This document shows, in pieces, positions 1-64,000 of a DNA stretch of 64,000 nucleotides. The notes under the pieces are model-generated. The model saw only the letters and a program-made list of their open reading frames with translations, ran no database searches and was not told the origin of the DNA. The position numbers were made by a program, and so were the translations under genes. This DNA comes from Candidatus Omnitrophota bacterium. Its GTDB lineage: Bacteria > Omnitrophota > Gorgyraeia > Gygaellales > Profunditerraquicolaceae. The stretch is taken from positions 19,696 to 83,695 of the forward strand of contig CAWDSS010000010.1 in NCBI GenBank assembly GCA_963805065.1, given 5' to 3'. Each line of letters starts with the position of its first letter. The first letter of the stretch is position 1.

Positions 1-1988
1 TTCTCGGCATCCTTTAAATTATCAATTTCCGCGTATAATTCTCCGATCATGTCATTATCGCTTATGATGCTGGGCAGGTTCCCTTGCGCCTCATCTATCT
101 TTAAGCCCTTAAAATAACACTGCAAGGCCTTCTGGTATTCTTTTTCGTATAAATATATCTCGCCCAGATTAAAGTAGTTGTCGCTTAATTCGTTCTTTAG
201 CTTAAGCCCTTGAAAGATATTTTGGCTTTTCTTATAAAATTCTTTTGCGCTGGCAAAATCTTCTTTGTTTACGAATACCAGGCCAATATCAAAAAAATCG
301 CAAGCCAGATTATACCTGTAAGCCGGGATATTCTTTCTTTCCTGGTTTATTTGCGAGCTTTTAGTCAATAATTCCAGTGCTTTGTCGTAATCTTCTTTGT
401 CAGTAAACCAGACTGCTAATCTCCTTAATGCTATTGCCTCATTCAATTTATCCTTATTAAGCCTACTTAAAACTATTGCCTTGTTATAAAATTCCTGCGC
501 CTTCTGATATTCTCCCTGGCTGTGATATATTTTACCTATCCCGATATACGCAGAGGCAAGGCCTGCTTTCTTGTTATTTTTCTCGCAGTAAAAGGCATAC
601 TCAAAATAGCATTTCAGCGCCTCTTCAGGTTTACCCAGCCTTTGATACGTATCGGAAAGCATCATGTAAGCTTCCTGAAATGCGGGCTCCTTCTTTATAA
701 TCTCTTTACACCGTAAGACTACCTCCTGATTAGCTCCTTCCTGAAATAGATGCTGGGTTTTCGCAAATAAAAAATAGCTGTTGGGATTTAGGGTAGGTAA
801 TTTGACATAAGCAAAAACACTCAGCGAGATTATAGATACCGTTAATATAAAGGGAATTATGAGTTTTTTGAAAGTTAAGCGTGATTTTGATTCAGGTAAT
901 ACCGGTTGAATATTTTTAGTTTTGAATAATGCAAAATTTGGGTCTCCGTACAAAAGATAATTTGTCCAGGGGATAGTTTCCTGGCCGTACTGCTTGATAA
1001 GGCGCAGGCGGCTTAAGCGTATGCTTTCCCCAACAGATCTTCCGGATATAAGATGCGTATAGAATTCTGCGGAAAAAGCCAGGCTTACAGTGTCTTCAAT
1101 CTTACAAATCGCTCCTATGTAGTGCCTGACTCCCGAAAACAAGAATGCCGATGCGAGACTATAATTTTTTCTCTGGTAATCTTCATCGATTAAATCTGCG
1201 CGGGATTCGGCTGAATGGCAGGAATTGGAAAATATCAGTGACGGGAAAGCAGCAGTTGAACCCATGGCAAGGATATCCGAAGTGCTAAACTTACCGTCAT
1301 TTAGAACCCAGCCGGTATTTTCCGGAGATCCATAATCGTATTCGCAATGCCCCGCGAAATGTACTATATCATAGTCACGCAAATTCTTTTTTACATATAG
1401 CTTGTCTATAGAAGTAGATTTAAAATCGATACTGATGTATTTACGCTTCTGGTCGAACTGCTTTCTTATGGACGTACCTTCCAGGTATGCTGATTTTAAG
1501 TCATTCGTAGGATTAGCCAATATCAGCATCTTAGGAACGCCTGAAGCGCTGCGGTATTGCGGCACGCTAACTTGTTCTTTTGTCCTGATTAGGCGGCCGA
1601 GATTAAACTGGAGGCAGAGAAAATTATTCCCGTCATAAAGCAGTTCCCAGGGAATATTCACCAATTCTTCATCAAGCGAGAGTATTAAATCCGAAATTTG
1701 CGCGTGCTTTAATCTTTCCTTTATGGGCCTGGTCAACAATTGATCCCACAAAAGCTGGCCTGTTTTTTGCAGGTTTTTTATTAAGCCGGGATTTGAATCG
1801 CATCCCTTACCGGCCTTATTCAGTATATTTACAACTTCCAGGCAGAGCTTATTTATTTCAGGTTGAGAAACCTCACACTGGCTATAATGCCTTAGAGTAG
1901 ACACAAAGTCACACTTTTCAAACAGGCTCATCTTTAATGTCGAGTCCTGCTTTAATATCTCAAGCACTAAGGCATTCGAACTTTGCAT
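1..1988 (-). CDS. CHAT-domain (caspase-like) protease with one TM helix and C-terminal TPR repeats; 3' end runs off the window
   Basis: Absent from the ORF track because there is no stop in the window. Hand translation from ATG at 1988 gives MQSSNALVLEILKQD.... His/Cys dyad motifs IVHFAGHCEY and LIFSNSCHSAE. Hydrophobic segment LIIPFILTVSIISLSVFAYV. TPR-like repeats (YFNLGEIYLYEKEYQKALQCYFKGL) stay in frame down to position 3. Confidence 0.75.
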   Translation of the reverse strand, partial: MQSSNALVLEILKQDSTLKMSLFEKCDFVSTLRHYSQCEVSQPEINKLCLEVVNILNKAGKGCDSNPGLIKNLQKTGQLLWDQLLTRPIKERLKHAQISDLILSLDEELVNIPWELLYDGNNFLCLQFNLGRLIRTKEQVSVPQYRSASGVPKMLILANPTNDLKSAYLEGTSIRKQFDQKRKYISIDFKSTSIDKLYVKKNLRDYDIVHFAGHCEYDYGSPENTGWVLNDGKFSTSDILAMGSTAAFPSLIFSNSCHSAESRADLIDEDYQRKNYSLASAFLFSGVRHYIGAICKIEDTVSLAFSAEFYTHLISGRSVGESIRLSRLRLIKQYGQETIPWTNYLLYGDPNFALFKTKNIQPVLPESKSRLTFKKLIIPFILTVSIISLSVFAYVKLPTLNPNSYFLFAKTQHLFQEGANQEVVLRCKEIIKKEPAFQEAYMMLSDTYQRLGKPEEALKCYFEYAFYCEKNNKKAGLASAYIGIGKIYHSQGEYQKAQEFYNKAIVLSRLNKDKLNEAIALRRLAVWFTDKEDYDKALELLTKSSQINQERKNIPAYRYNLACDFFDIGLVFVNKEDFASAKEFYKKSQNIFQGLKLKNELSDNYFNLGEIYLYEKEYQKALQCYFKGLKIDEAQGNLPSIISDNDMIGELYAEIDNLKDAE

Positions 1989-1999
1989 CTTTTTTTACG

Positions 2000-2704
2000 T
2001 CAAGCCCTCATATCCAGTAATATCGTTGCCACTTTGTTTTCTACAGTGGATATTTCCACCGTATATTTGCCGATTGAGACATGCTCAAAAATAACCGTTC
2101 CGGAATCGGTAATATAGGATTCCAGCTCCAGCCCTTCTTTTATCAGCGCTACCCTTAAATCTTTAATGGTTTCCTGAGTTTGCTTTCGCCTGATTAGAAT
2201 ATTTAAATTAAAAACCTTGCCGCCTTTATTTTCTATCCTCGCTTCTACCCTGATATCCTTAAAATCCTTTAAGATGGTTACTTCGTCTTTGAAATCTTTT
2301 ATAGAGCGGCTGCGAAGGATCGGCGCAGGCACCAATTCCAAACCCACAAGGACATCTCCGGTTGTATTAATCATTTCCAATAACTTTTCTTTCATACTTA
2401 AAATTATTTCCAGAACGCAAGATTCATCGCTAGAGACAAGCAAGCCTTTTATCCTCTTAAGTATCTCCTCGGGTACCTCTTTCATTTCTTTGCCTTCCAA
2501 GGTGAGGTTTAATGCCAATACCTCTGCACAGGCTTCACAGCTAATAAGGTGCTCTTTTATCAAATCAGCCTCTACCTCTGTTAATTTACCTTCCATAAAA
2601 CAGGCTAAGGCCTCTTCATCCGGATGTTCGCTTGTACCATGGAAGCTCTCTGCTTTCCATCGCCTATAAACTAACTTAATCAGCTTCTCTGCTTTATCCT
2701 GCAT
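2000..2704 (-). CDS. anti-sigma factor, zf-HC2 type, no predicted TM (soluble)
   Basis: H-x3-C-x2-C motif (EHLISCEACAEVL). Lies directly downstream of the ECF sigma gene. No hydrophobic helix seen. The stop is 11 nt before the CHAT gene start. Confidence 0.7.
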   Translation of the reverse strand: MQDKAEKLIKLVYRRWKAESFHGTSEHPDEEALACFMEGKLTEVEADLIKEHLISCEACAEVLALNLTLEGKEMKEVPEEILKRIKGLLVSSDESCVLEIILSMKEKLLEMINTTGDVLVGLELVPAPILRSRSIKDFKDEVTILKDFKDIRVEARIENKGGKVFNLNILIRRKQTQETIKDLRVALIKEGLELESYITDSGTVIFEHVSIGKYTVEISTVENKVATILLDMRA

Positions 2705-2739
2705 ATTATTCCTCTCCTAATATAATAGACGAAAAACAC

Positions 2740-3345
2740 TCATGAATCTAACAGGAAACCTTTGGCTTTAAAACACTCCTTCAGCCGAAAAATTAGCCGT
2801 GATTTGCGCACGTCTACCGCCTGGCGTGAAATGTTCATTATGCGCCTGACTTCCTCAAGGCTTAAGCCCTGGTTTATATTAAGCTCTACAAAGAACTTGT
2901 CTTCATTATTTAATTTGGCAATACAGTCTTTTAAAAGTGCTAGCTTCTCTTTTTCGCTGAGCACTTCGTTGATGGAAGCAGCTCCGTCGACAAGCATTTC
3001 TTGGATGCTAGAGCCGTTATCTTGTTCTTCATCAATGGAAAGAACGTATTTTACCTTTCGCAAATGGTCAATCGTAAAATTAATTGTGACCTGGCGCAGC
3101 CAGCTGGCGAGGCTGCAGCCGTTTCTTGCCTTAAAGCTTTTTAATTTCCTGCAACCGTCATCAATTAAGGAACAGAAAATTTGCTGGAAAATATCGCTGA
3201 CTTGATCCTGTGTCAATACAGCGCCTTTAGAATTTAGGACGTTATGGATATAACTGTATATAAGGCGGGAATACCTGGTCAAGAATTCATCCTGTGCCTG
3301 TTTGTCGCCTTTGACAAACTTCTGGACAAATTCCAGGTCGTTCAT
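2740..3345 (-). CDS. ECF-type RNA polymerase sigma-70 factor
   Basis: Region 2-like (FLTRYSRLIYSYIHNVL) and region 4 HTH-like (GLSLEEVRRIMNISRQAVDVRKSRLIFRLK) segments. About 200 aa. Confidence 0.85.
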   Translation of the reverse strand: MNDLEFVQKFVKGDKQAQDEFLTRYSRLIYSYIHNVLNSKGAVLTQDQVSDIFQQIFCSLIDDGCRKLKSFKARNGCSLASWLRQVTINFTIDHLRKVKYVLSIDEEQDNGSSIQEMLVDGAASINEVLSEKEKLALLKDCIAKLNNEDKFFVELNINQGLSLEEVRRIMNISRQAVDVRKSRLIFRLKECFKAKGFLLDS

Positions 3346-3380
3346 AGTTTAATTATATAACTAAATCAAAAGAAAATAAA

Positions 3381-3395
3381 GTAGAAAAAAGTCAA
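3381..3395 (+). promoter_or_regulatory. 15-nt motif GTAGAAAAAAGTCAA, copy 1 (reads this way on the + strand)
   Basis: Exact 15-mer, also present as its reverse complement at 28119-28133 and 32452-32466. Located between the thioesterase terminator and the ECF sigma start. Confidence 0.4.
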
Positions 3396-3399
3396 AAAA

Positions 3400-3433
3400 G
3401 GGACACCCTTCCGATTGAATTCAAGGGTGTCCC
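3400..3433 (-). terminator. hairpin GGGACACCCTT...AAGGGTGTCCC followed by a T-run on the minus strand (family A repeat)
   Basis: 11-bp perfect arms at 3400-3410 and 3423-3433. The minus strand continues TTTTTTGAC. Sits immediately after the stop of the 3437-3814 gene. Confidence 0.6.
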
Positions 3434-3436
3434 TGG

Positions 3437-3814
3437 CTAAGAGAGCTTTTCTTTAACTTCCTGCGGAATGGCCTTGGGCTTAAAATTCTTATCTATACAA
3501 ACCAAAACTGTTTTTGCCAGGCAAATTGTTAATCTAGCCTGGTTTTTTATCTTATAATCAAAATTGATGCGCACGCCTGAAACATCGGCTATCCTGGTAT
3601 CGATTTCCAGGATATCTCCATAACAAGCGGGTAACTTATAATCTATTTCCTGGCGGGCAACTGCAAAAAGCGTGCCGGATTTGGCAAGATCCTTTACTGA
3701 TACTCCACGCTCTGCCAGATATTCGGTGCGGGCCTCCTCAAGGAATTTAAGGTAATTCGCATAATAGACAACCCCTCCGCAGTCGGTATGATGATAATAA
3801 ATTTTTATTTTCAT
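3437..3814 (-). CDS. acyl-CoA thioesterase, 4HBT/YbgC-like
   Basis: N-terminus YYHHTDCGGVVYYANYLKFLEEARTEYL is typical of the hotdog-fold YbgC/FadM family. About 125 aa. Confidence 0.8.
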   Translation of the reverse strand: MKIKIYYHHTDCGGVVYYANYLKFLEEARTEYLAERGVSVKDLAKSGTLFAVARQEIDYKLPACYGDILEIDTRIADVSGVRINFDYKIKNQARLTICLAKTVLVCIDKNFKPKAIPQEVKEKLS

Positions 3815-3825
3815 CTCAGGAGGGA

Positions 3826-4233
3826 TTATTTATTGAAAGCTACGAGCGCCTTTTCGTTATTGCTGGTAGAAATTATTAGTTTTGCAGGGCATCCCCCAGC
3901 GCATACGCTTCCGTAAACCTGCTTGATGTCTAAATCCTCGGCAGCCAATTTTACGCTGATTAGCTTAAGGGCGCCGGGTTTATTTTCCAGTTCTATAATT
4001 ATCACTTCGTTTTCTTTTAGCGATTTATAACCCTTCTTTTTCAATGCATCGGCAGCACGGACATTGTCTTCCGTAACCAGCATTATTTTTGCTTCATTGC
4101 CCACTGCATAACCTGCAACGCCGACAATATTAATGTCATGGTCCGCCAGCAACTTAGATATATCAGCCAGAATGCCTATATTATTTATTACTGTTACGGT
4201 TATTTCCTTGCCTAATTGAACTGACTTAATCAT
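3826..4233 (-). CDS. ACT-domain protein (tandem ACT)
   Basis: Two small ligand-binding-like repeats (ITVTVINNIGILADISKLLADHDINI and IIIELENKPGALKLISVKLAAEDLDI). Confidence 0.65.
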   Translation of the reverse strand: MIKSVQLGKEITVTVINNIGILADISKLLADHDINIVGVAGYAVGNEAKIMLVTEDNVRAADALKKKGYKSLKENEVIIIELENKPGALKLISVKLAAEDLDIKQVYGSVCAGGCPAKLIISTSNNEKALVAFNK

Positions 4234-4320
4234 CTTAACCCTCCTTAATTTTCCCGCGCTTTGCGGTTGGAAAATTAATCCCGAGCAACAAGTTATTAGT
4301 GCCTGTTGCGAGGGATGCGA

Positions 4321-5070
4321 TTAAATTGAGGAAAGAATAATTTTACTGATAAGGCAAAACTCCAGGTAATTAAAATTCACGGGCTTGACAATATAATCAT
4401 AGACTCCCAATTGCATTGCCTGCTCGGCTATGTTTGTATCAGCCATGCCGGTAATTACTATAATACCGATTCCGCTTCCTATTTCTTTTATCTTCTTTAA
4501 TGTCATAAGCCCGTCCATACCCGGCATATTGATATCCAAAAGCACTATGGCAGGATTTTCCTGTTTTATTTTTTCTAATGCCGCTTCGCCGCTATTGGCA
4601 ACGCTGGTTTTAAAGCCCTTTTTGGTCAGGAAATCATTGAGCAGCGAACAAACCTCCGGCTCATCATCAGCTATTAAAATGCGTTTTTTCTCTTCGCTGA
4701 ATTCCAGGTTTTCTTCCAGCAGCGAATTTACGATTTTTGAGATGGTAAGCACACCCCAGGATTTTCTCATAAGTCCGGTTGCGCCGTTCAGGCGTGCCTG
4801 CCTGTCTAATTCCGAATCCTCCAGTGCCGTAAGCATGATAATTTTGGTTTTGCTATCAAATTCCCTTATTCTTCTTAAAGTCTCTATTCCGTCTATTGTC
4901 TGCATCTTGATATCTAGCAATACCAGATCAAGCTTTTCTTTCTTTAATATTTCGATGCCTTCTTCCCCTCCGGGAGCGGTGATTATTTTATAGCCCCTTA
5001 GGGAAAAAAGTTCATAAAACATCTCTCTTATTTTTAATTCATCATCAACCAGCAGGATTTTCTTTTCCAT
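4321..5070 (-). CDS. response regulator with two receiver (REC) domains, no output domain
   Basis: KILLVDDE...LVLLDIKM and RILIADDE...IVLLDINMPGMDG receiver signatures. Confidence 0.85.
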   Translation of the reverse strand: MEKKILLVDDELKIREMFYELFSLRGYKIITAPGGEEGIEILKKEKLDLVLLDIKMQTIDGIETLRRIREFDSKTKIIMLTALEDSELDRQARLNGATGLMRKSWGVLTISKIVNSLLEENLEFSEEKKRILIADDEPEVCSLLNDFLTKKGFKTSVANSGEAALEKIKQENPAIVLLDINMPGMDGLMTLKKIKEIGSGIGIIVITGMADTNIAEQAMQLGVYDYIVKPVNFNYLEFCLISKIILSSI

Positions 5071-5190
5071 ACAGCTAGTTTCTCCTTATCTAAAGCCTTT
5101 CGGCCGGATACCCCCTTAGTTGTCCTATGGCCTATAAGTATTATAACAAAATATCCTGATTTTCAAATGATAAATTATTTATATATTACC

Positions 5191-6120
5191 TTAGCTTATC
5201 CATTTCCTGGAAAAATAACGCCTGGAAATAAATTCATTTTTTAGGGAAATTGTATATTTTTTTATCATCTCAGCAGGTTGATAGGAAAGCTTTGATTTTC
5301 GCAAGCCCGCAACCCCCAAATCCTGCTCAAAGTTAATGTATTTAAAACCAATGGCATTACGCATCATGAATTCCTGTGTAATTGTCTGATACAAGCCCGT
5401 AATATCAGGGTTAGCTTTTAAGATGTGCATGACCAGAGTGTCGGGGTTTAGCTTCTCTGCAACGCAAACAGCACAAATCCTGCCGCCTACTCTTATTGCT
5501 CCGCCCAGAAGATTGAACAGAGAAAAATTTTCCAGTATCTGATTAATGGCCATCCTCTCATCTCTTAAGCCTTCTGTTTCGTCGCACTTCTTCACGGCAC
5601 ACCATTCTTCTTCAAATTTAAGGCATTCTTCAATATTAGCAGGGTCCAAATTCAGGTATTCATATATATTAGCCGCCTTAAATTTTTTAATCAGGTTCCT
5701 TTTGCCGTCGTATTTTCTGCCTGTAAGCGAAATCAAATCCTGCGCCAAGTATAGATAATCAAAATTATCGCGGTCTGGCTCTATTTTAAAACGGGAGTCA
5801 TTTTCCAACAATGTGGCGGTTGACTGGGGTATCCTGATAAAGACGCAAAGCGCAACATCACGAGATATTTTTTCTATTACCGCCTTCACATCTGAACTGC
5901 CAATGGGGTAAAAAAATCGAATTAATCCGGATTTATCTGAACGTAAAATTAACGCGCTATCCAAAGAAGATATTTTCAGGTTATACGGCTCTCTCCAGGC
6001 ATAAAGATTGGTAAAGGTAAACTCGGAAATTAGCGGTGGGTTAATTCTGAATGCCTCACCAAAAAGAGGCTTATCCTCTATCGTAAGAGGACGTAATGAT
6101 GGAAAAATTGGGACATCCAA
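5191..6120 (-). CDS. DUF2156 (lysyl-PG synthase C-terminal-like) family protein
   Basis: FTFTNLYAWREPYNL motif and about 300 aa length resemble DUF2156. Recognised from memory only. Confidence 0.55.
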   Translation of the reverse strand: MDVPIFPSLRPLTIEDKPLFGEAFRINPPLISEFTFTNLYAWREPYNLKISSLDSALILRSDKSGLIRFFYPIGSSDVKAVIEKISRDVALCVFIRIPQSTATLLENDSRFKIEPDRDNFDYLYLAQDLISLTGRKYDGKRNLIKKFKAANIYEYLNLDPANIEECLKFEEEWCAVKKCDETEGLRDERMAINQILENFSLFNLLGGAIRVGGRICAVCVAEKLNPDTLVMHILKANPDITGLYQTITQEFMMRNAIGFKYINFEQDLGVAGLRKSKLSYQPAEMIKKYTISLKNEFISRRYFSRKWIS

Positions 6121-6124
6121 TGCT

Positions 6125-6310
6125 CTACTTCTCCTCTGCGTGCACTTTGACTCTTTTAAGTAAAAAATAAAGGATTGTTCCTAAAAGGGGAAGGATAATT
6201 ATTAGAACCGACCAAATGATTATTTTTTTGCTATCTCTTGTACTTCTGAATAAATCCGTAAGGCCGGCAATCGCTGCGATAATAATTGTTAACCCGATTA
6301 AGCTTTCCAA
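6125..6310 (-). CDS. small membrane protein, PLDc_N-like
   Basis: Two TM helices. IIWSVLIIILPLLGTILYFLL resembles the PLD-nuclease N-terminal membrane domain. Confidence 0.5.
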   Translation of the reverse strand: MESLIGLTIIIAAIAGLTDLFRSTRDSKKIIIWSVLIIILPLLGTILYFLLKRVKVHAEEK

Positions 6311-7255
6311 TTATTTTACTTTCTCTGATATATTATAAAGTATTCCACCTGCAATTTCTGGCTTGGGCAGAAAATATTTTCTTGCTGAAATAATAATATG
6401 GGTTTTGCCTCCGGTAGTTTTCTTCAGTTTTATAGCAACATCGGCAGAGTTAACGTTTGCGCTTATTTCAGCGGATGCCTTGTCTTCTTTAGTGACTTTG
6501 CCCATTTGTTTTAAGACTTCTAAACTTACCCCGAATACAGCATCAAGATTTGCGTTAAAATCCTGCTGGACACTATCTTTTCCGGCAAATGTCACGGCTA
6601 CTGCAACGGGTAGGACTGCAACGCCAGCCAGCATTGCAGCTCCATAAATCTTTGCACCCTGGATACCCGCAGACTTAAGCGGCTCTGACAATATTAAAGC
6701 CACCAATTGTTGAGCACTGGTAATATTTTTATAAACCCTGTGAATATTGATGTCATAGACCTGGACAGACGGCTCTTTGCCCGCACTATAATCCCGCGAA
6801 ATAAGTCTTCCGATGTCGAGCCTTAGCATATCAATGGCTAGCGGCATCTGCTTAGCTGGTTTTCCTTTTGCTCCCTCTTGTTTGGCGACTTTTAAGGAAT
6901 CAACGTTCAATTTCCCTTCCTTATTCTTTTCTAAAAGCATTTCTCTTAAAGCAAGTTCCACCTTCACAAGGTGGATTTTCTGCCGCAATATTGCCCCCAA
7001 GTCATAGGTAACATTTGCTTTTGCGATGTCAATCAGCATGCTCTTAGAAAAACCTTGCGGGTTATAAATCTTAAGCCCGGAAATTTTTACTGTTTGATTT
7101 AAAATGCCCAACGAAAAGCCGTTAATGTGCACAGGAGCTCCGGTTACATTGGAAGCTACCACTGTAATCACGGATTTGATAAGCAAGTCTTTGGCAATAC
7201 CGATTACGAATAGAGCAACAACAACCACTAAGATTATGGTTAAAATCCTTTTCAT
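6311..7255 (-). CDS. membrane-anchored hypothetical protein
   Basis: N-terminal TM (ILTIILVVVVALFVIGI) and a second hydrophobic stretch near residue 215. Shine-Dalgarno AGGAGGTG precedes the start. Function unknown. Confidence 0.5.
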   Translation of the reverse strand: MKRILTIILVVVVALFVIGIAKDLLIKSVITVVASNVTGAPVHINGFSLGILNQTVKISGLKIYNPQGFSKSMLIDIAKANVTYDLGAILRQKIHLVKVELALREMLLEKNKEGKLNVDSLKVAKQEGAKGKPAKQMPLAIDMLRLDIGRLISRDYSAGKEPSVQVYDINIHRVYKNITSAQQLVALILSEPLKSAGIQGAKIYGAAMLAGVAVLPVAVAVTFAGKDSVQQDFNANLDAVFGVSLEVLKQMGKVTKEDKASAEISANVNSADVAIKLKKTTGGKTHIIISARKYFLPKPEIAGGILYNISEKVK

Positions 7256-7269
7256 AATCTCACCTCCTG

Positions 7270-7869
7270 TTATTTATCAGGAAAAACTATGCGCTGGTTG
7301 ACGCGTAGAGTTTGAGGTTTCCCTGCTACCAATAATTCCACTGTCTCGCTATTGACCTTCTTGACTTCAATATTATTAAATTGCTCTCCTTCGGGAATCA
7401 CTGTTCCGTTAATGATAATTACACTCCTGCCTTTAGGATCAAAAGATATCCCTTCAATCTTTAATTCCTTACGACTAATTTCCTTTTGCGGCTTAATAAA
7501 AGATCTGACATTTATCAGCTCTACTTTTTGTACCTGCGCCTTTTTATTCTTATCGGCTTTACCTTGCGTAGATTTAGCGGCTTTTATTCTATTAAATAAT
7601 AATCCGGCATTAGAATATAATTCGTTAACATTAAAATTATATTTATATAAGACCGAAAATATAAGTACTGCCAGCCCCACGAACGCAAACTTTTTTATAC
7701 CCGAGGAAACTCCTGTGGATTTTTGTTCCTTTATGTTTTCTTTTCCTGCCGGTGTTTTTTTAGAGACAAATGACGGGTCTACTGTATCCGTCCTAAAATT
7801 ATAACCGCAGGAAGTACATACATCGGCTAAATCATCTACGATATTTCCGCAATTGCGGCATTGTTTCAT
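7270..7869 (-). CDS. zinc-ribbon / TM / GspB-like C-terminal domain protein
   Basis: CRNCGN...CTSCGY zinc ribbon, a central TM, and a C-terminus (LKIEGISFDPKGRSVIIINGTVIPEGEQF) resembling the T2SS GspB C-domain. Confidence 0.5.
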   Translation of the reverse strand: MKQCRNCGNIVDDLADVCTSCGYNFRTDTVDPSFVSKKTPAGKENIKEQKSTGVSSGIKKFAFVGLAVLIFSVLYKYNFNVNELYSNAGLLFNRIKAAKSTQGKADKNKKAQVQKVELINVRSFIKPQKEISRKELKIEGISFDPKGRSVIIINGTVIPEGEQFNNIEVKKVNSETVELLVAGKPQTLRVNQRIVFPDK

Positions 7870-7870
7870 T

Positions 7871-8038
7871 TTATCTTACCGCCTTTCTGTTAGTCCTGCG
7901 CAAGGCCTTAACCATACGATCATATGCGACCTGCGCAGTTTTACCCTCGGTTAGGTGGTCATAACAAACAGCAGCGTAACCCTGGCGGTTCTTAATCCTG
8001 AAAATGCTTACTTTAAGATGCCCGATTTTTGCCTGCAT
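7871..8038 (-). CDS. small hypothetical ORF (55 aa), below the track threshold
   Basis: Hand translation: MQAKIGHLKVSIFRIKNRQGYAAVCYDHLTEGKTAQVAYDRMVKALRRTNRKAVR. Its start overlaps the 3' end of the GemA-like gene. Its stop abuts the next gene start at 7869. Confidence 0.35.
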   Translation of the reverse strand: MQAKIGHLKVSIFRIKNRQGYAAVCYDHLTEGKTAQVAYDRMVKALRRTNRKAVR

Positions 8039-8402
8039 AAGAGCCTCCCATTATATTTTTGAGGGATTCAATAACTTTGACAGCTTCGATTTTACTCAAT
8101 TTGTCTATGGCAGGTTCATGATAATATTTACGGATAAAATTATCAACGTGCTGCGGCTCCCAGCCCAGTTGCCGGGCAAGATACTGGATATACAATTTCT
8201 GCCTCATAGTCAGGCCAAACTGATTAACCCGATAATATTTGCTTCGCACAAAAAAGTTCATTAGCTTCCTGAACTTTTCCTCATTTAGCTGTTTTGCGCT
8301 TTCTACACCGGCTTCTTCCTTAAGAATCCTACGGTATTCTTCTTCGCTTAAATTAAGTTCTTTTTTGATGATATGGATAAGGGCTAATTTCTTTTTATCC
8401 AT
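8013..8402 (-). CDS. GemA / phage Mu gp16-like protein (DUF1018)
   Basis: KKKLALIHIIKKELNLSEEEYRRIL...KFRKLMNFF...MRQKLYIQYLARQLGW...EAVKVIESLK matches the GemA layout. I prefer the ATG at 8402, 5 nt after the PEBP stop, over the track start at 8426. Confidence 0.6.
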   Translation of the reverse strand: MDKKKLALIHIIKKELNLSEEEYRRILKEEAGVESAKQLNEEKFRKLMNFFVRSKYYRVNQFGLTMRQKLYIQYLARQLGWEPQHVDNFIRKYYHEPAIDKLSKIEAVKVIESLKNIMGGSYAGKNRAS

Positions 8403-8406
8403 TAAG

Positions 8407-8925
8407 CTATTTTTTATACAAACCAATTAACTCTGCCTTATCTATTATATGGCCTTGCATAGCCTTTTCTAATCCCGCTTTATTTATTCCTTCGCCTAAA
8501 TTAAGTACGGTATCCAGCGCATATATTTTAAAAAAGTAACGGTGCGTGCCAAAAGGAGGACATGGACCATGGTAAGCATTTTTACCCGAACTACTACTCC
8601 CCTGCTTTCCGGGAATACTGTTTTCTTTGATTTGCGTGGTAGGGGGGATATCAAACACTACCCAATGAACCCAAGTTCCCATAGGCGCATCAGGATCATC
8701 CATTATCAAGGCCAAACTCTTTGCCTCCTTGGGATAATCCGCTATCTGTAGCGTAGGATTAATATCTTGTCCCTGGCAGGTAAATTTCTTGGGAATATAT
8801 TCATTATGTTTGAATTCAGGGCTGGTTATTTTCATATTCATCCCTCCTCCTTGAGTTTGTGCTGAAACCGCACTTACTAAACCTAAGAAGATTACAGCTA
8901 AGATTATGATTTTCTTCATCGACAC
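8407..8925 (-). CDS. YbhB/YbcL-family PEBP (Raf kinase inhibitor-like) protein with signal peptide
   Basis: DDPDAPMGTWVHWVVFDIP and YHGPCPPFGTHRYFFKIYALD are hallmark PEBP motifs. Confidence 0.85.
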   Translation of the reverse strand: MSMKKIIILAVIFLGLVSAVSAQTQGGGMNMKITSPEFKHNEYIPKKFTCQGQDINPTLQIADYPKEAKSLALIMDDPDAPMGTWVHWVVFDIPPTTQIKENSIPGKQGSSSSGKNAYHGPCPPFGTHRYFFKIYALDTVLNLGEGINKAGLEKAMQGHIIDKAELIGLYKK

Positions 8926-8948
8926 CTGCCCTTCTGGCTTTAAAGAAT

Positions 8949-8957
8949 ATTATAGCA
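8949..8957 (-). promoter_or_regulatory. extended -10 box TGCTATAAT (minus strand)
   Basis: The minus strand reads AATTTTGCTATAAT about 25 nt upstream of the PEBP start. The identical 14-mer recurs at 12319-12332. Confidence 0.45.
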
Positions 8958-9001
8958 AAATTAAAGCCAGGTAAACAGTATTTTAAAACAGGCTGTATAT
9001 C

Positions 9002-9205
9002 TTAAAGTTTATTGAATTTCGTAATTGTGCGATGGCGGGAAGCCTTAAATGGAGAAAATATTCTCTGCACGCTATCCAGGAATGACAAGTATAAATCAAA
9101 TGAGATTGCGGTTAAATTATTCACTTTCTTTGTCCTGAAGTCTTCTCTACGGTGCTTATCTTTAGCATCCTCAAGCATTTCTCTTTTTTCCTCTTTACTT
9201 AGCAT
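9002..9205 (-). CDS. small hypothetical protein (67 aa)
   Basis: Overlaps the 3' end of the upstream nucleotidyltransferase-fold gene by 11 nt. Charged N-terminus. No recognisable family. Confidence 0.4.
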   Translation of the reverse strand: MLSKEEKREMLEDAKDKHRREDFRTKKVNNLTAISFDLYLSFLDSVQRIFSPFKASRHRTITKFNKL

Positions 9206-9746
9206 TTTTTATTTCCCTAATAATATCATCCAGTTCTTTTTCTCTCTCAAAAAGGGCAAAGTATTCTCTTAAAAGGCCGGTATCCAAAGTGGCATAATTA
9301 TTTCTGATAAGTTCCCTTACATCAGCCATATCTTGATATAGGCGAGCTGGATCATTTGAGCTTGCCTGCACCTTCAGGCCTATCTGATCTTCAGCCTTTA
9401 ATACCTTTACCTTAAACTCTCCGTCTAGGACCGGCATCTCTATCGCTCTTTTTAACATAGCAATAGTGTATTTTCTATGGGCAAGCAGGAAGTCGACTCT
9501 CCCCAGTTCAAAATTCTTGCTTGTAAAATTCAGGATGTCTTCGCTCTCGTGGAGAAGTTCATATCCCTGTTTAAGCATTAGAGCCTTGATCTTCGGCGAA
9601 TCTTCACTCAAGATAATTAAGTCAATATCACGCGTCGTTCTGGTTATGCCGGATGCCTGTAAAGCAAAGCCGCCTATGAGTGCGAAATCTACCTTTTCAC
9701 GCATAAAGCTTTCGATTAAAAATTTGAATACCAACGTAAAATCCAT
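9195..9746 (-). CDS. nucleotidyltransferase-fold protein (MNT/AbiEii-like)
   Basis: N-terminal FALIGGFALQASGITRTTRDIDLII resembles the G[SG]...D-x-D minimal NTase core. Family assignment is tentative. Confidence 0.5.
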   Translation of the reverse strand: MDFTLVFKFLIESFMREKVDFALIGGFALQASGITRTTRDIDLIILSEDSPKIKALMLKQGYELLHESEDILNFTSKNFELGRVDFLLAHRKYTIAMLKRAIEMPVLDGEFKVKVLKAEDQIGLKVQASSNDPARLYQDMADVRELIRNNYATLDTGLLREYFALFEREKELDDIIREIKNAK

Positions 9747-9806
9747 AGCTATATTATATACTATTTTTAATACACAACAATATAATTTATAAAATGGAGC
9801 ATTCCA

Positions 9807-9879
9807 AAATAAATGGGGACGTTTCTATTTTTACTCTTAGTTGGAGAGGTAAAAAAAATAGAAACGTCCCCATTTATTT
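9807..9879 (-). terminator. 25-bp perfect inverted repeat downstream of the PGI-like gene
   Basis: Arms AAATAAATGGGGACGTTTCTATTTT (9807-9831) and AAAATAGAAACGTCCCCATTTATTT (9855-9879) with a 23-nt loop. A/T runs flank both sides. Confidence 0.55.
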
Positions 9880-9902
9880 ACGTCAGAATGACTTGCTAGC
9901 TT

Positions 9903-12272
9903 CTAGTTTGCAGGCTTTAACACTGCCAAATTGTTTATCGGCTCAATCTTGATAATCTTGAATGCAAACCCCAGAAAACTCTTCGGGTCAATAAATGGTA
10001 GATCCATAGGCGAAGATGACGGCGTAGCAGCAACATCAATATTACCCAAGTCAATACCACCTTTGGCAAACTGAACGTCGGTTGGTGATGAACTACTCGT
10101 ATCGTCTTCATCAGCTTCTGATATGATGCTACTTGCAGATTCTTTCTGCACTTTTGCTTCAATGGAAGAGGCGGCTTGTTTAAGCATATCGATGTTATTT
10201 TCAGAATCAATTAATCTCAAGAATAACCCTAATCCACCTTGTTCTTTTCTTAATTCTGTCAGCGCCTCATAAGAAGCTTCGGCAAAATAATCACGAACCA
10301 AATTAGAAGGCACATTATCTAAATAGCCCTTGGCAAAACCAATAGCCGGCTTAGCAGGAAGTGTTTGTTCCGGAGTAAAAGATACAAAAAAAGGTAAATA
10401 CTTTTGCGGCTGGCTAAGGACTTGCTGATAACTTATATGCTGATCTCCAGTTCCCTGCATGACCCAAGGAATACCCGCTTCTACCAGGCTATCCCTCAAT
10501 TCATAAAACTTATCCCCTTCCAAATAAATGAAAGCTATTAATTTGCGCCCTTTGTTTTGAGCAACCTGCTTCATTTTTAGCAGCGCATTACTTAACTGCT
10601 CTTTATTGGCAATGTTTTTCGACAGATTCAAGTCCGGTATGTTGGTTTTAAATGCGCCTGCTCTTGCTTCCTTCTTAACTGATTCTAGTGCCTTATTAAT
10701 TGCGCCAGGATTTTTTACTTCTTCTTCCTGCAATGCCTTAAGCCGCTTTTCTAACAACCCTTTTCCCAATTCAACATAAGGCTGACGCACAAAAAGATTC
10801 TCCTGAACTATCTTTGTCGCCGGATTATTTAAATCATTCATATTTACATCTTCCGGATGATAACCCGCATCTCTAACCGCCCTGGCAATAAGACGATTTC
10901 CTATGGTATTAGTCATGCCGTAGAAAAGCGTGAAAAGTTCAGCGAATTGATTGGCGATTTCTTGGAGGGTAAGATTGTTAAAATCAGGGACATTGATATT
11001 AAAAACGTTGGGTACGCCTTTAAGCGTCTGAGGATCAGATAAATTAATAATCAACGTATTTGGCTTATTAATATAATGATTCTTCTGCGCATCCCATTTA
11101 CTTTCTTTTACCGCTATCAGGTTTACAAAACCATTCTGCCAGATACTTTCGTTGGTATTCTGCTCATCGGATTTTAGAAACCAGAATAAATAATCCGGGG
11201 CCTTAACAGCAATATCGGTTATTCCTTCATTTAGTATCTTATCTGCCAGAATATTTGCTGTATGATTTCCTTGCAGTATTTTTATTATACCGGTTTTACG
11301 TATATTCCAATACCTCTCGGCATCAAGGCCAAAAAAAGCCAGGAATGTCATCATATGCAAATCACCGGTCCACCGGCCACCTACATTATCAAACATTGCC
11401 CCAAATCCGGGCTTATCATCCTCTAGTTCCTTGTCCAACCCTGAATTACGTATAAATGCCGATAATCTACTTTCTTCAGGCCTATCTGTAGTTTCAAAAA
11501 ACATATTTCCCAAAACTACTGAGAATATACTTTTCACTTTCTCATAACTAACATCCATACCCTTAGTTCGTAAATTGTCAATGACTGAAGCAAGATTAAA
11601 ACCTTTAAAGAGGTCTTTTCCCGGACGCTCTGCTCTATCAACAAAATTCACTTTGTGCAGCATATCCAACACTTCATCCGCAAATTTCTGGCCATCTAAA
11701 CCATTTTCTTGTGCGATGTGCTTCAGAAGTGCATGGAATATTTCCACAAATACCATCATAGTTTCATCAGTAGAGCCAGATTTAGAACTAGGAATAACCG
11801 CAACTTGTTCCCAATCCGCGCCAATTTGCTTCAAATATTCCTGTATAGAAGCTTCAAAATCTTTCCCTAATTCATATTCTCCCACAATTTTTACATCTTT
11901 AGGACTAGCTACTTCAAAACCACTAGCAATTCCCTGGAACGGCGTATGCTGTCCACCAATACCTGTTTTAATAATAAGTTTAATAGGCTTGCCTAATCTA
12001 GACTTGCGCCTTGCGAAGAAAACTTTCATTTCTTTAACATTAGAAATGAAAGTTTCTTTCCCGCCTTTCGCAAAATAGCCTTGGTTACCGGTCAAAGCAA
12101 AAGAACCGTTAATTGCTGCGCCTTCCGGAACGCCATAACCTGGTTGATTATAGCCGCCTTTCAAGAATAGCGCAGCCATTTCTCCTTTATTTGCAGGAAC
12201 GCTCAAAGGAGTAGTTAATTTTTGCAAGATGATTTTTGCATCGCTTTTTTCTCGCATTATATCTATTTTCAT
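9903..12272 (-). CDS. divergent long glucose-6-phosphate isomerase (PGI/SIS) family protein with Ser-rich C-terminal tail
   Basis: PGI-like motifs GIGGQHTP, SKSGSTDETMMVF, VGGRWTGD and GDQHISYQQ. 789 aa, compared with about 450-550 aa for typical bacterial PGI. The tail runs SSSSPTDVQFAKGGIDLGNIDV...FKIIKIEPINNLAVL. Confidence 0.65.
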   Translation of the reverse strand: MKIDIMREKSDAKIILQKLTTPLSVPANKGEMAALFLKGGYNQPGYGVPEGAAINGSFALTGNQGYFAKGGKETFISNVKEMKVFFARRKSRLGKPIKLIIKTGIGGQHTPFQGIASGFEVASPKDVKIVGEYELGKDFEASIQEYLKQIGADWEQVAVIPSSKSGSTDETMMVFVEIFHALLKHIAQENGLDGQKFADEVLDMLHKVNFVDRAERPGKDLFKGFNLASVIDNLRTKGMDVSYEKVKSIFSVVLGNMFFETTDRPEESRLSAFIRNSGLDKELEDDKPGFGAMFDNVGGRWTGDLHMMTFLAFFGLDAERYWNIRKTGIIKILQGNHTANILADKILNEGITDIAVKAPDYLFWFLKSDEQNTNESIWQNGFVNLIAVKESKWDAQKNHYINKPNTLIINLSDPQTLKGVPNVFNINVPDFNNLTLQEIANQFAELFTLFYGMTNTIGNRLIARAVRDAGYHPEDVNMNDLNNPATKIVQENLFVRQPYVELGKGLLEKRLKALQEEEVKNPGAINKALESVKKEARAGAFKTNIPDLNLSKNIANKEQLSNALLKMKQVAQNKGRKLIAFIYLEGDKFYELRDSLVEAGIPWVMQGTGDQHISYQQVLSQPQKYLPFFVSFTPEQTLPAKPAIGFAKGYLDNVPSNLVRDYFAEASYEALTELRKEQGGLGLFLRLIDSENNIDMLKQAASSIEAKVQKESASSIISEADEDDTSSSSPTDVQFAKGGIDLGNIDVAATPSSSPMDLPFIDPKSFLGFAFKIIKIEPINNLAVLKPAN

Positions 12273-12318
12273 TATAACCCTCTAATCATCATAACTTATT
12301 TTTGTCCTATTTAGCACT

Positions 12319-12327
12319 ATTATAGCA
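12319..12327 (-). promoter_or_regulatory. extended -10 box TGCTATAAT (minus strand)
   Basis: The minus strand reads AATTTTGCTATAAT about 45 nt upstream of the 12272 start codon. Confidence 0.45.
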
Positions 12328-12390
12328 AAATTTCTATTTCATAAACAGGATTTTATTAAACAGCAGGCTCACCCGCTGGCAATACAACAA

Positions 12391-12421
12391 AAAATCCCGT
12401 AACCTTTGGTTACGGGATTTT
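12391..12421 (-). terminator. rho-independent terminator
   Basis: AAAATCCCGTAACC-TTT-GGTTACGGGATTTT. The minus strand has a T-run after the stem. Lies downstream of the radical SAM gene. Confidence 0.65.
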
Positions 12422-12518
12422 ACGTCAAGAAGTATATGTTGGCTTTGGTTTATTGTTTAAAATCTGGAGGCTTTGGCTACGCCCTCTGCTAAGAGCTTAT
12501 CCTGGTGCAGGTGGCATT

Positions 12519-13805
12519 TCATGAAGACACTAACCAATGCATATTACGGTTACGTCTCACCCATTCCTTGATAATGAAATGGCCCATGAAGCGAAACATC
12601 GCGTTTCTTAAGCGCAATTTAAAGAGTAAAGCTACTGACCTGTAGAGAGAATAAAATTTAGTGTATGCCCTTAACACACAAAGCTGTAGTTCTTGGGCAG
12701 ATAACAGCTTAGGATTAAAAACAATATGCTGCCCATCGTAAAGGCTCCAATCCTTGCTAAAAATCCTGTTTTGGGCTTCCAGATCTTTATAAACCTTAGT
12801 CCCCGGGAAGGGAGTGAGAATTGACATTTGAATCGTATCTATCTTATGCTTTATGGCAAACTTCAACGTCTCCCAAACCGTAGTTTTATTATCATCCTCT
12901 CCGCCCAAAACAAACATACCGTGGATTTTTATCCTTCTCTGATGCAAAGAACGAATGGCAGACACAATTTCTTCAATGGTCTGGCTCTTTTGGTAAGCCT
13001 TAAGCGTTCTGGGATTAATAGACTCAAAGCCTATGCAGGCGAGTTTGCAACCTGCCTGAGCCATAAGATTTAAGAGTTCATTATCTTTGGCAACGTCACA
13101 ACGCACCTGGCAGCTCCAATTATTTATTTTATGTTTTAACAACAGGTTTAATAACGATTTTGTGCGTTTGGGGTGGGCGGCAAAATTATCGTCGCAAAAA
13201 AAGAAGGATTTTGCATCCCTGGATTTCAATTCGTTTACGATATTTTCTGCACTGCGGAAACGGTATTTGCGGCCGAACATTTTTGTGACGGAACAAAAAC
13301 TGCAATCAAAAGGGCAGCCTCGCGAAGTAGAAATAGGATGCAAAGGAGAAGGCAGCTTAAAACCTTTAATCAAGGAAAAATCAGGGATGGGTAAGCTATC
13401 CAGGTTCTCAACTGGTTTGCCATAAACAATCGACTCTGTCCTTCTGCCTTCCACAACATCCACAATAACCTCTTCAGCCTCACCTACTACTACCTGCCTG
13501 GCAAACTGAAGAGTTTCGTCAGGCGAAAGGCTGGCATGGACTCCTCCTATAATTACTTTTTCTTTGGGGAATCTCTTGGCTATCTCGTAGCCGCGTTTGG
13601 CTGTAGAAGTTAAAATTGATATACCTATCAAGTCCGCGTGCAAATTAGCATAATCCGGTGGGCAGATATCTTCGTTATAAACCTCAACTTCATGGCCCCT
13701 GTTTTTCAGGATAGTCCCCAGATAAACCGGGCCTAATAAAGGCATGGACAATTTACTGTAAACATTTGCCTCTGAAGCACGGGGTTCAATTAGTACTATT
13801 TTCAT
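12519..13805 (-). CDS. B12-binding domain radical SAM protein
   Basis: N-terminal Rossmann-like B12 domain and a CxxxCxxC cluster (TSRGCPFDCSFCSV). Confidence 0.85.
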   Translation of the reverse strand: MKIVLIEPRASEANVYSKLSMPLLGPVYLGTILKNRGHEVEVYNEDICPPDYANLHADLIGISILTSTAKRGYEIAKRFPKEKVIIGGVHASLSPDETLQFARQVVVGEAEEVIVDVVEGRRTESIVYGKPVENLDSLPIPDFSLIKGFKLPSPLHPISTSRGCPFDCSFCSVTKMFGRKYRFRSAENIVNELKSRDAKSFFFCDDNFAAHPKRTKSLLNLLLKHKINNWSCQVRCDVAKDNELLNLMAQAGCKLACIGFESINPRTLKAYQKSQTIEEIVSAIRSLHQRRIKIHGMFVLGGEDDNKTTVWETLKFAIKHKIDTIQMSILTPFPGTKVYKDLEAQNRIFSKDWSLYDGQHIVFNPKLLSAQELQLCVLRAYTKFYSLYRSVALLFKLRLRNAMFRFMGHFIIKEWVRRNRNMHWLVSS

Positions 13806-13808
13806 TAT

Positions 13809-14018
13809 TTAGGCTTTTGGTGTGGCGTGTACGTTGACTGCGCGGGGCCCTTTTTCTGATTTCTCAATATCAAACTCTACTTCCTGATTCTCGGTTAAAT
13901 CGGTAAACTTGAGATCAACCAACGCACTCTGATGGAAAAATACTTCTCTTCCATCGGTATCGCTGATAAAACCGAATCCTCTTTCGCTGACTAACTTCTT
14001 TATTTTACCTGTGTGCAT
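13809..14018 (-). CDS. cold-shock domain protein
   Basis: RGFGFISDTDGREVFFHQSAL contains RNP1/RNP2-like CSD motifs. Confidence 0.8.
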   Translation of the reverse strand: MHTGKIKKLVSERGFGFISDTDGREVFFHQSALVDLKFTDLTENQEVEFDIEKSEKGPRAVNVHATPKA

Positions 14019-14030
14019 TTCTTCTCCTTT

Positions 14031-14070
14031 TTAAAAAATAAAGCCCAGCTCTTCAAAGAGACCGGGCTTT
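14031..14070 (-). terminator. imperfect hairpin plus T-run after the csp gene
   Basis: AAAGCCC...GGGCTTT arms (14040-14046 and 14064-14070). The minus strand continues ATTTTTTAA. Confidence 0.45.
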
Positions 14071-14083
14071 ATTCGTTTTTTGG

Positions 14084-14284
14084 TTATATTTTGACTACGT
14101 TGGTAGCCTGCTCGCCTTTAGGGCCATTGGTAATATCAAACTCTACCTGCTGACCTTCATCCAAAGACTTGTAACCTTCTCCCTTGATAGCTGTATGATG
14201 CACGAAGACATCATTGCCGTTTTCAGGAGTAATGAATCCATAACCTTTCTGGTTATTGAACCATTTTACTGTTCCTTTTGCCAT
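14084..14284 (-). CDS. cspA: cold-shock protein, CspA family
   Basis: [30 protein letters not shown] is a canonical CspA sequence. 66 aa. Confidence 0.9.
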
Positions 14285-14394
14285 TGCTTGTTACCTCCTT
14301 CTTATAAAATTATAGTAAAACCGCTAGAAATCCTTATCATCTTTACCTGCCTGCTAGATTTTTAAGATTTCTAACGGGGCAAACAATGACATAC

Positions 14395-14435
14395 ATAAAA
14401 AAACCGTAAGGTTAGTCATCTTGCTTCCCTCACGG
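14395..14435 (-). terminator. hairpin plus T-run after the PilZ gene
   Basis: On the minus strand CCGTGAGG...CCTTACGG (one G-U pair) is followed by TTTTTTTA. Confidence 0.5.
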
Positions 14436-14491
14436 CCTAAAGACTTCTAAACTTTTACTACAAAGTTAGTTTACCACCTTTTGGAAGTTTG

Positions 14492-14821
14492 TCAAGTTAT
14501 TTCTTTGTTTATTACTTGCGGAACCATCAATTCTGCTGTTTCTAAACCAATCCCCGCTATATGAATTTTGCCCTTAATCAGATTTGACCAGATTACCTCT
14601 CCCTCTAGATACGTTGGTTTATCATTATGAGGCAGTTTTAGCCAAATTTGTAAGGGCGTGTGCGGCATTAACTTCTTATGCAATAGCAAGCTTATTCCTT
14701 GCGCGCTAATATCATGTGTTTGGCCTAAATACTTCTTATTAGAATCAAAAAATGAGTATTTTAGAGAAAACTTTATCAGGATTCTTTCAAACGTTCTTCT
14801 TTCAAACATAATCAATTTCAC
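14492..14821 (-). CDS. PilZ-domain protein
   Basis: RRTFER...DISAQGISL matches the PilZ RxxxR / DxSxxG c-di-GMP binding motifs. The GTG start at 14821 overlaps the upstream stop as GTGA. Confidence 0.7.
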   Translation of the reverse strand: MKLIMFERRTFERILIKFSLKYSFFDSNKKYLGQTHDISAQGISLLLHKKLMPHTPLQIWLKLPHNDKPTYLEGEVIWSNLIKGKIHIAGIGLETAELMVPQVINKEIT

Positions 14822-14994
14822 TCAAATTTTAAACACTCGTTGCAAACGTGTAATGGCTGGTTGCTGGATACTTCCTGGCAGAATAGTGCTTTTTGGGAGT
14901 TCCCCATTAAACTGAAAAACTGCCTTAACGCACTCAAAGACAAAACATACAACCTGAATTTTTCAACATCTTTTCCGCAAATTACACAACCCAT
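14818..14994 (-). CDS. small Cys-rich zinc-ribbon-like ORF (58 aa), below the track threshold
   Basis: Hand translation: MGCVICGKDVEKF...HVCNECLKFE, with CxxC at both ends. Shine-Dalgarno AAGGAAGGAG lies upstream. The stop overlaps the PilZ GTG start. Confidence 0.4.
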   Translation of the reverse strand: MGCVICGKDVEKFRLYVLSLSALRQFFSLMGNSQKALFCQEVSSNQPLHVCNECLKFE

Positions 14995-15017
14995 TTAACA
15001 CTCCTTCCTTTTTATTA

Positions 15018-15048
15018 AAACAAAAACGCCCCTAAAAAATTAGGAGGC
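15018..15048 (-). terminator. hairpin plus T-run upstream of the zinc-ribbon ORF
   Basis: On the minus strand GCCTCCTAA-TTTT-TTAGGGGC is followed by GTTTTTGTTTT. The CCTCC arm is complementary to the downstream Shine-Dalgarno sequence. Confidence 0.4.
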
Positions 15049-15200
15049 AGACTTTCCTAAAATTGAATACGCTGTACTCAAAATATAACATTTGTGAGCG
15101 ACTTTTCAATACGGAAACCGATAGTTTAAGAAAACGCTTGCTTTTGGGATTTTAAGACGAAAGTTGGCGGGAATTTCGGAAACAAAGGAGTGCTTTCTGG

Positions 15201-16268
15201 TTATAATCTTATCAATTCGTAATCCAGGTTACCCAGGCCTATCTCATGGGCATATTTAAGCTGAACCATGCCGTCTTGATCAGGGTGAGCTTGCTTAAAT
15301 ATATCCTCACCACTTGCCTGAATCACCAAATCCAGGCTGGCCTTGTCAATAGCCACAGGATCACTAGAAGCTAATATTCCTACATCAGGGCCGATGCGCG
15401 GGTTATCCATGCCCCAACAATCGCATTCTTTATTTATTTTGACGGCAAAATTTATGAAAGCTTGTCTGCCTAATTTATCCTTCAACACGGCATAAGCATA
15501 TTCCATCATTTTCTCCTGCACCGCAGCCCCTGCCCACAAATCTCCGAACATCGCCATGGTAGGACAAACACCTATACAGCTGGCACAACCGATACATTTT
15601 GCTTTATCAACCTGCGCTTTATTGTTCTCCATGGTTATAGCGGCTACCGGGCAAATTTGCTCGCAAGCGCCGCAGCCGCTACATTGATCTTTATGCACAA
15701 CAGGTGAAACATCACAATGCTGCGCAAGTTTTCCCTCTCTCACAGCGCAACCCATGCCTGTATTCTTCAAAGCTCCGCCGAAACCAGTAAGCATATGGCC
15801 TTTAAAATGGTTAACTGCCACAAACGCATCTGCGTCAGTAAAAATACGCGCTATTTTAGCTGTCTTAAGCATTTTCTGGTTAATCTGGACAGCTATGATA
15901 TCATCTTTCTTAGAATCATCAGGGATAATGACTTTTGCCCCTGCTATTTCTTTTGTAAACCCGTGTTCATATGCGAGTTTCAGGTGGTCTTGTGAATTCG
16001 TGCGCCTGCCGCGGTAAAGCGTATTGGTATCCACTAAAAACGCAGTTGCGCCCCGGCCAGCTATGCCGTCACATACTACACGCACGTATTCGGCATTAAC
16101 AAAACCGGTATTGCCTTCTTCTCCGAAATGCACCTTTACTGCTACTTTAGCTTTCCTGCTGATAAAATCCAGGACACGGCTTTCCTTAAGCAGCATATTT
16201 AGCTTAGCTTTAACAACTTGCGCCTGATTAGAGTTTTCTACTACCGTAAAGTAGACTTTGCTTTTCAT
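15201..16268 (-). CDS. DUF362 domain protein with 2x[4Fe-4S] ferredoxin insert
   Basis: CSGCGACEQICP and CIGCASCIGVCP cluster motifs inside a DUF362-like scaffold. Confidence 0.8.
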   Translation of the reverse strand: MKSKVYFTVVENSNQAQVVKAKLNMLLKESRVLDFISRKAKVAVKVHFGEEGNTGFVNAEYVRVVCDGIAGRGATAFLVDTNTLYRGRRTNSQDHLKLAYEHGFTKEIAGAKVIIPDDSKKDDIIAVQINQKMLKTAKIARIFTDADAFVAVNHFKGHMLTGFGGALKNTGMGCAVREGKLAQHCDVSPVVHKDQCSGCGACEQICPVAAITMENNKAQVDKAKCIGCASCIGVCPTMAMFGDLWAGAAVQEKMMEYAYAVLKDKLGRQAFINFAVKINKECDCWGMDNPRIGPDVGILASSDPVAIDKASLDLVIQASGEDIFKQAHPDQDGMVQLKYAHEIGLGNLDYELIRL

Positions 16269-16270
16269 AT

Positions 16271-17614
16271 TTATTCTTGCGCCTGTTCTGACAAAATTTC
16301 TAAGCCGGATGCTACGCCAATGCCTTTGGCTACTTCCGGAATTATCCCCTTCTTAACGTATATCGGCCTTATTTTTTCCCTGACCAAAGGTAATTTCCTG
16401 AAAAATAAATACGCTCCTATAATACAGCATATCCCCCCAAAAAACAAGGTATTAGGAGCCCCTATTTTGCTGGCCAACCCGCCGGCAATCAGGCTGCCGA
16501 AAGGAGCCACGCCCATAAAAGCAGTAGCATACAAACTCATTATACGACCGCGCTTATCTTCTTCAACAATGGTCTGTAAAATTGTATTACTGGCTGCCAT
16601 CTGGACCATCATAGAAAAACCAGCTATAGCAACCACCGGCAATGAGAACCAAAGGACCTTTGAATGGGAAAATATTATCAGCCCTAAACCAAACATAGCT
16701 GCTGCAATGGCAATTACCCTTGCCAAACCAACAACGGTTTTCCTTCCGGCTAGATAAATTGCTCCACCCAGAGCTCCGATTCCTGCCATAGCCATAAGGA
16801 ACCCTAAGGTCTTTGGCCCACCATGAAAAATATCCCTGGCAAAAACAGGCATCAAAACCTGATAAGGAACGCCTGTCAGGCTGATTAAACCCAGAAGCAG
16901 AAGAATGTATTTAATAGGGGCAAAATTAAACGCGTAAACAAACCCGTCTTTTAATTCTCGCAATAAATGCTGGCGCGTATCTTTTCTGGGGACCCTGCTG
17001 ATTTTCATTATCAGTAACGATATGATAACCGCAACGTAACTGACCGCGTTAAATAAGAAACAGACTCCTTCGCCAAATGCCGCGATAATAATTCCGCCTA
17101 TGGATGGGCCTATGAGTCTCGCCATATTTACCATCGAGGAATTCAAAGCAATGGCATTACCCAGGTCTTCTTTTTTATCTATCATTTCGATTGTGAATGC
17201 CTGGCGCACGGGTATGTCAAAAGAATTCACTACTCCCAAAAAAATGCTTAATGCAATAATCTGCCATACTTGTATGTAATTGGTAAATACAAGTATGGAT
17301 AACAATAACGCCTGCAACATTGCCAATGTCTGAGTAATAATCAATATGCGGTGGCGGTTATGCCTGTCGGCAATTACTCCCGCTACTGGCGTCAGCATAA
17401 AAGACGGAAGCTGCCCGAAAAATCCCACGATGCCTAGTAAGAATGCGGAATTTGTCATGCGGTACACCAACCAGCTCATGGCAATCTGCTGCATCCAGGT
17501 ACCGGATAAAGATATGCTCTGGCCGATAAAAAACAGGCGATAATTCCTATTTTTAAGGGCACGGAAAATATGTTCTAGATTATTTAAATCAAAACGTACA
17601 GTTTTGTGTCTCAT
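16271..17614 (-). CDS. MFS transporter (EntS/MFS_3-like), intact
   Basis: About 12 hydrophobic helices. N-terminal RNRNYRLFFIGQSISLSGTWMQ is typical of the family. Confidence 0.85.
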   Translation of the reverse strand: MRHKTVRFDLNNLEHIFRALKNRNYRLFFIGQSISLSGTWMQQIAMSWLVYRMTNSAFLLGIVGFFGQLPSFMLTPVAGVIADRHNRHRILIITQTLAMLQALLLSILVFTNYIQVWQIIALSIFLGVVNSFDIPVRQAFTIEMIDKKEDLGNAIALNSSMVNMARLIGPSIGGIIIAAFGEGVCFLFNAVSYVAVIISLLIMKISRVPRKDTRQHLLRELKDGFVYAFNFAPIKYILLLLGLISLTGVPYQVLMPVFARDIFHGGPKTLGFLMAMAGIGALGGAIYLAGRKTVVGLARVIAIAAAMFGLGLIIFSHSKVLWFSLPVVAIAGFSMMVQMAASNTILQTIVEEDKRGRIMSLYATAFMGVAPFGSLIAGGLASKIGAPNTLFFGGICCIIGAYLFFRKLPLVREKIRPIYVKKGIIPEVAKGIGVASGLEILSEQAQE

Positions 17615-17625
17615 TTTCTATTACT

Positions 17626-19166
17626 TTAATGAGCTATGGGACCCATTGTCTGATGTTTTGGCCGTTTTAACAAGAAAACAAAGGGAATAACGCAAAGCAT
17701 GATAATTGTTGCTGCATAAAAGGCATCCATGAAAGCATGATAATTTGACTGCTTTAACAGGTTCTGATAAATCAAACCGTCTACGCTAAGATTATTGACA
17801 ACTCCTGTCCTTTGACTCAATATGCTCATTAAATGATGCTTGGCAAACTGATAGCGAGCATCGGAAGGAGTAAGCTGCTCCACAAAACGGAATTGATGGA
17901 ACTGCGCCCTCCTGGCAAGAAGGGTTGTCATAAACGCAATACCGAAACTTCCGGCAATATTTCTTAAAAGATTAAAAATACTTGTGGCATTGCCCATTTC
18001 CTCTTTTTTTATGGTGGCAAAGGCCATGCTGGCAAGCGGCACAAAAACCAGGCCCAAACCCAGCCCCATAATAAATCTTGACCATAACACCGTTTGGAAA
18101 TCTACGTAAAGGTTAAATGTCGCCATCATAAATACTGAATAAGCGGTTATAAGAAGACCGATGGTAAGTAATATCTTTGGGTTAAATTTAGTAACAAATC
18201 TTCCGGCAATAGGCATGGCAATTAGAGAGGCAATACCTCCCGGGGCAAGAGCAATTCCCGCGAAGAAAAGCAGTGTAACCCATTAGCTCCTGCAGGAATA
18301 AAGGCAAAAGCACAATGCTGCCAAAAAGCACAAAGAATGATAAAAACTGGATTACGTTAGCGCTGGCAAAGGAACTATCCTTGAATTCCCTTAAGTTTAA
18401 AACCGGCTCGCGTGCCCTCAGTTCAACTATAATAAACAGAACCAGGGATATGGCAGAGATTATTGCCAGCCGCGTGATAAAAACCGAAGAAAACCAATCC
18501 TCCCGCTGCCCTTTATCGAGAACTACCTGAAGACATCCTATGCCTACGGCAATCAGTCCAAGTCCCCAGTAATCCATCTTTTCCCTTACTCTTTTTAAGA
18601 TACGGACGGGTCCTGTATAAAAAGCATAATCATTATTATAGAAATAATCCCCATCGGGATATTAATATAAAAAATCCAGTTCCAGGACCAGTTATCAGTA
18701 ATCCAGCCGCCTAAAACCGGCCCTACAATCGGGCCGACCATAACCCCTACTCCAAAAAGCGCCATTGCCATTCCATATTCAGCAGCAGGAAAGGCCTCAA
18801 ATAATATCGCCTGAGAAAGAGGCTGCAGCGCTCCGCCTCCTATACCCTGTATTACCCTGAAAGATTATAAGCGCATTCATGCGTGTGTGCGCTTCCGCAC
18901 ATAAACGAACTGAGAGTAAATAATGCCACAGAAAATATTAAATAGCGTTTTCTGCCAAAAATACTGCTTAGCCAGGCAGTAAGCGGTATGATTATGGCAT
19001 TAGATACAAGATAGGCTGTGATTGTCCAGGTCACCTCATCTATCCCCGCAGACAGACTCCCTCGGATATGATCCAGCGAAACATTGACCACGGAAGTATC
19101 GATAACTTCCAGCAGCGTGGGGAGTACTACCGATAAGGCAATAATCCATTTACTTACCTTATTCAT
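17626..19166 (-). pseudogene. EmrB/QacA-type DHA2 MFS efflux pump, multiply frameshifted
   Basis: Track fragments 18852-19166, 18188-18577 and 17626-18216, plus an unlisted frame at 18577-18852 (FRVIQGIGGGALQPLSQAILFEAF...), join into one EmrB-like protein only after about 4 frame changes. The changes include a (CA)n tract near 18880 and a T-run near 18862. Confidence 0.75.
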
Positions 19167-20181
19167 CTTGGGTGATAATGGTAGGAACGCATGACATGCC
19201 TATGCGTAATACCCTGCGGCTATCAGTCGATTTATCAAATACTATTTTCACAGGAATTCTCTGGACTACTTTGACGTAATTACCGAGGGCATTCTCAGGA
19301 GGAAATAGCGAGAATACTGCACCCGTCCCTGCCATAATGCTATCCACCTTACCGGTAAAAATCTTTCCGGGATAAGTGTCGACTTTTATATTTACAGGCT
19401 GTCCTGGCCGTACGTGCCTTAACTGTGTCTCTTTGTAATTAGCAATCACCCATATGTCATCAAGCGCAACCACCGCCATTAATGGCTGGCCCGCCTGAAT
19501 CTGATTTCCTACTTCTACATTTTTTTGCGTCACATACCCATCGGTAGGAGCAGATATTTTGGTATAGCCTAGGTTTAGCTGGCTAGTTTTTAGGGCTGCT
19601 TCTCTCTGTTTTATCAAAGACTCTTCCAGATTTTTAAAGGACTTGGCTTTTTCCAGTTGCTCTCCTGCTGCCTTTGCCTGTGCTGCAGCCACATCATAAG
19701 CAGTAAGTATTTTTTCCTGCCTTTCTTTGGGGATAACGCTATCCTTAAACAGTGCCTCTCCTCTATTTTTGTCAAGCGCAGCCTGATTAAGCGATGCCTG
19801 CTGCATTTCTAAATTAGCCTCCGCTGTTTTTATGCCTGCCTCGGCGTCAAGGAGCCTGGCTTTCTCAGCATCAAGGGCTGCCTGCGCCTCGTTCACCTTA
19901 ACTTCATAATCAACAGGGTCAATCTCTACCAACAGGTCACCTTGTTTAACCGCCTGATTATCTTCGATATACACCTGCTTAACCGTGCCGTATATTTTAG
20001 CGGCGATACTGTGAATCCTGCCTTCGATATAGGCATCGTCGGTGGTGATGCGGTTACGGTTATAGGTTATGTAAGCAAACGCCGAAGCTGCGATTACAAC
20101 CACGGTAATCACTAACAGAAAAATTAATTTTTTATTTTTATTGTTTTGCGGATTCATCTTGTTTTTCCTCCATCCTTTCAT
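19159..20181 (-). CDS. HlyD/EmrA-type membrane fusion protein
   Basis: N-terminal TM, coiled-coil region, barrel-sandwich motifs (GDLLVEIDP, APTDGYV). Confidence 0.85.
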   Translation of the reverse strand: MKGWRKNKMNPQNNKNKKLIFLLVITVVVIAASAFAYITYNRNRITTDDAYIEGRIHSIAAKIYGTVKQVYIEDNQAVKQGDLLVEIDPVDYEVKVNEAQAALDAEKARLLDAEAGIKTAEANLEMQQASLNQAALDKNRGEALFKDSVIPKERQEKILTAYDVAAAQAKAAGEQLEKAKSFKNLEESLIKQREAALKTSQLNLGYTKISAPTDGYVTQKNVEVGNQIQAGQPLMAVVALDDIWVIANYKETQLRHVRPGQPVNIKVDTYPGKIFTGKVDSIMAGTGAVFSLFPPENALGNYVKVVQRIPVKIVFDKSTDSRRVLRIGMSCVPTIITQDE

Positions 20182-21526
20182 AAATTAAAGACAGGTCTAC
20201 GCCCATGGAATACATTAGTTTCGCATAACTACGTTTTAATTCGTAATCGTCATTAAAATAATTGGTGTGGGCAATGGTTTCCAGGGTTATTGCCTCAAGC
20301 ACCTCTGTTGAAGTAGCGCTGCCGGCATTATATTTTACGCGGTAAAACCGCACGTTTTCCTCTGCCTGGGAAACTGCGTCTTTACCTACTGTTAATTTTT
20401 CAGAAGCGTTCTTTAACCCTAATAAACTATCCTCTATCTCAAGTTTAATATCCTCTATTATTTTTTCTTTTTGCTCATTGAGTTGTTTTTGCCTTGCGCG
20501 TTCTTTGAGTAAGTCGGCTTTCGCCCTCCCGCCGTCATAAAAATTCATCTTTGCCCCTAGTTGAAATGAAACGTTATCTTCATGAACCTGGTAGTCATTC
20601 TCAGAATAAGCGTATCCTGCGTCGGCAAAAAATATGGGAAAATTTTCCACGGCTTTGGCTCTTTCGCTTAAGCTAGAAGCTTGTATCTGGTCTTCAAAGA
20701 AAACTATTTCAGGCCTTTGCCTGCCGGCAATATTCCAGGCATTCTCCAGTTCCGGAGGCTCTACAGGCTGCATACCTATATCTTGCGCCTCAACACTTTC
20801 TCTTAACGGAAAAGAAAGAATATTGTTAAGCTGGGCAACTGCGACTTCCTTTGCGTTACGCGCGGCAATAAGCTTTTGCCTTGCATCAGCCAGCCGCACC
20901 TGGGCAGGCAATAAATCGTTCTTAACCGCAGACCCCTGCTCATAAAGATGCTCCGCATCGTTTAGATAGGCATTTAAACTCTCTACCTCTTTTTCAAACA
21001 CCACAATCATTTTCTCTGCTTCCAAAAGATTAAAATAAGCAACGATGAATTCAAGGGTAGCTACTCTTTTTATGCTTTCGGTGTTTGCCTGGCGTGCTTT
21101 AAATAATTCTTTTGAGGCACGGTAGTTAAAAATATTTTTCCCGAAATCAAATAATGTCTGATAAACGTCCAGACTGAAAGAAAAGAAATCCTTATTGGAG
21201 GTGTTTACGTTTAAAGCATCAAACTTTGCGGCCGGCTTAAATTGATAGAATGTTTGCCAGCCGAGAGCGTTACCTTGCGGCAAAAGAACGGAACGCGCCA
21301 CCAGAGAATCCTGATACGCTTGTTCGTTATCCAGTAATGCTATTTTTAACAGCCGATTGTCCTTAAGGACTATTTTAATCCCCTCGGAAATAGTAATCAG
21401 CCTGTATTGTGCTTTTTGTTTGGCCAAAGTTTCTTCGCCAAAAGCAGGAAAAACCAAACCCTTGATTATAAAAATATTGAGAATTACGATTACTATTAAA
21501 TTCTTTCGCATTCTTGTTTCCTGCAC
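20138..21526 (-). CDS. TolC-family outer membrane efflux protein
   Basis: Signal peptide and a two-repeat alpha/beta TolC-like sequence. Confidence 0.8.
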   Translation of the reverse strand: MQETRMRKNLIVIVILNIFIIKGLVFPAFGEETLAKQKAQYRLITISEGIKIVLKDNRLLKIALLDNEQAYQDSLVARSVLLPQGNALGWQTFYQFKPAAKFDALNVNTSNKDFFSFSLDVYQTLFDFGKNIFNYRASKELFKARQANTESIKRVATLEFIVAYFNLLEAEKMIVVFEKEVESLNAYLNDAEHLYEQGSAVKNDLLPAQVRLADARQKLIAARNAKEVAVAQLNNILSFPLRESVEAQDIGMQPVEPPELENAWNIAGRQRPEIVFFEDQIQASSLSERAKAVENFPIFFADAGYAYSENDYQVHEDNVSFQLGAKMNFYDGGRAKADLLKERARQKQLNEQKEKIIEDIKLEIEDSLLGLKNASEKLTVGKDAVSQAEENVRFYRVKYNAGSATSTEVLEAITLETIAHTNYFNDDYELKRSYAKLMYSMGVDLSLIYERMEEKQDESAKQ

Positions 21527-21529
21527 TTT

Positions 21530-24500
21530 TTAAATCTTTAAATTTTTTGGTTTATCTTTTTGGTCTAGCGAACCTGGATTTTCTTCGGCTTTTTCAGGGG
21601 CATCATGGGATTTGTGCTCCAGCTTTGAGAATACTTCATATGCGCAAGGGACAACAAACAGTGTCAAGATAGTAGAGAGTGAAACTCCGCCGATAACAGC
21701 CACAGCCATGGGAACCATAACCTCCGAACCAGGTCCGATAGCCAGTGCCTCAGGAGTCGCAGCCGCAATCATGGCGATAGAAGTCATCAGAATCGGCCTT
21801 AGGCGTATAGGGCAGGCATCCAAAAGCGCCTCCTTTACTCCCATTCCCTGCTTGCGCCGTACATTAGTAAAATCAACGAGAAGAATAGAGTTTTTCTTTA
21901 CAATGCCCATAAGAAGAATAAGGCCAATCATACTATAAAGATTAAGCGTATTGTGAGTTAAGAACAAGAATAAAAAGGCCCCTGTGACACTAAATGGCAA
22001 TGCCAAAAGTACGGTAAAGGGATGGATAAAACTGTTGAACTGCGTTCCCAGAATCATATAAGCGACAAAAATTCCCAAAATAAGGGCAAAAATCAGGCTC
22101 TGGAAAGACTCTTTAAAGGCCTGTGAACCGCCGGAAAAAACTAGGTGGTAATCGTTCGGGAAGAACTTCTTTGCCGATTTTTAAAACAGCATCCAAGGCT
22201 TCTTGCTGAGAATGGCCCGGAGGCGGGGTTTGCATAAATACTGACAGCGCGCTCACGGTTTTTACGGGTAATTGAAAATAAAGAAGGATTTTCGTTTGCA
22301 GTCACAACTGCTGATAGCGGCACCACCTCTCCAAATTCATTACGCACCCACATTCTTTGAACGTCTTTTGTATTTGAGCGGTCAGCTTCAGCCAATCGCA
22401 CACGGATATCATAGCGTTTGCCGCGGCTGGTAAATTTGCCATTACGGACTCCTCCAACCATAGCATTGATAGTATCTGCTATGGAAAGGACACTTACGCC
22501 ATGCTCTGCTGCCTTCTGCCGGTCCGGATAAACTTGTAACTCCGGCATGCCGAGTTGATAGTCGGTATCAACATCTACCATTATACCCGAAGCCTTCATC
22601 CGCTTCATAATCTCCTGGCTAAATTGGCCCAATTTTTCCCAATCAGGCCCCCGGACCGTAAATTCAATTGGGAATCCGCGCTGCGCGGTAAAACCGGTAA
22701 GAGAAAGATCCTGAATCGAAGCGCGATCTACTCCCGGGTATGCTATTGAATTGCTTACGCACTATCTGCATAAACTCAGCTTGAGTCTCGTGATGGCCGT
22801 TTAACAGAGGCCTCTCTTTTGGAGGTTTCATCGTAATAAAAATAAATCCCTGATTAACCTGTCCTCCGGTAAAACTGCCTACCGCGCTGTAATAAGTCAA
22901 TACTTCCGGACGCTGCATGAGAAATTTCTCTGCTTCCTTAAAGAGATCGTCGGTTTTTTCGATGGAACTTCCCAGAGGCAATGTTATACGCGCAAGAAAC
23001 CTGCTTTGATCTTGCGGGGGAATGAATTCTTTTTTCAAAAGCCTCGATAGTGCCTAAAGACGAAACAAAAACCAAAATTGCAATAATTAAAATTGTCTTG
23101 GGCCGATCCAATATAAACTTAAGCGTAGAGCGATAACTTTCTGATAGCCATTTCATGATCTTATCAATGAATTTTCCCAGTCTTGTCGTATGCCCCACAG
23201 CCAAAAATTGCGAGCATCTCATCGGCGTAATAGTCAACGCCTCAAGCAAAGAAAACATTACCGCTACTGATATCGTGACTCCGAACTGGAAGAAGAATTT
23301 TCCGACGATCCCCTGCATAAAGATAACCGGTATAAAAATCGCTAAAATTGCTACGGATGCCGCAATAGCGGCAAAGGTAATCTCCCGCGCTCCGACTAAA
23401 GCCGCTTCTTTGCGCGCAAGCCCATGTTCCTGATAACGCGAAATATTCTCCAGAACCATGATGGCATCATCCACAACAATTCCTATAACCAAGGAAAGCC
23501 CGAGCATGGTAAAGGTATTAATAGTAAACCCTGCGAAATAAAGAATGAAAAATGCGCCCATGATAGAAAAAGGTATGGATAACAGAACATTGATATTAGC
23601 GCTCCAGGAGCCTAAAAATAAATAACAGACAAGCGAAGTCAGGATAACCGAAAGCAACAGGTTGAATTTTAACTCATTGACCGAATCCTTAATAAACTGG
23701 GTAGTATCAAAGACTACATCAAGATGCATGCCGGCAGGCAAAGTTTTTTGAAGCTCCTGCATTCTTTTCTTTACGCCATCGGCCACGTCCACGGCATTTG
23801 TGCCGCGCTGTTTAATTATCCCTAAGCCAACTGCGGGCTTTCCCCAGCTACGCGAAATCCTGCGGATATCTGCCAAGCCGTCTTCAACGCTGCCGACATC
23901 TCCGATACGCAGGCTCTTCCAAATCGGGCCGCCGCGCACACGCGTCGGTATAGTTATATTTTCAAATTGCTCCGGGGTTGTAGCCTCACCATAAACCCTG
24001 ACATTAATTTCTTTAGGGCCTGTGTCGATATACCCGGAAGGAATATCGGCGTGCTGAAAGTTTATCGCATTAAGCACGTCTTCAACCGTAAGCTCCATTT
24101 GCTGCATCTTTTCAGCATCAAGCCAAACCCTAAGATTCGGATCAACATATCCACCCAGCCTGATATCGCCAACCCCCGGAACAGTGGTAAACTGATCTTT
24201 TAAAGTTTCATTGGTATAACGGCACAAATCTTTGATGGACTTGTCTCCGGAAAGCGCAATAAACATTATCGGCTGGTCTTCAGGGTTAGTCTTGGTTACA
24301 ACAGGCGGGTCGATATCGCGCGGCAAGTTTCTTTGCGCCTGCGCAATCTTACTCTGCACCTCCTGAAGAGCTACGTCTATATTGCGGTTAAGATTAAATT
24401 CCAGCGTAATTTGCGCAATCCCTTGCATTGATACGGAAGTAACTTCTTTTAACCCCTCTACGCTCATCACAGCGTCTTCAATAATATCCGTTACATCGGT

Positions 24501-24680
24501 TTCCATAACTTCCGGGGCAGCACCCTCCCAGGTTACCGAGACCGAAACAACCGGAAAGTCCACATCGGGCAGCTGGCTTACCCCTAAACGCTGGAAACCT
24601 ATCCAACCAAAAACAAGGACGCCAATCATGAGCATCCAGCCAAAAACGGGATTTTTAATCGATATGTCAGATAGTGTCAT
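21530..24680 (-). pseudogene. RND (AcrB/HAE1-type) efflux permease, multiply frameshifted
   Basis: Fragments 22938-24680, 22664-23038, 22141-22632 and 21530-22078 are collinear pieces of one pump of about 1050 aa. Frame changes traced near 23035, 22735, 22215 and 22150. Confidence 0.8.
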
Positions 24681-25957
24681 TTTATTATTGTATCCGGGTT
24701 AATCTCTCCTGCAGCAGCTAATAACTGCCAGTAAAAACGTTTGCTTTCGTAAGAAGTATGGATGTAGCTTCTTCGGACGTCTTCCAAATTCTGTATCGCA
24801 GTCAAGACATCCAGGTTATTCACCACATTTAGTTTGTAATCCTGAGTTTGCAAATGATAACTTAATTCGGCAGATTCCAAAGCTTTTCCCAATGTCTTCT
24901 TTCTTGAAATAGATATCTGCATATTTACATAAGCATCATGGATATCCTGAATTGCAATTCTTCCTAACCTGCTATACAGCAGTCCGCTCTGTTTTGCCAC
25001 AGCATCAGCTTCTTTAACCTGGCCATAAGTCGTAGTCCCTTCAAAAATAGGGACATTCACTGAAAGCAGGGCATCCCATTTGCTATCCGCAGGCGCAGTG
25101 GAGCGATGGGTAAAATAGTCTCCCTCTAAATTTATCTGAGGAAGGAAACCGCTTCTGGCAATTGCTATCTTTTCCTGATCCGACCTCCAGGCATAATAAG
25201 AAGCTTGTACATCCGGACGAAAAGATGCTTCTGCTAAATATTGAGATTCTGGTTTTATATTAAGATCGAAATTTGATTCTGCTATTTTGTCAAACGGCCT
25301 GCCGATTAAAAATTCAAGAAGCTGGCGCACTAAGAGCTCCTGATTTCTATCCAACTGAATCTGGGCTTCGAGATTATAAAGCTGGTATTCTGTAGTCACG
25401 ACCTCACTGGTCCTGGATTTACCGATACTCTGCCGTGACTTTAATTCTTTAACGCGGTCTTGAAGCGCAAATTCAATTGTCTTAAGTGCGTTAAGGTCTT
25501 GCTGTGTTTCCAAAAGCAGATAAAACGCATCGGAGACATCCACAAAAAGAAGCTGTTCAGCACGCCATTTCTCCTTTTGGCGCTGACTCTTTTCAAATTT
25601 ACTGCTCTTCATTGCGGCAAATTCTTTAAAACCGGAAAACAGATCCTGTGTGAAGGTAAATTTTGCTTCGTGCATATTGTTAAAAGAGGCGTCGCTGGAA
25701 TGATTTCTCATCTCTGCGTGGGAAAAGGATACTTGCGGCATTATTGTTCCGAACGCCTCAAGGAAATGCGCTTCGGCTATTTTGATTTGCTCGGCATCTA
25801 TGGCAATAAGTTCGCTTTGCTTTAGTGCAAGTTTATAGCAGTCTATGAGCGTAAACGCCTTTTCTTCGGCCTTTGGCTTTTCCTGGGCATAGGAAGGCAA
25901 ATAAACCAATGTAAACATAAATACGAATAATACTATTAATCTATCTCTTTTTCTCAT
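24677..25957 (-). CDS. TolC-family outer membrane efflux protein
   Basis: Signal peptide and TolC-like repeats. Its stop overlaps the RND start as ATGA. Confidence 0.8.
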   Translation of the reverse strand: MRKRDRLIVLFVFMFTLVYLPSYAQEKPKAEEKAFTLIDCYKLALKQSELIAIDAEQIKIAEAHFLEAFGTIMPQVSFSHAEMRNHSSDASFNNMHEAKFTFTQDLFSGFKEFAAMKSSKFEKSQRQKEKWRAEQLLFVDVSDAFYLLLETQQDLNALKTIEFALQDRVKELKSRQSIGKSRTSEVVTTEYQLYNLEAQIQLDRNQELLVRQLLEFLIGRPFDKIAESNFDLNIKPESQYLAEASFRPDVQASYYAWRSDQEKIAIARSGFLPQINLEGDYFTHRSTAPADSKWDALLSVNVPIFEGTTTYGQVKEADAVAKQSGLLYSRLGRIAIQDIHDAYVNMQISISRKKTLGKALESAELSYHLQTQDYKLNVVNNLDVLTAIQNLEDVRRSYIHTSYESKRFYWQLLAAAGEINPDTIIK

Positions 25958-25965
25958 TCTTCACA

Positions 25966-26039
25966 GGGACACCCTTAAATTCAATCGGGAGGATGTCCCT
26001 ATTTGGGGACACCTTTTGCTTTGGAATCAAGGGTGTCCC
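25966..26039. repeat. two tandem family A hairpins (GGGACACC...GGGTGTCCC)
   Basis: 25966-25999 and 26006-26039. They share GAAT(T)CAAGGGTGTCCC with the 3400-3433 hairpin, one of them in inverted orientation. Confidence 0.55.
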
Positions 26040-26488
26040 TATTTATTGGAGGAAATTATCTCGTTTATTCGCAATAAGATACGTAAATAATCCTTGCGTT
26101 CTTTTTCAGAAAGCATGCTAAACATATCAATAATTGAACGCCTGCGTTCTTCATTAACCTTTTTTGCGATTTCCTGGCCGCGGCTGGTAAGTTTCATACG
26201 TATAAGCCGCCTGTCCCTTGAATCGTAAAAACGCTGGCAATAGCCAGCCTCAACAAGCCTGTCTATCGTACCGGTCATTGCCGCGGTTGACACGTCCATA
26301 AACTTGGCTAAACCCGTCATGGTAGACTCTCCTTGCCTATTAAGATGATCCAAAATAAAAAACTGCGGGAAGGTAATATTTGCCATAGACAATAACCTCA
26401 TTTTGTTACGGCCAAATTCGCGCATGAGAGTAGGCATTATTGCATTAATCTGGTCGGCAAATTTAGCTAAAGAGTTTTTGCCTGCCAT
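26039..26488 (-). CDS. MarR-family transcriptional regulator
   Basis: Winged-helix region FFILDHLNRQGESTMTGLAKFMDVSTAAMTGTIDRLVEAGY...DRRLIRMKLT. Confidence 0.85.
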   Translation of the reverse strand: MAGKNSLAKFADQINAIMPTLMREFGRNKMRLLSMANITFPQFFILDHLNRQGESTMTGLAKFMDVSTAAMTGTIDRLVEAGYCQRFYDSRDRRLIRMKLTSRGQEIAKKVNEERRRSIIDMFSMLSEKERKDYLRILLRINEIISSNK

Positions 26489-26503
26489 TATCCCTCCTGA
26501 AAA

Positions 26504-26565
26504 TTGTTAAGATTATTAATAATCAACATGCTTAACAATATATACTAAAAAAAGCCTTTTGTCAA
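26504..26565 (-). promoter_or_regulatory. sigma70-like promoter overlapped by an inverted repeat (putative MarR operator)
   Basis: On the minus strand: TTGACA (26565-26560), 17 nt, TATATT (26542-26537). The inverted repeat TTGTTAAG (26504-26511) / CTTAACAA (26531-26538) overlaps the -10 box. Confidence 0.5.
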
Positions 26566-26613
26566 GGGAATTTCCGTCGAAAAACACGGGTTAATAAAAT
26601 AATGGTAAGGGGA

Positions 26614-27300
26614 TTATTTAGGGATAAATTGCATCAAATCGTATATACCCAGGGTCTTTTCAAGTTCTTTAACCCGCTCTACTTCTTTTTCAAAACCGTT
26701 CTTCCCGAATAATTCCTGTTCCTTGTCCTCGAATTTATCACCCAGCATCGCTAGTTCACTTGGCGTAATAACTTTCTCTAGCGCCGGGAATAAAACAGTG
26801 TCTTCGCGCGCTGCATGAGGACGGTAAAGACGGATGAACTTACTAAGGCAACTAGCAAGCTCGATACGATTTTTTTGCTCTTTAAGGGAAGTGGCGTTAG
26901 AAAGATTAATTATCTTCTGAGTTAATATCCTGCCTGCGACGTGTTGTTTACGCAATACTCTCGTAAGATCTCCCAATTCACCGGTTTTTTCAAAACGTGG
27001 AAAAATGTAATCTTCTTCGAGCTTCTCGTGGTACTGCTCAATAAAAGTTTGTATGATTCGCGCTGCACTGGCAAGAGCATCCGCAGGAATTTCTTTACCC
27101 TTGTAATACCGCCGAAGAACTTCTTCATAGATGAGAATAACTCTTCTTAGCACTCCGTGCTCGCGCATCAGGTCCTCGGCAGGTGATATCGCCTCGCCAA
27201 CATTGCGTAACTCCTGCTTCGCTTCTTTTGCGTTTATCGCAGGCACAATCAACAAACTAAAAAATAAACATATTGCCAGTTTTTTTAAAGACGGCATCAA
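26614..27300 (-). CDS. hemerythrin-like domain protein with signal peptide
   Basis: EDLMREHGVLRRVILIYEE and HAAREDTVLFP resemble HHE cation-binding motifs. N-terminal signal LAICLFFSLLIVPAINA. Confidence 0.65.
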   Translation of the reverse strand: MMPSLKKLAICLFFSLLIVPAINAKEAKQELRNVGEAISPAEDLMREHGVLRRVILIYEEVLRRYYKGKEIPADALASAARIIQTFIEQYHEKLEEDYIFPRFEKTGELGDLTRVLRKQHVAGRILTQKIINLSNATSLKEQKNRIELASCLSKFIRLYRPHAAREDTVLFPALEKVITPSELAMLGDKFEDKEQELFGKNGFEKEVERVKELEKTLGIYDLMQFIPK

Positions 27301-27328
27301 CCTGCCTCCGCCTGATTGCTATGGATAT

Positions 27329-27499
27329 TTATCTTGTTAACTGTAACTCCCGTTTTATCTGCTTCTCTGCTTCGAACCAATCAGCCCATTCATTGCCGGG
27401 AGCACATCCTCTTCTCTTGCAAAGTTCCTGCGCCCTCCATTTTATCAGGTCTCTGATTTTATCTTCAGAGAGTTCCTTAGTACGCATACCTTTAGTCAT
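27329..27499 (-). CDS. DUF2934-like small protein (56 aa), below the track threshold
   Basis: Hand translation: MTKGMRTKELSEDKIRDLIKWRAQELCKRRGCAPGNEWADWFEAEKQIKRELQLTR. Shine-Dalgarno GGAGGTG lies 6 nt upstream. Confidence 0.5.
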   Translation of the reverse strand: MTKGMRTKELSEDKIRDLIKWRAQELCKRRGCAPGNEWADWFEAEKQIKRELQLTR

Positions 27500-27515
27500 G
27501 TTGGCACCTCCTTAC

Positions 27516-27659
27516 TTATTTCTTATGCTTTTTTGACTTGCCGACCATGGGGCGGCCGCAACACCAGATTACTTCATCCGACATGCCGCAGGCATTAACT
27601 AAAACCTCCCTGCCGCAAGGAACACACACCAATTTCTGACCTTTTTTAGGCTTTGCCAT
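27516..27659 (-). CDS. desulforedoxin-like small protein (47 aa), below the track threshold
   Basis: Hand translation: MAKPKKGQKLVCVPCGREVLVNACGMSDEVIWCCGRPMVGKSKKHKK. It carries CxxC-x17-CC-G-x-x-M. Shine-Dalgarno GGAGG lies upstream. Confidence 0.5.
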   Translation of the reverse strand: MAKPKKGQKLVCVPCGREVLVNACGMSDEVIWCCGRPMVGKSKKHKK

Positions 27660-27674
27660 ATCTTGCCTCCTTTT

Positions 27675-28046
27675 TTATTCCAGCAATGCACACTCAATCT
27701 CGCCGATCACATCCAGGGGCGTAAATGGTTTTTTCAGGCAACGTTTAATACCATATAGCTCAAGCAGTGGCTTATACTCGTCCTTGTAAAACGCTGACAT
27801 AGCAATAATCGGCACGTTAGCAAAATCAGCAATGTCACGTAGCTCCTTTGCAATTTCAAATCCGGTTTTTTTGGGCATTTTTAAATCAAGGATTACTACC
27901 GAAGGATTTATCGATTTTGCGACATCCAATGCCGCAAGGGCATCGTTAACTGCTATCAGTTCATAACCGCTTAATTCAAGCAAGTCTCTTAGCTCTTCTA
28001 AGAATCCTTTATCATCATCAACAATCATTATTTTTTTGTTTATCAT
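27675..28046 (-). CDS. single-domain response regulator (CheY-like)
   Basis: KIMIVDDD...VVILDLKMPKKTGFE...KKPF receiver signature. 123 aa. Confidence 0.85.
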   Translation of the reverse strand: MINKKIMIVDDDKGFLEELRDLLELSGYELIAVNDALAALDVAKSINPSVVILDLKMPKKTGFEIAKELRDIADFANVPIIAMSAFYKDEYKPLLELYGIKRCLKKPFTPLDVIGEIECALLE

Positions 28047-28118
28047 AACACCGGACTCCTTAGTAGTTTTATTATAAGAAATAATTGTAAACTGTCCATG
28101 TGCTTAATCCACTTTCTT

Positions 28119-28133
28119 TTGACTTTTTTCTAC
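28119..28133 (-). promoter_or_regulatory. 15-nt motif GTAGAAAAAAGTCAA, copy 2 (minus strand)
   Basis: Exact 15-mer. Lies 41 nt upstream of a minus-strand TATAAT (28077-28072) that precedes the response-regulator operon. Confidence 0.45.
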
Positions 28134-28155
28134 ACAGGTTTTAAACAAAATGGCT

Positions 28156-28191
28156 TACAAAAAAAGCTATTGAAGAGTATTCAATAGCTTT
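28156..28191 (-). terminator. rho-independent terminator after the DedA gene
   Basis: 12-bp arms AAAGCTATTGAA and TTCAATAGCTTT. The minus strand continues TTTTTTGTAA. Confidence 0.65.
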
Positions 28192-28210
28192 AAGTTTTAA
28201 CCGGGTTAAA

Positions 28211-28813
28211 TTACGCCTGCAGCTTGGTATTGCCTCGGGACCCGTTATAGATTTTCCGGGTAAGTTTAACGGCAATAAAGATTAGTAAAAGGCCAAACAG
28301 GATTAATATAGCCGGCTTGGTATATTTCACAACCACCGAGCCAAACAATGCAAGTAGCAAAATCCGCGGCAAGACACCTATTAAGGTACATACGATAAAC
28401 GGTACAAAAGGTATATTGGCAATGCCTGCTGCAATGGAAAAAACTTTAAACGGCACTATCGGCACTAACCTCCCGATAAAAACACTGGCTACTCCGTATT
28501 TTTTTGCGAACGCTTCTGCTTTATAGATATGATGGGGTTTTATTAAAATGAATTTTCCGAATTTTAATATCGCCGGCATTGCAGCATATCTTCCTAGCGC
28601 ATAACCTACGGCTGCCCCCAATGTAGAACCCAAGCCTCCGAAGATAAGAATCGAGATAATCGGCAAACCTATGGCAGCTGCACCCGCGATAATTACTTCC
28701 GATGGAATTGGTACGATGCTTGATTCCAAAAACATCGCAACAAATAACCCGAAATCTCCCAGCTCAGTTACTGCGTGGTTCAAAGTATTAGCTAAAGCGT
28801 GTCCTTCTATCAT
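28211..28813 (-). CDS. DedA/VTT-family membrane protein
   Basis: FVAMFLESSIVPIPSEVII and GRLVPIVPFKVFSIAAG are typical DedA motifs. Confidence 0.85.
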   Translation of the reverse strand: MIEGHALANTLNHAVTELGDFGLFVAMFLESSIVPIPSEVIIAGAAAIGLPIISILIFGGLGSTLGAAVGYALGRYAAMPAILKFGKFILIKPHHIYKAEAFAKKYGVASVFIGRLVPIVPFKVFSIAAGIANIPFVPFIVCTLIGVLPRILLLALFGSVVVKYTKPAILILFGLLLIFIAVKLTRKIYNGSRGNTKLQA

Positions 28814-28901
28814 GTCGTAGTTATTTTATAAGAAAATGGCTGGGCGTGCAAGAAAAATCAGGGGCTGATCCTTAAGGGGAAGGATAGCCCTGATTTGGAT
28901 T

Positions 28902-29402
28902 TTATTGCGTTTTGGCAGGGCAAGGTTTAGATGAACCTTTTCTTTTTTCTAACCATTTTTGCAGGCGTTCTTTTTTGGCTTCATTACGCTTCTCTGCCAT
29001 CTGCTGAAAACTAGCAAACTGTTCAGGCGTAAGTATCTGCTTTACGGCAAAAATACCGTTGACCCTCTGATCAATGAGCTTTGCCTGCAGGGTTTTTATT
29101 TCTTTGACAATTGGCTCAACTGTAGCCCTGGAAACCTTGGGGTCCTTCAGCGCTTCCTGTAACTTAGCCTGTTTCTCCCTTATACCCGACAATAACTGCG
29201 TCATCTCCTGACTCTGAGCCTTGCGATTATCTGATAATTTTTGCTGCTGTTCAGGTGTCAAATTTAAGCCTTCAAAAATCTGCCCTTTGGATCCCTCAGG
29301 ACATTTTTTTGCCTCGCGTGGTGCCGGCATCTGGGCAAAACCTATGCTTACCGCAAGAAAAACTACTGCTAAAGTTATCAATGTTAATTTTGTTTTTTTC
29401 AT
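28902..29402 (-). CDS. periplasmic Spy/CpxP/ZraP-like protein (LTxxQ motifs)
   Basis: Signal peptide and two LTPEQ motifs (LNLTPEQQQKL, ILTPEQFASF). Confidence 0.7.
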   Translation of the reverse strand: MKKTKLTLITLAVVFLAVSIGFAQMPAPREAKKCPEGSKGQIFEGLNLTPEQQQKLSDNRKAQSQEMTQLLSGIREKQAKLQEALKDPKVSRATVEPIVKEIKTLQAKLIDQRVNGIFAVKQILTPEQFASFQQMAEKRNEAKKERLQKWLEKRKGSSKPCPAKTQ

Positions 29403-29452
29403 CTCCTTCTCCTTTCACTTGCTTAGACATATACACATCGAGAAAAGTTCCT

Positions 29453-29905
29453 CTAAAGAAAATATTCTTCTACGTTTGTACCCAGATTCAATAGTAAATC
29501 CTGACTGTCCTGGCTCAATAAATACTCAGTGATACTTTCATCTTTTGCTGTTTTGCCTGCCGAATGCTTCTGAATTATTATGCCGGCAAAATATGCAATG
29601 AAGATTACTAATGCCATAGCACTTGCCAAAGCAAATACCGGCCGTGTCCTAAAATGGATTACCCTGCTTTCCTTAGCTAATCTCTCCTCAATAATTGCAT
29701 TACGGATATTATGCCAAAGGCCTTGCGGCACATTTCGCTGTTTTGCGTTTTTAAATAGCAGGTGCTGAATTTGCAATTCTCTCTCCAAGTTACGGCAAAG
29801 GCTGCATTGTCTTAAGTGTTCTTTAATATACTGTTCTTCTGCCTGGTTAAGCATTCCGTCTAAATAATCGGTCTTGAGTAATTCCTGGATTCTAACACAG
29901 CGCAT
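29453..29905 (-). CDS. membrane anti-sigma factor, zf-HC2 type
   Basis: EHLRQCSLCRNLE (H-x3-C-x2-C) and one TM (FALASAMALVIFIAYFAGIII). Overlaps the sigma gene by 14 nt. Confidence 0.7.
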   Translation of the reverse strand: MRCVRIQELLKTDYLDGMLNQAEEQYIKEHLRQCSLCRNLERELQIQHLLFKNAKQRNVPQGLWHNIRNAIIEERLAKESRVIHFRTRPVFALASAMALVIFIAYFAGIIIQKHSAGKTAKDESITEYLLSQDSQDLLLNLGTNVEEYFL

Positions 29906-30458
29906 TTTTCACCAACCCCTTTCTTGCCTGAACTAAGAGGGCTTCACGAGCCCGTTTTAACCGGGACCGCACGGTATTTATGGGAATGCTCAAAGCCAAA
30001 GCAATTTCCTGATAACTCAATCCTTCAATCTCCCGTAATACTAAACATGCCTTAAATTCTGGATTTAACGAGCCTAATAAAGTATTAAGTCTGGTTTCAT
30101 TATCGCCCTGTGAAACCTGTTCAATGGTTCTATTTTCTGCAGCCAAAGATTCACTGACAGTGTCATAGCCTAACCTGTCTTTTTCTTCTCTTGTAGTTTT
30201 TCGATAACGGTTAATTGCAGTATTGACCGTAATCCTGTAAACCCAGGTTTTAAATGCCGAGCGGAACTGGAAATTCTTTAAGTTGTGATAAATCTTCATA
30301 AAAACATCCTGCGTAACTTCTTGGGCATCGGCACTGTTATGAGTAATCCTAAGGGCAACGTTGTAAACGAAAGTGCTGGCTGATTTATAAATCTGCTCAA
30401 AGGCATCAATATCCCCTTTAGAGGCACGTATGAGTATGTCTATATTGATATTCTCCAT
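29892..30458 (-). CDS. ECF-type RNA polymerase sigma-70 factor
   Basis: Region 2 (AQEVTQDVFMKIYHNLKNF) and region 4 (GLSYQEIALALSIPINTVRSRLKRAREAL). Confidence 0.85.
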   Translation of the reverse strand: MENINIDILIRASKGDIDAFEQIYKSASTFVYNVALRITHNSADAQEVTQDVFMKIYHNLKNFQFRSAFKTWVYRITVNTAINRYRKTTREEKDRLGYDTVSESLAAENRTIEQVSQGDNETRLNTLLGSLNPEFKACLVLREIEGLSYQEIALALSIPINTVRSRLKRAREALLVQARKGLVKNALC

Positions 30459-30567
30459 TAAAGCCTTCCATTAAATTAGACAAAATTTATCCCAAAAAAG
30501 TTCCTTAGATAAAAATAGCCTTGATTTGGCATTTCGTCAAGGCTATTTTGTGTATTAACAAAGAATA

Positions 30568-31110
30568 TTACTTGCTATATAAGGCTCTTAACTGGTCTAC
30601 GGTAGGATGGCCAGGATAAAACTCTCCCTGCGGCCCAACATAGCCGTTATTATGCTTAACCAAAGTTACAGGAGTGTAACTACCATTTGAATTGGGAACG
30701 TTTATGGTAATCCTTTCGCCGTACGTTACATTGCTGGGTGTTGTTACAACATTAGTTGCTACCGGCTGTTGAACAACAACATATCCTCCAGGGCAATCTC
30801 TGTAGTAAGTATTGTCATAGTAATAATAACGCGCGCCGCCTACCAGAATAGTCCTACGCCCCGCCGGCAAAACCGTAATAACTGCTCCTATCGGAGGCGC
30901 AACAAGAAAAAATCCCAGACCGAATAATCCTGCTCTAAAGAATCTGCCGTCACTGTAATGATACCTCTGATTCCTGACTACGACTACTTCATGCCTGCGC
31001 GGAAGGTCCCTGCGCCATCCTTCCGCAGATGCCTCTTGAAAAGGCATGGCCATAATTAAACTGACTGCCGCTATCACAACAACCTTTTTTAAAATTTTAT
31101 TTCTATTCAT
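30568..31110 (-). CDS. secreted Tyr-rich hypothetical protein (paralog of 61005-61553)
   Basis: Signal peptide. GARYYYYDNTYYRDCPGGYVVV and a C-terminal GYVGPQGEFYPGHPTVDQLRALY are shared with the paralog. Confidence 0.5.
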   Translation of the reverse strand: MNRNKILKKVVVIAAVSLIMAMPFQEASAEGWRRDLPRRHEVVVVRNQRYHYSDGRFFRAGLFGLGFFLVAPPIGAVITVLPAGRRTILVGGARYYYYDNTYYRDCPGGYVVVQQPVATNVVTTPSNVTYGERITINVPNSNGSYTPVTLVKHNNGYVGPQGEFYPGHPTVDQLRALYSK

Positions 31111-31172
31111 ATTCTTCCTCCTCTCGCCACATTAGACAATAGCAAAAGATAAAAAGTTCCCTGCTTTTTTAA

Positions 31173-32210
31173 TTACATCACACCCGGTATGTGGCAGGTA
31201 GGCTTCATTCCGCGCTTCTGATAAAAACCCTGATGATATTCTTCAGCTTTATAGAATTCCTTTGCCGGTAGAATTTGCGTTACAATCGGATTCTTGAACT
31301 TGTGTGAATCTTCTAATTTCTTCAGGGATAAATACGCAGCCTTTTCCTGCTCAGGCGTATAATAGAAAATCGCCGAGCGGTATTGATTGCCGATATCCAT
31401 ACCCTGCCTGTCTTTTGTGGTGGGATCATGTATACTCCAGAAAACATTCAACAAATCCCCATAAGAAACCATTGCAGGGTCATATTCAACCTGTACGGCT
31501 TCTGCGTGGCCTGTAGCATGCGAAGAAACTTGTTCATAGGTAGGGTTTTTTAATGTGCCGCCTGTGTAACCGGAAGTTGCGCTAACAACTCCTTTTACTT
31601 GGCTGAATGCTGCCTCAACTCCCCAGAAACAACCCGCGGCAAAAATCGCCTTTGCTAAATCTTCGTGCTTGGCCCGCACAATCTTTTTGAATTTGATGGC
31701 TACGGCATTAATACAATAGCGCTTGCCTGTAGGCGGCGGGCCATCATCAAACACATGCCCCAGGTGCGCCCCGCAGCGGCTGCAAAGCACCTCGACCCTA
31801 TGCGTCCCGAAGCTGTCGTCGGGCTCTTCCTTAATATTTAACTCCGAGACCGGTTCCCAGAAACTAGGCCAACCCGTACCTGATTCAAATTTTGTGGTAA
31901 CTAAAAATAAATCCGTCCCGCAATCAACGCATTCATATACTCCGATTTCACCTTTCCTAGGGATAGGGCAGCTTCCGCTAAACGGAGGTTCTGTGCCTTT
32001 AAGCCTAGTAATGCGAAATTGCTCAGGCGTAAGAATCTTCTTCCATTCAGCTTCGGCCTTCTGAATTTTCTCCACTTCTTCAATTTGGCCAGTTTCAGCA
32101 TTAAAAATTTTGATTTTATCCTCTTCTTTGGAGAATCCCTGCATAACTTCTCCCGGCAAAAAAAACAATAACCAAAAAATAACAAAAAACAGCAATCCTT
32201 TATATTTCAT
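31173..32210 (-). CDS. msrAB: exported bifunctional methionine sulfoxide reductase MsrB-MsrA
   Basis: MsrB half (CxxC...CxxC, RYCINAVAI) followed by the MsrA half (GCFWGVEAAF). N-terminal hydrophobic signal. Confidence 0.9.
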   Translation of the reverse strand: MKYKGLLFFVIFWLLFFLPGEVMQGFSKEEDKIKIFNAETGQIEEVEKIQKAEAEWKKILTPEQFRITRLKGTEPPFSGSCPIPRKGEIGVYECVDCGTDLFLVTTKFESGTGWPSFWEPVSELNIKEEPDDSFGTHRVEVLCSRCGAHLGHVFDDGPPPTGKRYCINAVAIKFKKIVRAKHEDLAKAIFAAGCFWGVEAAFSQVKGVVSATSGYTGGTLKNPTYEQVSSHATGHAEAVQVEYDPAMVSYGDLLNVFWSIHDPTTKDRQGMDIGNQYRSAIFYYTPEQEKAAYLSLKKLEDSHKFKNPIVTQILPAKEFYKAEEYHQGFYQKRGMKPTCHIPGVM

Positions 32211-32248
32211 GCTTTTATCATGTCACTTATGCCTGATTCTGCACGCAC

Positions 32249-32371
32249 CTACTTCGTTTCTTTTTTGCACACCATGCAATACTTTTCATGCATGCATTTG
32301 ATAAAAGTTTTTGCCAAAACAAGAACTATTATCAATAGCACTATCTGTCCAAATAATCCCCAATCCATCAT
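32249..32371 (-). CDS. possible 40-aa TM mini-protein with Cys-rich tail
   Basis: Hand translation: MMDWGLFGQIVLLIIVLVLAKTFIKCMHEKYCMVCKKETK. Shine-Dalgarno GGAGGTG lies 5 nt upstream. Sits between a TATAAT box and msrBA. Confidence 0.3.
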   Translation of the reverse strand: MMDWGLFGQIVLLIIVLVLAKTFIKCMHEKYCMVCKKETK

Positions 32372-32451
32372 AAGCACCTCCCTGTTATCTTAATTCTAGC
32401 TTTATTATAGAATGGAAAAGCTTAACGTAAATTGGCCGTTTCCTCTTTTTC

Positions 32452-32466
32452 TTGACTTTTTTCTAC
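32452..32466 (-). promoter_or_regulatory. 15-nt motif GTAGAAAAAAGTCAA, copy 3 (minus strand)
   Basis: Exact 15-mer. Lies 42 nt upstream of a minus-strand TATAAT (32409-32404) preceding the mini-ORF and msrBA. Confidence 0.45.
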
Positions 32467-32472
32467 CTTGGA

Positions 32473-35199
32473 TTAAAAGATACCCTTCCTCTCCACCGGC
32501 AAAGTAATGGTTACGATTGTGCCCTTGCCCTTTTTGCTTGAAAGGCTTACAGACCCGTCATGGAGAGCCATTATCTGCTTACATACTGCCAACCCCAAAC
32601 CTGTGCCGTTTGCCTTTGTGGTGAAAAACGGGTCAAATACCTTGTCTAAATACTCCTGCTCTATTCCTTCACCATTATCCTTGATGGAAATGATGGCGGA
32701 ATTTCCATCAACCACTGCCGTAACTTCTATCCTGCCTTTTTTATTCTCCTCTATGGCATCAAAGGCATTATGCAGGATATTGACAAATACTTCCTTAATC
32801 TGAAGGGGATCTGCTTCAAAGGTCAGCTCTTTTATAGGTTCTAAATTTTTCCTGACTGATAAGGATTTAAGAGAGAACCGCTTGGAAACCTCATCTATTG
32901 ATGCCTTGAGTATATTACAAACATTTATATTCCTAAGATGTGCTACCTTTATCTTGGAGTAAAAAAGAAGGTTATTGATAATCTGTTCACTCTCCATAAC
33001 CTTGATGTCGATATTATTAAGGTGGCTTTCTAAGCGCGGATCATTGGCCTTGCGTTTAATGTTGAATGCCGCCAGTTTAACACTTGCTAAAGGATTGCGC
33101 AGTTCATGCGCAACAGTTGCAGCAAGCATTCCGATATCCGAAAGGCGCTTTGCCCGCTCTAAATCTGTTTGAGCAGTTAAAAGTTCTTGGGCCTGTTCTT
33201 CTGCGAGTTTCTTTAAAGTTTCTTTATCGCGTTTTAACACCTCTTCGGCTTTCTTGCGCTCGGTGATGTCATGTACCATCCCGACTGACCGGATAATCTT
33301 AGCTGATTCATTACGAGAGTGCTCGCATTTTTCATGTACGAAACGAATCTCACCATCTGACTTTCTTATTATCCGGTGATCGATTTCGTAGGTATCCCTT
33401 CCTTCGCGTAGAGAGCTGGAATATGCAGCATCAACCGCCGCACGGTCATCCGGATGTACAGCTTCAAGAAAAGCCTCATACGTAGCGCCAAACTCCTGTG
33501 GCTTCAGGCCAAAGATGCGGTACACCTCATCCGACCAAGATAAACTATTGTTCACAATATCAAGTTCCCAACTACCAAGATGTGCCATCTCTTGTGCCCT
33601 ACTCATTCGCTTTTCGCTTTCACGCAATGCTTCCTCAGCCTTTTTGAGTTCAGTAATATCGATACTAAAACCGATTATCCCCACCGTATTTCCCAACTCA
33701 TCTACATACGGTACCTTATCCGTCTGCGCCAATATAGTACCTGTATGAGTCTGCATTGGTTCGATTATTCCACGTTTTGCTTTACCGGATTTTATTACGT
33801 CCAAATCATCCTTCCAAAATGCCTCTGCCTGCTCTTTAGGATATATTTCGTCCAGGCATTTTCCCTCTAGCTCTTTTTTATGCATACCCATAGCATTTTC
33901 AAATGCCTTATTAGTACGGATAAAACAGTTTTTCTTATCTTTGTAGAAAACCATTGCCGGCACAGAATCAAGGATTGTCTGTAGCTCCTCGCGCTGACGA
34001 GAGGCTACTGCTTCGGCGTGTATACGCTCAATGATTTCTTTGTCTAACTCATCACGCGAAGCAGTAACTGTTTTTAAATCCTGGGTCATTTTGTCAAATG
34101 CCCTTGACAGCTGCCCAATTTCATCCTTCAAATTAGTCCCCACTTTATAGTCTAAATTTCCGCTTCCCACCATTTCCACGCCCTTAGAGAGTCTTTTAAT
34201 CGGTTCGGCAATGGACTGAGAAATAGAAAATGCCATTATCCCGGATAAAACCAAAACAATGAGCATAATTAGAGTTACCAATTTCTTCAAATTCTCTACA
34301 TCGGCAAACGCCTCCTCTGAATCTATCTTAGCCACCAACCCCCAATCCAGCAAAGGAATATGCTGCCAGGCAGCAACAACTTGCTTACCCCGGTAATCAG
34401 TTGTCAGGCCAGCTCCGCTTTTACCTTGCACAGCTTCCTGGATAGGAAAACCAATCCTGCCTCCAAGTAATATTGCTTTTTTAAGGGCAGCTTCCTGTTT
34501 ATATTTAAGCGGGCTTAAATATACCGCTTGATTGCCTATTTTCTTTCCAATCAAGGTTTCCCCACTATTGCCAAGCCCCGCCCTTTCCTGAACAAGCTTA
34601 TGAATGGGTGATATATCCACTTCAAAAGCAATAACCCCGATGAAACAATTGTTAAAATCATAAACCGGAGCAGTAATTAACACCCCTGGTTTATTGTCTT
34701 CTGTTTTGTTGAAGAAAACATCCGAGAAATAAACTTTATTTTTCCCTTCTTGAAATGCCTTTTGCTGGGTGTCAGGAAGAAAATTTAAAAAGTCTTTTGA
34801 ATAGTGCCTTGGATTACTAGAGTAGACGATTTTTCCTTCGGGATTAACCAGCATTACATCAGACAGCCCAAAAACTTGTTGCGTTTGTTTTGCCGGGCCA
34901 TCAACAAGTTTTTTTGCAGCGAGGAATTGCGGATTATCCGGTTGGGTTGCAAATTGGTTCAGTATCGGCAGGTCTTTCTTAATTGCATAGGATTTCTCTG
35001 ACAGCTCTATGCCTGCCTTTAATCCGGTAAAATATGTTTCTATTTTATCCGCCTTAAAAGCAACGATGTTGCGTAATTCCGAGATGTGGTTAGAGACTAA
35101 GGAATTCTTGTAATTATTGAATGTCAACAGCCCGACAAATAACGCAGGGATTAAAGCAATTGCCAGGAATAAAACGATAAGTTTTAATCTGATAGACAT
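32473..35199 (-). CDS. sensor histidine kinase (Cache-like periplasmic domain, HAMP, 2x PAS, HisKA, HATPase)
   Basis: Two TMs flank a periplasmic domain of about 280 aa. H-box ATVAHELRNPL. N/G boxes NILHNAFDA and DNGEGI...GTGLGL. Confidence 0.9.
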   Translation of the reverse strand: MSIRLKLIVLFLAIALIPALFVGLLTFNNYKNSLVSNHISELRNIVAFKADKIETYFTGLKAGIELSEKSYAIKKDLPILNQFATQPDNPQFLAAKKLVDGPAKQTQQVFGLSDVMLVNPEGKIVYSSNPRHYSKDFLNFLPDTQQKAFQEGKNKVYFSDVFFNKTEDNKPGVLITAPVYDFNNCFIGVIAFEVDISPIHKLVQERAGLGNSGETLIGKKIGNQAVYLSPLKYKQEAALKKAILLGGRIGFPIQEAVQGKSGAGLTTDYRGKQVVAAWQHIPLLDWGLVAKIDSEEAFADVENLKKLVTLIMLIVLVLSGIMAFSISQSIAEPIKRLSKGVEMVGSGNLDYKVGTNLKDEIGQLSRAFDKMTQDLKTVTASRDELDKEIIERIHAEAVASRQREELQTILDSVPAMVFYKDKKNCFIRTNKAFENAMGMHKKELEGKCLDEIYPKEQAEAFWKDDLDVIKSGKAKRGIIEPMQTHTGTILAQTDKVPYVDELGNTVGIIGFSIDITELKKAEEALRESEKRMSRAQEMAHLGSWELDIVNNSLSWSDEVYRIFGLKPQEFGATYEAFLEAVHPDDRAAVDAAYSSSLREGRDTYEIDHRIIRKSDGEIRFVHEKCEHSRNESAKIIRSVGMVHDITERKKAEEVLKRDKETLKKLAEEQAQELLTAQTDLERAKRLSDIGMLAATVAHELRNPLASVKLAAFNIKRKANDPRLESHLNNIDIKVMESEQIINNLLFYSKIKVAHLRNINVCNILKASIDEVSKRFSLKSLSVRKNLEPIKELTFEADPLQIKEVFVNILHNAFDAIEENKKGRIEVTAVVDGNSAIISIKDNGEGIEQEYLDKVFDPFFTTKANGTGLGLAVCKQIMALHDGSVSLSSKKGKGTIVTITLPVERKGIF

Positions 35200-35221
35200 A
35201 GAAATCCTCTACCTATTAAAA

Positions 35222-36040
35222 TTATGGGAATTTACATTTGCAATAAACCTTTTGTCTTCTGTTAAGTGTTTCCTTATTTAAACTAAAAATGCAGTCGTAA
35301 AGTTTTTCCTTGAAACTGCCTGGACCGCGGGATGATTTGACAGCGCATTCTGCAGCAACTTCAAAACAGACAAGGGCACAAGTTGCAGCATAAGCTAAAT
35401 CCGGTTCAACAGCGCAAAACGTAGCGATCGCAGACGTAGCCATGCAGCCTGTACCTACAAGGTGAGTCATCATAGGGTGGCCGTTTTTTATAAGGTATGT
35501 AAGTTTGGAGTCGCTGACGATATCGTCCTTGCCCGTTACAACTACTGTGCAATTTTGCTTTCTGGCAAGATTCCTGGCTAAAGTTATCATATCCTTAGCC
35601 ACATGCCCTGCATCCACACCCTTTGTCTTAACCGCCTCTCCGCTAATGCGGGCGATTTCAGAAACATTGCCTTTAATAACATTTATTTTTGCTGCCTTAA
35701 GCAGCTCAAAACTTTTTCTATCTCGTAATTTAGTAGCTCCTACGCCACATACATCAAGAATAACTGGTATGCCTTTCTTATTAGCACTAATTGCCGCTAT
35801 TTTCATTGCCTCAACTAACTCAATTGTCAATGTGCCTATGTTTAAGACTAAGCTTGAGGATATCTTTGCCATTTCAGCGGCTTCTTCTTTTGCATGCGCC
35901 ATCACCGGAGATGCCCCCAATACCTTTACAATATTTGCACAATCATAAATCGTAACCCAATTAGTCAGGTGATGCACAACCGGCTTATTCTTCCTGATCT
36001 TTTCTAGCAGATTATATGCGTTGATTTTGATCTTTTCCAT
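35222..36040 (-). CDS. thiM: hydroxyethylthiazole kinase
   Basis: VHHLTNWVTIYDCANIVKVLGASPVMAH and GTGCMATS are ThiM-like. About 270 aa. Confidence 0.85.
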   Translation of the reverse strand: MEKIKINAYNLLEKIRKNKPVVHHLTNWVTIYDCANIVKVLGASPVMAHAKEEAAEMAKISSSLVLNIGTLTIELVEAMKIAAISANKKGIPVILDVCGVGATKLRDRKSFELLKAAKINVIKGNVSEIARISGEAVKTKGVDAGHVAKDMITLARNLARKQNCTVVVTGKDDIVSDSKLTYLIKNGHPMMTHLVGTGCMATSAIATFCAVEPDLAYAATCALVCFEVAAECAVKSSRGPGSFKEKLYDCIFSLNKETLNRRQKVYCKCKFP

Positions 36041-36086
36041 ATTTTAGCCTTCAAAAGACTATTATCAACTAATTTTGCTGTCTTGA

Positions 36087-36473
36087 TTACCTGCCGCCAA
36101 AAAGGCTATAACATAAGACCGCCAGTACTATACAGGTCGTTACTACATACATAAAATCCCTTTGACGCAAAAATGCAAAAACAGAAAGCAATACCCTGGC
36201 TATGGGAATAGCAATCAGCACCAACAACCCAAGCTGTATCAGGCCGCGGCCGTGGAAAGAAAATGCATATTTTATAATCCCTGCTACATGGCGTAATTCC
36301 GGAGGCTCTCCTTGAAAAACTTTATAATCAGGCAAAGTTAATCCGTGCCGAGATATATAAATTAATCCGCCTAAACCAACCAAAAAAGCTGCCATAACAA
36401 CGCCTGTTCTTAAAAGATCTCCGATGAATATCTGTATTTGATGGTCGCTTAATCTGTTACTTTGACTTTCCAT
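36087..36473 (-). CDS. DUF1634 membrane protein
   Basis: About 128 aa with 3-4 TMs. Sits in the usual position downstream of a TauE/SafE gene. Confidence 0.6.
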   Translation of the reverse strand: MESQSNRLSDHQIQIFIGDLLRTGVVMAAFLVGLGGLIYISRHGLTLPDYKVFQGEPPELRHVAGIIKYAFSFHGRGLIQLGLLVLIAIPIARVLLSVFAFLRQRDFMYVVTTCIVLAVLCYSLFGGR

Positions 36474-36474
36474 A

Positions 36475-37311
36475 TTAAAAATGCCCCTTCAACCCCGAAT
36501 AAATCATCTCAATTGCCAATAGCAGGATAACCGCGCTAAAAATTATGCGTAAGTTCTCAGTCTTTGCCATAAACAATTGGCGTGAGCCGGCAAATGAACC
36601 TAATAAAACTCCCAGCATTACCGGCATGGCTAAACCTGGATCGATAAAGCCTCGGTTAAGATATATCCCGGCGCTGGCTGCTGCGGTAACACCAATCATG
36701 AAATTGCTTGTCGCAGTAGATACCTTAAACGGAATATGCATGGCCTGATCCAAGGCAAGCACTTTGACTGCGCCTGAGCCGATTCCCAGCAATCCCGAAA
36801 GGCTACCAGCGAAGAACATAATACAGAAACCCACCGGCACACCTTGCACATGATAGTATTCAAAACCTCCGGGGACAGGATATTTGCCGTCAAGTTTTAA
36901 ACGGATTGCCAATGCATCCGGTTTATTAGATAGTTCAGGTTCAGTTATGCGTTTCAGTGTGAGATAGGAAGAATATACCAATATGGCTCCAAAAATTACT
37001 GCGATAACGGAAGCGGATAACATTGTGGCAATGAAAGCGCCCAGAAGCGCTCCCAGGGTTGTGGCGACTTCCAGAAACATCCCGATACGAATATTACTAA
37101 AACCCTCTTTTACATAAGCTGACGCTGCCCCTGAAGAAGTTGCGATTACTGAAACCAAAGATGCTCCAATTGCATACCGGATATCCACTCCAAACGCAAG
37201 CGTCAATAACGGGACAATAACAACTCCTCCGCCTAACCCTGTTAAAGCTCCCAGAAATCCAGCCGCAAGCGACACCAACCCGACAAGTACTGTAAATACC
37301 AAAATATTCAT
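36475..37311 (-). CDS. TauE/SafE (TSUP) family anion exporter
   Basis: Internally duplicated 4-TM repeats with GxGGG motifs (LTGLGGGVVIVP, LLGIGSGAVKV). Confidence 0.85.
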   Translation of the reverse strand: MNILVFTVLVGLVSLAAGFLGALTGLGGGVVIVPLLTLAFGVDIRYAIGASLVSVIATSSGAASAYVKEGFSNIRIGMFLEVATTLGALLGAFIATMLSASVIAVIFGAILVYSSYLTLKRITEPELSNKPDALAIRLKLDGKYPVPGGFEYYHVQGVPVGFCIMFFAGSLSGLLGIGSGAVKVLALDQAMHIPFKVSTATSNFMIGVTAAASAGIYLNRGFIDPGLAMPVMLGVLLGSFAGSRQLFMAKTENLRIIFSAVILLLAIEMIYSGLKGHF

Positions 37312-37330
37312 AATTATTGCCTATCCAGTA

Positions 37331-38143
37331 TCAGAAAAAAGAAATACTAATTTCTTGCGTAGATTCAATTTTAAAAGGAATGTAAATTTCAGTATCAGGG
37401 ACACGTAATTTTCCCGATAATTGGAATATCAGTGGATGGCGCTTGGAAATTTCATTGCGTATTAATTTCGATAAAATATTTCCTACATTAATAGAGCCGG
37501 TTATCTGTCTTGACTGCGACCCTTTAAACAAAGTCTTTGCGAGGCTAATTCTTAAGAAGTCCTTGCCTTCTGCAGAATAAATGCGGATAACGCTGTCTTC
37601 AAGCACTAAATCAATGCTTAATGGATTAGCTATACTTAGGATATACTGGATAGAAGAACGCCCGAAAATATTAGAGTGAAACTTTGTAAAAATATTGACG
37701 TAGAGAGGCCTGGCTATGGTTTCTTTTAAAGCGTCTAAATCTATAACCGCAACTTTGCTTTGTATGGGGATACGTAGATCCATGGCTTTGTAGGTAAATG
37801 TTGTGCGAATGAATACGGTTAAAGACTTCTTATTCAGCACTGAGAGGCCAAGATTAATTCCTACCGCAGCTTCCCGCTCCTGTTTGGATATCACGCGGGG
37901 ATTTTCCCAGCTTAAAATATCCTGGCCTAAAATAGCATTATTTTCATCAGTGATGGTAAGGAAAATTTTATCCAGGTCAAGCGCGCTTTCTGTCGGGTTT
38001 TGGATAACTATTTTTCCCGTTACCCTGATTTTATTCTCCTTAAACACGGGCTCAAGATACGCAACAATTTGCGGTATGGCAATTCCTCTTTTCCCAATAA
38101 TGAATTTGCCAAGAGGAGCACAGCCTGAAATAATAACTGCCAA
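37331..38143 (-). CDS. lipoprotein with two LEA_2/WHy-like beta-sandwich repeats; true start probably upstream (to about 38182)
   Basis: The track start is a TTG inside the lipobox (MAVIISGC). The in-frame upstream sequence SKKITLIITVFVLAVIISGC forms a complete lipoprotein signal preceded by AAAGGAGGG. Confidence 0.5.
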   Translation of the reverse strand: MAVIISGCAPLGKFIIGKRGIAIPQIVAYLEPVFKENKIRVTGKIVIQNPTESALDLDKIFLTITDENNAILGQDILSWENPRVISKQEREAAVGINLGLSVLNKKSLTVFIRTTFTYKAMDLRIPIQSKVAVIDLDALKETIARPLYVNIFTKFHSNIFGRSSIQYILSIANPLSIDLVLEDSVIRIYSAEGKDFLRISLAKTLFKGSQSRQITGSINVGNILSKLIRNEISKRHPLIFQLSGKLRVPDTEIYIPFKIESTQEISISFF

Positions 38144-38199
38144 AACAAAAACCGTGATAATCAGCGTTATTTTCTTACTGATGGACCCTCCTTTATACT

Positions 38200-39066
38200 T
38201 TAAACATCCACCCCGAAAAATTTCCTAGCTGCCAATCCGATAAAGAAACTGATTACAGTAATAGTTAAACTTAATGCTGCCATTTCCAAAAATCGCTTCT
38301 TAAAGTTGAGGCCCTTGGCTACTGACACATAAAAAGTAAAAATAAGCATTAACAGAAGTGCAATGGCAATGGTAAGGCCCAACGCGATAAAAATACTTTT
38401 ACATAGAAAATAGGGCAAAATTAATAACAAAACCGTGCCTACATAGGTAATCCCCGTATATATGCTTGCCTTCAGAGGGTTTTTATCCGTATCTTCATGT
38501 TTAGTGGATAAATATTCAGAGCTGGCCATTGACAAAGAAGCAGCGATACCGGTTATCAGGCCAACCATTCCTATGATATGCGTATTTTGTAAAGCCAGCG
38601 TAAATCCCGCAAGCGCGCCGGTTAACTCTCCCAACGCGTCATTTAAACCCAGGACAATTGAACTTACATATTTAAGGTGCTCTTCATCGATTAAACTGAT
38701 AAGTTCTGTTTCATGTTTTTCCTCGTCGCGTATTATAGATTCTATTTTTGGCGATAGGCTTTTGAGCCGCTCGTAAGCTACCTGTGCTATATGCTCTCCG
38801 GATTCCATAAGCTTCAAACCGAAATTAAGGCCTAAAAATCTAGACATAAACACAAACCAGGATATTTTCAACTTATCGGGCATACTTTCTTCACCGTTTA
38901 AGCCCTTTAATAAATCATAATGCAAAAGCTCTTCTTCAGAAATCCTTTTAAGTATTTCGCTTTGCTGTTTATTTTTTATCACTTGCGAGAGTTTCTGATA
39001 AATTATGTGCTCGGTGAGTTCGTTTCTCTGGAACATTGAGACTAATTCTCTATCTGCACTTTCCAC
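38200..39066 (-). CDS. VIT1/CCC1-family iron/manganese transporter with N-terminal ferritin-like domain
   Basis: Ferritin-like ELTEHIIYQKL...EELLHY...EEKHE followed by the VIT1 membrane domain (SIVLGLNDALGELTGALAG). Confidence 0.85.
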   Translation of the reverse strand: MESADRELVSMFQRNELTEHIIYQKLSQVIKNKQQSEILKRISEEELLHYDLLKGLNGEESMPDKLKISWFVFMSRFLGLNFGLKLMESGEHIAQVAYERLKSLSPKIESIIRDEEKHETELISLIDEEHLKYVSSIVLGLNDALGELTGALAGFTLALQNTHIIGMVGLITGIAASLSMASSEYLSTKHEDTDKNPLKASIYTGITYVGTVLLLILPYFLCKSIFIALGLTIAIALLLMLIFTFYVSVAKGLNFKKRFLEMAALSLTITVISFFIGLAARKFFGVDV

Positions 39067-39087
39067 CTTAATCTCCCCATAGCCCTT

Positions 39088-39486
39088 CTACTTCGCAACA
39101 ATAAGTTTTCCTCGCATATTCATGTGCCCCGGCCCGCAGTAAACCGAACAAAATATGTTGAATGTCCCTTGCTTATCGGCTACAAATTCTACGGTCTGCT
39201 TTTTATTAACAGCTACACTAGCATTTATATTAAATTCGGATATGGCAAAACCATGATCTACGTCGGTGCTGGTTACAATTATACGGACTTTTTCTCCCAA
39301 TTTTACCACGATTGGATCCGGCTCATACTTATAACGGGAGGCTTTAACTTCTATAATCCTTATCCCATTTTCTACCTTTCCTGATAACGCAAAGCCTTGT
39401 TTTGTTTCAGCAGCAATTGCCTGACGGGATAAAACTATTAACATAATAAAAAATAAGACGGCGATAAAAATATAATATTTTCTCAT
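39088..39486 (-). CDS. cupredoxin-fold protein with CuA-like ligand motif
   Basis: DVDHGFAI plus CSVYCGPGHMNM (H...C-x3-C-x3-H-x2-M). I prefer the ATG at 39486, which overlaps the DoxX stop as ATGA. Confidence 0.65.
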   Translation of the reverse strand: MRKYYIFIAVLFFIMLIVLSRQAIAAETKQGFALSGKVENGIRIIEVKASRYKYEPDPIVVKLGEKVRIIVTSTDVDHGFAISEFNINASVAVNKKQTVEFVADKQGTFNIFCSVYCGPGHMNMRGKLIVAK

Positions 39487-39872
39487 CTCTTTAGCTCCTC
39501 TCTCTTTTTCCAAAGGCCAATAATGTTAAACGAATCAACTTTAGCCAATGCCATATAAAGAGCCGCGCCGAATAGGCCGATATCCCTGACTTCCTGGAAT
39601 TTAAGAAAAATTAATATCACTATCAACTCTAATGCGGCTAACCCGGCAAACAAACGGGTAAAAATCCCTCCTATCAGGGCAGCACCAATCAGGACTTCGC
39701 TTGTACCGATTAAAAATAGCGAAACATTAATATCCCAGGGCAATTTCTGCAATATTGCCATTGTTTTAATTGTCTGCGCCCAGATATCGTTCTGGAATTT
39801 ACCAATACCAAATAACAAAAATACCAACCCTAACAGAATGCGCATTAGAGTAAATGCGATTTTACTTTTCAT
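39483..39872 (-). CDS. DoxX-family membrane protein
   Basis: Four TMs, about 129 aa. RILLGLVFLLFGIGKF is typical of DoxX. Confidence 0.7.
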   Translation of the reverse strand: MKSKIAFTLMRILLGLVFLLFGIGKFQNDIWAQTIKTMAILQKLPWDINVSLFLIGTSEVLIGAALIGGIFTRLFAGLAALELIVILIFLKFQEVRDIGLFGAALYMALAKVDSFNIIGLWKKREELKR

Positions 39873-39957
39873 TATAAAATTCCTTTTATGGATTCCATTT
39901 TACTGCTATAGGAAGAGCTGTCAAGGCAAAAACCCTCAAGGCCTGTCACTATCTATA

Positions 39958-41097
39958 TCAGAAAATAAGGAATTTTTGCGCTTTTCGCAGGAATTTGGTT
40001 TGTTTACCTAAATTATTTAGAGAGTGAATTTTTATCCCCTGTTTACGTAAGGCTAAAATCCTATCGACCATAACCTGGCCTAAGCCGGGAACACGCAATA
40101 ACCGGTATAAATCATCCTTATTAATATTAACAGGGAAAAATTCCGGGTGCATATTTGCCCACATTTCTTTGGGGTCAGTAACTAAAGAGAGGTTGCCTCC
40201 TGCGTCAAGGGGAATTTCTTCGGCTTTAAAACCGTATTTTCGCATCAGCCAATCCACCTGATATAAGCGGTGCTCGCGTGTCAGGAGGTCGCTATTGCTG
40301 AACTTTGAATGCTCACCCGGCAAATCAACAGATCCTGCGCCGCGCTGATAAGCGCTAAAATAAATGCGGCCCAGGCCTAATTCCTTATATAGCTTCCATG
40401 AATAGCTGATGATTTCCCGGTCGGTTTCCGTAGAAGCCCCTACCACGAATTGTGTGGTTTGTTTAACTCCGCTATAATCAGCTCCTTTTGCAGTGAGGCT
40501 GCTGATTAATTTTATGGGCTGGATAATGTCGCGCACGTAGTTCTTAGTTGTGCAAAGGCGTTTAAAGTTATCTTCGCCGGCTGTTTCTATATTTAATGAT
40601 ACTGCGCTTGCCAGCGCCAGGCTTTGGCGGATTGCTGCGCTGGATGCGCCGGGAATTATTTTTAAATGAATGTAACCCCTGAATTGCATTTTGCGCAAGT
40701 TAAGCGCCACCCTGTTAATCTGTTCCATGGTAGTATCTGGATTACGAGAAACAGCGCTACTAAGGAATAGCCCGTTTACCCTGCGTGCATTATAATAGGA
40801 AACAAAAGTTTTGGTTAATTCTTCGGCAGTCAGGCTACAACGCCTAGTTTCAGTCCCTGCCCTAAGCGGGCAGTATTTACAGTTGTTAATACATTCGTTA
40901 GAAAGTAGGGTCTTAAACAAAAAAGTTGTCCTGCCGTTTGGCAAAACAACCGGATATATCCATTTGTCATCTTTGGAACGATAACGATGTTCATCCTCAT
41001 ATGTGCCGCAGGCACAGGCAAGGTCGTATTGTGAATCCCGCGAAAGAACTACCAGTTTTTCTTGAGTATCTGGAGTCTTTTTGATTATTAATCCCAT
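39958..41097 (-). CDS. putative DNA modification/repair radical SAM protein (TIGR03916-like)
   Basis: DSQYDLACACG N-terminus, CINNCKYCPLR cluster, C-terminal helix-hairpin-helix-like LLRVPGLGQVMVDRIL. Confidence 0.65.
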   Translation of the reverse strand: MGLIIKKTPDTQEKLVVLSRDSQYDLACACGTYEDEHRYRSKDDKWIYPVVLPNGRTTFLFKTLLSNECINNCKYCPLRAGTETRRCSLTAEELTKTFVSYYNARRVNGLFLSSAVSRNPDTTMEQINRVALNLRKMQFRGYIHLKIIPGASSAAIRQSLALASAVSLNIETAGEDNFKRLCTTKNYVRDIIQPIKLISSLTAKGADYSGVKQTTQFVVGASTETDREIISYSWKLYKELGLGRIYFSAYQRGAGSVDLPGEHSKFSNSDLLTREHRLYQVDWLMRKYGFKAEEIPLDAGGNLSLVTDPKEMWANMHPEFFPVNINKDDLYRLLRVPGLGQVMVDRILALRKQGIKIHSLNNLGKQTKFLRKAQKFLIF

Positions 41098-41119
41098 TTA
41101 CCTACCCCTAAGAAATAAT

Positions 41120-41147
41120 AAACCTTCGCCATTTCTAGCGAAGGTTT
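41120..41147. repeat. family C hairpin AAACCTTCGC...GCGAAGGTTT
   Basis: 10-bp arms with an 8-nt loop and T-rich flanks. A near-identical copy lies at 54703-54730. Confidence 0.5.
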
Positions 41148-41236
41148 TACTTTTTTAGCGTCCAGGAATTCCCCCTTCAAACACAGGACAAACAAATTTA
41201 TAATTAGTATAGCACGGAAAATACAAAATTTAATAG

Positions 41237-41548
41237 CTATTTATGAATAGACTGAATAATATGGATAACCACAATACTTACCCCTATGCATATCCTGGCG
41301 CAACGGGTAATCTGGTTACGCACTAAAGCATCCTTATGCTTGAAAATAGAAATCAGGCCTTCCATAATTAGGAATAGGCCTACGGGAAATGCTGCAATAT
41401 CTACGATGAGGGGTTCAAGATAACTGCAGGGCACTAGAATTTGTTTGTCGGCTTGAATTTGCAAAAAATACGCTAAATAAGCGCTTACGCAGGAGGAAAA
41501 CGCCGTTAATATTAATGTCCTCTTAAGGGAGGAGTAAATTTTTTCCAT
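41237..41548 (-). CDS. hypothetical membrane protein (3 TM)
   Basis: Hydrophobic helices only. No recognisable family. Confidence 0.4.
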   Translation of the reverse strand: MEKIYSSLKRTLILTAFSSCVSAYLAYFLQIQADKQILVPCSYLEPLIVDIAAFPVGLFLIMEGLISIFKHKDALVRNQITRCARICIGVSIVVIHIIQSIHK

Positions 41549-41618
41549 AAGATTAATTGATTATAGCTTACCGTGATTATTTTTGCAATAAAGATATTTT
41601 GACAGGATATATTTTAGG

Positions 41619-42530
41619 TTATATCGCGGATTTATTACATTCTTGCGGCGGATTCGTAAAGGCAGAACAAATAGCCTGTTGTATTGCCTGCGCACCCTGA
41701 TAAATAGAGTTGCTCTTTAGCCCGTTTATAATCAGGGTCGGGCTGGCATTTGCGCTGTATTTTTTAGCCTCATCTGCATTTTGCTTCAATAAATTTAAAC
41801 CCTGCTGGCCGTAAGCAAAAGACTCTATTTTGTTTGTATCCATTTTTAATTCCTTGGCAGATTTTTTCCAATAATCTTCCAGTTTTATTGCACCGCAGGA
41901 AATAACGCAGGAGTTTTGATTTATCTTTTCTATATAGGAAGAAAACTTATCGGGATAATACTGCATTATAGCAGCCTGCCTTGCGTCTTCTCTTGCTTCG
42001 TCATTCCCGTGCAATGAAGCAACTTCATTTATGGAATTACCTCGAACATCTGTGATAAACTTAATTTTAAAATCCACCTTGTCAGAAAAATTCTTAACTA
42101 CCGGTAAAATTTCTTTTTCTGCTTTGATGCCATAAGGGCACAGGCTCATTACGAATAATTCAATTACCGGGGTTTTCGCCTTAGCAGGTGTCACTTCTTT
42201 TACTTCCTTTTGCTTTTTGGCTGACTCTTCGAATTTGGCAATATCAATTATGCCGTTAGGAATAATCAATGATGCGCCGTTTTTAGTGAGATAAAAAGTC
42301 TGGCTATTATTGTTGACACTGATATTAACTTTATAAAGGCCGTTTTCTTCCACGGGTTTGCCTGAAATTGTTGCGCTTTTGTCGGGGACAAAATACTGGT
42401 TAATAATATTTACCACTCTTTTAGCTGCTTTTTCAGGGCCGAGTGTTTTCCGGGGGAAGAACGCCAAGGATGAAACAATAAGCACAAATATGCCAAGCAA
42501 TAAAATCTTTCTGATGATTTTGTTTGTCAT
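41619..42530 (-). CDS. membrane-anchored thioredoxin-fold (DsbA/GILT-like) protein
   Basis: N-terminal TM. IELFVMSLCPYGIKAE sits at the expected active-site position, but as CPYG rather than CxxC. Confidence 0.5.
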   Translation of the reverse strand: MTNKIIRKILLLGIFVLIVSSLAFFPRKTLGPEKAAKRVVNIINQYFVPDKSATISGKPVEENGLYKVNISVNNNSQTFYLTKNGASLIIPNGIIDIAKFEESAKKQKEVKEVTPAKAKTPVIELFVMSLCPYGIKAEKEILPVVKNFSDKVDFKIKFITDVRGNSINEVASLHGNDEAREDARQAAIMQYYPDKFSSYIEKINQNSCVISCGAIKLEDYWKKSAKELKMDTNKIESFAYGQQGLNLLKQNADEAKKYSANASPTLIINGLKSNSIYQGAQAIQQAICSAFTNPPQECNKSAI

Positions 42531-42555
42531 GATATTTTTCTATGCGGGGCTAAAG

Positions 42556-42729
42556 CTAAGATTTTCTTCTTTGTTTAATTCTTAAAATCCCCACCATTGC
42601 ATTCCAAAGCCAGATTTCCTGTTCTTCGGGAGTCAGATCAAATAACCACTCCCGAAACATATCGTTGCACATTGCTATCATCCAGTCTTTGGGTTTTTGT
42701 TCTGCCTTCTCCTCTGCTACCTGTAACAT
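42556..42729 (-). CDS. small hypothetical ORF (57 aa), below the track threshold
   Basis: Hand translation: MLQVAEEKAEQKPKDWMIAMCNDMFREWLFDLTPEEQEIWLWNAMVGILRIKQRRKS. Shine-Dalgarno GGAGGTG lies 5 nt upstream. Confidence 0.35.
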   Translation of the reverse strand: MLQVAEEKAEQKPKDWMIAMCNDMFREWLFDLTPEEQEIWLWNAMVGILRIKQRRKS

Positions 42730-42796
42730 TGTTCACCTCCGTGGCTGTTAGGTGATTAATAATAGTAACTTTTTAAAAGTTTTAATAATCTATGGA

Positions 42797-42832
42797 TAAA
42801 AAAAGACACTTCATTATTGCAAGTCGTCTTTT
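42797..42832 (-). terminator. imperfect hairpin plus T-run after 42941-43588
   Basis: On the minus strand AAAAGACGACTTG...GAAGTGTCTTTTTTT. Confidence 0.45.
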
Positions 42833-42940
42833 AAATTAACAAATATGCTAACTACTTACCTTCAATTTTCAATTATATTTTAACTCAGCTTCTCTATGCT
42901 TGTCAAGATTTATTTATAATGCAGTAAGGCCCATCTAGAA

Positions 42941-43588
42941 TCATCTAACAAATGAAGCTATTAGCGAGATAAACAGCAATAAACCGGTAGATAATGCAAC
43001 TATTCCCGCTGGCCTTGTGCCTTTTTGCATTGCCTCCAAAGAAACAGCATCAGCATCCACGCACAATATGGCAACTGCCTTTCCGCTTGCATCCCGGATA
43101 GGAGCATAGCCGGAAATTACCGAGCCCCACTTATCAGTAGTAATTTTTTTATCTGCGGAAGGGCCATTATAACCGCTCAGCATCTCTGGAATCCCCCGGG
43201 CATCATATTTGTCTCCGGGAAAGGAAGTCGGACATCTTGCGGTTACTACCTGCGGCAGCGGATCAGCATCAACCACATATTGTAGAATGCCGGGCTGGTC
43301 TGTAGCAGTCATTATATAAACATATTTAACAGAAGGATTGGCTTTCTTTATATCCTCCAATTTGTGAAACACTACCATATATTCAGGAGAACTTTCGCTC
43401 TCTTGCCGTAAAGGAATCTTAAGGACTGCATTTGCATCTATAGATAGCGCGGCATTAGAGGCAATGCTCATCAGGCGCTGCCTTGTCTCACTAAAGGCAG
43501 ATTGCAGGCGGTATTCGTAAAAAATAAAAGCTATGAGTGCCACTAAGAATAATGTAGCTGCCCAAAAAACCCACAATAACTTTTTCAT
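42941..43588 (-). CDS. two-TM protein with Cache/PDC-like periplasmic domain and no output domain
   Basis: TMs at both ends. The central region YVYIMTATDQPGILQYVVDADP...WGSVISGYAPIRDASGKAVAILCVDAD resembles sensor Cache domains. Confidence 0.5.
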   Translation of the reverse strand: MKKLLWVFWAATLFLVALIAFIFYEYRLQSAFSETRQRLMSIASNAALSIDANAVLKIPLRQESESSPEYMVVFHKLEDIKKANPSVKYVYIMTATDQPGILQYVVDADPLPQVVTARCPTSFPGDKYDARGIPEMLSGYNGPSADKKITTDKWGSVISGYAPIRDASGKAVAILCVDADAVSLEAMQKGTRPAGIVALSTGLLLFISLIASFVR

Positions 43589-43772
43589 TATTCGCTCCTT
43601 TTTGCTCAGAACACTATTATATTTTACCCCTCTTATTTCCCGAAAACAAGCTTAAAAGGCAAGAAGGCAATTTCTAAAGCCCCAGGCAGCATTCATGGTA
43701 TCGCAAACACAGGAAATTATATACGCGATACATAATTATGGCAAGGATATTCGTTTTCAAAACGTTTCCCAT

Positions 43773-44183
43773 TTATTTAATCTTAATCAGAGGATTAAGC
43801 GCCAGGCGCAATAAAATGATCGCCAGAATCACACCGAAAGCAATATTACGCAGGCTCCTGTACATATTTACTTTCTTATTTCTGTCTTCAACCATGTTTT
43901 GTAAATATTTTCCCGGATCATTAATACTCGCAAGCTTCTGCTTAAAAGCTTCTGCCACTTTTCTTTCCCGCGGCATATTATCCCTAAGAATAGCTTTCTC
44001 CAGTTCAAGCCTTAAACCGGGCATGCCGCCGATTTGATAAGCAACATTAAGTTTGCCATATAAATATAATTCTGTTCCATAATACATCATCCTGCGTACA
44101 GCGTAGATGTTGGCAATCAGGAATAAAAGCATGAGCAAAATTGTGATTGCCAGTCTGATTTTTCGCGCTTGGGAAAGTTCCAT
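43773..44183 (-). CDS. hypothetical membrane protein (2 TM)
   Basis: Hydrophobic N- and C-terminal helices. No family recognised. Confidence 0.4.
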   Translation of the reverse strand: MELSQARKIRLAITILLMLLFLIANIYAVRRMMYYGTELYLYGKLNVAYQIGGMPGLRLELEKAILRDNMPRERKVAEAFKQKLASINDPGKYLQNMVEDRNKKVNMYRSLRNIAFGVILAIILLRLALNPLIKIK

Positions 44184-44191
44184 ATGAATAT

Positions 44192-45323
44192 TTAGGCCAT
44201 TCTCCTCTTGAATCTCAAAATGCTAAGGCTTATTACGGTCATGCCCATGATTAAAAGTATCAACAGCTGATCCCAAAGTATATCAATCCCTACTCCCTTC
44301 AAAAATATACCTCTGATAATCACCAGAAAATAGCGCATAGGATTAATTAATGTAAACCACTGGATGATTTGCGGCATATTGGCTATTGGGTAGGCAAATC
44401 CGGACAACAAAAATGTCGGCATGTAAAAAAGAAACACCGACATCATAGCTTCCTGCTGTGTGGAAGCAATAGTAGAAATAAACAGCCCCGCGCCTAACGA
44501 AGTAAATAAATAAACGCATGTGGCTAACGCCAAAAAAAGCAAACTTCCTCTTAACGGTATATGAAACCAGAATACCGCAAGGCTGGTGATGAGGCTGGAT
44601 TGAATTAGGGCAATGATGCCAAAAGGAATAAGTTTACCGATAATAAGTTCAAGCGGCATTAGGGGGCTAACAATCAACTGCTCCATGGTGCCAATCTCCT
44701 TCTCCCTTACAATAGCCATAGCAGTCAATAATAGAGACATAATGGTAACGATAGAAGCAATAACTCCCGGCAGATAATAATTCCTGGAAATAAGATTTTC
44801 ATTAAACCAGGCGCGGTCTCTTAAGTCTACTGACTGCGCCTGCACCTATCAAGCCCTTTGCGTCAATATCCTGCTTAATCAGGCGGTATTGGTAATTGCT
44901 CATAATCGTATTGGCATAGCCAAGTATGACCATGGCGGTATTTGAATCTGAACCGTCAAGAGACAAGCTGCACATTCGCGCTTTTGCCGGCTAAAACATC
45001 CCGGCCAAAACCGCGGTCAATGCGTATAACTGCACTGGTTTTTCCCCTATCGATGAGCCGATCCTGCTCTTCCTTGCTATAGATATAATATTTGGGGATG
45101 AAATATTTGGAGTAAGTAAAATCGCGCAAAAGCTCGCGGCTTTCCTTGGTATTATCCTGGTCGTAAATTGCCGCGGGATATAATCAATGTCTTTGTTGGC
45201 GGCATAGCCAAAGAGAAGTATCTGGATAAGCGGAGAAATAAAAATAACCGTCTTCATGCGCGGGTCGCGTAAGACCTGTTTGAATTCTTTGATCAGTATT
45301 GCCCTAACCCTTTCAAACATCAT
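44192..45323 (-). pseudogene. ABC-2 permease (YbhR-like), frameshifted
   Basis: The N-terminus MMFERVRAILIKEFKQVLRDPRMK (from 45323) and the C-terminal fragment 44192-44845 are collinear only after at least 2 frame changes between about 45180 and 44850. Confidence 0.65.
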
Positions 45324-46457
45324 CAGAGCCACCTTTTTCTTGAATTTTCTTACCGCAAGATTAAACATGAGAAACGCGAATAAAAATAAAAACAGCGATT
45401 CATACCACAATACACGCATGCCGCTTCCCTTTAAAAATAATCCTCTTAAGATAAATATGAAATAACGCGCCGGGACAAAATAAGTGATTGACCTGATAAT
45501 CGGCGGCATATTAAAAATCGGATATATAAAACCGGAAAGGAGCATTGTGGGTATGAATGTGGTAAGTGTTGCCAGCTGGCTGGCTAGTAATTGCGTCCTG
45601 GCAGTGATAGAGATGAATATTCCCTGCGATAGCGCGCCGATTAAAAACAGCGCGCTTAATACAACCAGCAAAAGATAATTTCCCCTAAAAGGCACCCCGA
45701 ATAAAAATCTAATCATAATTACGCCTACGCTAAGGTCAAAAAAACCTATTGTAAAATAGGGCAGAAGCTTACCTACGATAAGCTCTAATGGCTTTACAGG
45801 AGTAGAAATCAACTGCTCCATAGTGCCTCTCTCCCATTCCCTGGCAACGCAAATGGAAGTAAGCAGCGCTGCGATAATCATTATGATCATTGCGATGACC
45901 CCCGGAGTGATAAACCACCTGCTGGTCAACCCCATATTAAACCAAATCCTGGAGCGCAGGTCTACGGACCTCTCTGGCTTAATGCCATACTTGGCAAATG
46001 TCTTTACCAATAAATTTAAATTGTATGTGGCAACCACCGAACGCACATACCCCATGGCAATGGTTGCGGTATTAGAGTCGCTTCCATCCACCAATAACTG
46101 CAATGGTGCAGCTTTCGCGGATTGAAGATAGTGGGAAAAATCCTTGGGGATTATCAATGCCATCATCGCCTGGCCGTTATTGATCATGCGTTCGATATCG
46201 CGGTAATTATCCGTGTAGGAGATGATTCTAAAATATTTGGAATTTTTAAAATTGAGCAGGAAATCGCGGGTAAGCTGCGAAGAGGTGTCCTGGTTCCAAA
46301 CTACTGTACGGACCCTATCGATATCCAAAGAAAGGCCGTAACCAAAAATTATCAATAAAAATACCGGGATCACCAAAGCCAAAGCCAGCGAACGCGGATC
46401 GCGCTTAATCTGGATAAATTCCTTATTGGATATTGCCCACGTCCTTTTCAGGTTCAT
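45324..46457 (-). CDS. ABC-2 permease (YbhS-like); no stop separates it from the next permease
   Basis: Track ORF 44991-46457. Residues 1 to about 378 form a complete ABC-2 permease. The frame then reads straight into the MMFERV... start of the second permease. Confidence 0.7.
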
Positions 46458-47404
46458 TTGTCCTTATGCTCTGCGTCGTAATTCTCAACCAGGGAAACAA
46501 ATACGTCTTCCAAAGAAGGCAAAATCTTATTTATGGAATAATTAGTTACGTTCTCCTTTGCAAAAATATTTTTCAATGCCGCGGTAGCTACCTTAGCTTC
46601 ATAGACCACAACGTGTAAATTTACGCCAAATAACGCGGCATCCTTTACCGATTTCAATTTTGAGATTTTATCCAGCCACAGCTCGGCGTGCGGCATAATA
46701 ATTTCCAGAATTTCATGCTTCATAATGGTAGTCTTCATCTCCTGTGGACTACCCATGGCAATCATCGTGCCGTGGTAAATCATCACCAAGCGGTTACAAT
46801 TCTCTGCCTCATCCATATAATGAGTAGTTACAAAAATAGTCTTGCCTTGTTCAGCCATTTCCTTGATAATCTTCCAGAAATTACTGCGAGTTATCGGGTC
46901 AACCCCCGAGGTCGGCTCATCCAGGAAAATAATATTTGGTTGATGAATAATAGCGCATCCGATAGCCAAGCTCTGCTTCCATCCACCGGAAAGCGTGCCT
47001 GTGAGGTTTTTTCGGAAATCATCAATGCCGGCTAACTTTATGGTTTCGTTTTTCCTCTGTTCTCTTTCAGCTTTAGGAATCGTATAAATACTGCTGTAGA
47101 AATCGATATTCTCTTCCACGGTAAGGTCATCATAAAGAGAAAACTTCTGGGACATATAGCCGATATTTTGCTTGATGTTATGCTGCTCTTTCATGATATC
47201 AAACCCGCCTACTGTGCCGCTGCCCGAAGTCGGCGAATAAATACCGCAAAGCATCCTTATGGTAGTGGATTTTCCTGCGCCGTTTGGCCCCAGGAATCCA
47301 AAGATCTCACCTTGTTTTACCTCGAAATTGATATGATTAACCGCGGTAAAACTGCCGAATGTTTTTTCCAGGTTATCTACTTTTACGGCGATATTATTAT
47401 CCAT
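46454..47404 (-). CDS. ABC transporter ATP-binding protein (intact)
   Basis: Walker A GPNGAGKST, signature LSGGWKQ, Walker B IIFLDEPT. Confidence 0.9.
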   Translation of the reverse strand: MDNNIAVKVDNLEKTFGSFTAVNHINFEVKQGEIFGFLGPNGAGKSTTIRMLCGIYSPTSGSGTVGGFDIMKEQHNIKQNIGYMSQKFSLYDDLTVEENIDFYSSIYTIPKAEREQRKNETIKLAGIDDFRKNLTGTLSGGWKQSLAIGCAIIHQPNIIFLDEPTSGVDPITRSNFWKIIKEMAEQGKTIFVTTHYMDEAENCNRLVMIYHGTMIAMGSPQEMKTTIMKHEILEIIMPHAELWLDKISKLKSVKDAALFGVNLHVVVYEAKVATAALKNIFAKENVTNYSINKILPSLEDVFVSLVENYDAEHKDK

Positions 47405-48141
47405 TAAGCATTGCGCGATTCGTAATCGTTAACAATCTTGATAAATGCCTGCTCCAGAGTTTTTACATTCCACTCGTTTTTAATGTTATCCGGCGTGTCG
47501 CATTTAAGAGCCTGCCTTTATGGATCAATCCCACCCTGCGGCAGCGCTCTGCTTCATCCAGGTAAGACGTAGAATAAAGTATAGTGACTTTTTCTTTTAA
47601 AAGATCATAAAGTATTTTCCAGAAATCGCGGCGGGATACCGGATCAACTCCGTTTGTCGGCTCATCAAGAAATAAAACCTTGGGAGTGTGGATCAATGCG
47701 CAGGAAAGCCCTAATTTTTGCTTCATACCTCCGGATAATTTTCCCGCTAACCTTTGTTTAAAAGGCAGGAGCCCGGAAAAACCCAACAGCTTATCAATAA
47801 TTGCCTGCCTGTTTTCTTTTGGCACGCAGAAAACATCGGCGTAAAAATTGATATTCTCTAAAACCGTCAGCTCTTCATAAAGCCCGAAACGCTGCGACAT
47901 ATAGGCGATATTTTCCTTAAGGGGTTCGGATTCTTTGACGATATGTTTGCCATAAACCCAGCCCTCTCCTTCTGTAGGCTCAAGGATCCCGGTCAAGAAG
48001 CCGCATGGTCGTAGTCTTTCCAGCGCCATCCGGCCCCACAAGCCCGAATATCTCGCCTTCTTCAATTTCAAGATTAAGTTTATTAACTGCAGTATTATCC
48101 TGAAATTTCCTAGTCAGGCCGACTGCTTTTATAGTTATCAT
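47404..48141 (-). pseudogene. ABC transporter ATP-binding protein, frameshifted
   Basis: ATG at 48141 gives [13 protein letters not shown]...[14 protein letters not shown], then a shift near 48000 into ORF 47463-48071 (LSGGMKQK, LFLDEPT). A second shift at an A-run near 47500 precedes the true stop at 47404-47406. Confidence 0.75.
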
Positions 48142-48150
48142 TTAATGAAA

Positions 48151-48989
48151 TTATATTTGTATATACGCGTCTGCAGGCATGCCGGGTTTAAGGTCAAGGC
48201 TGGAATTATCCACCTTTACCTTTATTCTATAAACAAGCTTAACCCTCTCTTCTGTAGTCTGGATGGTTTTAGGAGTAAATTCTGCTTCGCTTGATATAAA
48301 AGAAACTCTTCCTTTATATTTCTTTCCGGGGTAGGTATCAGTAACTACGTCTGCTTCCTGATTTAGCTTTACCCTGCCTAAATCAGTTTCATTGATATAT
48401 GCGGTCACCCAGATATTATTTAAATCAATCACGGTAAATACAGGAGCGCCAACTTGCACCACTTCTCCAGGTAGAGCGCTTTTTACCAGGACATATCCGT
48501 TAAGCGGTGAAACCAGATTGGCAAACCCCAGCCTGGTTTTAGCTAACTCTAAAGACGCTGAGAGTGCATCTACATTTGCCTTATCCGCTATCTGCCTGCG
48601 TTTTGGCCGCATCTCTTTTTTGCATGGAGATAGCTCCTGCCTGGAAAAGATTTTCTGCACGTTCGTAATCCAAGTTTATCCAGCTCGTATTGTGACTCTG
48701 CGGCTTTAAGCGCAGCCTCGGCATTATCGCGAATCTTGGTTAATTCATCGGTGTTTAAATTTGCTACCGGGTCACCGATCTTTAATACCTTGCCTTCATC
48801 AGTAAAAAGCTCGAGGATTTGCCCTTGCACCCGGAAAGATATCCGCACGTCATCTCCCTCGATGTTACCTGAAACTTTAATACCCTTATGGTTATGATTA
48901 CGGTTTTGCCAAAATATGCCTGCTGCTACACCCACGCCAAAAATAAGCAAAACAATAATAATTGCTGCCGGTTTAATTTTTAGTTTCAT
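48151..48989 (-). pseudogene. HlyD/YbhG-type membrane fusion protein, frameshifted
   Basis: Track ORFs 48588-48989 and 48151-48660 are collinear halves. I traced two frame changes, near 48680 and 48600. Confidence 0.75.
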
Positions 48990-50508
48990 TCTTTGCCTCC
49001 TTTAAGAGACTTTCTCCTAGTGTCCGGCTAAGCTCTGCCTTAGCCATAAGGTAATCATAAATGCCTTCAGAAAGATTTTGCTCAACCTGGCCTAAAGATA
49101 CCTGCGAATCCAAAACGTCAAGGTTCTTGGCCTCGCCGTTATCATAACTGACATTGGCTATCCTTAATGCGTCTTTAGCCTCTACAACATTATCCTTTTG
49201 TGAATCAATTATTGTTTGCGCCTGTTTTAAATCAAGACAGGCTTGCTTGACATCTACGGCGATCTGATCCGACATATTATCCTTAGTAAGAATTGCTTCC
49301 CGGTAGCGCGCTTTAGCAGCATCTACTTTTGCCTTGGAGGCGAACCCATCGAATAGCGGGAAACTCAACGATAATCCAATGTTCCAATTACTATGCCTAT
49401 TATTAAAAATATTGCCTAAATAATTTGAGCGGAAATCATAGCCGAGGCTGGCATTGACCTGCGGCCGCCATCCGGCTTTGGCCATTTGTATGGACCATTT
49501 ACTGATATCTACGCCCAGGCCCTTTAAGATCATCTCCGGCTTATTAAGGTAAGCTGTCTTAACAAATTCTTCTTCTTTAATCTCTATCAGGCCGTAAGTC
49601 AGGTTTTTATCGCGTACCTTAAGAGAATACTGTTGGCTGTATCCTAAGAGCTTTTTTAACTCTGCCATAATCAGTTCTACGGCATTTTTTGCTTTCACCA
49701 ATTGCGGCATTAACAAGGCTACCTGGACTTTTGATTGAAGCAGGTCAAACCTGGAAGAAGTCCCCTGTTTAAACCTGTTATTTACATCTTCGTAATGATC
49801 CTGAGCATTATCCACTAACTCCTGGGCAATCCGCTCTGTCTCATAAGCAAGTAGTAGCCCGTAATAAAGGCGTTTTGCTTCAAATTCAACATCAAGTTTT
49901 TTGGCGCGTAGCGTCTCAACCTGCACATTCCGGATGAGTTTTGCCGAATTAAAATTGGCAATATTCGCTCCTCCGTTATAAAGGATCTGGTTGATATTTG
50001 CGCCCAGCGCATTATCATTTTTATATCCGGTAAATACGCCCATGTCCTTTTTCCCTTGCACTATAGCAGGAGCGACTGCGCCGTTATGCGTATAACCTGC
50101 GTTCACATTAACAGAAGGCAAAAACTCACTGCGCGCTCCCATTATGTCGGCGTCTGCAGCCAGCACTTCCTGCTCTTGTATCTGGATATCTTTATTATTC
50201 TTATAAGCAGTTTTTATGGCATCTTCGAGAGATAAAGTTACCTGCTTGTCGGTTTTCTCCTCCTGGCTATATGCGTGAGGCGGCAGCATGCCGGAACAAA
50301 ACAAAATCAAAACTGTTACTACCAGTAAATCATCCACTTTGACATTAAGGGAACTAGCTATTTTAGAAATCGTTTTTATGGTGGGATTGGGATTCCTGCC
50401 GGATTCAATCTTAACGATAGTGTTAAGGGCAAGGTTTGAAAGCTTGGAAAGCCGGTCCTGCGAAATTCCCCTCTTCTTGCGAAACTTCCTTAGATTTACG
50501 CTAATCAT
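48973..50508 (-). CDS. TolC-family outer membrane protein with in-frame N-terminal XRE-type HTH domain
   Basis: Residues 1 to about 62 (LRKFRKKRGISQDRLSKLSNLALNTIVKIESGRNPNPTIKTISKIASSLNVKVDDLL) form a complete Cro/C1 HTH. They run directly into a signal-peptide-like h-region (VVTVLILFCSGMLPPHAYS) and TolC repeats. Confidence 0.7.
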   Translation of the reverse strand: MISVNLRKFRKKRGISQDRLSKLSNLALNTIVKIESGRNPNPTIKTISKIASSLNVKVDDLLVVTVLILFCSGMLPPHAYSQEEKTDKQVTLSLEDAIKTAYKNNKDIQIQEQEVLAADADIMGARSEFLPSVNVNAGYTHNGAVAPAIVQGKKDMGVFTGYKNDNALGANINQILYNGGANIANFNSAKLIRNVQVETLRAKKLDVEFEAKRLYYGLLLAYETERIAQELVDNAQDHYEDVNNRFKQGTSSRFDLLQSKVQVALLMPQLVKAKNAVELIMAELKKLLGYSQQYSLKVRDKNLTYGLIEIKEEEFVKTAYLNKPEMILKGLGVDISKWSIQMAKAGWRPQVNASLGYDFRSNYLGNIFNNRHSNWNIGLSLSFPLFDGFASKAKVDAAKARYREAILTKDNMSDQIAVDVKQACLDLKQAQTIIDSQKDNVVEAKDALRIANVSYDNGEAKNLDVLDSQVSLGQVEQNLSEGIYDYLMAKAELSRTLGESLLKEAKNETKN

Positions 50509-50517
50509 GGTATATAC

Positions 50518-50583
50518 TATTATAATACTACTATTTTAATTATCTTATTATAATACTTGTTTTATAATTCTACTATTATAATA
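50518..50583. promoter_or_regulatory. three copies of the 10-bp palindrome TATTATAATA at exact 28-bp spacing
   Basis: Copies at 50518-50527, 50546-50555 and 50574-50583. The third extends to the 16-bp palindrome TACTATTATAATAGTA. The first lies 10 nt upstream of the XRE-TolC ATG. Confidence 0.5.
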
Positions 50584-50605
50584 GTATTTTCTCCCCAAAT
50601 GTCAA

Positions 50606-50653
50606 GGAAAAAATAAAAAAGGCTATGATTACCTCAAACAATCAATAGCCTTT
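50606..50653 (-). terminator. rho-independent terminator after the desulforedoxin ORF
   Basis: On the minus strand AAGGCTATTGATT...AATCATAGCCTT is followed by TTTTTTATTTTTT. Confidence 0.6.
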
Positions 50654-50680
50654 GATTAACTTACTGAAATTTAGCTCTTC

Positions 50681-50791
50681 TTATTCTTCGAGCTTTTCCA
50701 TGGGTTGATTACAGCAGACTAACTCTCCTCCCCCTACTTTTGTTACTGTTACCTCATTGCCGCAAACATTGCACCTGTATTTTTCTCCCAC
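50681..50791 (-). CDS. desulforedoxin (36 aa), below the track threshold
   Basis: Hand translation from GTG: VGEKYRCNVCGNEVTVTKVGGGELVCCNQPMEKLEE. CxxC-x15-CC with the same spacing and length as classical desulforedoxin. The start codon is uncertain. Confidence 0.55.
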   Translation of the reverse strand: MGEKYRCNVCGNEVTVTKVGGGELVCCNQPMEKLEE

Positions 50792-50822
50792 TTCTTTAAC
50801 TGCCGTGTAACCTCCTTTTGTC

Positions 50823-50917
50823 TACGAAGACAACACCCACGCAAATCCGATAAGCGTGGGGTGTCTGCCTATGAAGACAACACCCGCGCAATACAGATAA
50901 GCGCGGGGTGCCTATCC
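50823..50917. repeat. two tandem family B hairpin units (about 47 bp each)
   Basis: Unit 1: GAAGACAACACCCACGCAAATCCGATAAGCGTGGGGTG. Unit 2: GAAGACAACACCCGCGCAATACAGATAAGCGCGGGGTG. Located between rubrerythrin and desulforedoxin. Confidence 0.6.
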
Positions 50918-50943
50918 CCAATGAATAACTATTTTACATGTAG

Positions 50944-51522
50944 TTAATAATTTTCTGCCAGCACTTCGTAAAATGCTTGCGGATGTTTACAGGCAGGGCA
51001 CTCTTTTGGCGCATCCGGCCCTTCAAAAACATAACCGCAGTTGATACAATGCCACTTCACGCTTACCTTCTTCTTGAATACATCGCCATTTAGCAAATTG
51101 TTAATCAGCTTTCTGTATCTTGACTCATGAAATTTTTCCACCTTGGATATCTGCTCGAAGGATCGCGCCACTTCAGGGAAACCTTCGTCTCTGGCGATTT
51201 TGCCAAAATCCGAGTAAAGAACAGTCCATTCCAAATTCTCTCCTGCAGCAGCAGCCTCTAAATTACTCTTGCTATCCTTAATCATGCCTGCCGGATAACT
51301 GGCGGTAATCTCAGTGTCTCCGCCCTCTAAGTATTTAAAGAATACCTTGGCGTGTTCCTTCTCATTCTCAGCAGTCTCCATAAAGATGTTAGCTATTTGT
51401 TCATAGCCTTCTTTCCTGGCTGCTGAAGCAAAATAGGTGTACTTGTTTCTTGCCTGTGATTCTCCGGCAAAAGCAGCTAATAGATTTTTTTCTGTTTTTG
51501 TGCCTTTAATTGATTTACCCAT
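50944..51522 (-). CDS. rbr: rubrerythrin
   Basis: GTKTEKNLLAAFAGESQARNKYTYFA and EKEHAK diiron motifs. C-terminal rubredoxin-like CINCGY...CPACKHP. I prefer the ATG at 51522, preceded by GGAGGTCG. Confidence 0.9.
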   Translation of the reverse strand: MGKSIKGTKTEKNLLAAFAGESQARNKYTYFASAARKEGYEQIANIFMETAENEKEHAKVFFKYLEGGDTEITASYPAGMIKDSKSNLEAAAAGENLEWTVLYSDFGKIARDEGFPEVARSFEQISKVEKFHESRYRKLINNLLNGDVFKKKVSVKWHCINCGYVFEGPDAPKECPACKHPQAFYEVLAENY

Positions 51523-51593
51523 TTTTACGACCTCCTTACAAGTAATACTTGCGTTATATACAGGTATCAATTATAACCGGAATGCGTGGATTA

Positions 51594-52646
51594 TCAATAA
51601 AAATACCGTTTCTTAAAATTCAGCGCTACATTAACAAGTCCAATAAGAACCGGAACCTCAACCAATGGACCAATCACAGCAGCAAACGCGGCACCGGAGC
51701 TTATGCCGAATACAGAAACCGCCACTGCAATAGCCAGCTCGAAATTGTTGCTGGCAGCAGTAAAGGAAAGCGTTGCTGTCTTGGCATAGCCGGCGTTAAA
51801 CTTTCTTCCCATGTAAAAAGAGACTAAAAACATCAGCACAAAATAAATCAGAAGCGGCACGGCAATTCTCACAACGTCCGCCGGTATCTTTATAATGTAT
51901 TCTCCTTTTAAAGAAAACATCACGATAATTGTAAACAAAAGTGATATCAGCGTAATGGGACTAATCACGGGAATGAATTTATTTTCATACCATTGCCTGC
52001 TTTTTATCTTAAGCAGCGTAAACCTGGTTATAATTCCGGCTAAAAACGGTATGCCAAGATAAATGAACACGCTCTTGGCAATTTGTGCAATAGTTACGTT
52101 TACCGCCACTCCCCTGAGGCCAAACCACACAGGTAAAATCGTAATAAAAATCCAGGCATACACCGAATAAAACAGGACCTGAAAAATAGAATTGAAGGCA
52201 ACCAGGCCTGCGCAATATTCTGTATCCCCTCCTGCCAGCTCATTCCAGACAATAACCATGGCAATGCAGCGGGCAAGGCCAATCATAATCAGGCCAACCA
52301 TATATTCCGGATAACCCCTTAAGAAAGTAATCGCCAGAAAAAACATCAGTATCGGGCCGATGACCCAGTTTTGCACAAGCGATAACAAAAGCACTTTCTT
52401 ATTATGGAAAACATCGCCCAGCTCTTCGTATTTCACCTTTGCCAGGGGTGGATACATCATTAAAATAAGCCCGATTGCAATGGGGATATTGGTAGTGCCG
52501 ACTTGAAACTTATTCCAAAAGTTTACTATCTGTGGGTAAAGATATCCCGAACAAACACCGATTCCCATAGCAAGAAAAATCCACAGCGTCAAGAACCTGT
52601 CCAGAAACGACAACCTCCGCGTAGCTTTGTTTTCCATATCAGCCAT
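51594..52646 (-). CDS. acr3: ACR3-family arsenite efflux transporter
   Basis: [22 protein letters not shown]-terminus and about 10 TMs, typical of ACR3. Confidence 0.9.
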
Positions 52647-52754
52647 CTCGTTTTTTATGTTCCAACTCTCTCCTCTTTTTCTAATTATACCACTTCCTTA
52701 TTAAAACGGTAGAAATTAGAAGAATACTATGCGCAACGAGTGGAGAGATCTACA

Positions 52755-52795
52755 CGAAAAAACTAACAGCCACTTTACGAAATAAAGTGGCTGTT
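52755..52795 (-). terminator. rho-independent terminator after glnK
   Basis: 13-bp arms AACAGCCACTTTA and TAAAGTGGCTGTT. The minus strand continues AGTTTTTTCG. Confidence 0.65.
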
Positions 52796-52828
52796 TTCAT
52801 GTTCCTTAGTAGACAACTTGTTGCCTTA

Positions 52829-53170
52829 TTATCCTATTGCAACTGATCCGCGTTCTTCCGTACGGATACGCACACACTCCTTTAAATCTAAAACAAAGAT
52901 TTTTCCGTCTCCGGTCTCTCCTGTCTTTGCTCCTTTTATGATCGCTTGTATTGTGGGCTCAAGAAAATTATCATTAACCGCAATTTCCAGCCTCATCTTC
53001 CTCAAAAGGTTACCCGTCTCTTTCGCTCCGCGATAAAATTCGGTTATGCCTTTTTGTCGGCCATGCCCTAATACTTCGCTTACTGTAATCAGATTTACCT
53101 GAGCTTTATATAACTCTTCTTTCACCGCTTCTAACCGGTGAGGTTGAATAATCGCAATGACTAGTTTCAT
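52829..53170 (-). CDS. glnK: P-II nitrogen regulatory protein
   Basis: [20 protein letters not shown]...GHGRQKG...GDGKIFV. I prefer the ATG at 53170, preceded by GGAGGG. Confidence 0.9.
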
Positions 53171-53195
53171 GAATCCCTCCTTGCCCATAAGGGCA

Positions 53196-53270
53196 CACCC
53201 GCGCAATACTTCCCGCAAGGGAACACTGGCGCAATACCAATAAGCGCCAGGTGCATATAAGCGCGGGGTG
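53196..53270. repeat. nested family B hairpins (one unit inserted in the loop of another)
   Basis: Outer arms CACCCGCGC (53196-53204) and GCGCGGGGTG (53261-53270). Inner unit CACTGGCGCAATACCAATAAGCGCCAGGTG (53224-53253), preceded by the mini-hairpin TTCCCGCAAGGGAA. Confidence 0.6.
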
Positions 53271-54497
53271 TTATTCTAATAAGGTATAGGCGCTTTCGCG
53301 ATGCTGTGTCAGGTCAAGCCCCATAACTTCTTCCCTTTCTTTTACGCGTATGCCAAAGAAAACATCCACCAATTTATATATAACAAATGTTACGGTAAAA
53401 GTATAGACCACAGCAACTAAAACACCGGTCAGCTGAATCAGGAGTTGCTTAGGATTACCGGAAAATAACCCGTTTGCGCCTGCGGCATTAATCGCCTTGG
53501 AAGCAAACAAGCCGGTGGCAAGCGTACCCAGGATCCCGCCTATACCATGCACTCCGAAAGCATCCAATGAATCATCATAACCGAATTTCGGTTTAATCAC
53601 AGCAATTCCGATAAAGCATATAATACTGGCCGATATCCCGATTATTACAGCCGACCCCACGCTTACAAACCCCGATGCGGGAGTAACTGTTGCCAGGCCA
53701 GCAATGGAACCGGTAACAATACCAAATACCGTGGGCCTGCCGTTACGCACCCATTCCAGTAATGCCCAGCTTAAACCTGCTGCTGCAGCCGCAGTATTCG
53801 TTACAATAAAGGCATTCACTGCCACATTATTTACCGCCAGAGCACTTCCTGCATTAAAACCAAACCAACCAAACCAAAGCAATCCTGTGCCTAATACTAC
53901 AAAAGGCAAGTTGTGAGGCGAGGGCGTATGATTTAAACCCTTACGCCTGCCAATAATCAAAGTTGTTGCTAAAGCTGCTATGCCCGCGCTGGTATGCACC
54001 ACAATACCGCCGGCAAAATCAAGCACTCCCATTTGCCTTAACCATCCGCCGCTTCCCCATACCCAGTGGCAGAGGGGGTCATAAACAAACGTAGTCCAAA
54101 GCAAGGCAAATATTAAAAATGCCGAAAATTTCATCCTCTCTGCAAAAGCTCCGATAATAAGCGCGGGCGTAATCACTGCAAACATCATTTGGAAAAACAT
54201 AAAAGCCTGGTTAGGTATGGTTGCAGAATAGTCTGCAAAAGGCTCAAATCCCACGCCATGAAGCCCAAGCCAGCCCCAACCTCCCCAAAAGCCGCTTCCG
54301 GGAGCGAAAGAAAGACTATACCCAAAAAATATCCACTGCAGGCTTACTAAACACAACACCACAATACATTGCATAAGCACACTTAAAATATTTTTCCTTC
54401 TCACCATACCCCCGTAAAAAAATGCCAGGCCCGGGGTCATCAGCATAACAAGCACAGCAGAGAATAGCACAAAAACCGTGTCAACTGGATTTACCAT
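53271..54497 (-). CDS. amtB: ammonium transporter
   Basis: Classic Amt sequence ([36 protein letters not shown]). 408 aa. Confidence 0.95.
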
Positions 54498-54516
54498 CGT
54501 ATCTCTCCCTTCTCTT

Positions 54517-54567
54517 TAAAATAAAAAGCGTTCACTACGCCCATTCCTTCCGGACGTCTTGAACGCT
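54517..54567 (-). promoter_or_regulatory. terminator-like hairpin in the amt 5' leader (possible attenuator)
   Basis: On the minus strand AGCGUUCA-AG-ACGUCC-GGAAGGAAU-GGGCGU-AG-UGAACGCU is followed by UUUUUAUUUU, ending about 20 nt before the ATG. One U-G pair works only on the minus-strand RNA. Confidence 0.45.
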
Positions 54568-54645
54568 TACTTTGCGCTCACTTCCTGATAGGCACTACTA
54601 TGTACCTATCCTTTTTTCTTATTTACACAACTGATTATACAATTG

Positions 54646-54674
54646 ATTATATAATTGATAAAAAAATATTGCAA
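54646..54674 (-). promoter_or_regulatory. sigma70-like promoter for amt-glnK
   Basis: On the minus strand: TTGCAA (54674-54669), 17 nt, TATAAT (54651-54646). A second TATAAT lies 12 nt downstream within a 12-bp tandem repeat. Confidence 0.45.
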
Positions 54675-54694
54675 CAACTTTTTTTGCACGGCTA

Positions 54695-54818
54695 CAAACA
54701 AAAAACCTCCGCCTTTTCAAGCGAAGGTTTTAATTATTTTAACGTGGCAGTTCCCCCTTCGAAACATACCACACCGAATTATTGTCTATTTTATACATTA
54801 TATTCAATCCATTGTCAA
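54695..54818 (-). ncRNA. candidate small RNA: orphan promoter plus an approximately 85-nt transcript plus a strong terminator
   Basis: On the minus strand: TTGACA (54818-54813), 17 nt, TATAAA (54795-54790). The family C hairpin (54703-54730) is followed by TTTTTTGTTTG. No convincing ORF, only a 16-codon one. Confidence 0.3.
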
Positions 54819-54865
54819 GGATATTCTACTGCTAATTGGTGGGTTATTCAACTATAAATTCTCAC

Positions 54866-55096
54866 TAGCGGGTGACGAGGCGCGTTCCGAGCGGCACATA
54901 AGGAAGCCGAAGCGGGCATGGTTTGCCTCGTTAGAAAAGTATCCAAGAGCGAAGGCTTCCGCTTGAGCGAAGATTTTCCACGCTGGGGAAAATCGAGCGA
55001 TGACGCGAGGAACGTGCCTCGGCAGGACCCGCTACCTAGCAAAACGAGCGTTCTCGCGAAAAACACCCCAAGACAGGACCCACTACTGCTATTGTG
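54866..55096 (+). other. GC-rich structured island (candidate ncRNA or element remnant) with a 51-bp tandem duplication
   Basis: Long-range helices 54866-54872/55028-55034 and 54876-54888/55009-55021, the latter with one G-U pair valid only on the + strand. Inner hairpins at 54902-54960 and 54972-54994. Units 54995-55045 and 55046-55096 are about 70% identical. Confidence 0.3.
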
Positions 55097-56286
55097 GACT
55101 TTGAGTACCAGGGCGGGAAAAATGGTTGATAGCGCCAATAAAGATTGGTAAAGCGACAATCTGTAAGACTACTGAAAAGATAATTAGGACAGTTATTGAT
55201 TTGACATAGAGAATTCCCATAATAGCGCTACCTAAAAACCAGGCAATCCCGAAATCCGGTATCAAATACGCCGAATGCCGTGCTTCTTTTATCTTGAGAA
55301 ATCATATTAGCTAGCGTTGCTTTAAGAAGAGATTCTTGCGCGCCCAGGCCGATACCCCAGAGAATCATACCGATAATAATCAAAAGGAATTTACCCCAGA
55401 AGACAAACGGAGCAAAAAATGCTCCCAGGAAAAAGCGCAAAAAGCATTACCTTAGAGCCTGTCCTATCCAATAACCGGCCAAAAATATAGAGAACTAATC
55501 CCCCCTACTGCCATAGCTAGCGCATAAAGAATCGGAATCCAATGCATGGGAACATTATTTGTTTTATCAAAATGAAATGCGATTAAAGCAAAATCCGCGA
55601 ATCCCGCCGCAATCAAAGCACCGCCCAATAGATACAGCCAATAAGCATTTGAAAAACCCCTAGCTTCTAAAACTCTGGCTTCTTTTTTATCCAAATCCTG
55701 CGGCTTGGGGAAAAATAATCTGGCAGCTATAAGCATAGCTAAACACAATAATGCAGATATCAAAAGTATAGCCGTATCCGTATTTATAGCTATTTTTTAC
55801 AAATAACACCCAGGCTACAATCAAAGGCCCGATCGTCGCGCCGAATTGATCCAGAAATTCATTAAGCCCGAATACCCAGCCGGAGCCCATTTCTTTACCG
55901 GCAAAGGAAAGCATGGTTTCTACAGCGGGCTTTCCTATAGCTCTTCCTGTCCGCTCGGCAATTATCAACACGCAAGCCACCGGCCAATTGCCTGCTAATG
56001 CCAAGGCAGGCACGGCAAGCATATTAATTGCATAACCCACAAAGGCAAAAATCCAGTATTTATGGGTTTTGTCTGCGAAAAAACCCGCTACGGAACGTAA
56101 TGCATAACCGATTAATTCACCAAAACCAGCTATAAATCCTACTGTAACTGCGCTGGCTCCTAAACTGGATAAAAATGCTCCATTAATACTTCTTCCTCCT
56201 TCATAGGTAAAATCCGCAAATAAATTTACAATACCTATGATCAGCACAAATCCAAATGCAAGCTGAGTGGTGTTTTTTTTATTCAT
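55089..56286 (-). pseudogene. MFS transporter, multiply frameshifted
   Basis: Fragments 55687-56286, 55464-55763 and 55228-55440, plus an unlisted C-terminal frame ending at TAG 55089-55091, are collinear pieces of one 12-TM MFS protein. Confidence 0.7.
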
Positions 56287-56315
56287 AATTTCTTAGATAT
56301 AAATTTTGCGCGTAT

Positions 56316-56552
56316 TTAACATAGCTCTAATTTATCGGCTCTGCTTAGACTTTTTATCTGAGCTTCACGCTTGAGAGCCAAAGACTTCGACCTGACTTTT
56401 TCGCTATGTACTAATTCAACTGGGGCGCGGTACTTTGTGAACCTGCAACCATTTCCGCTATTGTGGGCTTTGATGCGGCGTTCTAAATCGTTGGTTATGC
56501 CTGTGTAGAGTGTGTCGTCTTTACATTTAATGACGTAGACGTGCCAGGCCAT
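56316..56552 (-). CDS. GIY-YIG nuclease-family small protein
   Basis: WHVYVIKCKDDTLYTGITNDLERRIKAHN is a canonical GIY-YIG core. I prefer the ATG at 56552, which avoids overlap with secDF. Confidence 0.8.
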   Translation of the reverse strand: MAWHVYVIKCKDDTLYTGITNDLERRIKAHNSGNGCRFTKYRAPVELVHSEKVRSKSLALKREAQIKSLSRADKLELC

Positions 56553-56565
56553 GGTAATGGACCAG

Positions 56566-58773
56566 TTATTTTTGCATCGGTCGCTTGCCTGACCAGGCAA
56601 GCGCTAATGGTGAAGCGATAAAAACGGTCGAATACGCTCCGCAGAAGAATCCTATCAATAATGCAAAAGAGAAATTACTCAACACTTCTCCTCCGTACAA
56701 AAATATTGCCAGGACTGTAAGAAGCGTAACTCCCGTGGTTATAATCGTCCTGCTCAATGTCTGATTCACGCTTAGATTAATCAGCTCCTTCAGCCCGAGC
56801 TTTCTGTTGAGGCGCGCGTTTTCTCTGACGCGGTCATAGACCACTATTGTATCACTTATAGAATAACCGGCTATTGTCAAGAAGGCAGTAACGCTCAAGA
56901 GATCAATCTGCCTGCCGGTAAGGCTCAAGAATCCCAAGGCAACCAACACATCATGCAAAAGTGCGATTACGCCTGCCAGCGCAAACTCAAAGTGTTTAAA
57001 CCGAAAAGCGATGTAAATCAGTATACCCACCATAGACCAGAGTATTGCTAAAAACGCCTTCTGCTTTAGGTGCTGGCCAGCTATCGGACCGACGTGCTCA
57101 ATTTTAAGCACCTGGATATCTTCATTGGGATAAATTTCTTTCAACTTTGCGGTAAGCAGCTTGTTTTCATTCTGCGTAGTCCTTATCAATATGACGCGCG
57201 GATTCTCCTTGAATTGCTGAATTGTAGCTTCTCCCAGATTAAGATCCTTAATCGCCTCTCGTATTGTGTCTATTTTAGGGGGTGTCTTAAAGCTGTATTC
57301 CTGGAGTTGTCCGCCGGAGAAATCAATACCATATGCCTTGTGCCCTTTCATAACAAATGAGGTAAGCCCGACAATTGTCACAAGTAGAGAAATTGCGTAA
57401 AAAATTCTCCTCTTGCTGATAAAGTCTATTTTTGTTTCTCTCAACAGATGTAACATGGGTAATGACTTTATAATACCCGCGTTCAGGAGAAGCTCCAGTA
57501 TCACGTGGGTCACGATAATAGAAGTAAAAAGGCTGGCGATAATACCGATTGTGAGCGTTACTGCAAAACCCCTGATAGGGCCGGTGCCAAACTGAAACAG
57601 CAGGAATGCCGCAATCAAATTGGTCAAATGCGAATCAAAGATAGCCGTAAAAGCCCTGTCATAACCCAGCTTAATTGCAGTGCGCAGCACTTTACCGGAA
57701 TGGATCTCCTCACGGATACGTTCGTTAATAAGTACATTGGCGTCAACTGCCATACCAAGCGAGAGGGCAATACCGGCTATACCCGGCAAGGTGAGCGTCG
57801 CAGATATACCGGGAAATATATAAGGCAGTAATCCCAACCCGCCTGTGATCATAAACAGATTAAGTAATAATGCGATGTTTGCGATAATGCCGGAAAGAAG
57901 ATAGTAAACTGCCATAAAAATAAATACGAAAGCCAAACCGATAATGCTGGCCTTTACACCTTTATTAATTGAATCCTGCCCTAAAAGAGGCCCGACTGTT
58001 CTTTGCTCTTCTATGTGCATAGGAGCGGGTAACGTCCCCACGCGTAACACTAACGCAAGATCCTGCGCCTGGTCAATGTTGAAGTGTCCGGAAATCATCG
58101 CCTCGCCCGAAGGGATCGCCTCTCTGATGTTGGGGGCAGATTGCACTTTTCCGTCTAGGACAATAGCTAGCCTTCTTCCTACGTTTGCCGCAGTGACTTC
58201 AGCAAATTTCTTCGCTCCCTCCGCATTAAATTTTAGGCTCACTACAGGCTCATTAAACTCGGCCTGGCTAAAATGCATCTGCGCATCGGTTAAGGCATTG
58301 CCTGTCAAAACTGCATCTTTCTCTAAAAGCAGGGGTTCATTATCCTCCTGGGAGTATTTTAATTCGTAACCTTCGGGAACTTTGCCGCCTATGGCCTCTT
58401 TAATCTTATCCCTATCCGAACTAACAAGCTTAAATTCTAACATTGCGGTTTTTCCAATGATATCAATTGCGCGTTCAGGGTCGGTTATGCCGGGCAACTG
58501 CACAACAATCTCATCAAGCCCCTGTTTTTGCATAGAAGGTTCGCGCACGCCAAAGGCGTCAATACGGTTACGGATTACTTCCAGCGCACGGTCGCAGGCA
58601 TCAGGCCTGTCTTTTTCCGGAAGCGTACTTGTATCCACCTTAAGCAAAAGATACATCCCGCCCTTTAGGTCCAGGCCGAGGTTAATCCTTTTCTCAAGCG
58701 GAAAAGTAAAGAAAACACTCACTCCGATAACCGCAAGAATCAAAATTATTTTGTATAAAAGCTTATTTTCCAT
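56566..58773 (-). CDS. secDF: protein translocase subunit SecDF (fused)
   Basis: 735 aa. SecD periplasmic domain plus 6 TMs, then the SecF half (GIDFSGG, LHDVLVALGF). Confidence 0.9.
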   Translation of the reverse strand: MENKLLYKIILILAVIGVSVFFTFPLEKRINLGLDLKGGMYLLLKVDTSTLPEKDRPDACDRALEVIRNRIDAFGVREPSMQKQGLDEIVVQLPGITDPERAIDIIGKTAMLEFKLVSSDRDKIKEAIGGKVPEGYELKYSQEDNEPLLLEKDAVLTGNALTDAQMHFSQAEFNEPVVSLKFNAEGAKKFAEVTAANVGRRLAIVLDGKVQSAPNIREAIPSGEAMISGHFNIDQAQDLALVLRVGTLPAPMHIEEQRTVGPLLGQDSINKGVKASIIGLAFVFIFMAVYYLLSGIIANIALLLNLFMITGGLGLLPYIFPGISATLTLPGIAGIALSLGMAVDANVLINERIREEIHSGKVLRTAIKLGYDRAFTAIFDSHLTNLIAAFLLFQFGTGPIRGFAVTLTIGIIASLFTSIIVTHVILELLLNAGIIKSLPMLHLLRETKIDFISKRRIFYAISLLVTIVGLTSFVMKGHKAYGIDFSGGQLQEYSFKTPPKIDTIREAIKDLNLGEATIQQFKENPRVILIRTTQNENKLLTAKLKEIYPNEDIQVLKIEHVGPIAGQHLKQKAFLAILWSMVGILIYIAFRFKHFEFALAGVIALLHDVLVALGFLSLTGRQIDLLSVTAFLTIAGYSISDTIVVYDRVRENARLNRKLGLKELINLSVNQTLSRTIITTGVTLLTVLAIFLYGGEVLSNFSFALLIGFFCGAYSTVFIASPLALAWSGKRPMQK

Positions 58774-58936
58774 GTTTCTATTCTCCTGTTATTTTAAGAT
58801 AGATTTCTCACAATTTAATGTTATCAATTATATACGCAATACCTTAATATATCAAGTGTTTTTGGCTTTAGAGAATCTGTTCAGTGCTCATTTTTTTATT
58901 TCACAAATTAAATTTTTCTAGTAAAATATATGGAAC

Positions 58937-60532
58937 ATGAAAAGACTTTCACGCCAATTGTTCCGCCTTAAAGACCTGAATATGATTTTAGCCGAAAGCC
59001 ATGAACCCGGGCACAGGCTAAAGAAGGTCCTGGGGCCCTTTGAGCTTATCCTCCTCGGTATCGGTGTTATCATCGGTGCAGGAATCTTCGCCACAGTCGG
59101 AACAGCTGCAGCCGGAGATGCACTGCGTCCGGGAGCCGGGCCTGCCCTGATAATTTCTTTTGCCATCACCGCGGTTGCCTGTTGTTTCGCCGCACTCTGC
59201 TACGCCGAATTTGCCTCGCTTGTCCCGATATCCGGCAGCGCTTATACCTATTCTTATGCTTCATTCGGAGAATTGGTTGCCTGGATTATCGGCTGGGATC
59301 TGATGCTTGAGTATTGCGTGGGAAGCATCGCGGTTGCCATCAGCTGGTCAGGATATTTCACAGCATTATTGCATGGCTTCGGAATAACCCTGCCCCCATG
59401 GGCCACTATCGACTACCGTTCGGCAATGCATGGTTTTCACAAAGCTACTGCGCTTCTTAATTCCGGGACTAACTTTGATAAACTGCAACCAGTGCTGCAG
59501 AATGCCTGGAATGCGGTTAATAGCGCGCCGCATATCTTTGGCTTACCTATTATCTGCAATATTCCTGCCTGTCTTATCGTCCTGCTTTTAACCATGATTC
59601 TGGTAACCGGCATAAAGCAAAGTTCCCGGTTTAATATCGCCATGGTCACCGTGAAGCTTCTGGTGCTGGGTTTCTTTGTGGCACTCGGCTCTTTCTACGT
59701 AAAACCGCAGAACTGGGTTCCTTTTGCGCCCAACGGGTTTGCCGGAATTAAAGCAGGCGCTGCTATTGCCTTCTTTGCCTATATCGGATTTGACTGCGTT
59801 TCTACCGTTGCCGAAGAAACGCGCAATCCCAAACGCGATATGCCTATCGGAATCATAGGCTCACTGGTTATCTGCACAATTATTTATATGCTGGTGGCCG
59901 CGGTCTTTACCGGTATCGTCCCCTTTTCGCTGTTAAAAACATCCCTTGCTCATGAAAAGGCTGAGCCATTGACCTTAGCCATGCAGCATATTAATCTTCC
60001 CTGGGCTGCGGTTATCGTGGCCTTCGGCTCTATTGTGGCCCACATCGCAGTACTCCTGGTCTTGATACTCGGGCAATCCAGAATCTTCTTTTCCATGGCC
60101 CGCGACGGCCTTCTCCCGAAAGTTTTCGCCCGCGTGCATGAAAAATTCAAAACACCTCATGTTACGACAATTGTCGTGGGCATAATTATTGCTTCTATCG
60201 CCGCCTTCACCAATATCGATGAAATGGTTGACCTGACCAATATCGGCACTCTCTTTGCCTTTGTCCTGGTTTGTTTCGGCATTATAATCCTGCGTATTAA
60301 AGAACCTTTGAGGCACCGCACCTTCAAAGTCCCGTTTAACCCGATCATTCCGCTTCTGGGTGTAGCAAGCTGCGTATTTCTGATGACGGGGCTCCCCGGT
60401 ATCACTTGGATAAGATTTGTCGTCTGGTTGATCGTTGGGCTGATTGTTTATTTCACCTACAGCTTCGAACACAGTTTACTGCATCATAAAGCACACCCGG
60501 CGCCTCCTCACTCCGGGCATACTAACCAATAA
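58937..60532 (+). CDS. APC-superfamily (cationic) amino acid permease; the only plus-strand gene
   Basis: GAGIFATVGTAAA, YAEFASLVPISGSAYTYSY and about 14 TMs. Confidence 0.9.
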   Translation: MKRLSRQLFRLKDLNMILAESHEPGHRLKKVLGPFELILLGIGVIIGAGIFATVGTAAAGDALRPGAGPALIISFAITAVACCFAALCYAEFASLVPISGSAYTYSYASFGELVAWIIGWDLMLEYCVGSIAVAISWSGYFTALLHGFGITLPPWATIDYRSAMHGFHKATALLNSGTNFDKLQPVLQNAWNAVNSAPHIFGLPIICNIPACLIVLLLTMILVTGIKQSSRFNIAMVTVKLLVLGFFVALGSFYVKPQNWVPFAPNGFAGIKAGAAIAFFAYIGFDCVSTVAEETRNPKRDMPIGIIGSLVICTIIYMLVAAVFTGIVPFSLLKTSLAHEKAEPLTLAMQHINLPWAAVIVAFGSIVAHIAVLLVLILGQSRIFFSMARDGLLPKVFARVHEKFKTPHVTTIVVGIIIASIAAFTNIDEMVDLTNIGTLFAFVLVCFGIIILRIKEPLRHRTFKVPFNPIIPLLGVASCVFLMTGLPGITWIRFVVWLIVGLIVYFTYSFEHSLLHHKAHPAPPHSGHTNQ

Positions 60533-60533
60533 A

Positions 60534-60566
60534 ATAGCGCTGATCCTAGTTAAGAATCAGCGCTAT
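60534..60566. terminator. 11-bp perfect hairpin between convergent genes
   Basis: ATAGCGCTGAT (60534-60544) and ATCAGCGCTAT (60556-60566). A-run before the stem, i.e. a T-run on the minus strand. Confidence 0.5.
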
Positions 60567-60609
60567 AATCACTAAACTTCTCTCTCCTTGAGAGAAAAAG
60601 AAAATCTTA

Positions 60610-60972
60610 TTACTGCGGACCAGCTGGCGTCGTTTGCGGTTGTTGCTGCGCCTTGCGTTGCTGCCGCTCTTCCTGACGATGTTCCCGGCCTTCTTCGCGT
60701 AAATGTCCAAGCTTCTCACGATCAACGCGTATTTTCTCGCGTATCGAACGTAGTTGCTCTTTTAAGGGTTTAGCTTGAGCTTGAAGCTGCTGAAGTTGCG
60801 AGCGTATCTGCTCAGCCTGCTGACGCAATGACTGAATTTCCTGCCGAATCTGGCTGCCTTCACCTTGAACTTGAGGACCACCGCCTGGAGCTGGTGATTG
60901 AGCATTGGCTTTCAGGGTTAAAATTGAAACCATGAATAAACCTAACAACATAACCCCTAATTTCTTTAACAT
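60610..60972 (-). CDS. secreted Gln/Arg-rich coiled-coil protein
   Basis: Signal peptide LGVMLLGLFMVSILTLKANA, then heptad-like QIRQEIQSLRQQAEQIRSQLQQLQAQ. Confidence 0.5.
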   Translation of the reverse strand: MLKKLGVMLLGLFMVSILTLKANAQSPAPGGGPQVQGEGSQIRQEIQSLRQQAEQIRSQLQQLQAQAKPLKEQLRSIREKIRVDREKLGHLREEGREHRQEERQQRKAQQQPQTTPAGPQ

Positions 60973-61004
60973 GTTTCCTCCTTTCTTATATATTATTGGT
61001 TATC

Positions 61005-61553
61005 TTACTCGCCATACAAAACTCTTAACTGCTTAACGGTCGGATGCCCTTCGTAATATTCCCCTTGCGGGCCTATGTAGCCAGTTTTATGTTTAGTTAA
61101 TGTAACCGACGTATATCCGCCGCTTGCATTGGGAATGTTTATCAGTACCGCTTCACCGGATGGCGCGTTAGGCTGTGTAACAACAGGTGCAGTTACAACA
61201 GCAGTAGCAGCAGGCGCTGCCACAACAGTAGTAGTTGCCGGTGTCGGAACAACGACATAGCCGGTAGGACATGGCCTATAGTAGATATTGTCATAATAGT
61301 AATACGGGGCACCGCTTACATAAACGCTCTCATAGTATGGCGGAAGCGTTGCAACTATTGTGCCGATTGCAAGCCCGGTTGCAAAACTGCCCCAAAACCA
61401 TCCGTTATTATACCAATGGCCACCGCGATAGTAGTAATGGCCATGACCGCCGTGGCCTCCCCAGGCAAATGCATTCGATGAACAAGATACTGTAAATGCC
61501 AAAAGAAGAACTACAACTACTAAAACCTTATTTTTTAGTATTTGTTTTGTCAT
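61005..61553 (-). CDS. secreted Tyr-rich hypothetical protein (paralog of 30568-31110)
   Basis: GAPYYYYDNIYYRPCPTGYVVV and GYIGPQGEYYEGHPTVKQLRVLY. I prefer the ATG at 61553, preceded by AAGGAGGA. Confidence 0.5.
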   Translation of the reverse strand: MTKQILKNKVLVVVVLLLAFTVSCSSNAFAWGGHGGHGHYYYRGGHWYNNGWFWGSFATGLAIGTIVATLPPYYESVYVSGAPYYYYDNIYYRPCPTGYVVVPTPATTTVVAAPAATAVVTAPVVTQPNAPSGEAVLINIPNASGGYTSVTLTKHKTGYIGPQGEYYEGHPTVKQLRVLYGE

Positions 61554-61672
61554 GAATATCCTCCTTTCTATTCTCTTCTCCTGCCACAAATTAACTTGAT
61601 TAAATATGGCTATTCTTCCTGTTTTCATTATATTAGACAACGTAACTTAAGAAAAAGTTTCAAAAAAAACTA

Positions 61673-62329
61673 TTAGTAAATAGGATATCCTACTGTCTGC
61701 GCCAAGATTATTTTTTGGTCAGGCCGTAATTTCATAGCTTTCGCCAAAACCGGCTTATCAATCGATCCACGCACAACAGTTGCCAACCCTGCGCAAGCAC
61801 AGTATAAATAGACATTTTCACTGATGAATCCCGTATCAGCACTTGCATAAAAGTCTGCATCGCTGCCTGACGTTTTGCCCATTTTCGAAAGATCCGCCAC
61901 ATAGATAAGATTTACAGGAGCATCTTTGACAAATGGTTGCTTACCTGTTAAGGCTCTTATATCATCTCCTGCAACCGGCATCAACATATTTTGCTTAGCA
62001 TCAAATAAATAAAGGCCGTCTGCTTTGGCAACATAAATATCAATTTCCTGCATATCCTTTGCAGAAGGGGCAGTCCTGTGGCCTGAATCCGGCCGGTTTA
62101 TCCCATTTGCAGCCCAAAGTAGATCAGAAATTACTTGCAAAGGTAGTTCTTTAGAACTAAACTCACGCAGGCTTTTTCTTTCCTTTAATGCCTGCATCAA
62201 AGACTTACCGCCTTCTAATTGTGGAGCCAAAAGCTTAATCGGTTTAATATCCTGTGAATAAATTAATAGCGGGCAACCTAACAAAAATGCCGATATAAAA
62301 TAAATGGCCAATATTGGTTTTATTTTCAT
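61673..62329 (-). CDS. nitroreductase-family (SagB-like) protein with signal/lipoprotein peptide
   Basis: ERKSLREFSSKELPLQVISDLLWAANGINRP is typical of the SagB/ThcOx-type nitroreductase fold. N-terminal LLGC lipobox. Confidence 0.75.
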   Translation of the reverse strand: MKIKPILAIYFISAFLLGCPLLIYSQDIKPIKLLAPQLEGGKSLMQALKERKSLREFSSKELPLQVISDLLWAANGINRPDSGHRTAPSAKDMQEIDIYVAKADGLYLFDAKQNMLMPVAGDDIRALTGKQPFVKDAPVNLIYVADLSKMGKTSGSDADFYASADTGFISENVYLYCACAGLATVVRGSIDKPVLAKAMKLRPDQKIILAQTVGYPIY

Positions 62330-62465
62330 AGGAATCGCTCCTTTCTTAATCAGTAAAACTTTTTGCTGTGGTTGTATCAGGCTATCATCTAAGTACGCTG
62401 CAATTTTTCTAATTATAGCACTAGTAAATAAGAATGCAACTTACTGTTTAGGGAGCATCTCCTTC

Positions 62466-62506
62466 TAAAAATAGAACGGCAGGCCTAAACTTGCCTGCCG
62501 TTCTAT
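62466..62506 (-). terminator. rho-independent terminator
   Basis: 14-bp perfect arms ATAGAACGGCAGGC and GCCTGCCGTTCTAT. The minus strand continues TTTTTAG. Confidence 0.65.
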
Positions 62507-62525
62507 TATATACGCCTATCTATTA

Positions 62526-62969
62526 TTATTTAGTCACGCCTTGCCCTGGCTTAGGCTCTCCAGTCTTGTGCTTTGCTACTGTCATTTCCTCTAAGCTCTT
62601 TGCTAAATCCGGATGTGACTGCTGCAGCGCTGCCGCTGCGTCTTTAAAAAGCTGTACTCTTGCCTCATGCTTTGCTTTCCATTCAGCCGAGTCTTTTGCT
62701 ACTTTCTCTTTACTGCCTTCCACCTTTTCCTTTGATGCATTCGTTTCTTCATTCGCAAGGTCGCTCAATTTTTTTGCTAAATCAGGATTTGTCTGCGCAA
62801 GTGCTGTTGCAGAATCCTGTAGAACCTTCATTTTAGCTTCAAACTTTGCTTTCCGTGCTGACGAATCTTTTCCTGCTGCTGGTGCCATTTGTGCAAATGA
62901 TGCGCTTGAAAGAAAAACAATCATCCCAGCCATTACTAACCCGAAAAACACATTTCTTGCTAATTTCAT
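62526..62969 (-). CDS. secreted helical protein with an internal duplication
   Basis: Signal peptide and strong Shine-Dalgarno (AAGGAGGAAGG). Repeats DSSARKAKFEAKMKVLQDSATALAQTNPDLAKKL and DSAEWKAKHEARVQLFKDAAAALQQSHPDLAKSL. Confidence 0.55.
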   Translation of the reverse strand: MKLARNVFFGLVMAGMIVFLSSASFAQMAPAAGKDSSARKAKFEAKMKVLQDSATALAQTNPDLAKKLSDLANEETNASKEKVEGSKEKVAKDSAEWKAKHEARVQLFKDAAAALQQSHPDLAKSLEEMTVAKHKTGEPKPGQGVTK

Positions 62970-62994
62970 ACCTTCCTCCTTTCATTAGAAAATT

Positions 62995-63324
62995 TTATTT
63001 TTCTTTTCCCAGGCTATCCAATACTTTTTCTGTCCTTTGTAATTTATGGCGTAACATTTCGGCAATAGGTCTTAAAACTTTAAATACGTCGCGGCTCTCG
63101 ATATCATAAAAGATAATTGTGCCTACTTGCCGGGATTTCAACACTCCTCCTTCTTTTAAAAGCAGCAAATGACGCGAAAGGCTGGATTGCGGAATGCCTA
63201 ACTTTTTCGCAATAGTACCTACTTTTTGCTCGCCATTCTTTAAAAATTCTATGATCTGGAGGCGCAAAGGATGCGCCAGCTCCTTTAGAAAATCCGCTTT
63301 GATCTTATACGCCAACTCTTCCAT
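62995..63324 (-). CDS. ArsR/SmtB-family transcriptional regulator
   Basis: LAHPLRLQIIEFLKNGEQKVGTIAKKLGIPQSSLSRHLLLLKEGGVL is a winged HTH. Confidence 0.85.
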   Translation of the reverse strand: MEELAYKIKADFLKELAHPLRLQIIEFLKNGEQKVGTIAKKLGIPQSSLSRHLLLLKEGGVLKSRQVGTIIFYDIESRDVFKVLRPIAEMLRHKLQRTEKVLDSLGKEK

Positions 63325-63350
63325 ATTTTCTAATAAGATTTTCTAATAAG

Positions 63351-63842
63351 CTACTTAGTTTCCTGCTTTAAATACTGTAAAAGCAAATCTTTTGTCTTTG
63401 ACCCGACTTTGCCATCTGCTTTTAAGCCATTTGCCTTCTGGAATTCTCTTATTGCCTTCTTGGCCTTTTTGCCTATTTTCCCATTAATCGGCCCATTATA
63501 GAAACCGGCATTCTTTAAAGCAAGCTGGATCTCCTTATGGGTTAAGAACTTCTTACCAGATTTATAGAGATATCCACCGTTTTTATCCAGGGTGCCTGTA
63601 ACAACTTCTGTTGATGAGCCGTGTGAAGTATTTTCTAGCTTTCCTTTCAAATATCCTTCCGACTCTCTGGACTCTCCTGTTTGTCCTTCAATAGCAGTTT
63701 GCCTCTGTTCAACAGAGTTAACCTTGCTTTCCAAAACATCCATCTTTGTTTCCAAGTTTTGCAGCCTCTTACCTGTAGCACAACCAGTGAGGATTAAAAC
63801 AAACGGGATAACTAAAAACCATCTCCATCTCACCTTTGCCAC
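63351..63842 (-). CDS. lipoprotein with C-terminal peptidoglycan-binding (PG_binding_1) domain
   Basis: Lipobox ILTGC. C-terminus ALKNAGFYNGPINGKIGKKAKKAIREFQKANGLKADGKVG. Confidence 0.75.
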   Translation of the reverse strand: MAKVRWRWFLVIPFVLILTGCATGKRLQNLETKMDVLESKVNSVEQRQTAIEGQTGESRESEGYLKGKLENTSHGSSTEVVTGTLDKNGGYLYKSGKKFLTHKEIQLALKNAGFYNGPINGKIGKKAKKAIREFQKANGLKADGKVGSKTKDLLLQYLKQETK

Positions 63843-64000
63843 CTCCTTAGTTAAACAAGATTTATCTTTTGCCTGTAAAATTATATTCCTATTTATTTCT
63901 ATATTTCTGAATATTCGGATGAAAGATTATTATACTATGTTAAAGATGATTGTCAAGGCTATTAATAATTTCAATGGTCTGCCGCAGGGGCTTCATTTTG

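Follow-up and report, generated by a model that had tools for sequence, protein, structure and literature searches.

A conserved trio of ECF sigma factor, soluble zinc-binding anti-sigma candidate and membrane CHAT-TPR protein in Omnitrophota: a probable route from outside signal to gene expression

Genes and transcription signals of the locus

The window, that is, the whole 64-kb stretch of Candidatus Omnitrophota DNA that was analysed, begins with three genes on the minus strand in the order sigma factor, anti-sigma candidate and CHAT-TM-TPR protein, separated by gaps of 35 nt (2739..2705) and 11 nt (1999..1989). The initial annotation had described three co-directional genes with these coordinates and gaps, and its assignment of ECF sigma, zf-HC2 and CHAT-TPR domains with an intact His/Cys dyad was upheld by Pfam and NCBIfam searches and by the invariance of H214 and C257. 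The features of the locus are as follows.

3394..3433, minus strand: intrinsic terminator belonging to the 4HBT thioesterase gene upstream (read from the sequence; inner part called by a terminator scan)
3352..3357, minus strand: sigma-70-type -10 hexamer TATAAT, 6 nt 5' of the sigma ATG (read from the sequence)
2740..3345, minus strand: ECF (group IV) sigma factor, 201 aa (TIGR02937 and Sigma70_r2 matches)
2723..2752, minus strand: ECF-type promoter, GTTAGA (2752..2747)-N15-CGTCTATTA (2731..2723) (regex, PWM and cross-locus conservation)
2000..2704, minus strand: soluble anti-sigma candidate, 234 aa (zf-HC2 match; family conservation)
2528..2626, minus strand: zinc-ligand motif H27-x24-H52-x3-C56-x2-C59 (ligand residues invariant in 41 orthologues)
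2231..2371, minus strand: best-conserved anti-sigma stretch, aa 112-158, NTTGDVLVG.ELVPAP.LRSRSIKDFKDEVTILKDFKDIRVE (column identity; putative role discussed below)
1..1988, minus strand: CHAT-TM-TPR protein, first 662 of 736 aa (Pfam; the gene leaves the window at its left end)
942..1769, minus strand: CHAT caspase-like domain, aa 74-349 (Pfam PF12770)
1349..1347 and 1220..1218, minus strand: catalytic dyad His214 and Cys257 (invariant in orthologues)
804..863, minus strand: single transmembrane helix, aa 376-395 (Kyte-Doolittle maximum 2.3)
1..785, minus strand: TPR region from aa 402 on, with about ten repeats in the complete protein (Pfam TPR families)

The sigma factor scored 73 bits against NCBIfam TIGR02937 sigma70-ECF (cut-off 42.9) and 26.7 bits against Pfam Sigma70_r2 (cut-off 24); with its length of 201 aa, these matches place it among the ECF (group IV) sigma-70 factors. 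The HMM check suggested for this protein thus succeeded for region 2 but not for region 4, whose models stayed under their cut-offs (16.8 vs 25.7). The nearest solved structure was that of SigW (5wuq, E=6e-5), and the orthologues are 43-60% identical across all 73 informative Omnitrophota loci.

A -10-like hexamer lies 4-10 nt 5' of the in-frame sigma start in 63 of 70 loci, 55 of them with a TG extension, which is missing from the window's own copy, and a Shine-Dalgarno-like motif precedes the sigma start in only 3 of the 70. TATAAT at 3352..3357 probably serves as promoter for a sigma mRNA that has no leader. The terminator farther 5', a stem (GGGACACCC/GGGTGTCCC) with a T-run behind it, shields the sigma gene from transcription that arrives from upstream, and comparable hairpins were found 5' of sigma in many other loci.

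The ECF-type promoter overlaps the last sigma codons and the stop codon and lies 19 nt 5' of the anti-sigma ATG. Its regex had one match in 64 kb (0.13 expected), and its PWM score was 48.6, with every other site in the window below 12. The exact motif stands 5' of the anti-sigma gene in 63 of 74 loci, the spacing is 15 nt in 113 of 119 sites, and the same GTTAGA-N15-CGTCTATTA promoter precedes a gene for a secreted BNR beta-propeller protein. The initial annotation had missed this separate promoter for the anti-sigma and CHAT genes.

The anti-sigma candidate consists, from the N to the C terminus, of a zinc-binding anti-sigma domain, a strongly conserved central segment and a beta-sandwich. 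Its match to Pfam PF13490 (zf-HC2) was marginal (23.1 bits, cut-off 22.2) and was the only one in Pfam, where DUF1822 gave no match; its top NCBIfam match, ChrR, was weak. The N-terminal domain carries the motif that defines class I ZAS domains (H/C-x23-26-H-x3-C-x2-C in a helical N-terminal domain), and the gene lies beside that for sigma in all loci. Position 27 of this motif is Cys in distant relatives, giving CPDEE, and C35 is nearly invariant in the 41 orthologues. The family has 515 members, nearly all of about 234 aa, and, as initially annotated, a transmembrane-like segment is absent from the protein (mean maximum Kyte-Doolittle value over 19 residues, 1.08). We infer that the 234-aa protein binds and inhibits the sigma factor.

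Conservation in this family peaks outside the zinc motif, with a column identity of 0.91-0.93 at aa 121-150 vs 0.66 at the zinc motif. The AF2 model had a pLDDT below 50 for aa 87-132 and of 79-87 for the beta-sandwich (aa 140-234), whose fold matched only generic Ig-like/GAE domains. That aa 121-150 are the best conserved and yet modelled with low confidence fits a partner-bound motif, and aa 112-158 are a candidate docking or cleavage segment. The low-confidence segment may, however, be just a part of the beta-sandwich fold that was missed owing to a shallow alignment.

The CHAT gene had been noted to run off the window; L001, another assembly of this sequence, supplied the full 736-aa protein. 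The whole Pfam CHAT model was matched (PF12770, E=1.8e-32, 113 bits vs a cut-off of 24), and this match together with the catalytic His and Cys assigns the domain to the CHAT proteins of clan CD. Its motifs are HFAGH (aa 210-214) and NSCHS (aa 255-259), and H210, G213, H214 and C257 were invariant in sets of 30 and 35 orthologues. AF2 modelled the CHAT core with low confidence (pLDDT 30-50 over aa 132-300); ahead of this core, it placed strands at aa 6-39 and helices at aa 42-94, and this N-terminal region is kept in all 150 best relatives. The juxtamembrane linker (aa 350-375) is the least conserved part of the protein. Several Pfam TPR families exceeded their cut-offs from aa 414 onward, and the TPR helices (aa 402-731) were modelled with a pLDDT above 90. 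At E<=1e-5 there were 1125 homologues, the best 120 of which are about 733 aa long and 57-76% identical over the full length.

A transmembrane-like segment follows the CHAT module in 148 of 152 family representatives. Around the helix, K/R residues number 5.4 on the N-terminal side vs 1.5 on the C-terminal side (30 orthologues), indicating an N-in orientation. Given this bias, the cyclase domains joined directly to the N-terminal side of the CHAT module and the periplasm-type domains C-terminal of the helix, CHAT is predicted to be cytoplasmic, and it could thus reach the soluble anti-sigma. The TPR region is predicted to be extracytoplasmic because of this topology and because relatives have trypsin S1C or CsgG/LpoB-like domains in that position.

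Conservation of the trio within and beyond Omnitrophota

Conserved co-occurrence of this CHAT family with sigma/anti-sigma pairs had been set in advance as the test on which the initial annotation should stand or fall, and the association came through strongly. Among 80 other Candidatus Omnitrophota genomes, the anti-sigma gene precedes the CHAT gene in all 76 informative loci, and sigma accompanies CHAT in 73/73. Gene order and strand are identical in every informative locus, so the trio is not a chance neighbourhood, and each of the three proteins shows strong conservation at constant length and in constant synteny. The remaining neighbours in Omnitrophota are housekeeping genes (thioesterase, ACT-domain protein, thioredoxin and pta-ackA).

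Among eight distant CHAT relatives (34-47% identity), one of them from Nitrospinota, seven have sigma homologues (29-32% identity) and anti-sigma homologues (21-33% identity, the best pairs aligning over aa 6-233) next to the CHAT gene, and this adjacency holds in L082 despite a changed gene order. The exception, L088 (CHASE2-CHAT), has neither partner within the available 7 kb, which speaks against the mechanism proposed below. The constant part of the CHAT proteins is the N-terminal region plus CHAT, whereas the sensor domain, C- or N-terminal, varies (TPR, CsgG/LpoB-like, trypsin, cyclase); the accompanying anti-sigma has no sensor domain. The anti-sigma stop codon overlaps the CHAT start codon in L083, L085, L086, L087 and L089, and we read these overlaps and the 11-nt gap in the window as translational coupling of the two genes.

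The surroundings of some distant relatives resemble islands: a NERD-helicase gene lies near the L082 module, and ThsB_TIR and LexA/ImuB-like genes lie near that of L087. In L086, a copy of the promoter motif stands 5' of an SLFN/UvrD-like helicase gene.

Comparison with known CHAT- and caspase-linked sigma systems

Placing a CHAT or caspase protease upstream of an ECF sigma outside CRISPR has precedents in DdvA/DdvS (PMC11506125), in EACC2-caspase genes beside ECF sigmas (PMC8195603) and in the gene context of ECF54 (PMC8999054); Craspase-Csx30 is a further recorded link between a CHAT protease and an ECF sigma. The domain order CHAT-TM-TPR is inverted, as claimed, relative to Csx29, separase and DdvA, but HetF, the protein on which the CHAT family was founded, has it too (PMC8406250, Fig. 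4A legend).

The DdvA/DdvS system of Myxococcus xanthus likewise combines an ECF sigma with a controlling zinc-binding anti-sigma domain that is tied to TPR and CHAT, with a conserved His-Cys dyad, one TM helix and CHAT proposed as a signal-activated protease (PMC11506125). DdvA, however, is a single polypeptide (ZASD-TM-periplasmic TPR-CHAT) with a periplasmic CHAT, and DdvA-like proteins are reported from several Myxococcota species and one Comamonas species (PMC11506125). In the present locus, the anti-sigma stands alone as a soluble protein that ends in a beta-sandwich, and the predicted topology has CHAT in the cytoplasm and only TPR outside. With ZAS and CHAT on separate proteins and CHAT N-terminal of the TM helix, we rejected a DdvA-type transmembrane anti-sigma. 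Sequence similarity to the DdvA CHAT domain (8rot_B) was negligible (E=0.23), and the only anti-sigma hit of the anti-sigma profile in the PDB, the DdvA ZASD (8rlz_A), was not significant (E=0.3).

The type III-E Craspase comes nearest in mechanism to the cleavage proposed here: its CHAT protease Csx29 cleaves Csx30, a soluble inhibitor bound to an ECF-type sigma, and so relieves CASP-sigma inhibition (PMC10028731). Craspase is cytoplasmic, is activated by Cas7-11 and target RNA and has TPR N-terminal of CHAT, whereas the protease here spans the membrane and its partner is of the ZAS type; the searches run detected no resemblance between the anti-sigma and Csx30. The proposed CRISPR-independence was supported: neither a CRISPR array nor CRISPR-like repeats were found within the 64-kb window, and NCBIfam CAS_III-E_sigma (NF041236) scored 33.4 bits on the sigma factor against a cut-off of 100. 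On these grounds and on its CHAT-TM-TPR order, membership in the type III-E Craspases was rejected.

The EACC2-caspase systems (Kaur, Burroughs, Iyer and Aravind 2021, PMC8195603) resemble the present family in that a constant N-terminal alpha+beta domain and a caspase lead into a C-terminal part of great variety (repeats, trypsin-like peptidases, TM-linked sensors), with an ECF sigma gene next to them, and for those systems a stimulus is proposed to activate the peptidase and thereby ECF-driven transcription. Their third partner is TRADD-N+TPR (DUF1822), and the listed examples are mainly cyanobacterial (PMC8195603); in the locus described here, the third partner is ZAS plus beta-sandwich, and none of the fetched neighbourhoods lists a DUF1822 gene. 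A putative counterpart of the EACC2 domain in the CHAT-TM-TPR protein is aa 1-73.

HetF of Anabaena is likewise a membrane protein of CHAT-TM-TPR order with one TM segment, but HetF binds FtsI as part of the divisome and is not reported to have a sigma/anti-sigma partner (PMC8406250). Orthology to HetF was rejected despite the same domain order (NCBIfam NF045509, 22.4 bits vs a cut-off of 1200). The type III CRISPR SAVED-Lon system CalpL-CalpT-CalpS (10.1101/2024.05.08.593097) is a three-part precedent in which a protease is joined by a soluble anti-sigma and by a sigma of ECF-like type, although CalpL unites Lon with SAVED, is switched on by cyclic oligoadenylate and is neither a CHAT protein nor membrane-bound. 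ECF54, compared here by description, has CHAT-domain proteins as conserved neighbours with proteolysis proposed as control, but is actinobacterial and described as lacking an anti-sigma (PMC8999054, PMC7826278).

A proposed protease-controlled sigma switch and its alternatives

We give a probability of roughly 0.5 to the reading that the CHAT-TM-TPR protease receives its signal through the outer domain and then puts the anti-sigma out of action, probably by cutting it where it is most conserved. The sigma gene would be transcribed constitutively from a housekeeping-type extended -10 as a probably leaderless mRNA, and the soluble anti-sigma of 234 aa would keep sigma inactive through its zinc-binding N-terminal domain. 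Having no sensor of its own, the anti-sigma would dock through its central segment and beta-sandwich on the N-terminal alpha+beta region and CHAT. A cue outside the cytoplasmic membrane, detected by TPR, would activate the cytoplasmic caspase-like domain, which would cut the anti-sigma, most likely at aa 112-140, and general proteases would then clear the sigma-bound fragment. Free sigma would take RNA polymerase to GTTAGA-N15-CGTCTATTA promoters, re-expressing anti-sigma and protease in a negative feedback that resets the switch and turning on the secreted BNR beta-propeller protein. This mechanism is favoured by the synteny in Omnitrophota and in distant relatives, by the pairing of a variable sensor with a constant transducer, by the coupling of the anti-sigma and CHAT genes, by the invariant dyad, by the predicted topology and by the conservation pattern of the anti-sigma. 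The highly specific ECF-type promoter common to the anti-sigma-CHAT unit and the BNR gene favours it too, and Csx29 and CalpL are precedents. Dyad mutants of DdvA, the only studied CHAT-bearing anti-sigma, weigh against it, having shown no phenotype under the tested conditions (PMC11506125).

The protein might instead regulate sigma without cutting the anti-sigma, as a membrane tether with conformational or partner-switching release or with self-cleavage as the switch, which we consider unlikely. Synteny, coupling and topology fit these variants equally well, and the conserved beta-sandwich of the anti-sigma is of a generic protein-binding type. That the His/Cys dyad is invariant throughout a very large family, however, points to catalysis rather than a scaffold alone. 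Stimulus-induced autopeptidase activation is proposed for caspase proteins beside ECF sigmas (Kaur et al., PMC8195603), as is self-cleavage in trans for DdvA (PMC11506125), but here the linker at aa 350-375, being the least conserved part, offers no obvious conserved self-cleavage site.

ZAS anti-sigmas can answer oxidants by themselves, which also counts against the proposed cleavage. In a reading that we hold to be no less doubtful than the preceding one, the ZAS protein would itself be the sensor, by thiol oxidation as in RsrA or through its C-terminal domain as in ChrR, and the CHAT-TM-TPR protein would be a sigma output, a HetF-like protease acting on envelope or division proteins. The invariant ZAS ligands, the nearly invariant C35 and the weak ChrR match agree with this, and co-transcription from sigma's own promoter is equally expected of a regulon member. 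The very high conservation of the whole CHAT protein, TPR included, would suit a housekeeping role, and HetF works in the divisome with FtsI (PMC8406250), although the HetF model score is far under its cut-off. An output role leaves unexplained why the CHAT module stays linked to sigma and anti-sigma while the outer domain swaps and gene order changes, and why the stop and start codons overlap.

That the trio serves anti-phage defence or conflict in the manner of caspase-ECF systems, with an invader-derived cue triggering the protease and sigma turning on defence genes, is improbable: the Craspase, DdvA/DdvS and EACC2-caspase systems are all so interpreted (PMC10028731, PMC11506125, PMC8195603), and L082, L086 and L087 have the island-like genes and helicase described above, but PADLOC finds nothing beyond weak TPR matches in the Omnitrophota version, length, synteny and sequence are held across 80 genomes among housekeeping neighbours, and the secreted beta-propeller that is the conserved target is no known effector.

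New here is a conserved promoter of ECF type, overlapping the sigma gene at its end, that, judged from its sequence, drives the anti-sigma and CHAT genes, together with a BNR beta-propeller gene that shares it and a sigma gene behind an extended -10 that is probably leaderless. Collectively, the trio is probably an uncharacterised route from an outside signal to gene expression.

The ECF sigma, anti-sigma and CHAT genes and their conservation in Omnitrophota

Three co-directional genes at the edge of the window, all on the minus strand and separated by gaps of 35 and 11 nt, encode an ECF sigma factor, a soluble zf-HC2 (ZAS) anti-sigma factor and a CHAT-TM-TPR protein, as the initial annotation had described.

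3345..2740, minus strand: ECF sigma gene, 201 aa (TIGR02937, 73 bits against a cut-off of 42.9; Sigma70_r2, 26.7 against 24)
2704..2000, minus strand: anti-sigma gene, 234 aa (Pfam zf-HC2, 23.1 against 22.2, a narrow pass)
1988..1, minus strand: CHAT-TM-TPR gene, continuing beyond the window edge (Pfam CHAT and TPR matches)

The anti-sigma has no hydrophobic segment of transmembrane strength, and its zinc motif, H27-x24-H52-x3-C56-x2-C59, is invariant across 41 orthologues. In the third protein, the Pfam CHAT model (PF12770) was matched from end to end at aa 74-349 (E=1.8e-32), many TPR models were matched from aa 414 on, and the HFAGH and NSCHS motifs of the His/Cys dyad were both found, with H214 and C257 invariant across two orthologue sets. 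The full protein, which the initial annotation had proposed to recover by extending the contig, was obtained from L001, another assembly of this sequence, and is 736 aa long. Since the domain scores, motifs, gaps and strands all agree, what had been observed in the sequence was correct in every particular.

The CHAT-TM-TPR protein has at least 1125 homologues at E<=1e-5, the named ones being Candidatus Omnitrophota; the best 120 of them are all about 733 aa long and share 57-76% identity over the full length, including the TPR part. Of the 515 members of the anti-sigma family, nearly all are 234 aa long and most are annotated as hypothetical. A scan limited to a single genome for each species found relatives in 163 genomes, and 80 loci (L002-L081) were retained for synteny. 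An anti-sigma homologue lies directly upstream of the CHAT gene in every locus with any upstream DNA (76/76), the sigma gene lies upstream of the anti-sigma gene in every locus with enough of it (73/73), and order and strand are invariable. The trio is a real and strongly conserved feature, and Omnitrophota genomes appear to carry it as a fixed component.

The genes upstream of the trio (window 3437-5070, minus strand) encode a 4HBT thioesterase, an ACT-domain protein and a protein that has two receiver domains but lacks an output domain; in other genomes, a gene for the thioesterase is often found within a few kb of the trio, at a variable distance. The trio is not the sole ECF system of the genome, since the window holds a second, canonical module at 28902-30458 (minus strand).

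30458..29892, minus strand: second-module sigma, 188 aa
29905..29453, minus strand: second-module zinc-binding anti-sigma with a single TM, 150 aa
29402..28902, minus strand: second-module secreted LTxxQ/Spy-CpxP-like protein, 166 aa

Promoters and the predicted circuit

Upstream of the sigma gene, a terminator hairpin (3433..3394) is followed by TATAAT ending 6 nt before the ATG. A -10-like hexamer occurs 4-10 nt ahead of the sigma start codon in 63 of 70 loci, with a TG extension in 55 of these, and a Shine-Dalgarno-like motif precedes the gene in only 3 of the 70.

3343-3357, minus strand: sigma start region, with -10 hexamer and leaderless start, at the same position in L002-L081

Given a -10 element so near the start codon and the scarcity of Shine-Dalgarno motifs, the sigma mRNA is read as leaderless and as arising from a housekeeping promoter; to judge from these elements, transcription of the gene apparently depends on the housekeeping sigma, without autoregulation. 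An autoregulatory ECF-type promoter was sought upstream of the sigma gene, and the housekeeping-type extended -10 was found instead.

A second motif, GTTAGATT-N13-(G/A)CGTCTATTA, lies at window 2752..2723, where it overlaps the final codons and stop of the sigma gene; after it come a Shine-Dalgarno sequence and the anti-sigma ATG. The same ECF-type promoter can be written as GTTAGATT-N13-GCGTCTATTA or GTTAGA-N15-CGTCTATTA, and the spacing between GTTAGA and CGTC is 15 nt in 113 of 119 sites. With a weight matrix, the window site scored 48.6 and every other site in the 64 kb less than 12. The exact motif was found ahead of the anti-sigma gene in 63 of 74 loci, and the motif precedes this gene in the distant relatives L082, L086 and L087 as well. 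It also accompanies a gene for a secreted beta-propeller protein.

L005:8394-9950 and equivalents: BNR gene, loosely linked downstream of the CHAT gene

In 40 of 49 loci the exact motif stands ahead of the BNR gene, whatever the position of that gene downstream of CHAT (gaps of 76-4640 nt); in the window's own genome, a copy (L001:6022-6046) lies 76 nt past the CHAT stop, with a Shine-Dalgarno sequence and an ATG after it. The product, of about 520 aa, is a BNR/Sortilin-Vps10-like beta-propeller with a C-terminal coiled-coil-like tail. In L085, the locus of a distant CHAT relative, it forms a fusion with a FadL/Toluene_X porin. The beta-propeller could be a periplasmic partner of the TPR domain.

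ECF promoters are usually assigned from a CGTC-containing -10, a fixed spacing and a location in the sigma factor's own operon. Since the GTTAGA motif has all three, we take it as the probable target of the trio sigma. The resulting circuit would consist of a constitutive sigma factor, with the anti-sigma and the protease under its control.

Other elements were observed near these promoters. In 14 loci (L006, L007, L014, L026, L035, L036, L038, L040, L041, L045, L048, L050, L054 and L079), an insert of 60-100 nt with hairpin potential, starting (A)AGTGAGG(G/C)CAC, lies between the ECF promoter and the Shine-Dalgarno sequence that serves the anti-sigma or BNR gene; it could represent a structured leader or else a small mobile insert. 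The same GTTAGA motif, with a Shine-Dalgarno sequence, also stands ahead of an IS200-type Y1 transposase-like (RAYT-like) gene in six loci: L002, L009, L019, L028 and L041, where the gene is divergent from sigma, and L056 (8347-9027); its product matches Pfam Y1_Tnp (1.7e-17). The terminator stem GGGACACCC/GGGTGTCCC (window 3394-3433 and 25966-26039) occurs with identical sequence upstream of sigma in many Omnitrophota species (e.g. L002, L004, L005, L007, L009, L019, L028, L052, L062 and L068), and it may be a REP-like element, possibly tied to the RAYT-like genes.

Predicted membrane topology and relatives beyond the phylum

The CHAT-TM-TPR protein has no signal peptide and a single TM helix at aa 376-395. 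Lysine and arginine residues flanking the helix number 5.4 on the N-terminal side versus 1.5 on the C-terminal side (30 orthologues), a bias that predicts a cytoplasmic CHAT domain and an outside TPR region.

When the cytoplasmic module (aa 1-370) was run against the full library with phmmer, 10,184 clusters were returned at E<=1e-3, and the family at E<=1e-30 comprises 706 clusters (50% identity), its documented hosts being Omnitrophota and Nitrospinota. The best 150 of the 10,184 all span about aa 5-355, with 34-62% identity. The N-terminal region and CHAT form the constant part, and a TM-like segment follows within 140 aa of the module in 148 of 152 representatives; the part beyond it differs between relatives and may be a TPR, a CsgG/LpoB-like or a trypsin S1C domain. 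At the N-terminus, about one-fifth of the relatives have a class III adenylate cyclase or CHASE2 domain. These N-terminal extensions of about 230 aa had been considered as anti-sigma-CHAT fusions, a reading that was ruled out, and no sigma or anti-sigma fusion to CHAT was found among 166 representatives. Cyclase domains require ATP, and their N-terminal fusion without an intervening TM independently supports the predicted cytoplasmic location of CHAT; the periplasm-type trypsin S1C and CsgG/LpoB domains in the TPR position likewise support the predicted outside C-terminus.

Homologues of the trio sigma and anti-sigma are adjacent in seven of the eight relatives whose context was examined, so that the neighbourhood, whose conservation across genomes the initial annotation had proposed to check, is kept outside the phylum as well as within it. 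The distant sigma homologues share 29-32% identity and the anti-sigma homologues 21-33%, the best pairs aligning over aa 6-233. The seven include a Nitrospinota CHAT-trypsin, a cyclase-CHAT and one CHAT-sigma-anti-sigma gene order, and five show an overlap between the stop of the anti-sigma gene and the start of CHAT. The exception is a CHASE2-CHAT gene (L088) on a 7 kb contig without sigma or anti-sigma, adjoining a TPR-CHAT gene. Adjacency in seven of eight argues that the link between the CHAT module and the sigma/anti-sigma pair is old; as judged from these comparisons, the association has outlasted swaps of sensor domain and changes of gene order.

In six relatives (P0271, P0273, P0277, P0278, P0288 and P0306), a class III adenylate cyclase is fused directly N-terminal of the CHAT module, which is followed by the TM and then by TPR or CsgG-like parts. 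The sole cyclase-CHAT context examined, that of P0392 (L085; same 90%-identity cluster as P0271), has adjacent sigma and anti-sigma genes, an arrangement that suggests a combined cAMP and proteolytic output.

Mode of action and relation to known systems

The AF2 model of the anti-sigma (mean pLDDT 63) has helices at aa 2-115 and a confident beta-sandwich at aa 140-234 (pLDDT 79-87). In a fold search against the PDB, the matches were all generic beta-sandwiches (Ig-like, GAE and Fn3), none at E<=0.001, and so gave no functional lead. Conservation peaks at aa 121-150, which reads GLELVPAPILRSRSIKDFKDEVTILKDFKD in the window protein, with a column identity of 0.91-0.93 against 0.66 for the zinc motif, and pLDDT is below 50 over much of this segment. 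Since strong conservation with low monomer confidence fits a segment ordered only on a partner, aa 121-150 is a candidate docking or cleavage site; alternatively, it could be a badly modelled edge of the beta-sandwich. For the full CHAT protein, AF2 gave an excellent TPR region and a poor CHAT core. A PDB search with the full-length profile was dominated by TPR proteins, and the CHAT-only profile gave only marginal matches (8tl0, E=0.02; DdvA 8rot, E=0.23).

A variable outside sensor, a constant protease module, an anti-sigma lacking a sensor, translational coupling and shared autoregulation together argue for CHAT as the input to the anti-sigma, and the invariant dyad makes cleavage the most economical mode of action. 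We assign a probability of about 0.5 to the CHAT protein being a transmembrane input that acts by putative cleavage of the anti-sigma. The initial annotation had proposed such a release of sigma, and the proposal is plausible and better founded than before. In the furthest-reaching form of this reading, to which we give slightly lower odds, binding of an outside ligand would switch on the cytoplasmic caspase-like domain of a single-pass receptor, which would directly cut the soluble zinc-binding anti-sigma and free the ECF sigma without regulated intramembrane proteolysis. The free sigma would then re-express its own inhibitor and the protease, together with the secreted beta-propeller, which may act back on the TPR sensor.

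Regulation without anti-sigma cleavage, by tethering or by the self-processing proposed for DdvA and the EACC2-caspases, is unlikely. DdvA/DdvS joins ZASD, TM, TPR and CHAT in one polypeptide with a periplasmic CHAT (PMC11506125), whereas the trio splits them and its CHAT is predicted to be cytoplasmic; sequence similarity between DdvA and the trio CHAT is negligible. The EACC2-caspase proteins have variable C-termini and lie beside ECF sigma and DUF1822 genes (Kaur et al. 2021, PMC8195603); they may belong to the same caspase superfamily as the trio CHAT, but their third partner is DUF1822 rather than a ZAS anti-sigma. We consider it similarly doubtful that the CHAT protein has a HetF-like output role and the ZAS senses on its own. 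HetF (PMC8406250) does share the CHAT-TM-TPR order, so this order, correctly noted at the outset as inverted, is not unprecedented. A defence function of the Omnitrophota version, for which the island-like genes around some distant relatives would speak, is improbable given no defence-system match in PADLOC, fixed synteny across the Omnitrophota loci and housekeeping neighbours.

For the preferred reading, cleavage of the anti-sigma, the mechanistic precedent is Craspase, in which Csx29 cuts Csx30 and so relieves the inhibition of CASP-sigma (PMC10028731). The trio nevertheless fails every defining Craspase feature tested and the 64-kb window contains no CRISPR repeats, in keeping with the CRISPR independence suggested earlier. 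CHAT proteins also occur in the gene context of ECF54, with no anti-sigma (PMC8999054). No account of this ZAS-containing trio, of its promoter or of its occurrence in Omnitrophota turned up in the literature searched, and the main text of the ECF classification paper mentions neither CHAT nor Omnitrophota.

Somewhat short of even odds, we suggest that proteolytic signalling across the membrane in one step, with a CHAT receptor freeing an ECF sigma, forms a widespread class that is so far uncharacterised; in Omnitrophota the module would serve as a core regulator, and other lineages would reuse it with trypsin, CsgG/LpoB-like or cyclase sensor domains. A direct E. coli test could be built from the three genes and the cognate promoter GTTAGA-N15-CGTCTATTA, together with the catalytic residues, the candidate segment for cleavage and a conserved target gene.

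ECF sigma factors rank among the main bacterial signalling systems, and they are known to be released through regulated intramembrane proteolysis, by a conformational or redox change in the anti-sigma, by partner switching, by phosphorylation and through C-terminal extensions. Omnitrophota have few cultured members, and their regulation is little known. If the proposed mechanism is true, removal of a soluble anti-sigma by a membrane receptor's own cytoplasmic caspase-like domain would be a further mechanism of ECF release and a CRISPR-independent relative of the Craspase logic.

Follow-up and report, generated by a model that had tools for sequence, protein, structure and literature searches.

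The window, the whole stretch of 64,000 nucleotides that was analysed, carries a cluster of efflux genes, an ABC-type efflux cluster and a further MFS transporter gene (Table 1). The identities within the first cluster were backed by Pfam matches or by the names of homologues (MarR, OEP, ACR_tran, OEP, HlyD, DHA2 MFS and MFS_3), in keeping with what had been proposed from the letters and ORF translations. The stop of the first TolC-like gene overlaps the start of the RND gene by 4 nt, and the same OEP-RND overlap is found in the orthologous loci L082 and L083. This arrangement resembles an AcrB-type RND system in that an OEP gene and an RND pump gene stand under a MarR-family regulator, but it differs from that system in having no adjacent adaptor gene, as had been noted before: none lies beside the OEP-RND pair, in the same operon, in the window or in the orthologous cassettes of L082 and L083. 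The gene downstream of the pair in L082 and L083, which is absent from the window, resembles a cytosolic nucleotidyltransferase. The second TolC-like gene, the HlyD-type adaptor and the DHA2 MFS permease gene have the gene content and order of EmrAB-TolC. The third system is like ABC-type tripartite efflux, with its OEP, adaptor, two ABC ATPases and two ABC-2 permeases.

Table 1. Transporter-associated features of the window, with the frame changes located in them.
Feature	Coordinates (strand)	State and matches	Frame changes	ORF fragments or remarks
MFS_3-type transporter	16271..17614 (-)	intact; MFS_3 and MFS_1 over full length		recorded as a single 447-aa protein
EmrB-like DHA2 MFS permease	17626..19166 (-)	broken	five +1: ~18881 (CA tract), 18858-62 (T run), 18603-06, 18591, 18262-65	18852-19166, 18595-18771, 18188-18577, 17626-18216
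EmrA-like (HlyD-family) periplasmic adaptor	19159..20181 (-)	intact; HlyD_D23, HlyD_3, Biotin_lipoyl_2		public-record start 20157
TolC-like outer-membrane factor 2	20138..21526 (-)	intact; OEP		public-record start 21511
RND (HAE1/AcrB-type) permease	21530..24680 (-)	broken	four +1: ~23051-55, 22732-39, 22218-20, 22157-60	22938-24680, 22664-23038, 22141-22632, 22113-22256, 21530-22078
TolC-like outer-membrane factor 1	24677..25957 (-)	intact; OEP
MarR-family regulator	26039..26488 (-)	intact; MarR		same protein in Logan L081
Heterogeneous block	21632..25793			most of TolC-like 1 plus RND; 123 SNPs vs Logan
ABC-type efflux cluster	44192..48989 (-)		eight; +1: ~48674, 48589, 47997, 45327 (removes permease 1 stop), 44967, 44837; -1: ~47509, 45172	HlyD-like adaptor, ATPase 1, ATPase 2, permease 1, permease 2
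HlyD-like adaptor of the ABC cluster	48151..48989		two
ABC ATPase	47407..48141		two
Permease pair	44192..46457		four (one abolishes the permease 1 stop)
MFS transporter	55089..56286 (-)	broken	four +1: 55773, 55486, 55429, 55255

The source is a 1.19-Mb metagenome contig of Candidatus Omnitrophota, whose size, from which the platform was judged, suggests a long-read assembly. In the public record, the fragments of the broken genes are separate proteins of one 1,191,048-bp contig, so the shifts belong to the deposited assembly itself. As a comparison set, we used six contigs of this organism from Logan, an independent assembly (run ERR10755942), which together represent 26,617 nt of the window. 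They cover 14 of the 21 frame changes described below, namely 13 insertions and the deletion at 47509; the insertions at 48674, 48589, 47997, 45327, 44967 and 44837 and the deletion at 45172 lie outside them. The positions of the frame changes were obtained by frameshift-aware alignment of protein to DNA and by DNA alignment against intact orthologues. The relatives found in a scan of contigs were all distant, with amino-acid identities of at most 70-79%; they served to locate the shifts and were too divergent to name the inserted base. Searches with the full-length corrected RND, EmrB and HlyD-like proteins returned many intact homologues and no near-identical full copy of this strain, so the sites of the ABC cluster at 48674, 48589, 47997 and 45327-44837 are without confirmation from an independent assembly. 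Contigs with close relatives of Amt were syntenic only as far as Amt and P-II, giving no reference for the MFS gene at 55089-56286, of which no homologue was present in any retrieved locus; a contig look-up with the SBF gene gave no match.

DNA alignment of the RND gene against its intact orthologues in L082 and L083 placed four insertions of 1 nt each in the window. Intact homologues, of approximately 1025-1035 aa and with identity up to 94%, numbered more than 100. The corrected protein shared 93-94% identity with uninterrupted proteins of 1007-1034 aa that carry PF00873, and as a full-length ACR_tran protein of ~1030 aa it belongs to the HAE1 (AcrB) type. In Logan (L100), all four bases are lacking and the RND gene is one uninterrupted ORF of 1040 aa, cut by the start of the contig.

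Removal of the five extra bases from the EmrB-like gene gave a protein of 511 aa, as is typical for its homologues; it was 76% identical to 511-aa proteins named as DHA2 family. The same Logan contig lacks all five bases, and its ORF runs uninterrupted for at least 437 aa until the contig end cuts it; this ORF matches MFS_1 over positions 6-346 of 347. The full-length fold of ~511 aa, with EmrA-like and OEP genes directly upstream, identifies the product as a DHA2 MFS drug exporter of the EmrB type. Those two neighbours are undisturbed: the EmrA-like adaptor, if started at M9, is an identical 332-aa protein in Logan, the second TolC-like factor is an identical 457-aa protein, and neither gene contains SNPs relative to Logan (L100 for the TolC-like gene).

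The eight frame changes of the ABC cluster were located by alignment to a syntenic JGI locus (L084), and the corrected HlyD-like adaptor has 278 aa, the same as its homologues. Logan contig L095 possesses the G that is missing from the window at 47509 and differs from it by 18 SNPs; ATPase 2 has 8 SNPs and no indel. For the MFS gene at 55089-56286, with homologues of approximately 390-405 aa, Logan (L101) encodes an intact 397-aa MFS_1 protein without the four extra bases, and its 35 SNPs are confined to the gene.

Across the window we found 21 frame changes, all of them in six transporter genes. In the remaining ~50 kb, none was detected by ORF, Pfam and coding-frame checks; the suspicious ORF pairs there proved to be separate complete genes, and segmentation by coding frame agreed with the ORF boundaries. 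The original prediction thus described the fragmentation well. According to the ORF list and the alignments, the EmrB-like and RND genes are broken exactly where it had placed the damage and their neighbours are intact, its four RND sites match the four insertions found by alignment, and no shift was found in the rest of the window, as it had stated. Its counts were low: it located the EmrB-like damage correctly, including the CA tract and the T run, and estimated about four changes where there are five, and it rightly confined the shifts to transporter genes while tracing roughly 17 where 21 were counted here.

None of the 14 covered frame changes is present in Logan, where the 13 insertions are absent and the base missing at 47509 is present; that the reads lack the extra bases is judged from a single independent k-mer assembly, made from a single run. 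Of the five fragments of broken genes present in the protein collection, none is sourced from Logan, which is a source of many intact neighbours. Outside the affected genes, Logan and the window differ by 2 SNPs in ~19 kb. In a non-efflux control of ~13 kb, there were 0 differences in 8274 nt (L103) and 1 in 4856 nt (L102), with no indel. The frame changes sit only in blocks of 0.7-4.2 kb that carry 1-3% SNPs relative to Logan. Four such blocks, amounting to 7.6 kb of the 26.6 kb compared (28%), hold 187 of the 189 SNPs and 14 of the 14 indels, and the probability that all 14 indels would fall in them under random placement over the compared sequence is p = 2e-8.

The edges of the largest block are sharp. 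Between the first TolC-like gene and L081 there are 27 SNPs and no indel, with all 27 SNPs in 24657-25793 and none in 25794-27619, and the 95-96 SNPs of the RND gene against L100 all lie in 24600-21632, with none in 21600-19101. The DNA is 75-95% identical to that of L082 and L083 from ~25800 to 21600 and drops to background level outside. The heterogeneous block therefore coincides with a block of homology that is common to the OEP-RND cassettes of other Omnitrophota. Of the 96 RND SNP sites, 69 have a window allele that agrees with other Omnitrophota and 14 a Logan allele that does so; at a further 9 both alleles agree. Synonymous SNPs account for approximately two-thirds of the total (synonymous vs non-synonymous: RND 64 vs 31, MFS 24 vs 11, TolC-like 1 18 vs 8). 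Judged by this synonymous excess, by the matches to other Omnitrophota and by the shared homology block, the SNPs in the blocks are biological alleles. The alleles of the RND gene are randomly interspersed (97 runs, with 97.7 expected in a runs test). The test gives no ground for reading the RND gene as a tract-wise recombinant, and it does not tell a genuine haplotype with 3% divergence apart from a consensus mixed site by site.

The frame changes have a distinctive form. Insertions of one base (+1) make up 19 of the 21 (p = 1e-4, tested against equal numbers of insertions and deletions), and of the 13 that were compared with Logan, 10-11 add a base that differs from those beside it. Instead, the inserted base and its neighbour can often be read as the two alleles of one synonymous site written in tandem, as in CC[C][G]AAC, AAAAA[G][A]GTA, TTT[C][A]GGG and, three times, CT[T][G]. 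This reading holds for 10 of the 13 Logan-compared insertions (p = 0.003) and for 15 of all 19 (p = 1e-4), relative to a chance expectation of 35% of random insertions, and it fails for four insertions and both deletions. Several of the alternative alleles are bases present in relatives. No shared motif or slippery sequence was seen among the shift sites. Homopolymer or methylation-motif errors were ruled out, given the lack of a common motif and the correct length of the long homopolymers (A6, T6) within the affected genes; confusion between paralogues within the window was ruled out as well, the paralogues being only ~45% identical.

Taken together, these results indicate, with a probability of about 0.9, that the frameshifts arose as errors in the assembly consensus, at places where versions of a gene with slight differences were merged, and that the organism is not losing its pumps. 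Reads at a few transporter genes would have come from two or more versions 1-3% apart, the second version belonging to co-existing strains or to related Omnitrophota with the same conserved efflux cassettes. The assembler would have merged these versions into one sequence, and at ~20 polymorphic sites the consensus step would have emitted both alleles in tandem instead of one, each doubled allele adding one base and breaking the reading frame. The exact consensus step behind the errors is one that we infer from the sequence. The errors covered by Logan are confined to segments with more than one version, and most of the insertions lie on what look like polymorphic sites and can be explained by the alleles there. 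Against this explanation stand the lack of any indel in the first TolC-like gene and ATPase 2 despite their 27 and 8 SNPs, and the four insertions and two deletions that do not read as synonymous tandem alleles. Collapse of strain heterogeneity into a poor consensus at exactly these loci had been offered originally as the alternative to gene loss, and it is this alternative that the data favour, with shifts only in SNP blocks and most of them apparently tandem alleles. The argument that random error should not concentrate in this way was correct, but genuine loss does not follow from it: the errors are non-random because they follow local sequence heterogeneity. With the true genes intact, the MarR/OEP/RND, OEP/EmrA/EmrB, ABC and MFS systems are to be taken as functional.

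Genuine recent pseudogenization, in which a real strain with ~20 frame-breaking indels in six transporter genes would be losing efflux, was the favoured reading of the original prediction. Gene loss would be plausible in the small-genome, host-dependent forms known among Omnitrophota; the shifts are in the deposited assembly and only in transporter genes, and the window alleles differ from the Logan haplotype in those same genes, indicating that a second haplotype exists. We nevertheless consider this explanation very unlikely. Relaxed selection cannot yield 1-3% SNPs within genes against 2 SNPs in the ~19 kb around them, nor does it account for SNPs that are two-thirds synonymous and for window alleles that mostly match other species. 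The corrected frames contain no in-frame stop, and despite four or five indels per gene they show no surplus of non-synonymous change at the first and second codon positions; the window-specific RND substitutions number 7/3/47 at the first, second and third codon positions in the shifted region itself and 4/2/34 beyond it. Natural indels tend to be deletions and to fall in homopolymer runs, and the changes here are nearly all insertions, mostly outside homopolymers and mostly at synonymous tandem alleles. Moreover, a single hit suffices to disable a gene, and repeated hits in each of six genes, with decay showing in no other way, would call for some unknown mutator specific to insertions. The inference of continuing efflux loss is thus not supported: the Logan alleles (14 of 14 covered shifts absent), the lack of nonsense codons, the third-position bias and the insertion spectrum speak against it, and neither the relaxed selection nor the natural indel spectrum of pseudogenes by decay was found. 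Within the blocks, Logan represents a different haplotype, 1-3% away, which shows intact alleles and is not strict proof against a co-existing frameshifted one. If the frameshifted alleles did physically exist as a second haplotype, the +1 insertions would be biological and six transporter genes would be inactivated at once; faulty heteroduplex repair after recombination between divergent efflux cassettes might then have kept both alleles in tandem. We regard this as highly improbable. Much likelier, as a tentative reading at somewhat less than even odds, is a clonal Omnitrophota population in which polymorphism or exchange is limited to the efflux cassettes.

Ordinary random long-read error, arising from low coverage or incomplete polishing and unrelated to heterogeneity, has in its favour that a 1.19-Mb metagenome contig would imply long reads and that long-read assemblies are known to keep frameshifting indels (PMC9262707; bioRxiv 10.1101/2021.08.23.457338). 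Such error would not place all 14 testable indels in the SNP-bearing 28% of the compared sequence, leave ~19 kb of SNP-free sequence and the other ~50 kb of the window without any, spare the A6 and T6 runs in the affected genes, or favour positions of synonymous alleles, and we rate it a shade below pseudogenization, itself very unlikely. Programmed +1 ribosomal frameshifting or transcriptional slippage at the shift sites could be suspected from the nearly uniform direction of the shifts (+1) and the full conservation of the corrected frames. Such recoding is so improbable as to be negligible: the sites have no common motif or slippery sequence, four or five events per gene would be unprecedented, and hundreds of homologues are encoded in a single frame, as are the near-identical Logan alleles, whose intactness effectively refutes it.

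Consensus error at merged gene versions has precedents in part. Flye is reported to merge strains at 98.65% identity into a single consensus (PMC8302730), and nanopore MAG pipelines need consensus polishing to lower the number of indels (PMC12313526, PMC9262707). As in a collapsed-strain ('strain-oblivious') consensus, near-identical genomes appear to have been merged here, with blocks 97-99% and flanks 100% identical. Unlike that case, the heterogeneity is found in a few transporter genes and is not genome-wide, and the errors appear to consist of both SNP alleles in tandem, giving +1 frameshifts, a form that is read from the letters themselves. No description of this tandem-allele form was found in the long-read assembly literature examined. 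The long-read frameshifts addressed by IDEEL and proovframe are likewise single-base indels that yield adjacent ORF fragments, with homologues giving the true length (PMC9262707; bioRxiv 10.1101/2021.08.23.457338). Classic long-read indels are scattered errors of homopolymer length and mostly deletions, whereas those described here are mostly insertions away from homopolymers and are grouped in polymorphic blocks. Pseudogenes that arise by neutral decay in bacteria, such as host-restricted ones, share with these genes the occurrence of several disruptions per gene beside intact neighbours, but differ from them in three respects: the genes of the window have no nonsense codons and no relaxed codon-position pattern, they show an insertion bias rather than a deletion bias, and they have intact alleles in an otherwise identical genome background.

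For this Omnitrophota genome, the biological consequence is minor: its efflux systems call for annotation as intact genes rather than pseudogenes, and they give no basis for claiming that efflux has been lost or the genome reduced. More generally, +1 frameshifts in long-read MAGs that cluster in conserved or exchangeable genes can mimic targeted gene decay. They inflate pseudogene counts and could bias metabolic or resistance inference toward the loss of the very genes in which co-occurring strains differ. The tandem-allele signature, an inserted base that yields a synonymous variant when swapped with its neighbour, offers an inexpensive diagnostic for which reads are not required. The locus also makes a modest biological point, namely that population variation is concentrated in transporter cassettes, of which the OEP-RND cassette is common, at 85-95% DNA identity, to other Omnitrophota.

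Breaks in the transporter genes were mapped by frameshift-aware protein-to-DNA alignment against Omnitrophota homologues and, for the RND gene, additionally by aligning its DNA to two intact orthologues (87.5% identical). We found 21 frame changes (19 +1 insertions and two -1 deletions) in six transporter genes of the window. The EmrB-like and RND break positions in the original prediction were accurate, and its further claims also held: the neighbouring genes were intact, and the concentration of frame changes in efflux genes was real and not due to chance, none being located elsewhere. In the public record each EmrB and RND fragment is a protein in its own right on a 1,191,048-bp contig, indicating that the shifts belong to the deposited assembly. 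A recorded ORF in the ABC cluster was ABC-2 permease 1 falsely fused to the start of permease 2, because GC[T][C]TGA contains one surplus base, which abolishes the permease 1 stop codon.

Outside the efflux genes, a search of ORF pairs, coding-frame segmentation and domain sets across the whole window yielded no frame changes. Overlapping or close ORF pairs were separate complete genes (two cold-shock genes, PilZ, GemA, PEBP, cupredoxin, DoxX, and an ECF sigma factor with its anti-sigma factor), hexamer-based coding-frame segmentation agreed with the ORF boundaries, and domain sets were complete in large genes, among them the histidine kinase and SecDF. The identities of the MarR-to-MFS_3 cluster genes were backed by Pfam and named homologues. 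The minus strand was almost wholly coding across the window, with a G+C content of 38-47%. All of the approximately 65 genes lie on this strand except an APA-family antiporter, and GC skew is negative throughout, consistent with one replichore with a strong gene-strand bias.

Frame changes, polymorphic blocks and other features (window positions unless stated)
Feature	Position (strand)	Content
EmrB-like gene	17626-19166 (-)	four ORFs; five single-base insertions near 18881, 18860, 18605, 18591, 18264
RND gene	21530-24680 (-)	five ORFs; four single-base insertions near 23053, 22735, 22219, 22158
ABC cluster	44192-48989 (-)
 HlyD-like adaptor		two insertions
 ATPase 1		one insertion, one deletion
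 permease pair		three insertions, one deletion; permease 1 stop codon lost through one insertion
 fused permease ORF	44991-46457 (-)	488 aa
MFS gene	55089-56286 (-)	four insertions
Efflux gene order	17626-26488	MarR, OEP (TolC-like 1), RND, OEP (TolC-like 2), HlyD-type adaptor (EmrA-like), DHA2 MFS (EmrB-like), MFS_3 transporter
Block	25793-21632	most of TolC-like 1 and RND gene; 123 SNPs
Block	19064-18364	within EmrB gene
Block	47796-46150	ATPase 1, ATPase 2, permease 1
Block	~56300-55250	MFS gene
Variable stretches	17851-27619, 46132-47856, 55004-56978	variation vs Logan in transporter genes only, at 1-3%
Control stretches	5991-14264, 39847-44702	1 SNP/13 kb
OEP-RND pair	21600-25800; L082 8724-13084; L083 5792-10152
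Third TolC-like ORF	48973-50508 (-)	511 aa; Cro/C1-type HTH_3 at residues 6-61
Cold-shock genes	13809-14018, 14084-14284 (-)	tandem
B12-binding radical-SAM gene	12519-13805
789-aa protein	9903-12272 (-)
303-aa protein	41619-42530 (-)
GemA-like (phage Mu) domain protein	8013-8426 (-)
APA-family antiporter	58937-60532

We compared the window with Logan contigs, an independent assembly of the same organism from run ERR10755942. Exact-protein look-ups placed many intact window proteins in Logan assemblies, and Logan was a source of none of the five broken-gene fragments present in the collection. Six contigs, all from this run, span 26,617 nt of the window and include 14 of the 21 frame-change sites. 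They differed from it by 189 SNPs and 14 one-base indels. Nine of these indels are the insertions in RND and EmrB, four are those in MFS and the last is the deletion at 47509; Logan carried the in-frame version at every one of the 14. One contig, L100 (17851-24656), encodes a single uninterrupted RND ORF of 1040 aa and an EmrB ORF unbroken over 437 aa up to the contig end, and another (L101) an intact MFS of 397 aa. SNPs and indels were limited to four blocks totalling 7.6 kb; the chance of all 14 indels landing there under random placement over the compared sequence was 2e-8. Between and around the blocks the sequences were identical, including 1.8 kb toward MarR and 2.5 kb over TolC-like 2 and EmrA (both on L100). 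Control contigs showed 0 differences in 8274 nt (L103) and 1 in 4856 nt (L102).

The original prediction had favoured ongoing loss of efflux capacity, which is contradicted by the in-frame Logan sequences, by the lack of any stop codon in the corrected frames and by the substitution pattern. With the two intact orthologues as outgroups, window-lineage RND substitutions at the three codon positions numbered 28/12/88 before the first shift, 7/3/47 within the shifted region and 4/2/34 after the last. The stretch that real shifts would leave untranslated still has a purifying-selection pattern; four to five indels per gene with no accompanying neutral substitutions do not resemble decay. The nearest genomes are Candidatus Omnitrophota MAGs, and dozens of intact RND homologues from many metagenomes (90-94% identity) are all approximately 1025-1035 aa. 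Without the extra bases, EmrB and the ABC adaptor would be 511 and 278 aa, exactly the homologue lengths. We give pump decay low weight as a biological finding. A physically real frameshifted haplotype would accord with the different allele that Logan contigs carry inside the blocks, and we consider it very improbable.

For the most part, the insertions leave homopolymer lengths unchanged (CCG TCC[G]TAT, AAAAA[G]AGTA, TTTC[A]GGG, CCC[G]AAC, GGG[A]GTA), and nearby A6 and T6 runs are correct. When the base adjoining the "inserted" one was deleted instead, the resulting codon differed only synonymously from that of Logan at 10 of 13 Logan-compared insertions (CCC/CCG, AAA/AAG, CGG/AGG, TCC/TCG, ACG/ACC, TTT/TTC and GGG/GGA among them); the corresponding rate for random insertions in the same genes is 35% (p = 0.003). 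The same signature was present at five of the six insertions beyond Logan coverage (CTT/CTG three times, GCA/GCG, GCT/GCC), giving 15/19 overall (p = 1e-4). Most simply, the consensus would have written both alleles of one SNP in succession, leaving an extra base. Strains of this similarity are known to be collapsed by long-read metagenome assemblers (PMC8302730), and indel removal in long-read MAG pipelines relies on consensus polishing (PMC12313526, PMC9262707). Heterogeneity collapsed into a poor consensus, which the original prediction had named as its alternative, is therefore strongly supported as the explanation of the frameshifts by these sequence comparisons: the indels are confined to SNP blocks, Logan is in frame, and tandem alleles recur.

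Approximately two-thirds of the SNPs were synonymous. At 96 RND SNP sites, other Omnitrophota shared the window allele at 69 and the Logan allele at 14, with both matched at a further nine, and the RND/TolC-like 1 block is the same stretch that has 75-95% DNA identity to other Omnitrophota OEP-RND cassettes. The block SNPs are thus biological alleles and not noise, so that the window sequence in these genes would be a second real allele or else a mixture drawn to related alleles; a runs test found no tract structure in the RND alleles, a result compatible with both readings. Variation against Logan is confined to the transporter genes, and the genome background is otherwise identical. This variation could reflect gene-specific allelic exchange among strains, or reads of related species recruited at conserved genes. 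Its concentration in transporter cassettes on an otherwise clonal background is real and mildly interesting; other Omnitrophota share at least the OEP-RND cassette.

In relatives RND is arranged as it is here (MarR or OEP-RND), and the OEP and RND genes overlap by 4 nt. No periplasmic adaptor gene adjoins the pair in the window or in two intact loci of other Omnitrophota (L082, L083), so its absence characterizes the family and does not point to decay; the EmrA-like or ABC-cluster adaptor might be shared for RND-OEP coupling. The pair is 85-95% identical in DNA to those of other Omnitrophota, its flanking genes in L082 and L083 are unrelated to those of the window, and it behaves, on this comparison, as a portable cassette.

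In a third TolC-like ORF, an N-terminal HTH_3 domain is joined in frame to an apparent truncated signal peptide, followed by OEP repeats; this protein was not found in Logan. Fusion of a DNA-binding domain to an outer-membrane protein is implausible, and a small regulator gene may have been joined to TolC by another consensus indel, although in a syntenic JGI locus (L084) the open frame of the homologue likewise includes a weak wHTH-like stretch. The first of two tandem cold-shock genes stops one codon before a radical-SAM gene in the same frame, an arrangement that is real, since L103 is identical there. The 789-aa and 303-aa proteins had no Pfam match at E <= 1e-5 and are exactly conserved in the Logan assembly. 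A GemA-like gene adjoins a PEBP-family gene, with an AbiEii/nucleotidyltransferase-like gene near, and this region may be a mobile-element remnant.

Follow-up and report, generated by a model that had tools for sequence, protein, structure and literature searches.

A two-hairpin candidate insertion module in the short operon spacers of Omnitrophota

Hairpins in two spacers of the window

The window, by which we mean the whole 64-kb stretch of DNA analysed, carries a small hairpin repeat at two loci, each between genes lying co-directionally on the minus strand. At the first locus, the spacer between amt and glnK is wholly taken up, when read in mRNA sense, by a nested copy of the repeat and an SD sequence. 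The features of this locus, from the upstream to the downstream gene and with motifs given in mRNA sense, are:

53271-54497, minus: amt, ammonium transporter (PF00909, E 1.4e-131), upstream of the nested module; stop codon TAA at 53271-53273, directly after which the outer hairpin begins
53261-53270, minus: 5' arm of the outer hairpin, CACCCCGCGC, with a bulged C
53254-53260, minus: 5' half of the outer loop, UUAUAUG, corresponding to loop positions 1-7 of the consensus UUAUNKG
53224-53253, minus: inner 30-nt hairpin, CACCUGGCGC-UUAUUGGUAUU-GCGCCAGUG, a compensated stem variant (51.7 bits including its mini-hairpin); plus-strand reading CACTGGCGCAATACCAATAAGCGCCAGGTG
53210-53223, minus: inner mini-hairpin UUCCC-UUGC-GGGAA, belonging to the inserted unit
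53205-53209, minus: 3' half of the outer loop, GUAUU, of which UAUU corresponds to loop positions 8-11 and the G is a junction base of uncertain origin
53196-53204, minus: 3' arm of the outer hairpin, GCGCGGGUG
53182-53195, minus: SD-adjoining mini-hairpin UGCCC-UUAU-GGGCA
53175-53181, minus: SD AGGAGGG, then 5 nt to the glnK start AUG (53168-53170); unpaired in the centroid fold
52829-53170, minus: glnK, P-II (PF00543), downstream of the nested module

The mRNA-sense 30-nt unit is CACCCCGCGC-UUAUCUGUAUU-GCGCGGGUG. On the plus strand the split outer copy reads CACCCGCGCAATAC (53196-53209) and ATAAGCGCGGGGTG (53257-53270); its halves lie 47 nt apart, where an intact loop has 2 nt at the same point, and the 47-nt insert comprises a 3-nt loop remnant, the inner hairpin and the inner mini-hairpin. 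In the inner stem, CC of the outer stem is replaced by TG and, on the opposite arm, GG by CA, which leaves pairing intact. A first, sequence-only reading of this DNA had described such a hairpin nested in the loop of another copy, with compensatory stem changes, and both observations are borne out: three of the 30-nt hairpins in the window are intact and a fourth is interrupted by the insert. That reading also reported a bulged G in all copies. The bulge is indeed kept throughout, but since the flanking genes lie on the minus strand, the mRNA-sense unit is reversed and the bulged base is a C. For the amt-glnK copy, RNAfold predicts a three-way junction and, after it, the last mini-hairpin; the SD is unpaired in the centroid fold. 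Promoter-like and terminator-like sites (the latter at 52765-52795 and 54702-54731) bracket amt-glnK as one operon, which agrees with the earlier claim that the copies sit inside operons.

Just upstream of amt lies a structured leader (about 54498-54640, minus), with a terminator-like hairpin at 54526-54542 and a U-tract. It is recognisably kept in two related loci (L199 and L204), has no match in Rfam, and may be a nitrogen-responsive attenuator.

The second locus carries a tandem pair with a period of 47 nt between rbr and dx:

50944-51570, minus: rbr, rubrerythrin, upstream of the tandem modules
50881-50910, minus: upstream hairpin of the pair; plus-strand reading CACCCGCGCAATACAGATAAGCGCGGGGTG
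50864-50880, minus: imperfect mini-hairpin or spacer between the two hairpins, UUGUCUUCAUAGGCAGA
50834-50863, minus: downstream hairpin, CACCCCACGC-UUAUCGGAUUU-GCGUGGGUG (69.1 bits including its mini-hairpin); plus-strand reading CACCCACGCAAATCCGATAAGCGTGGGGTG
50818-50833, minus: mini-hairpin UUGUCU-UCGU-AGACAA, followed by AGGAGG at 50812-50817
50681-50791, minus: dx, desulforedoxin-like ORF of 36 aa with a GTG start (PF06397, E 9e-18), downstream of the tandem modules

The module-adjoining GGAGG lies 19 nt upstream of the dx GTG (window 50788-50817); this gap exceeds normal SD spacing, and the start codon or ribosome-binding site of dx is therefore uncertain. Further along, three AT-rich 28-nt direct repeats (TATACTATTATAATACTACTATTTTAAT-like) at 50513-50582 overlap the start, and reach upstream, of an ORF with fused HTH_3 and outer-membrane efflux (OEP) domains (48973-50508, minus). 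They may form an operator array, and the fused ORF call may itself be wrong.

Anatomy, covariation and distribution of the module

The 30-nt hairpin identified by the sequence-only reading is real, but the true repeat unit is longer: a module of about 46 nt, in which the hairpin is directly adjoined by a mini-hairpin of 14-16 nt. This second hairpin had been overlooked, as had the SD-adjoining position, the strand of the genes and the phylum-wide conservation of the loop. The larger hairpin pairs over 9 bp, bulges out a C and closes on an 11-nt loop, UUAUNKGAAUU. The stem of the mini-hairpin, 4-6 bp long, can have nearly any sequence; this second element begins with U, ends with A and carries a tetraloop that mostly ends in GU. 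A mini-hairpin with at least five Watson-Crick pairs begins 0-1 nt past the hairpin in 96 of 122 copies, compared with 1.2% of random positions. The shared layout in mRNA sense is a purine-rich flank or an upstream stop codon, the hairpin, the mini-hairpin and usually (A)GGAGG and a start codon.

Scans with a sequence pattern and with a covariance model, the latter a step that the sequence-only reading had proposed, recovered copies beyond the window. The pattern CACNNNCGCAANNCNNATAAGCGNNNGGTG, with three variable stem positions left free, was run against one genome per species (GTDB) and is present in at least 117 stretches from about 60 species-level assemblies, nearly all of them labelled Candidatus Omnitrophota and including the complete genome of Ca. 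Velamenicoccus archaeovorus. All stretches but one share the hairpin and mini-hairpin layout; the exception, on a Nocardia contig, is a chance match within a coding sequence. Eight module contigs (L008, L031, L032, L060, L061, L067, L072 and L084) carry the public labels Planctomycetales, Margulisiibacteriota, Deltaproteobacteria or Bacillota. They are probably mislabelled or mis-binned Omnitrophota, and the module could therefore serve as a taxonomic marker.

Copy density is modest, with two loci in the 64-kb window, where the covariance model finds no further copies, and none in 66 kb from close relatives. The homologues found by searching metagenomes with Amt were all at most 70% identical and lacked the module, and these served as a specificity control: 378 kb of such unrelated amt loci gave zero covariance-model matches at E<0.01. 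Viral contigs contain no exact match to the pattern. In Rfam 15 the window has no match at the gathering score, and the region 50700-53400 has nothing relevant at E up to 10; the searchable literature on Omnitrophota, hairpins, repeats and RNA motifs, including Omnitrophota genome papers, does not mention the module.

The covariance model (R1, E<0.001) yields 133 matches in 100 sources, namely the window and loci L001-L100. In the resulting alignment, which is itself fitted to the model, 98.6% of cells form standard pairs, and compensatory changes on both sides occur in 14 of 15 pairs, a level reached by none of 500 shuffles. Covariation is seen in both stems, and the stem positions left free in the pattern scan are paired in about 99.6-99.7% of cells. 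The loop is exactly 11 nt long in 123 of the 133 matches, seven of its 11 positions are nearly invariant, and the bulged C is retained in all matches but one (132/133). The earlier suggestion that the element is under selection for its structure is thus upheld. A conserved loop on covarying stems is the pattern of a functional RNA, and it keeps alive the reading of the module as a phylum-wide RNA operator, to which we return below.

Whether selection acts on RNA or on DNA bears on a further explanation: the module could be a DNA-level signal (an uptake sequence, a recombination site or a nucleoid-protein site) or an intrinsic terminator, with RNA structure being incidental. The stems are almost purely Watson-Crick, with no significant excess of G-U pairs (23) over A-C (15), and the plus strand is no worse at folding than the minus strand, both of which would be compatible with a DNA signal. 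Against this, the stems vary with compensation, the loop alone being fixed, which is hard to square with a sequence-specific 10-mer; pairing in the mini-hairpin holds despite its changing sequence; and the orientation of the module is strongly biased. As for a terminator, the module is followed by an SD and a start codon rather than a U-tract, and it lies inside operons whose terminators are located elsewhere. We regard this explanation in all its forms as extremely improbable.

The SD has a predicted unpaired probability of 0.52 beside the native module; shuffling the module lowers this to 0.42, and deleting the module raises it to 0.63. These values lend no support to a device that exposes the SD, which is predicted to be more open without the module; the fold appears to limit interference with the SD rather than to improve access, and the folding statistics suggest a module that is tolerated beside it. 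Other identities considered for the unit fared no better. A promoter lacks a consistent -10 element when the copies are inspected by eye, and the loop and bulge show no evident sequence match to IRE-like, T-loop or K-turn motifs. A CRISPR array does not fit either: there are at most 2-3 tandem copies, and the 17-19-nt 'spacers' are conserved mini-hairpins. A shorter variant hairpin (CACCCGGCC-UUAAAGGAGC-GGCCGG...), with GGCC stems and an SD-like AAGGAG within its loop, was observed downstream of nested modules in L010, L044 and L114.

Genomic context, turnover and self-nesting

An SD and start codon lie downstream of the module in the sense orientation in 73 of 114 copies and in the antisense orientation in four. 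The distance from the module is 19-61 nt, with a single outlier at 78; the start codon is mostly found 24-29 nt past single copies and 48-61 nt past nested ones, and the upstream stop codon is often 0-10 nt from the module. The downstream genes display no functional theme. Sixty-five downstream proteins match 438 NCBIfam families with at most three proteins per family, and those confirmed with Pfam include S7, S13, L31, L35, L7/L12, ClpP, GroES, DnaK, ACP and HU. Two modules abut the 5' ends of tRNA genes in the same orientation (L031:3195-3315 and L007:7176-7315; tRNA-Gly and tRNA-Pro), the mini-hairpin in L031 overlapping the first 3 nt of the tRNA, so that no coherent gene set emerges from the downstream proteins and tRNA spacers. 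Among the few exceptions to co-orientation is a nested-plus-tandem cluster in Ca. Velamenicoccus archaeovorus LiM (about 1.722 Mb; L041:2075-2240), which we take to be the only enrichment-cultured member of the phylum; there, the cluster is antisense to two flanking minus-strand genes. Taken together, the themeless downstream genes, the tRNA spacers and the antisense cluster indicate that the module belongs to transcribed spacers generally and not to a regulon.

Some genomes retain the module upstream of rplT, of hup and of an unannotated 192-aa gene (L068/L070), but others, including relatives with 95% identical Amt, lack it at the same orthologous junctions. We compared the amt-glnK junction among relatives found through their Amt homologues:

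L199, Amt 95% identical to that of the window: spacer of 9 nt, TAGGAGGTATTTATG (TAG-GAGGTATTT-ATG)
L205, Amt 88%: spacer of 9 nt
L202, Amt 87%: spacer of 17 nt
L206, Amt 87%: spacer of 19 nt
L198, Amt 95%: a different structured insert of about 80 nt with its own SD
L200, L203 and L204, Amt 89-96%: other sequences of 59-145 nt
L092, Amt 72%: nested module with the same layout as in the window

Among these loci, the module is present at amt-glnK only in the window and in the distant L092. Since both are nested and closer relatives are without the module, either independent insertion of a double module or repeated loss is needed. The window copy is best explained by the insertion, specific to its lineage, of a double (nested) module, which lies between the stop codon of amt and the SD of glnK. 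The structured insert of L198, which we call family B, was also seen at amt-glnK in L043 (L198:3964-4044 and L043:3185-3283). Its shared blocks are AAATTYTCTTTTCGATAATTT, TTCGCTARATAAA and GTGCTCA, and it brings its own GGAGG; in L198 the original SD remains upstream of the insert.

Differences in occupancy extend to other sites. In the rpsL-rpsG spacer, with flanks about 92% identical, L013 has the module and L037 a different palindromic repeat. At ilvC, comparison of the filled L055 with the empty L102 gives the junction AAAGG^GGAGG without a duplication, and the filled and empty amt-glnK pair shows at most 1-2 nt of microhomology. These differences support the proposal of the sequence-only reading that the element spreads by insertion. 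They do not support its likening to MITEs: neither target-site duplications nor terminal inverted repeats of that kind are seen at the two junctions clean enough to read. An AAGG target-site duplication is not supported either, since only 21% of units have AAGR in front and the sequence after nested copies is AAUU. The mini-hairpin is likewise not an inverted copy of target DNA made on insertion, its 3' arm being missing from the empty ilvC site.

The capacity to insert into its own loop, also claimed earlier, is a recurrent property of the module: about 26 of 125 copies (about 20%) are nested, some of them triply. At four orthologous sites (hup, skp, glnN and a pilT-like gene) the module is single in one genome and nested in another, and at hup L040 has a single hairpin whose stem and upstream flank are those of the outer hairpin in L048. 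The 3' nesting junction is precise, the inner mini-hairpin usually being followed by AAUU-GCG, where AAUU represents loop positions 8-11; the 5' junction is more variable. The outer arms persist in nested copies though the outer loop is destroyed. Inner mini-hairpins are mostly of two types, UCCCC...GGGGA and UUCGCC...GGCGAA, unlike those adjoining the SD, which suggests an active subfamily or double modules moving as a unit.

These observations can be weighed against the operator reading, according to which the module is a conserved cis-acting RNA element whose loop and bulged C are bound by a phylum-wide protein (a processing nuclease, a translation factor or a ribosomal protein) in 5' UTRs and between cistrons, and which thereby sets the expression of many housekeeping genes. 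Nested and tandem copies would then be structural variants, and turnover would reflect recruitment by recombination, not transposition. The presence of the same sequence in about 60 species, the modest copy density, the position immediately before the SD of genes for ribosomal proteins, chaperones, ACP and HU, and an orientation that tracks the sense of the downstream gene all fit such an operator. Its loop is also more conserved than its covarying helices, the opposite of the situation in the selfish hairpin repeats of mitochondria (PMC2800124). Yet an operator sits poorly with close relatives differing in occupancy of the same junction, where unrelated inserts can replace the module, with downstream genes that lack a theme, with copies in tRNA spacers and an antisense cluster, and with nested copies that lose the outer loop while keeping the outer arms. 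We know of no protein that binds the hairpin, and on balance consider this explanation rather unlikely.

Candidate mobilisation, relation to known repeats and significance

The sequence-only reading had linked the repeat to REP elements and their RAYT transposases. We searched for RAYT-like genes with IS200 and E. coli RayT query sequences. Such genes do exist in Omnitrophota loci, but none is found in the window or beside any module. A 163-aa RAYT-like protein with a Y1_Tnp domain (PF01797, E 8e-17) is encoded at L005:5651-6142 (minus) and has homologues in at least 226 clusters of the same length, several of which are labelled by their sources as RayT or Omnitrophota transposase; further RAYT-like genes are located at L207:1783-2274 and L208:1655-2146. 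A supposed RAYT gene in L077 proved to be a false match encoding a different protein. The RAYT-like genes sit among housekeeping genes (ftsW-murG, or upstream of recA), and at both loci that were read (L005 and L207/L208) they are flanked by the inverted repeats GGGGACAGTTC / GGAAACGGTC and not by the CACC module described here. The repeats surrounding the gene in L005 are TAGACCGTTTCTA / GGGGGACAGTTCTA, and the variants in L207/L208 are GGGGACAGTTCC and GGAAACGGTCC.

A second palindromic repeat family (GGGACACCCTT...AAGGGTGTCCC) occurs in the window at 3400-3434, 25966-26000 and 26006-26040, where it occupies the spacers between stop and start codons in minus-strand operons (from thioesterase to ECF sigma factor, and from MarR to OEP). 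Repeats similar to the RAYT-flanking one also fill an operon spacer in L037. The GGGAC core of the second repeat resembles the RAYT-flanking inverted repeats, so this family may be the true REP of the phylum.

A strict REP element mobilised by an Omnitrophota RAYT (a Y1 HUH transposase) would account for a short imperfect palindrome with a conserved bulge, a REP-like feature, and the purine found 5' of the unit in 87% of copies (AAGR in 21%) could reflect a cleavage or target motif; the transposase itself, with its many homologues, is available in the phylum. The different repeat at both RAYT loci, and its use of operon spacers in the window and L037, speak against such an assignment, and the REP/RAYT pair of the phylum appears to be a different family from the CACC module. 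Moreover, module copies are direct tandem or nested in the same orientation and do not form inverted pairs, and a GTAG-type 5' tetranucleotide is absent from their flanks. We therefore consider mobilisation of the module as a strict REP element very unlikely. In 0.95 Mb of loci, no transposase adjoins any module, and neither a mobilising enzyme nor an autonomous parent element of the module was found.

The strict REP/RAYT, terminator and DNA-signal readings thus fail on the features tested. The reading we prefer, with a probability of roughly 55%, is a portable, non-coding and non-autonomous insertion module of about 46 nt in the short spacers of Omnitrophota transcription units. Such a module would colonise gaps between stop codon and SD, tRNA gaps, and the loop of a resident copy between positions 7 and 8. 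Transcribed within a polycistronic RNA, it would fold independently, and this self-contained fold would allow it to occupy spacers of 9-20 nt and leave the genes on either side intact; a nested copy is predicted to form a three-way junction with the SD outside the fold. The invariant loop and bulge might be recognised by a putative conserved host factor, either an enzyme that works on single-stranded DNA and mobilises the module, or a protein that binds or processes RNA. The most likely effect would be that of a structural barrier set between cistrons, influencing how the mRNA decays or is processed, and not that of a gene-specific switch; the role in mRNA processing or stability proposed at first would be of this general kind.

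Phylum-wide near-identity is unusual for a selfish repeat and fits a conserved functional RNA equally well. A tentative extension of the insertion-module reading, possible though doubtful, is that the loop and bulge are recognised by an Omnitrophota-wide protein that cuts, protects or recruits ribosomes at cistron boundaries, the module being a self-nesting cis-regulatory cassette that behaves like a mobile element. If true, the cassette would represent a new class, a global post-transcriptional operator combined with a genomic repeat.

Broadly, the module can be classed with the small structured repeats of intergenic regions. REP/BIME elements and REPINs of Enterobacteria and Pseudomonas are transcribed, multi-copy, extragenic bulged palindromes, often situated within operons between a stop codon and the next gene. 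The module likewise is a short, extragenic, multi-copy imperfect palindrome with a bulge, the occupancy of which varies between relatives. It differs from them in the lack of a GTAG-type motif, in co-oriented tandem or nested copies in place of inverted pairs, in sequence conservation across a phylum and not a species, in its obligatory second mini-hairpin, and, as far as the two loci read can tell, in the other repeat that the RAYT genes of the phylum carry. ERIC/IRU, Correia (CREE), SMAG and RUP/BOX elements are non-autonomous structured repeats in transcribed intergenic regions, as is the module. Depending on their orientation, the RNA hairpins of these repeats reportedly change how an mRNA is processed or how stable it is, and the elements are either 100-150 nt long with terminal inverted repeats and target duplications, or species-specific. 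By contrast, the module measures 46 nt, has one clean junction without duplication and an invariant loop, and inserts into its own loop.

Two further systems offer analogies. Intercistronic protein-binding RNA sites, such as chloroplast PPR10 sites, define and stabilise processed mRNA ends; they are single-stranded and not mobile. The module resembles them by analogy in lying between cistrons just upstream of the ribosome-binding site, with a recognised sequence conserved whatever the flanking genes, and differs in being a hairpin and a candidate mobile element. The hairpin and double-hairpin elements of fungal and sponge mitochondria are small, GC-rich, invade short intergenic regions, form tandem clusters and differ between close relatives, their families being lineage-restricted with conserved stems and variable loops (PMC2800124). 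The module shares with these elements small single or double hairpins in short spacers, tandem copies and variability among relatives, whereas its loop is invariant and its stems covary across the phylum. Having no record in Rfam 15 or in the searchable literature, it constitutes an undescribed family. From the described families it is set apart by its two-hairpin anatomy and phylum-wide conservation, and further by strict co-orientation with transcription, the SD-adjoining position and recursive insertion at a fixed point of the loop.

Almost no members of the Omnitrophota have been cultured; these bacteria are ultra-small and either depend on hosts or are predators, and to our knowledge nothing is known about their post-transcriptional gene control. 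The module is easy to search for, and in dozens of species it marks the boundaries of cistrons that include ribosomal-protein, chaperone and nitrogen genes; operon processing and translation can therefore be studied from existing metatranscriptomes; its covariance model is usable for assigning contigs to the phylum. The invariant loop points to a conserved, putative partner protein. Finally, the empty, single, nested and triple-nested states at orthologous sites provide a clean system for repeat evolution, and raise the question of how structured repeats of such small size spread when they encode nothing and the tightly packed operons that they enter stay intact.
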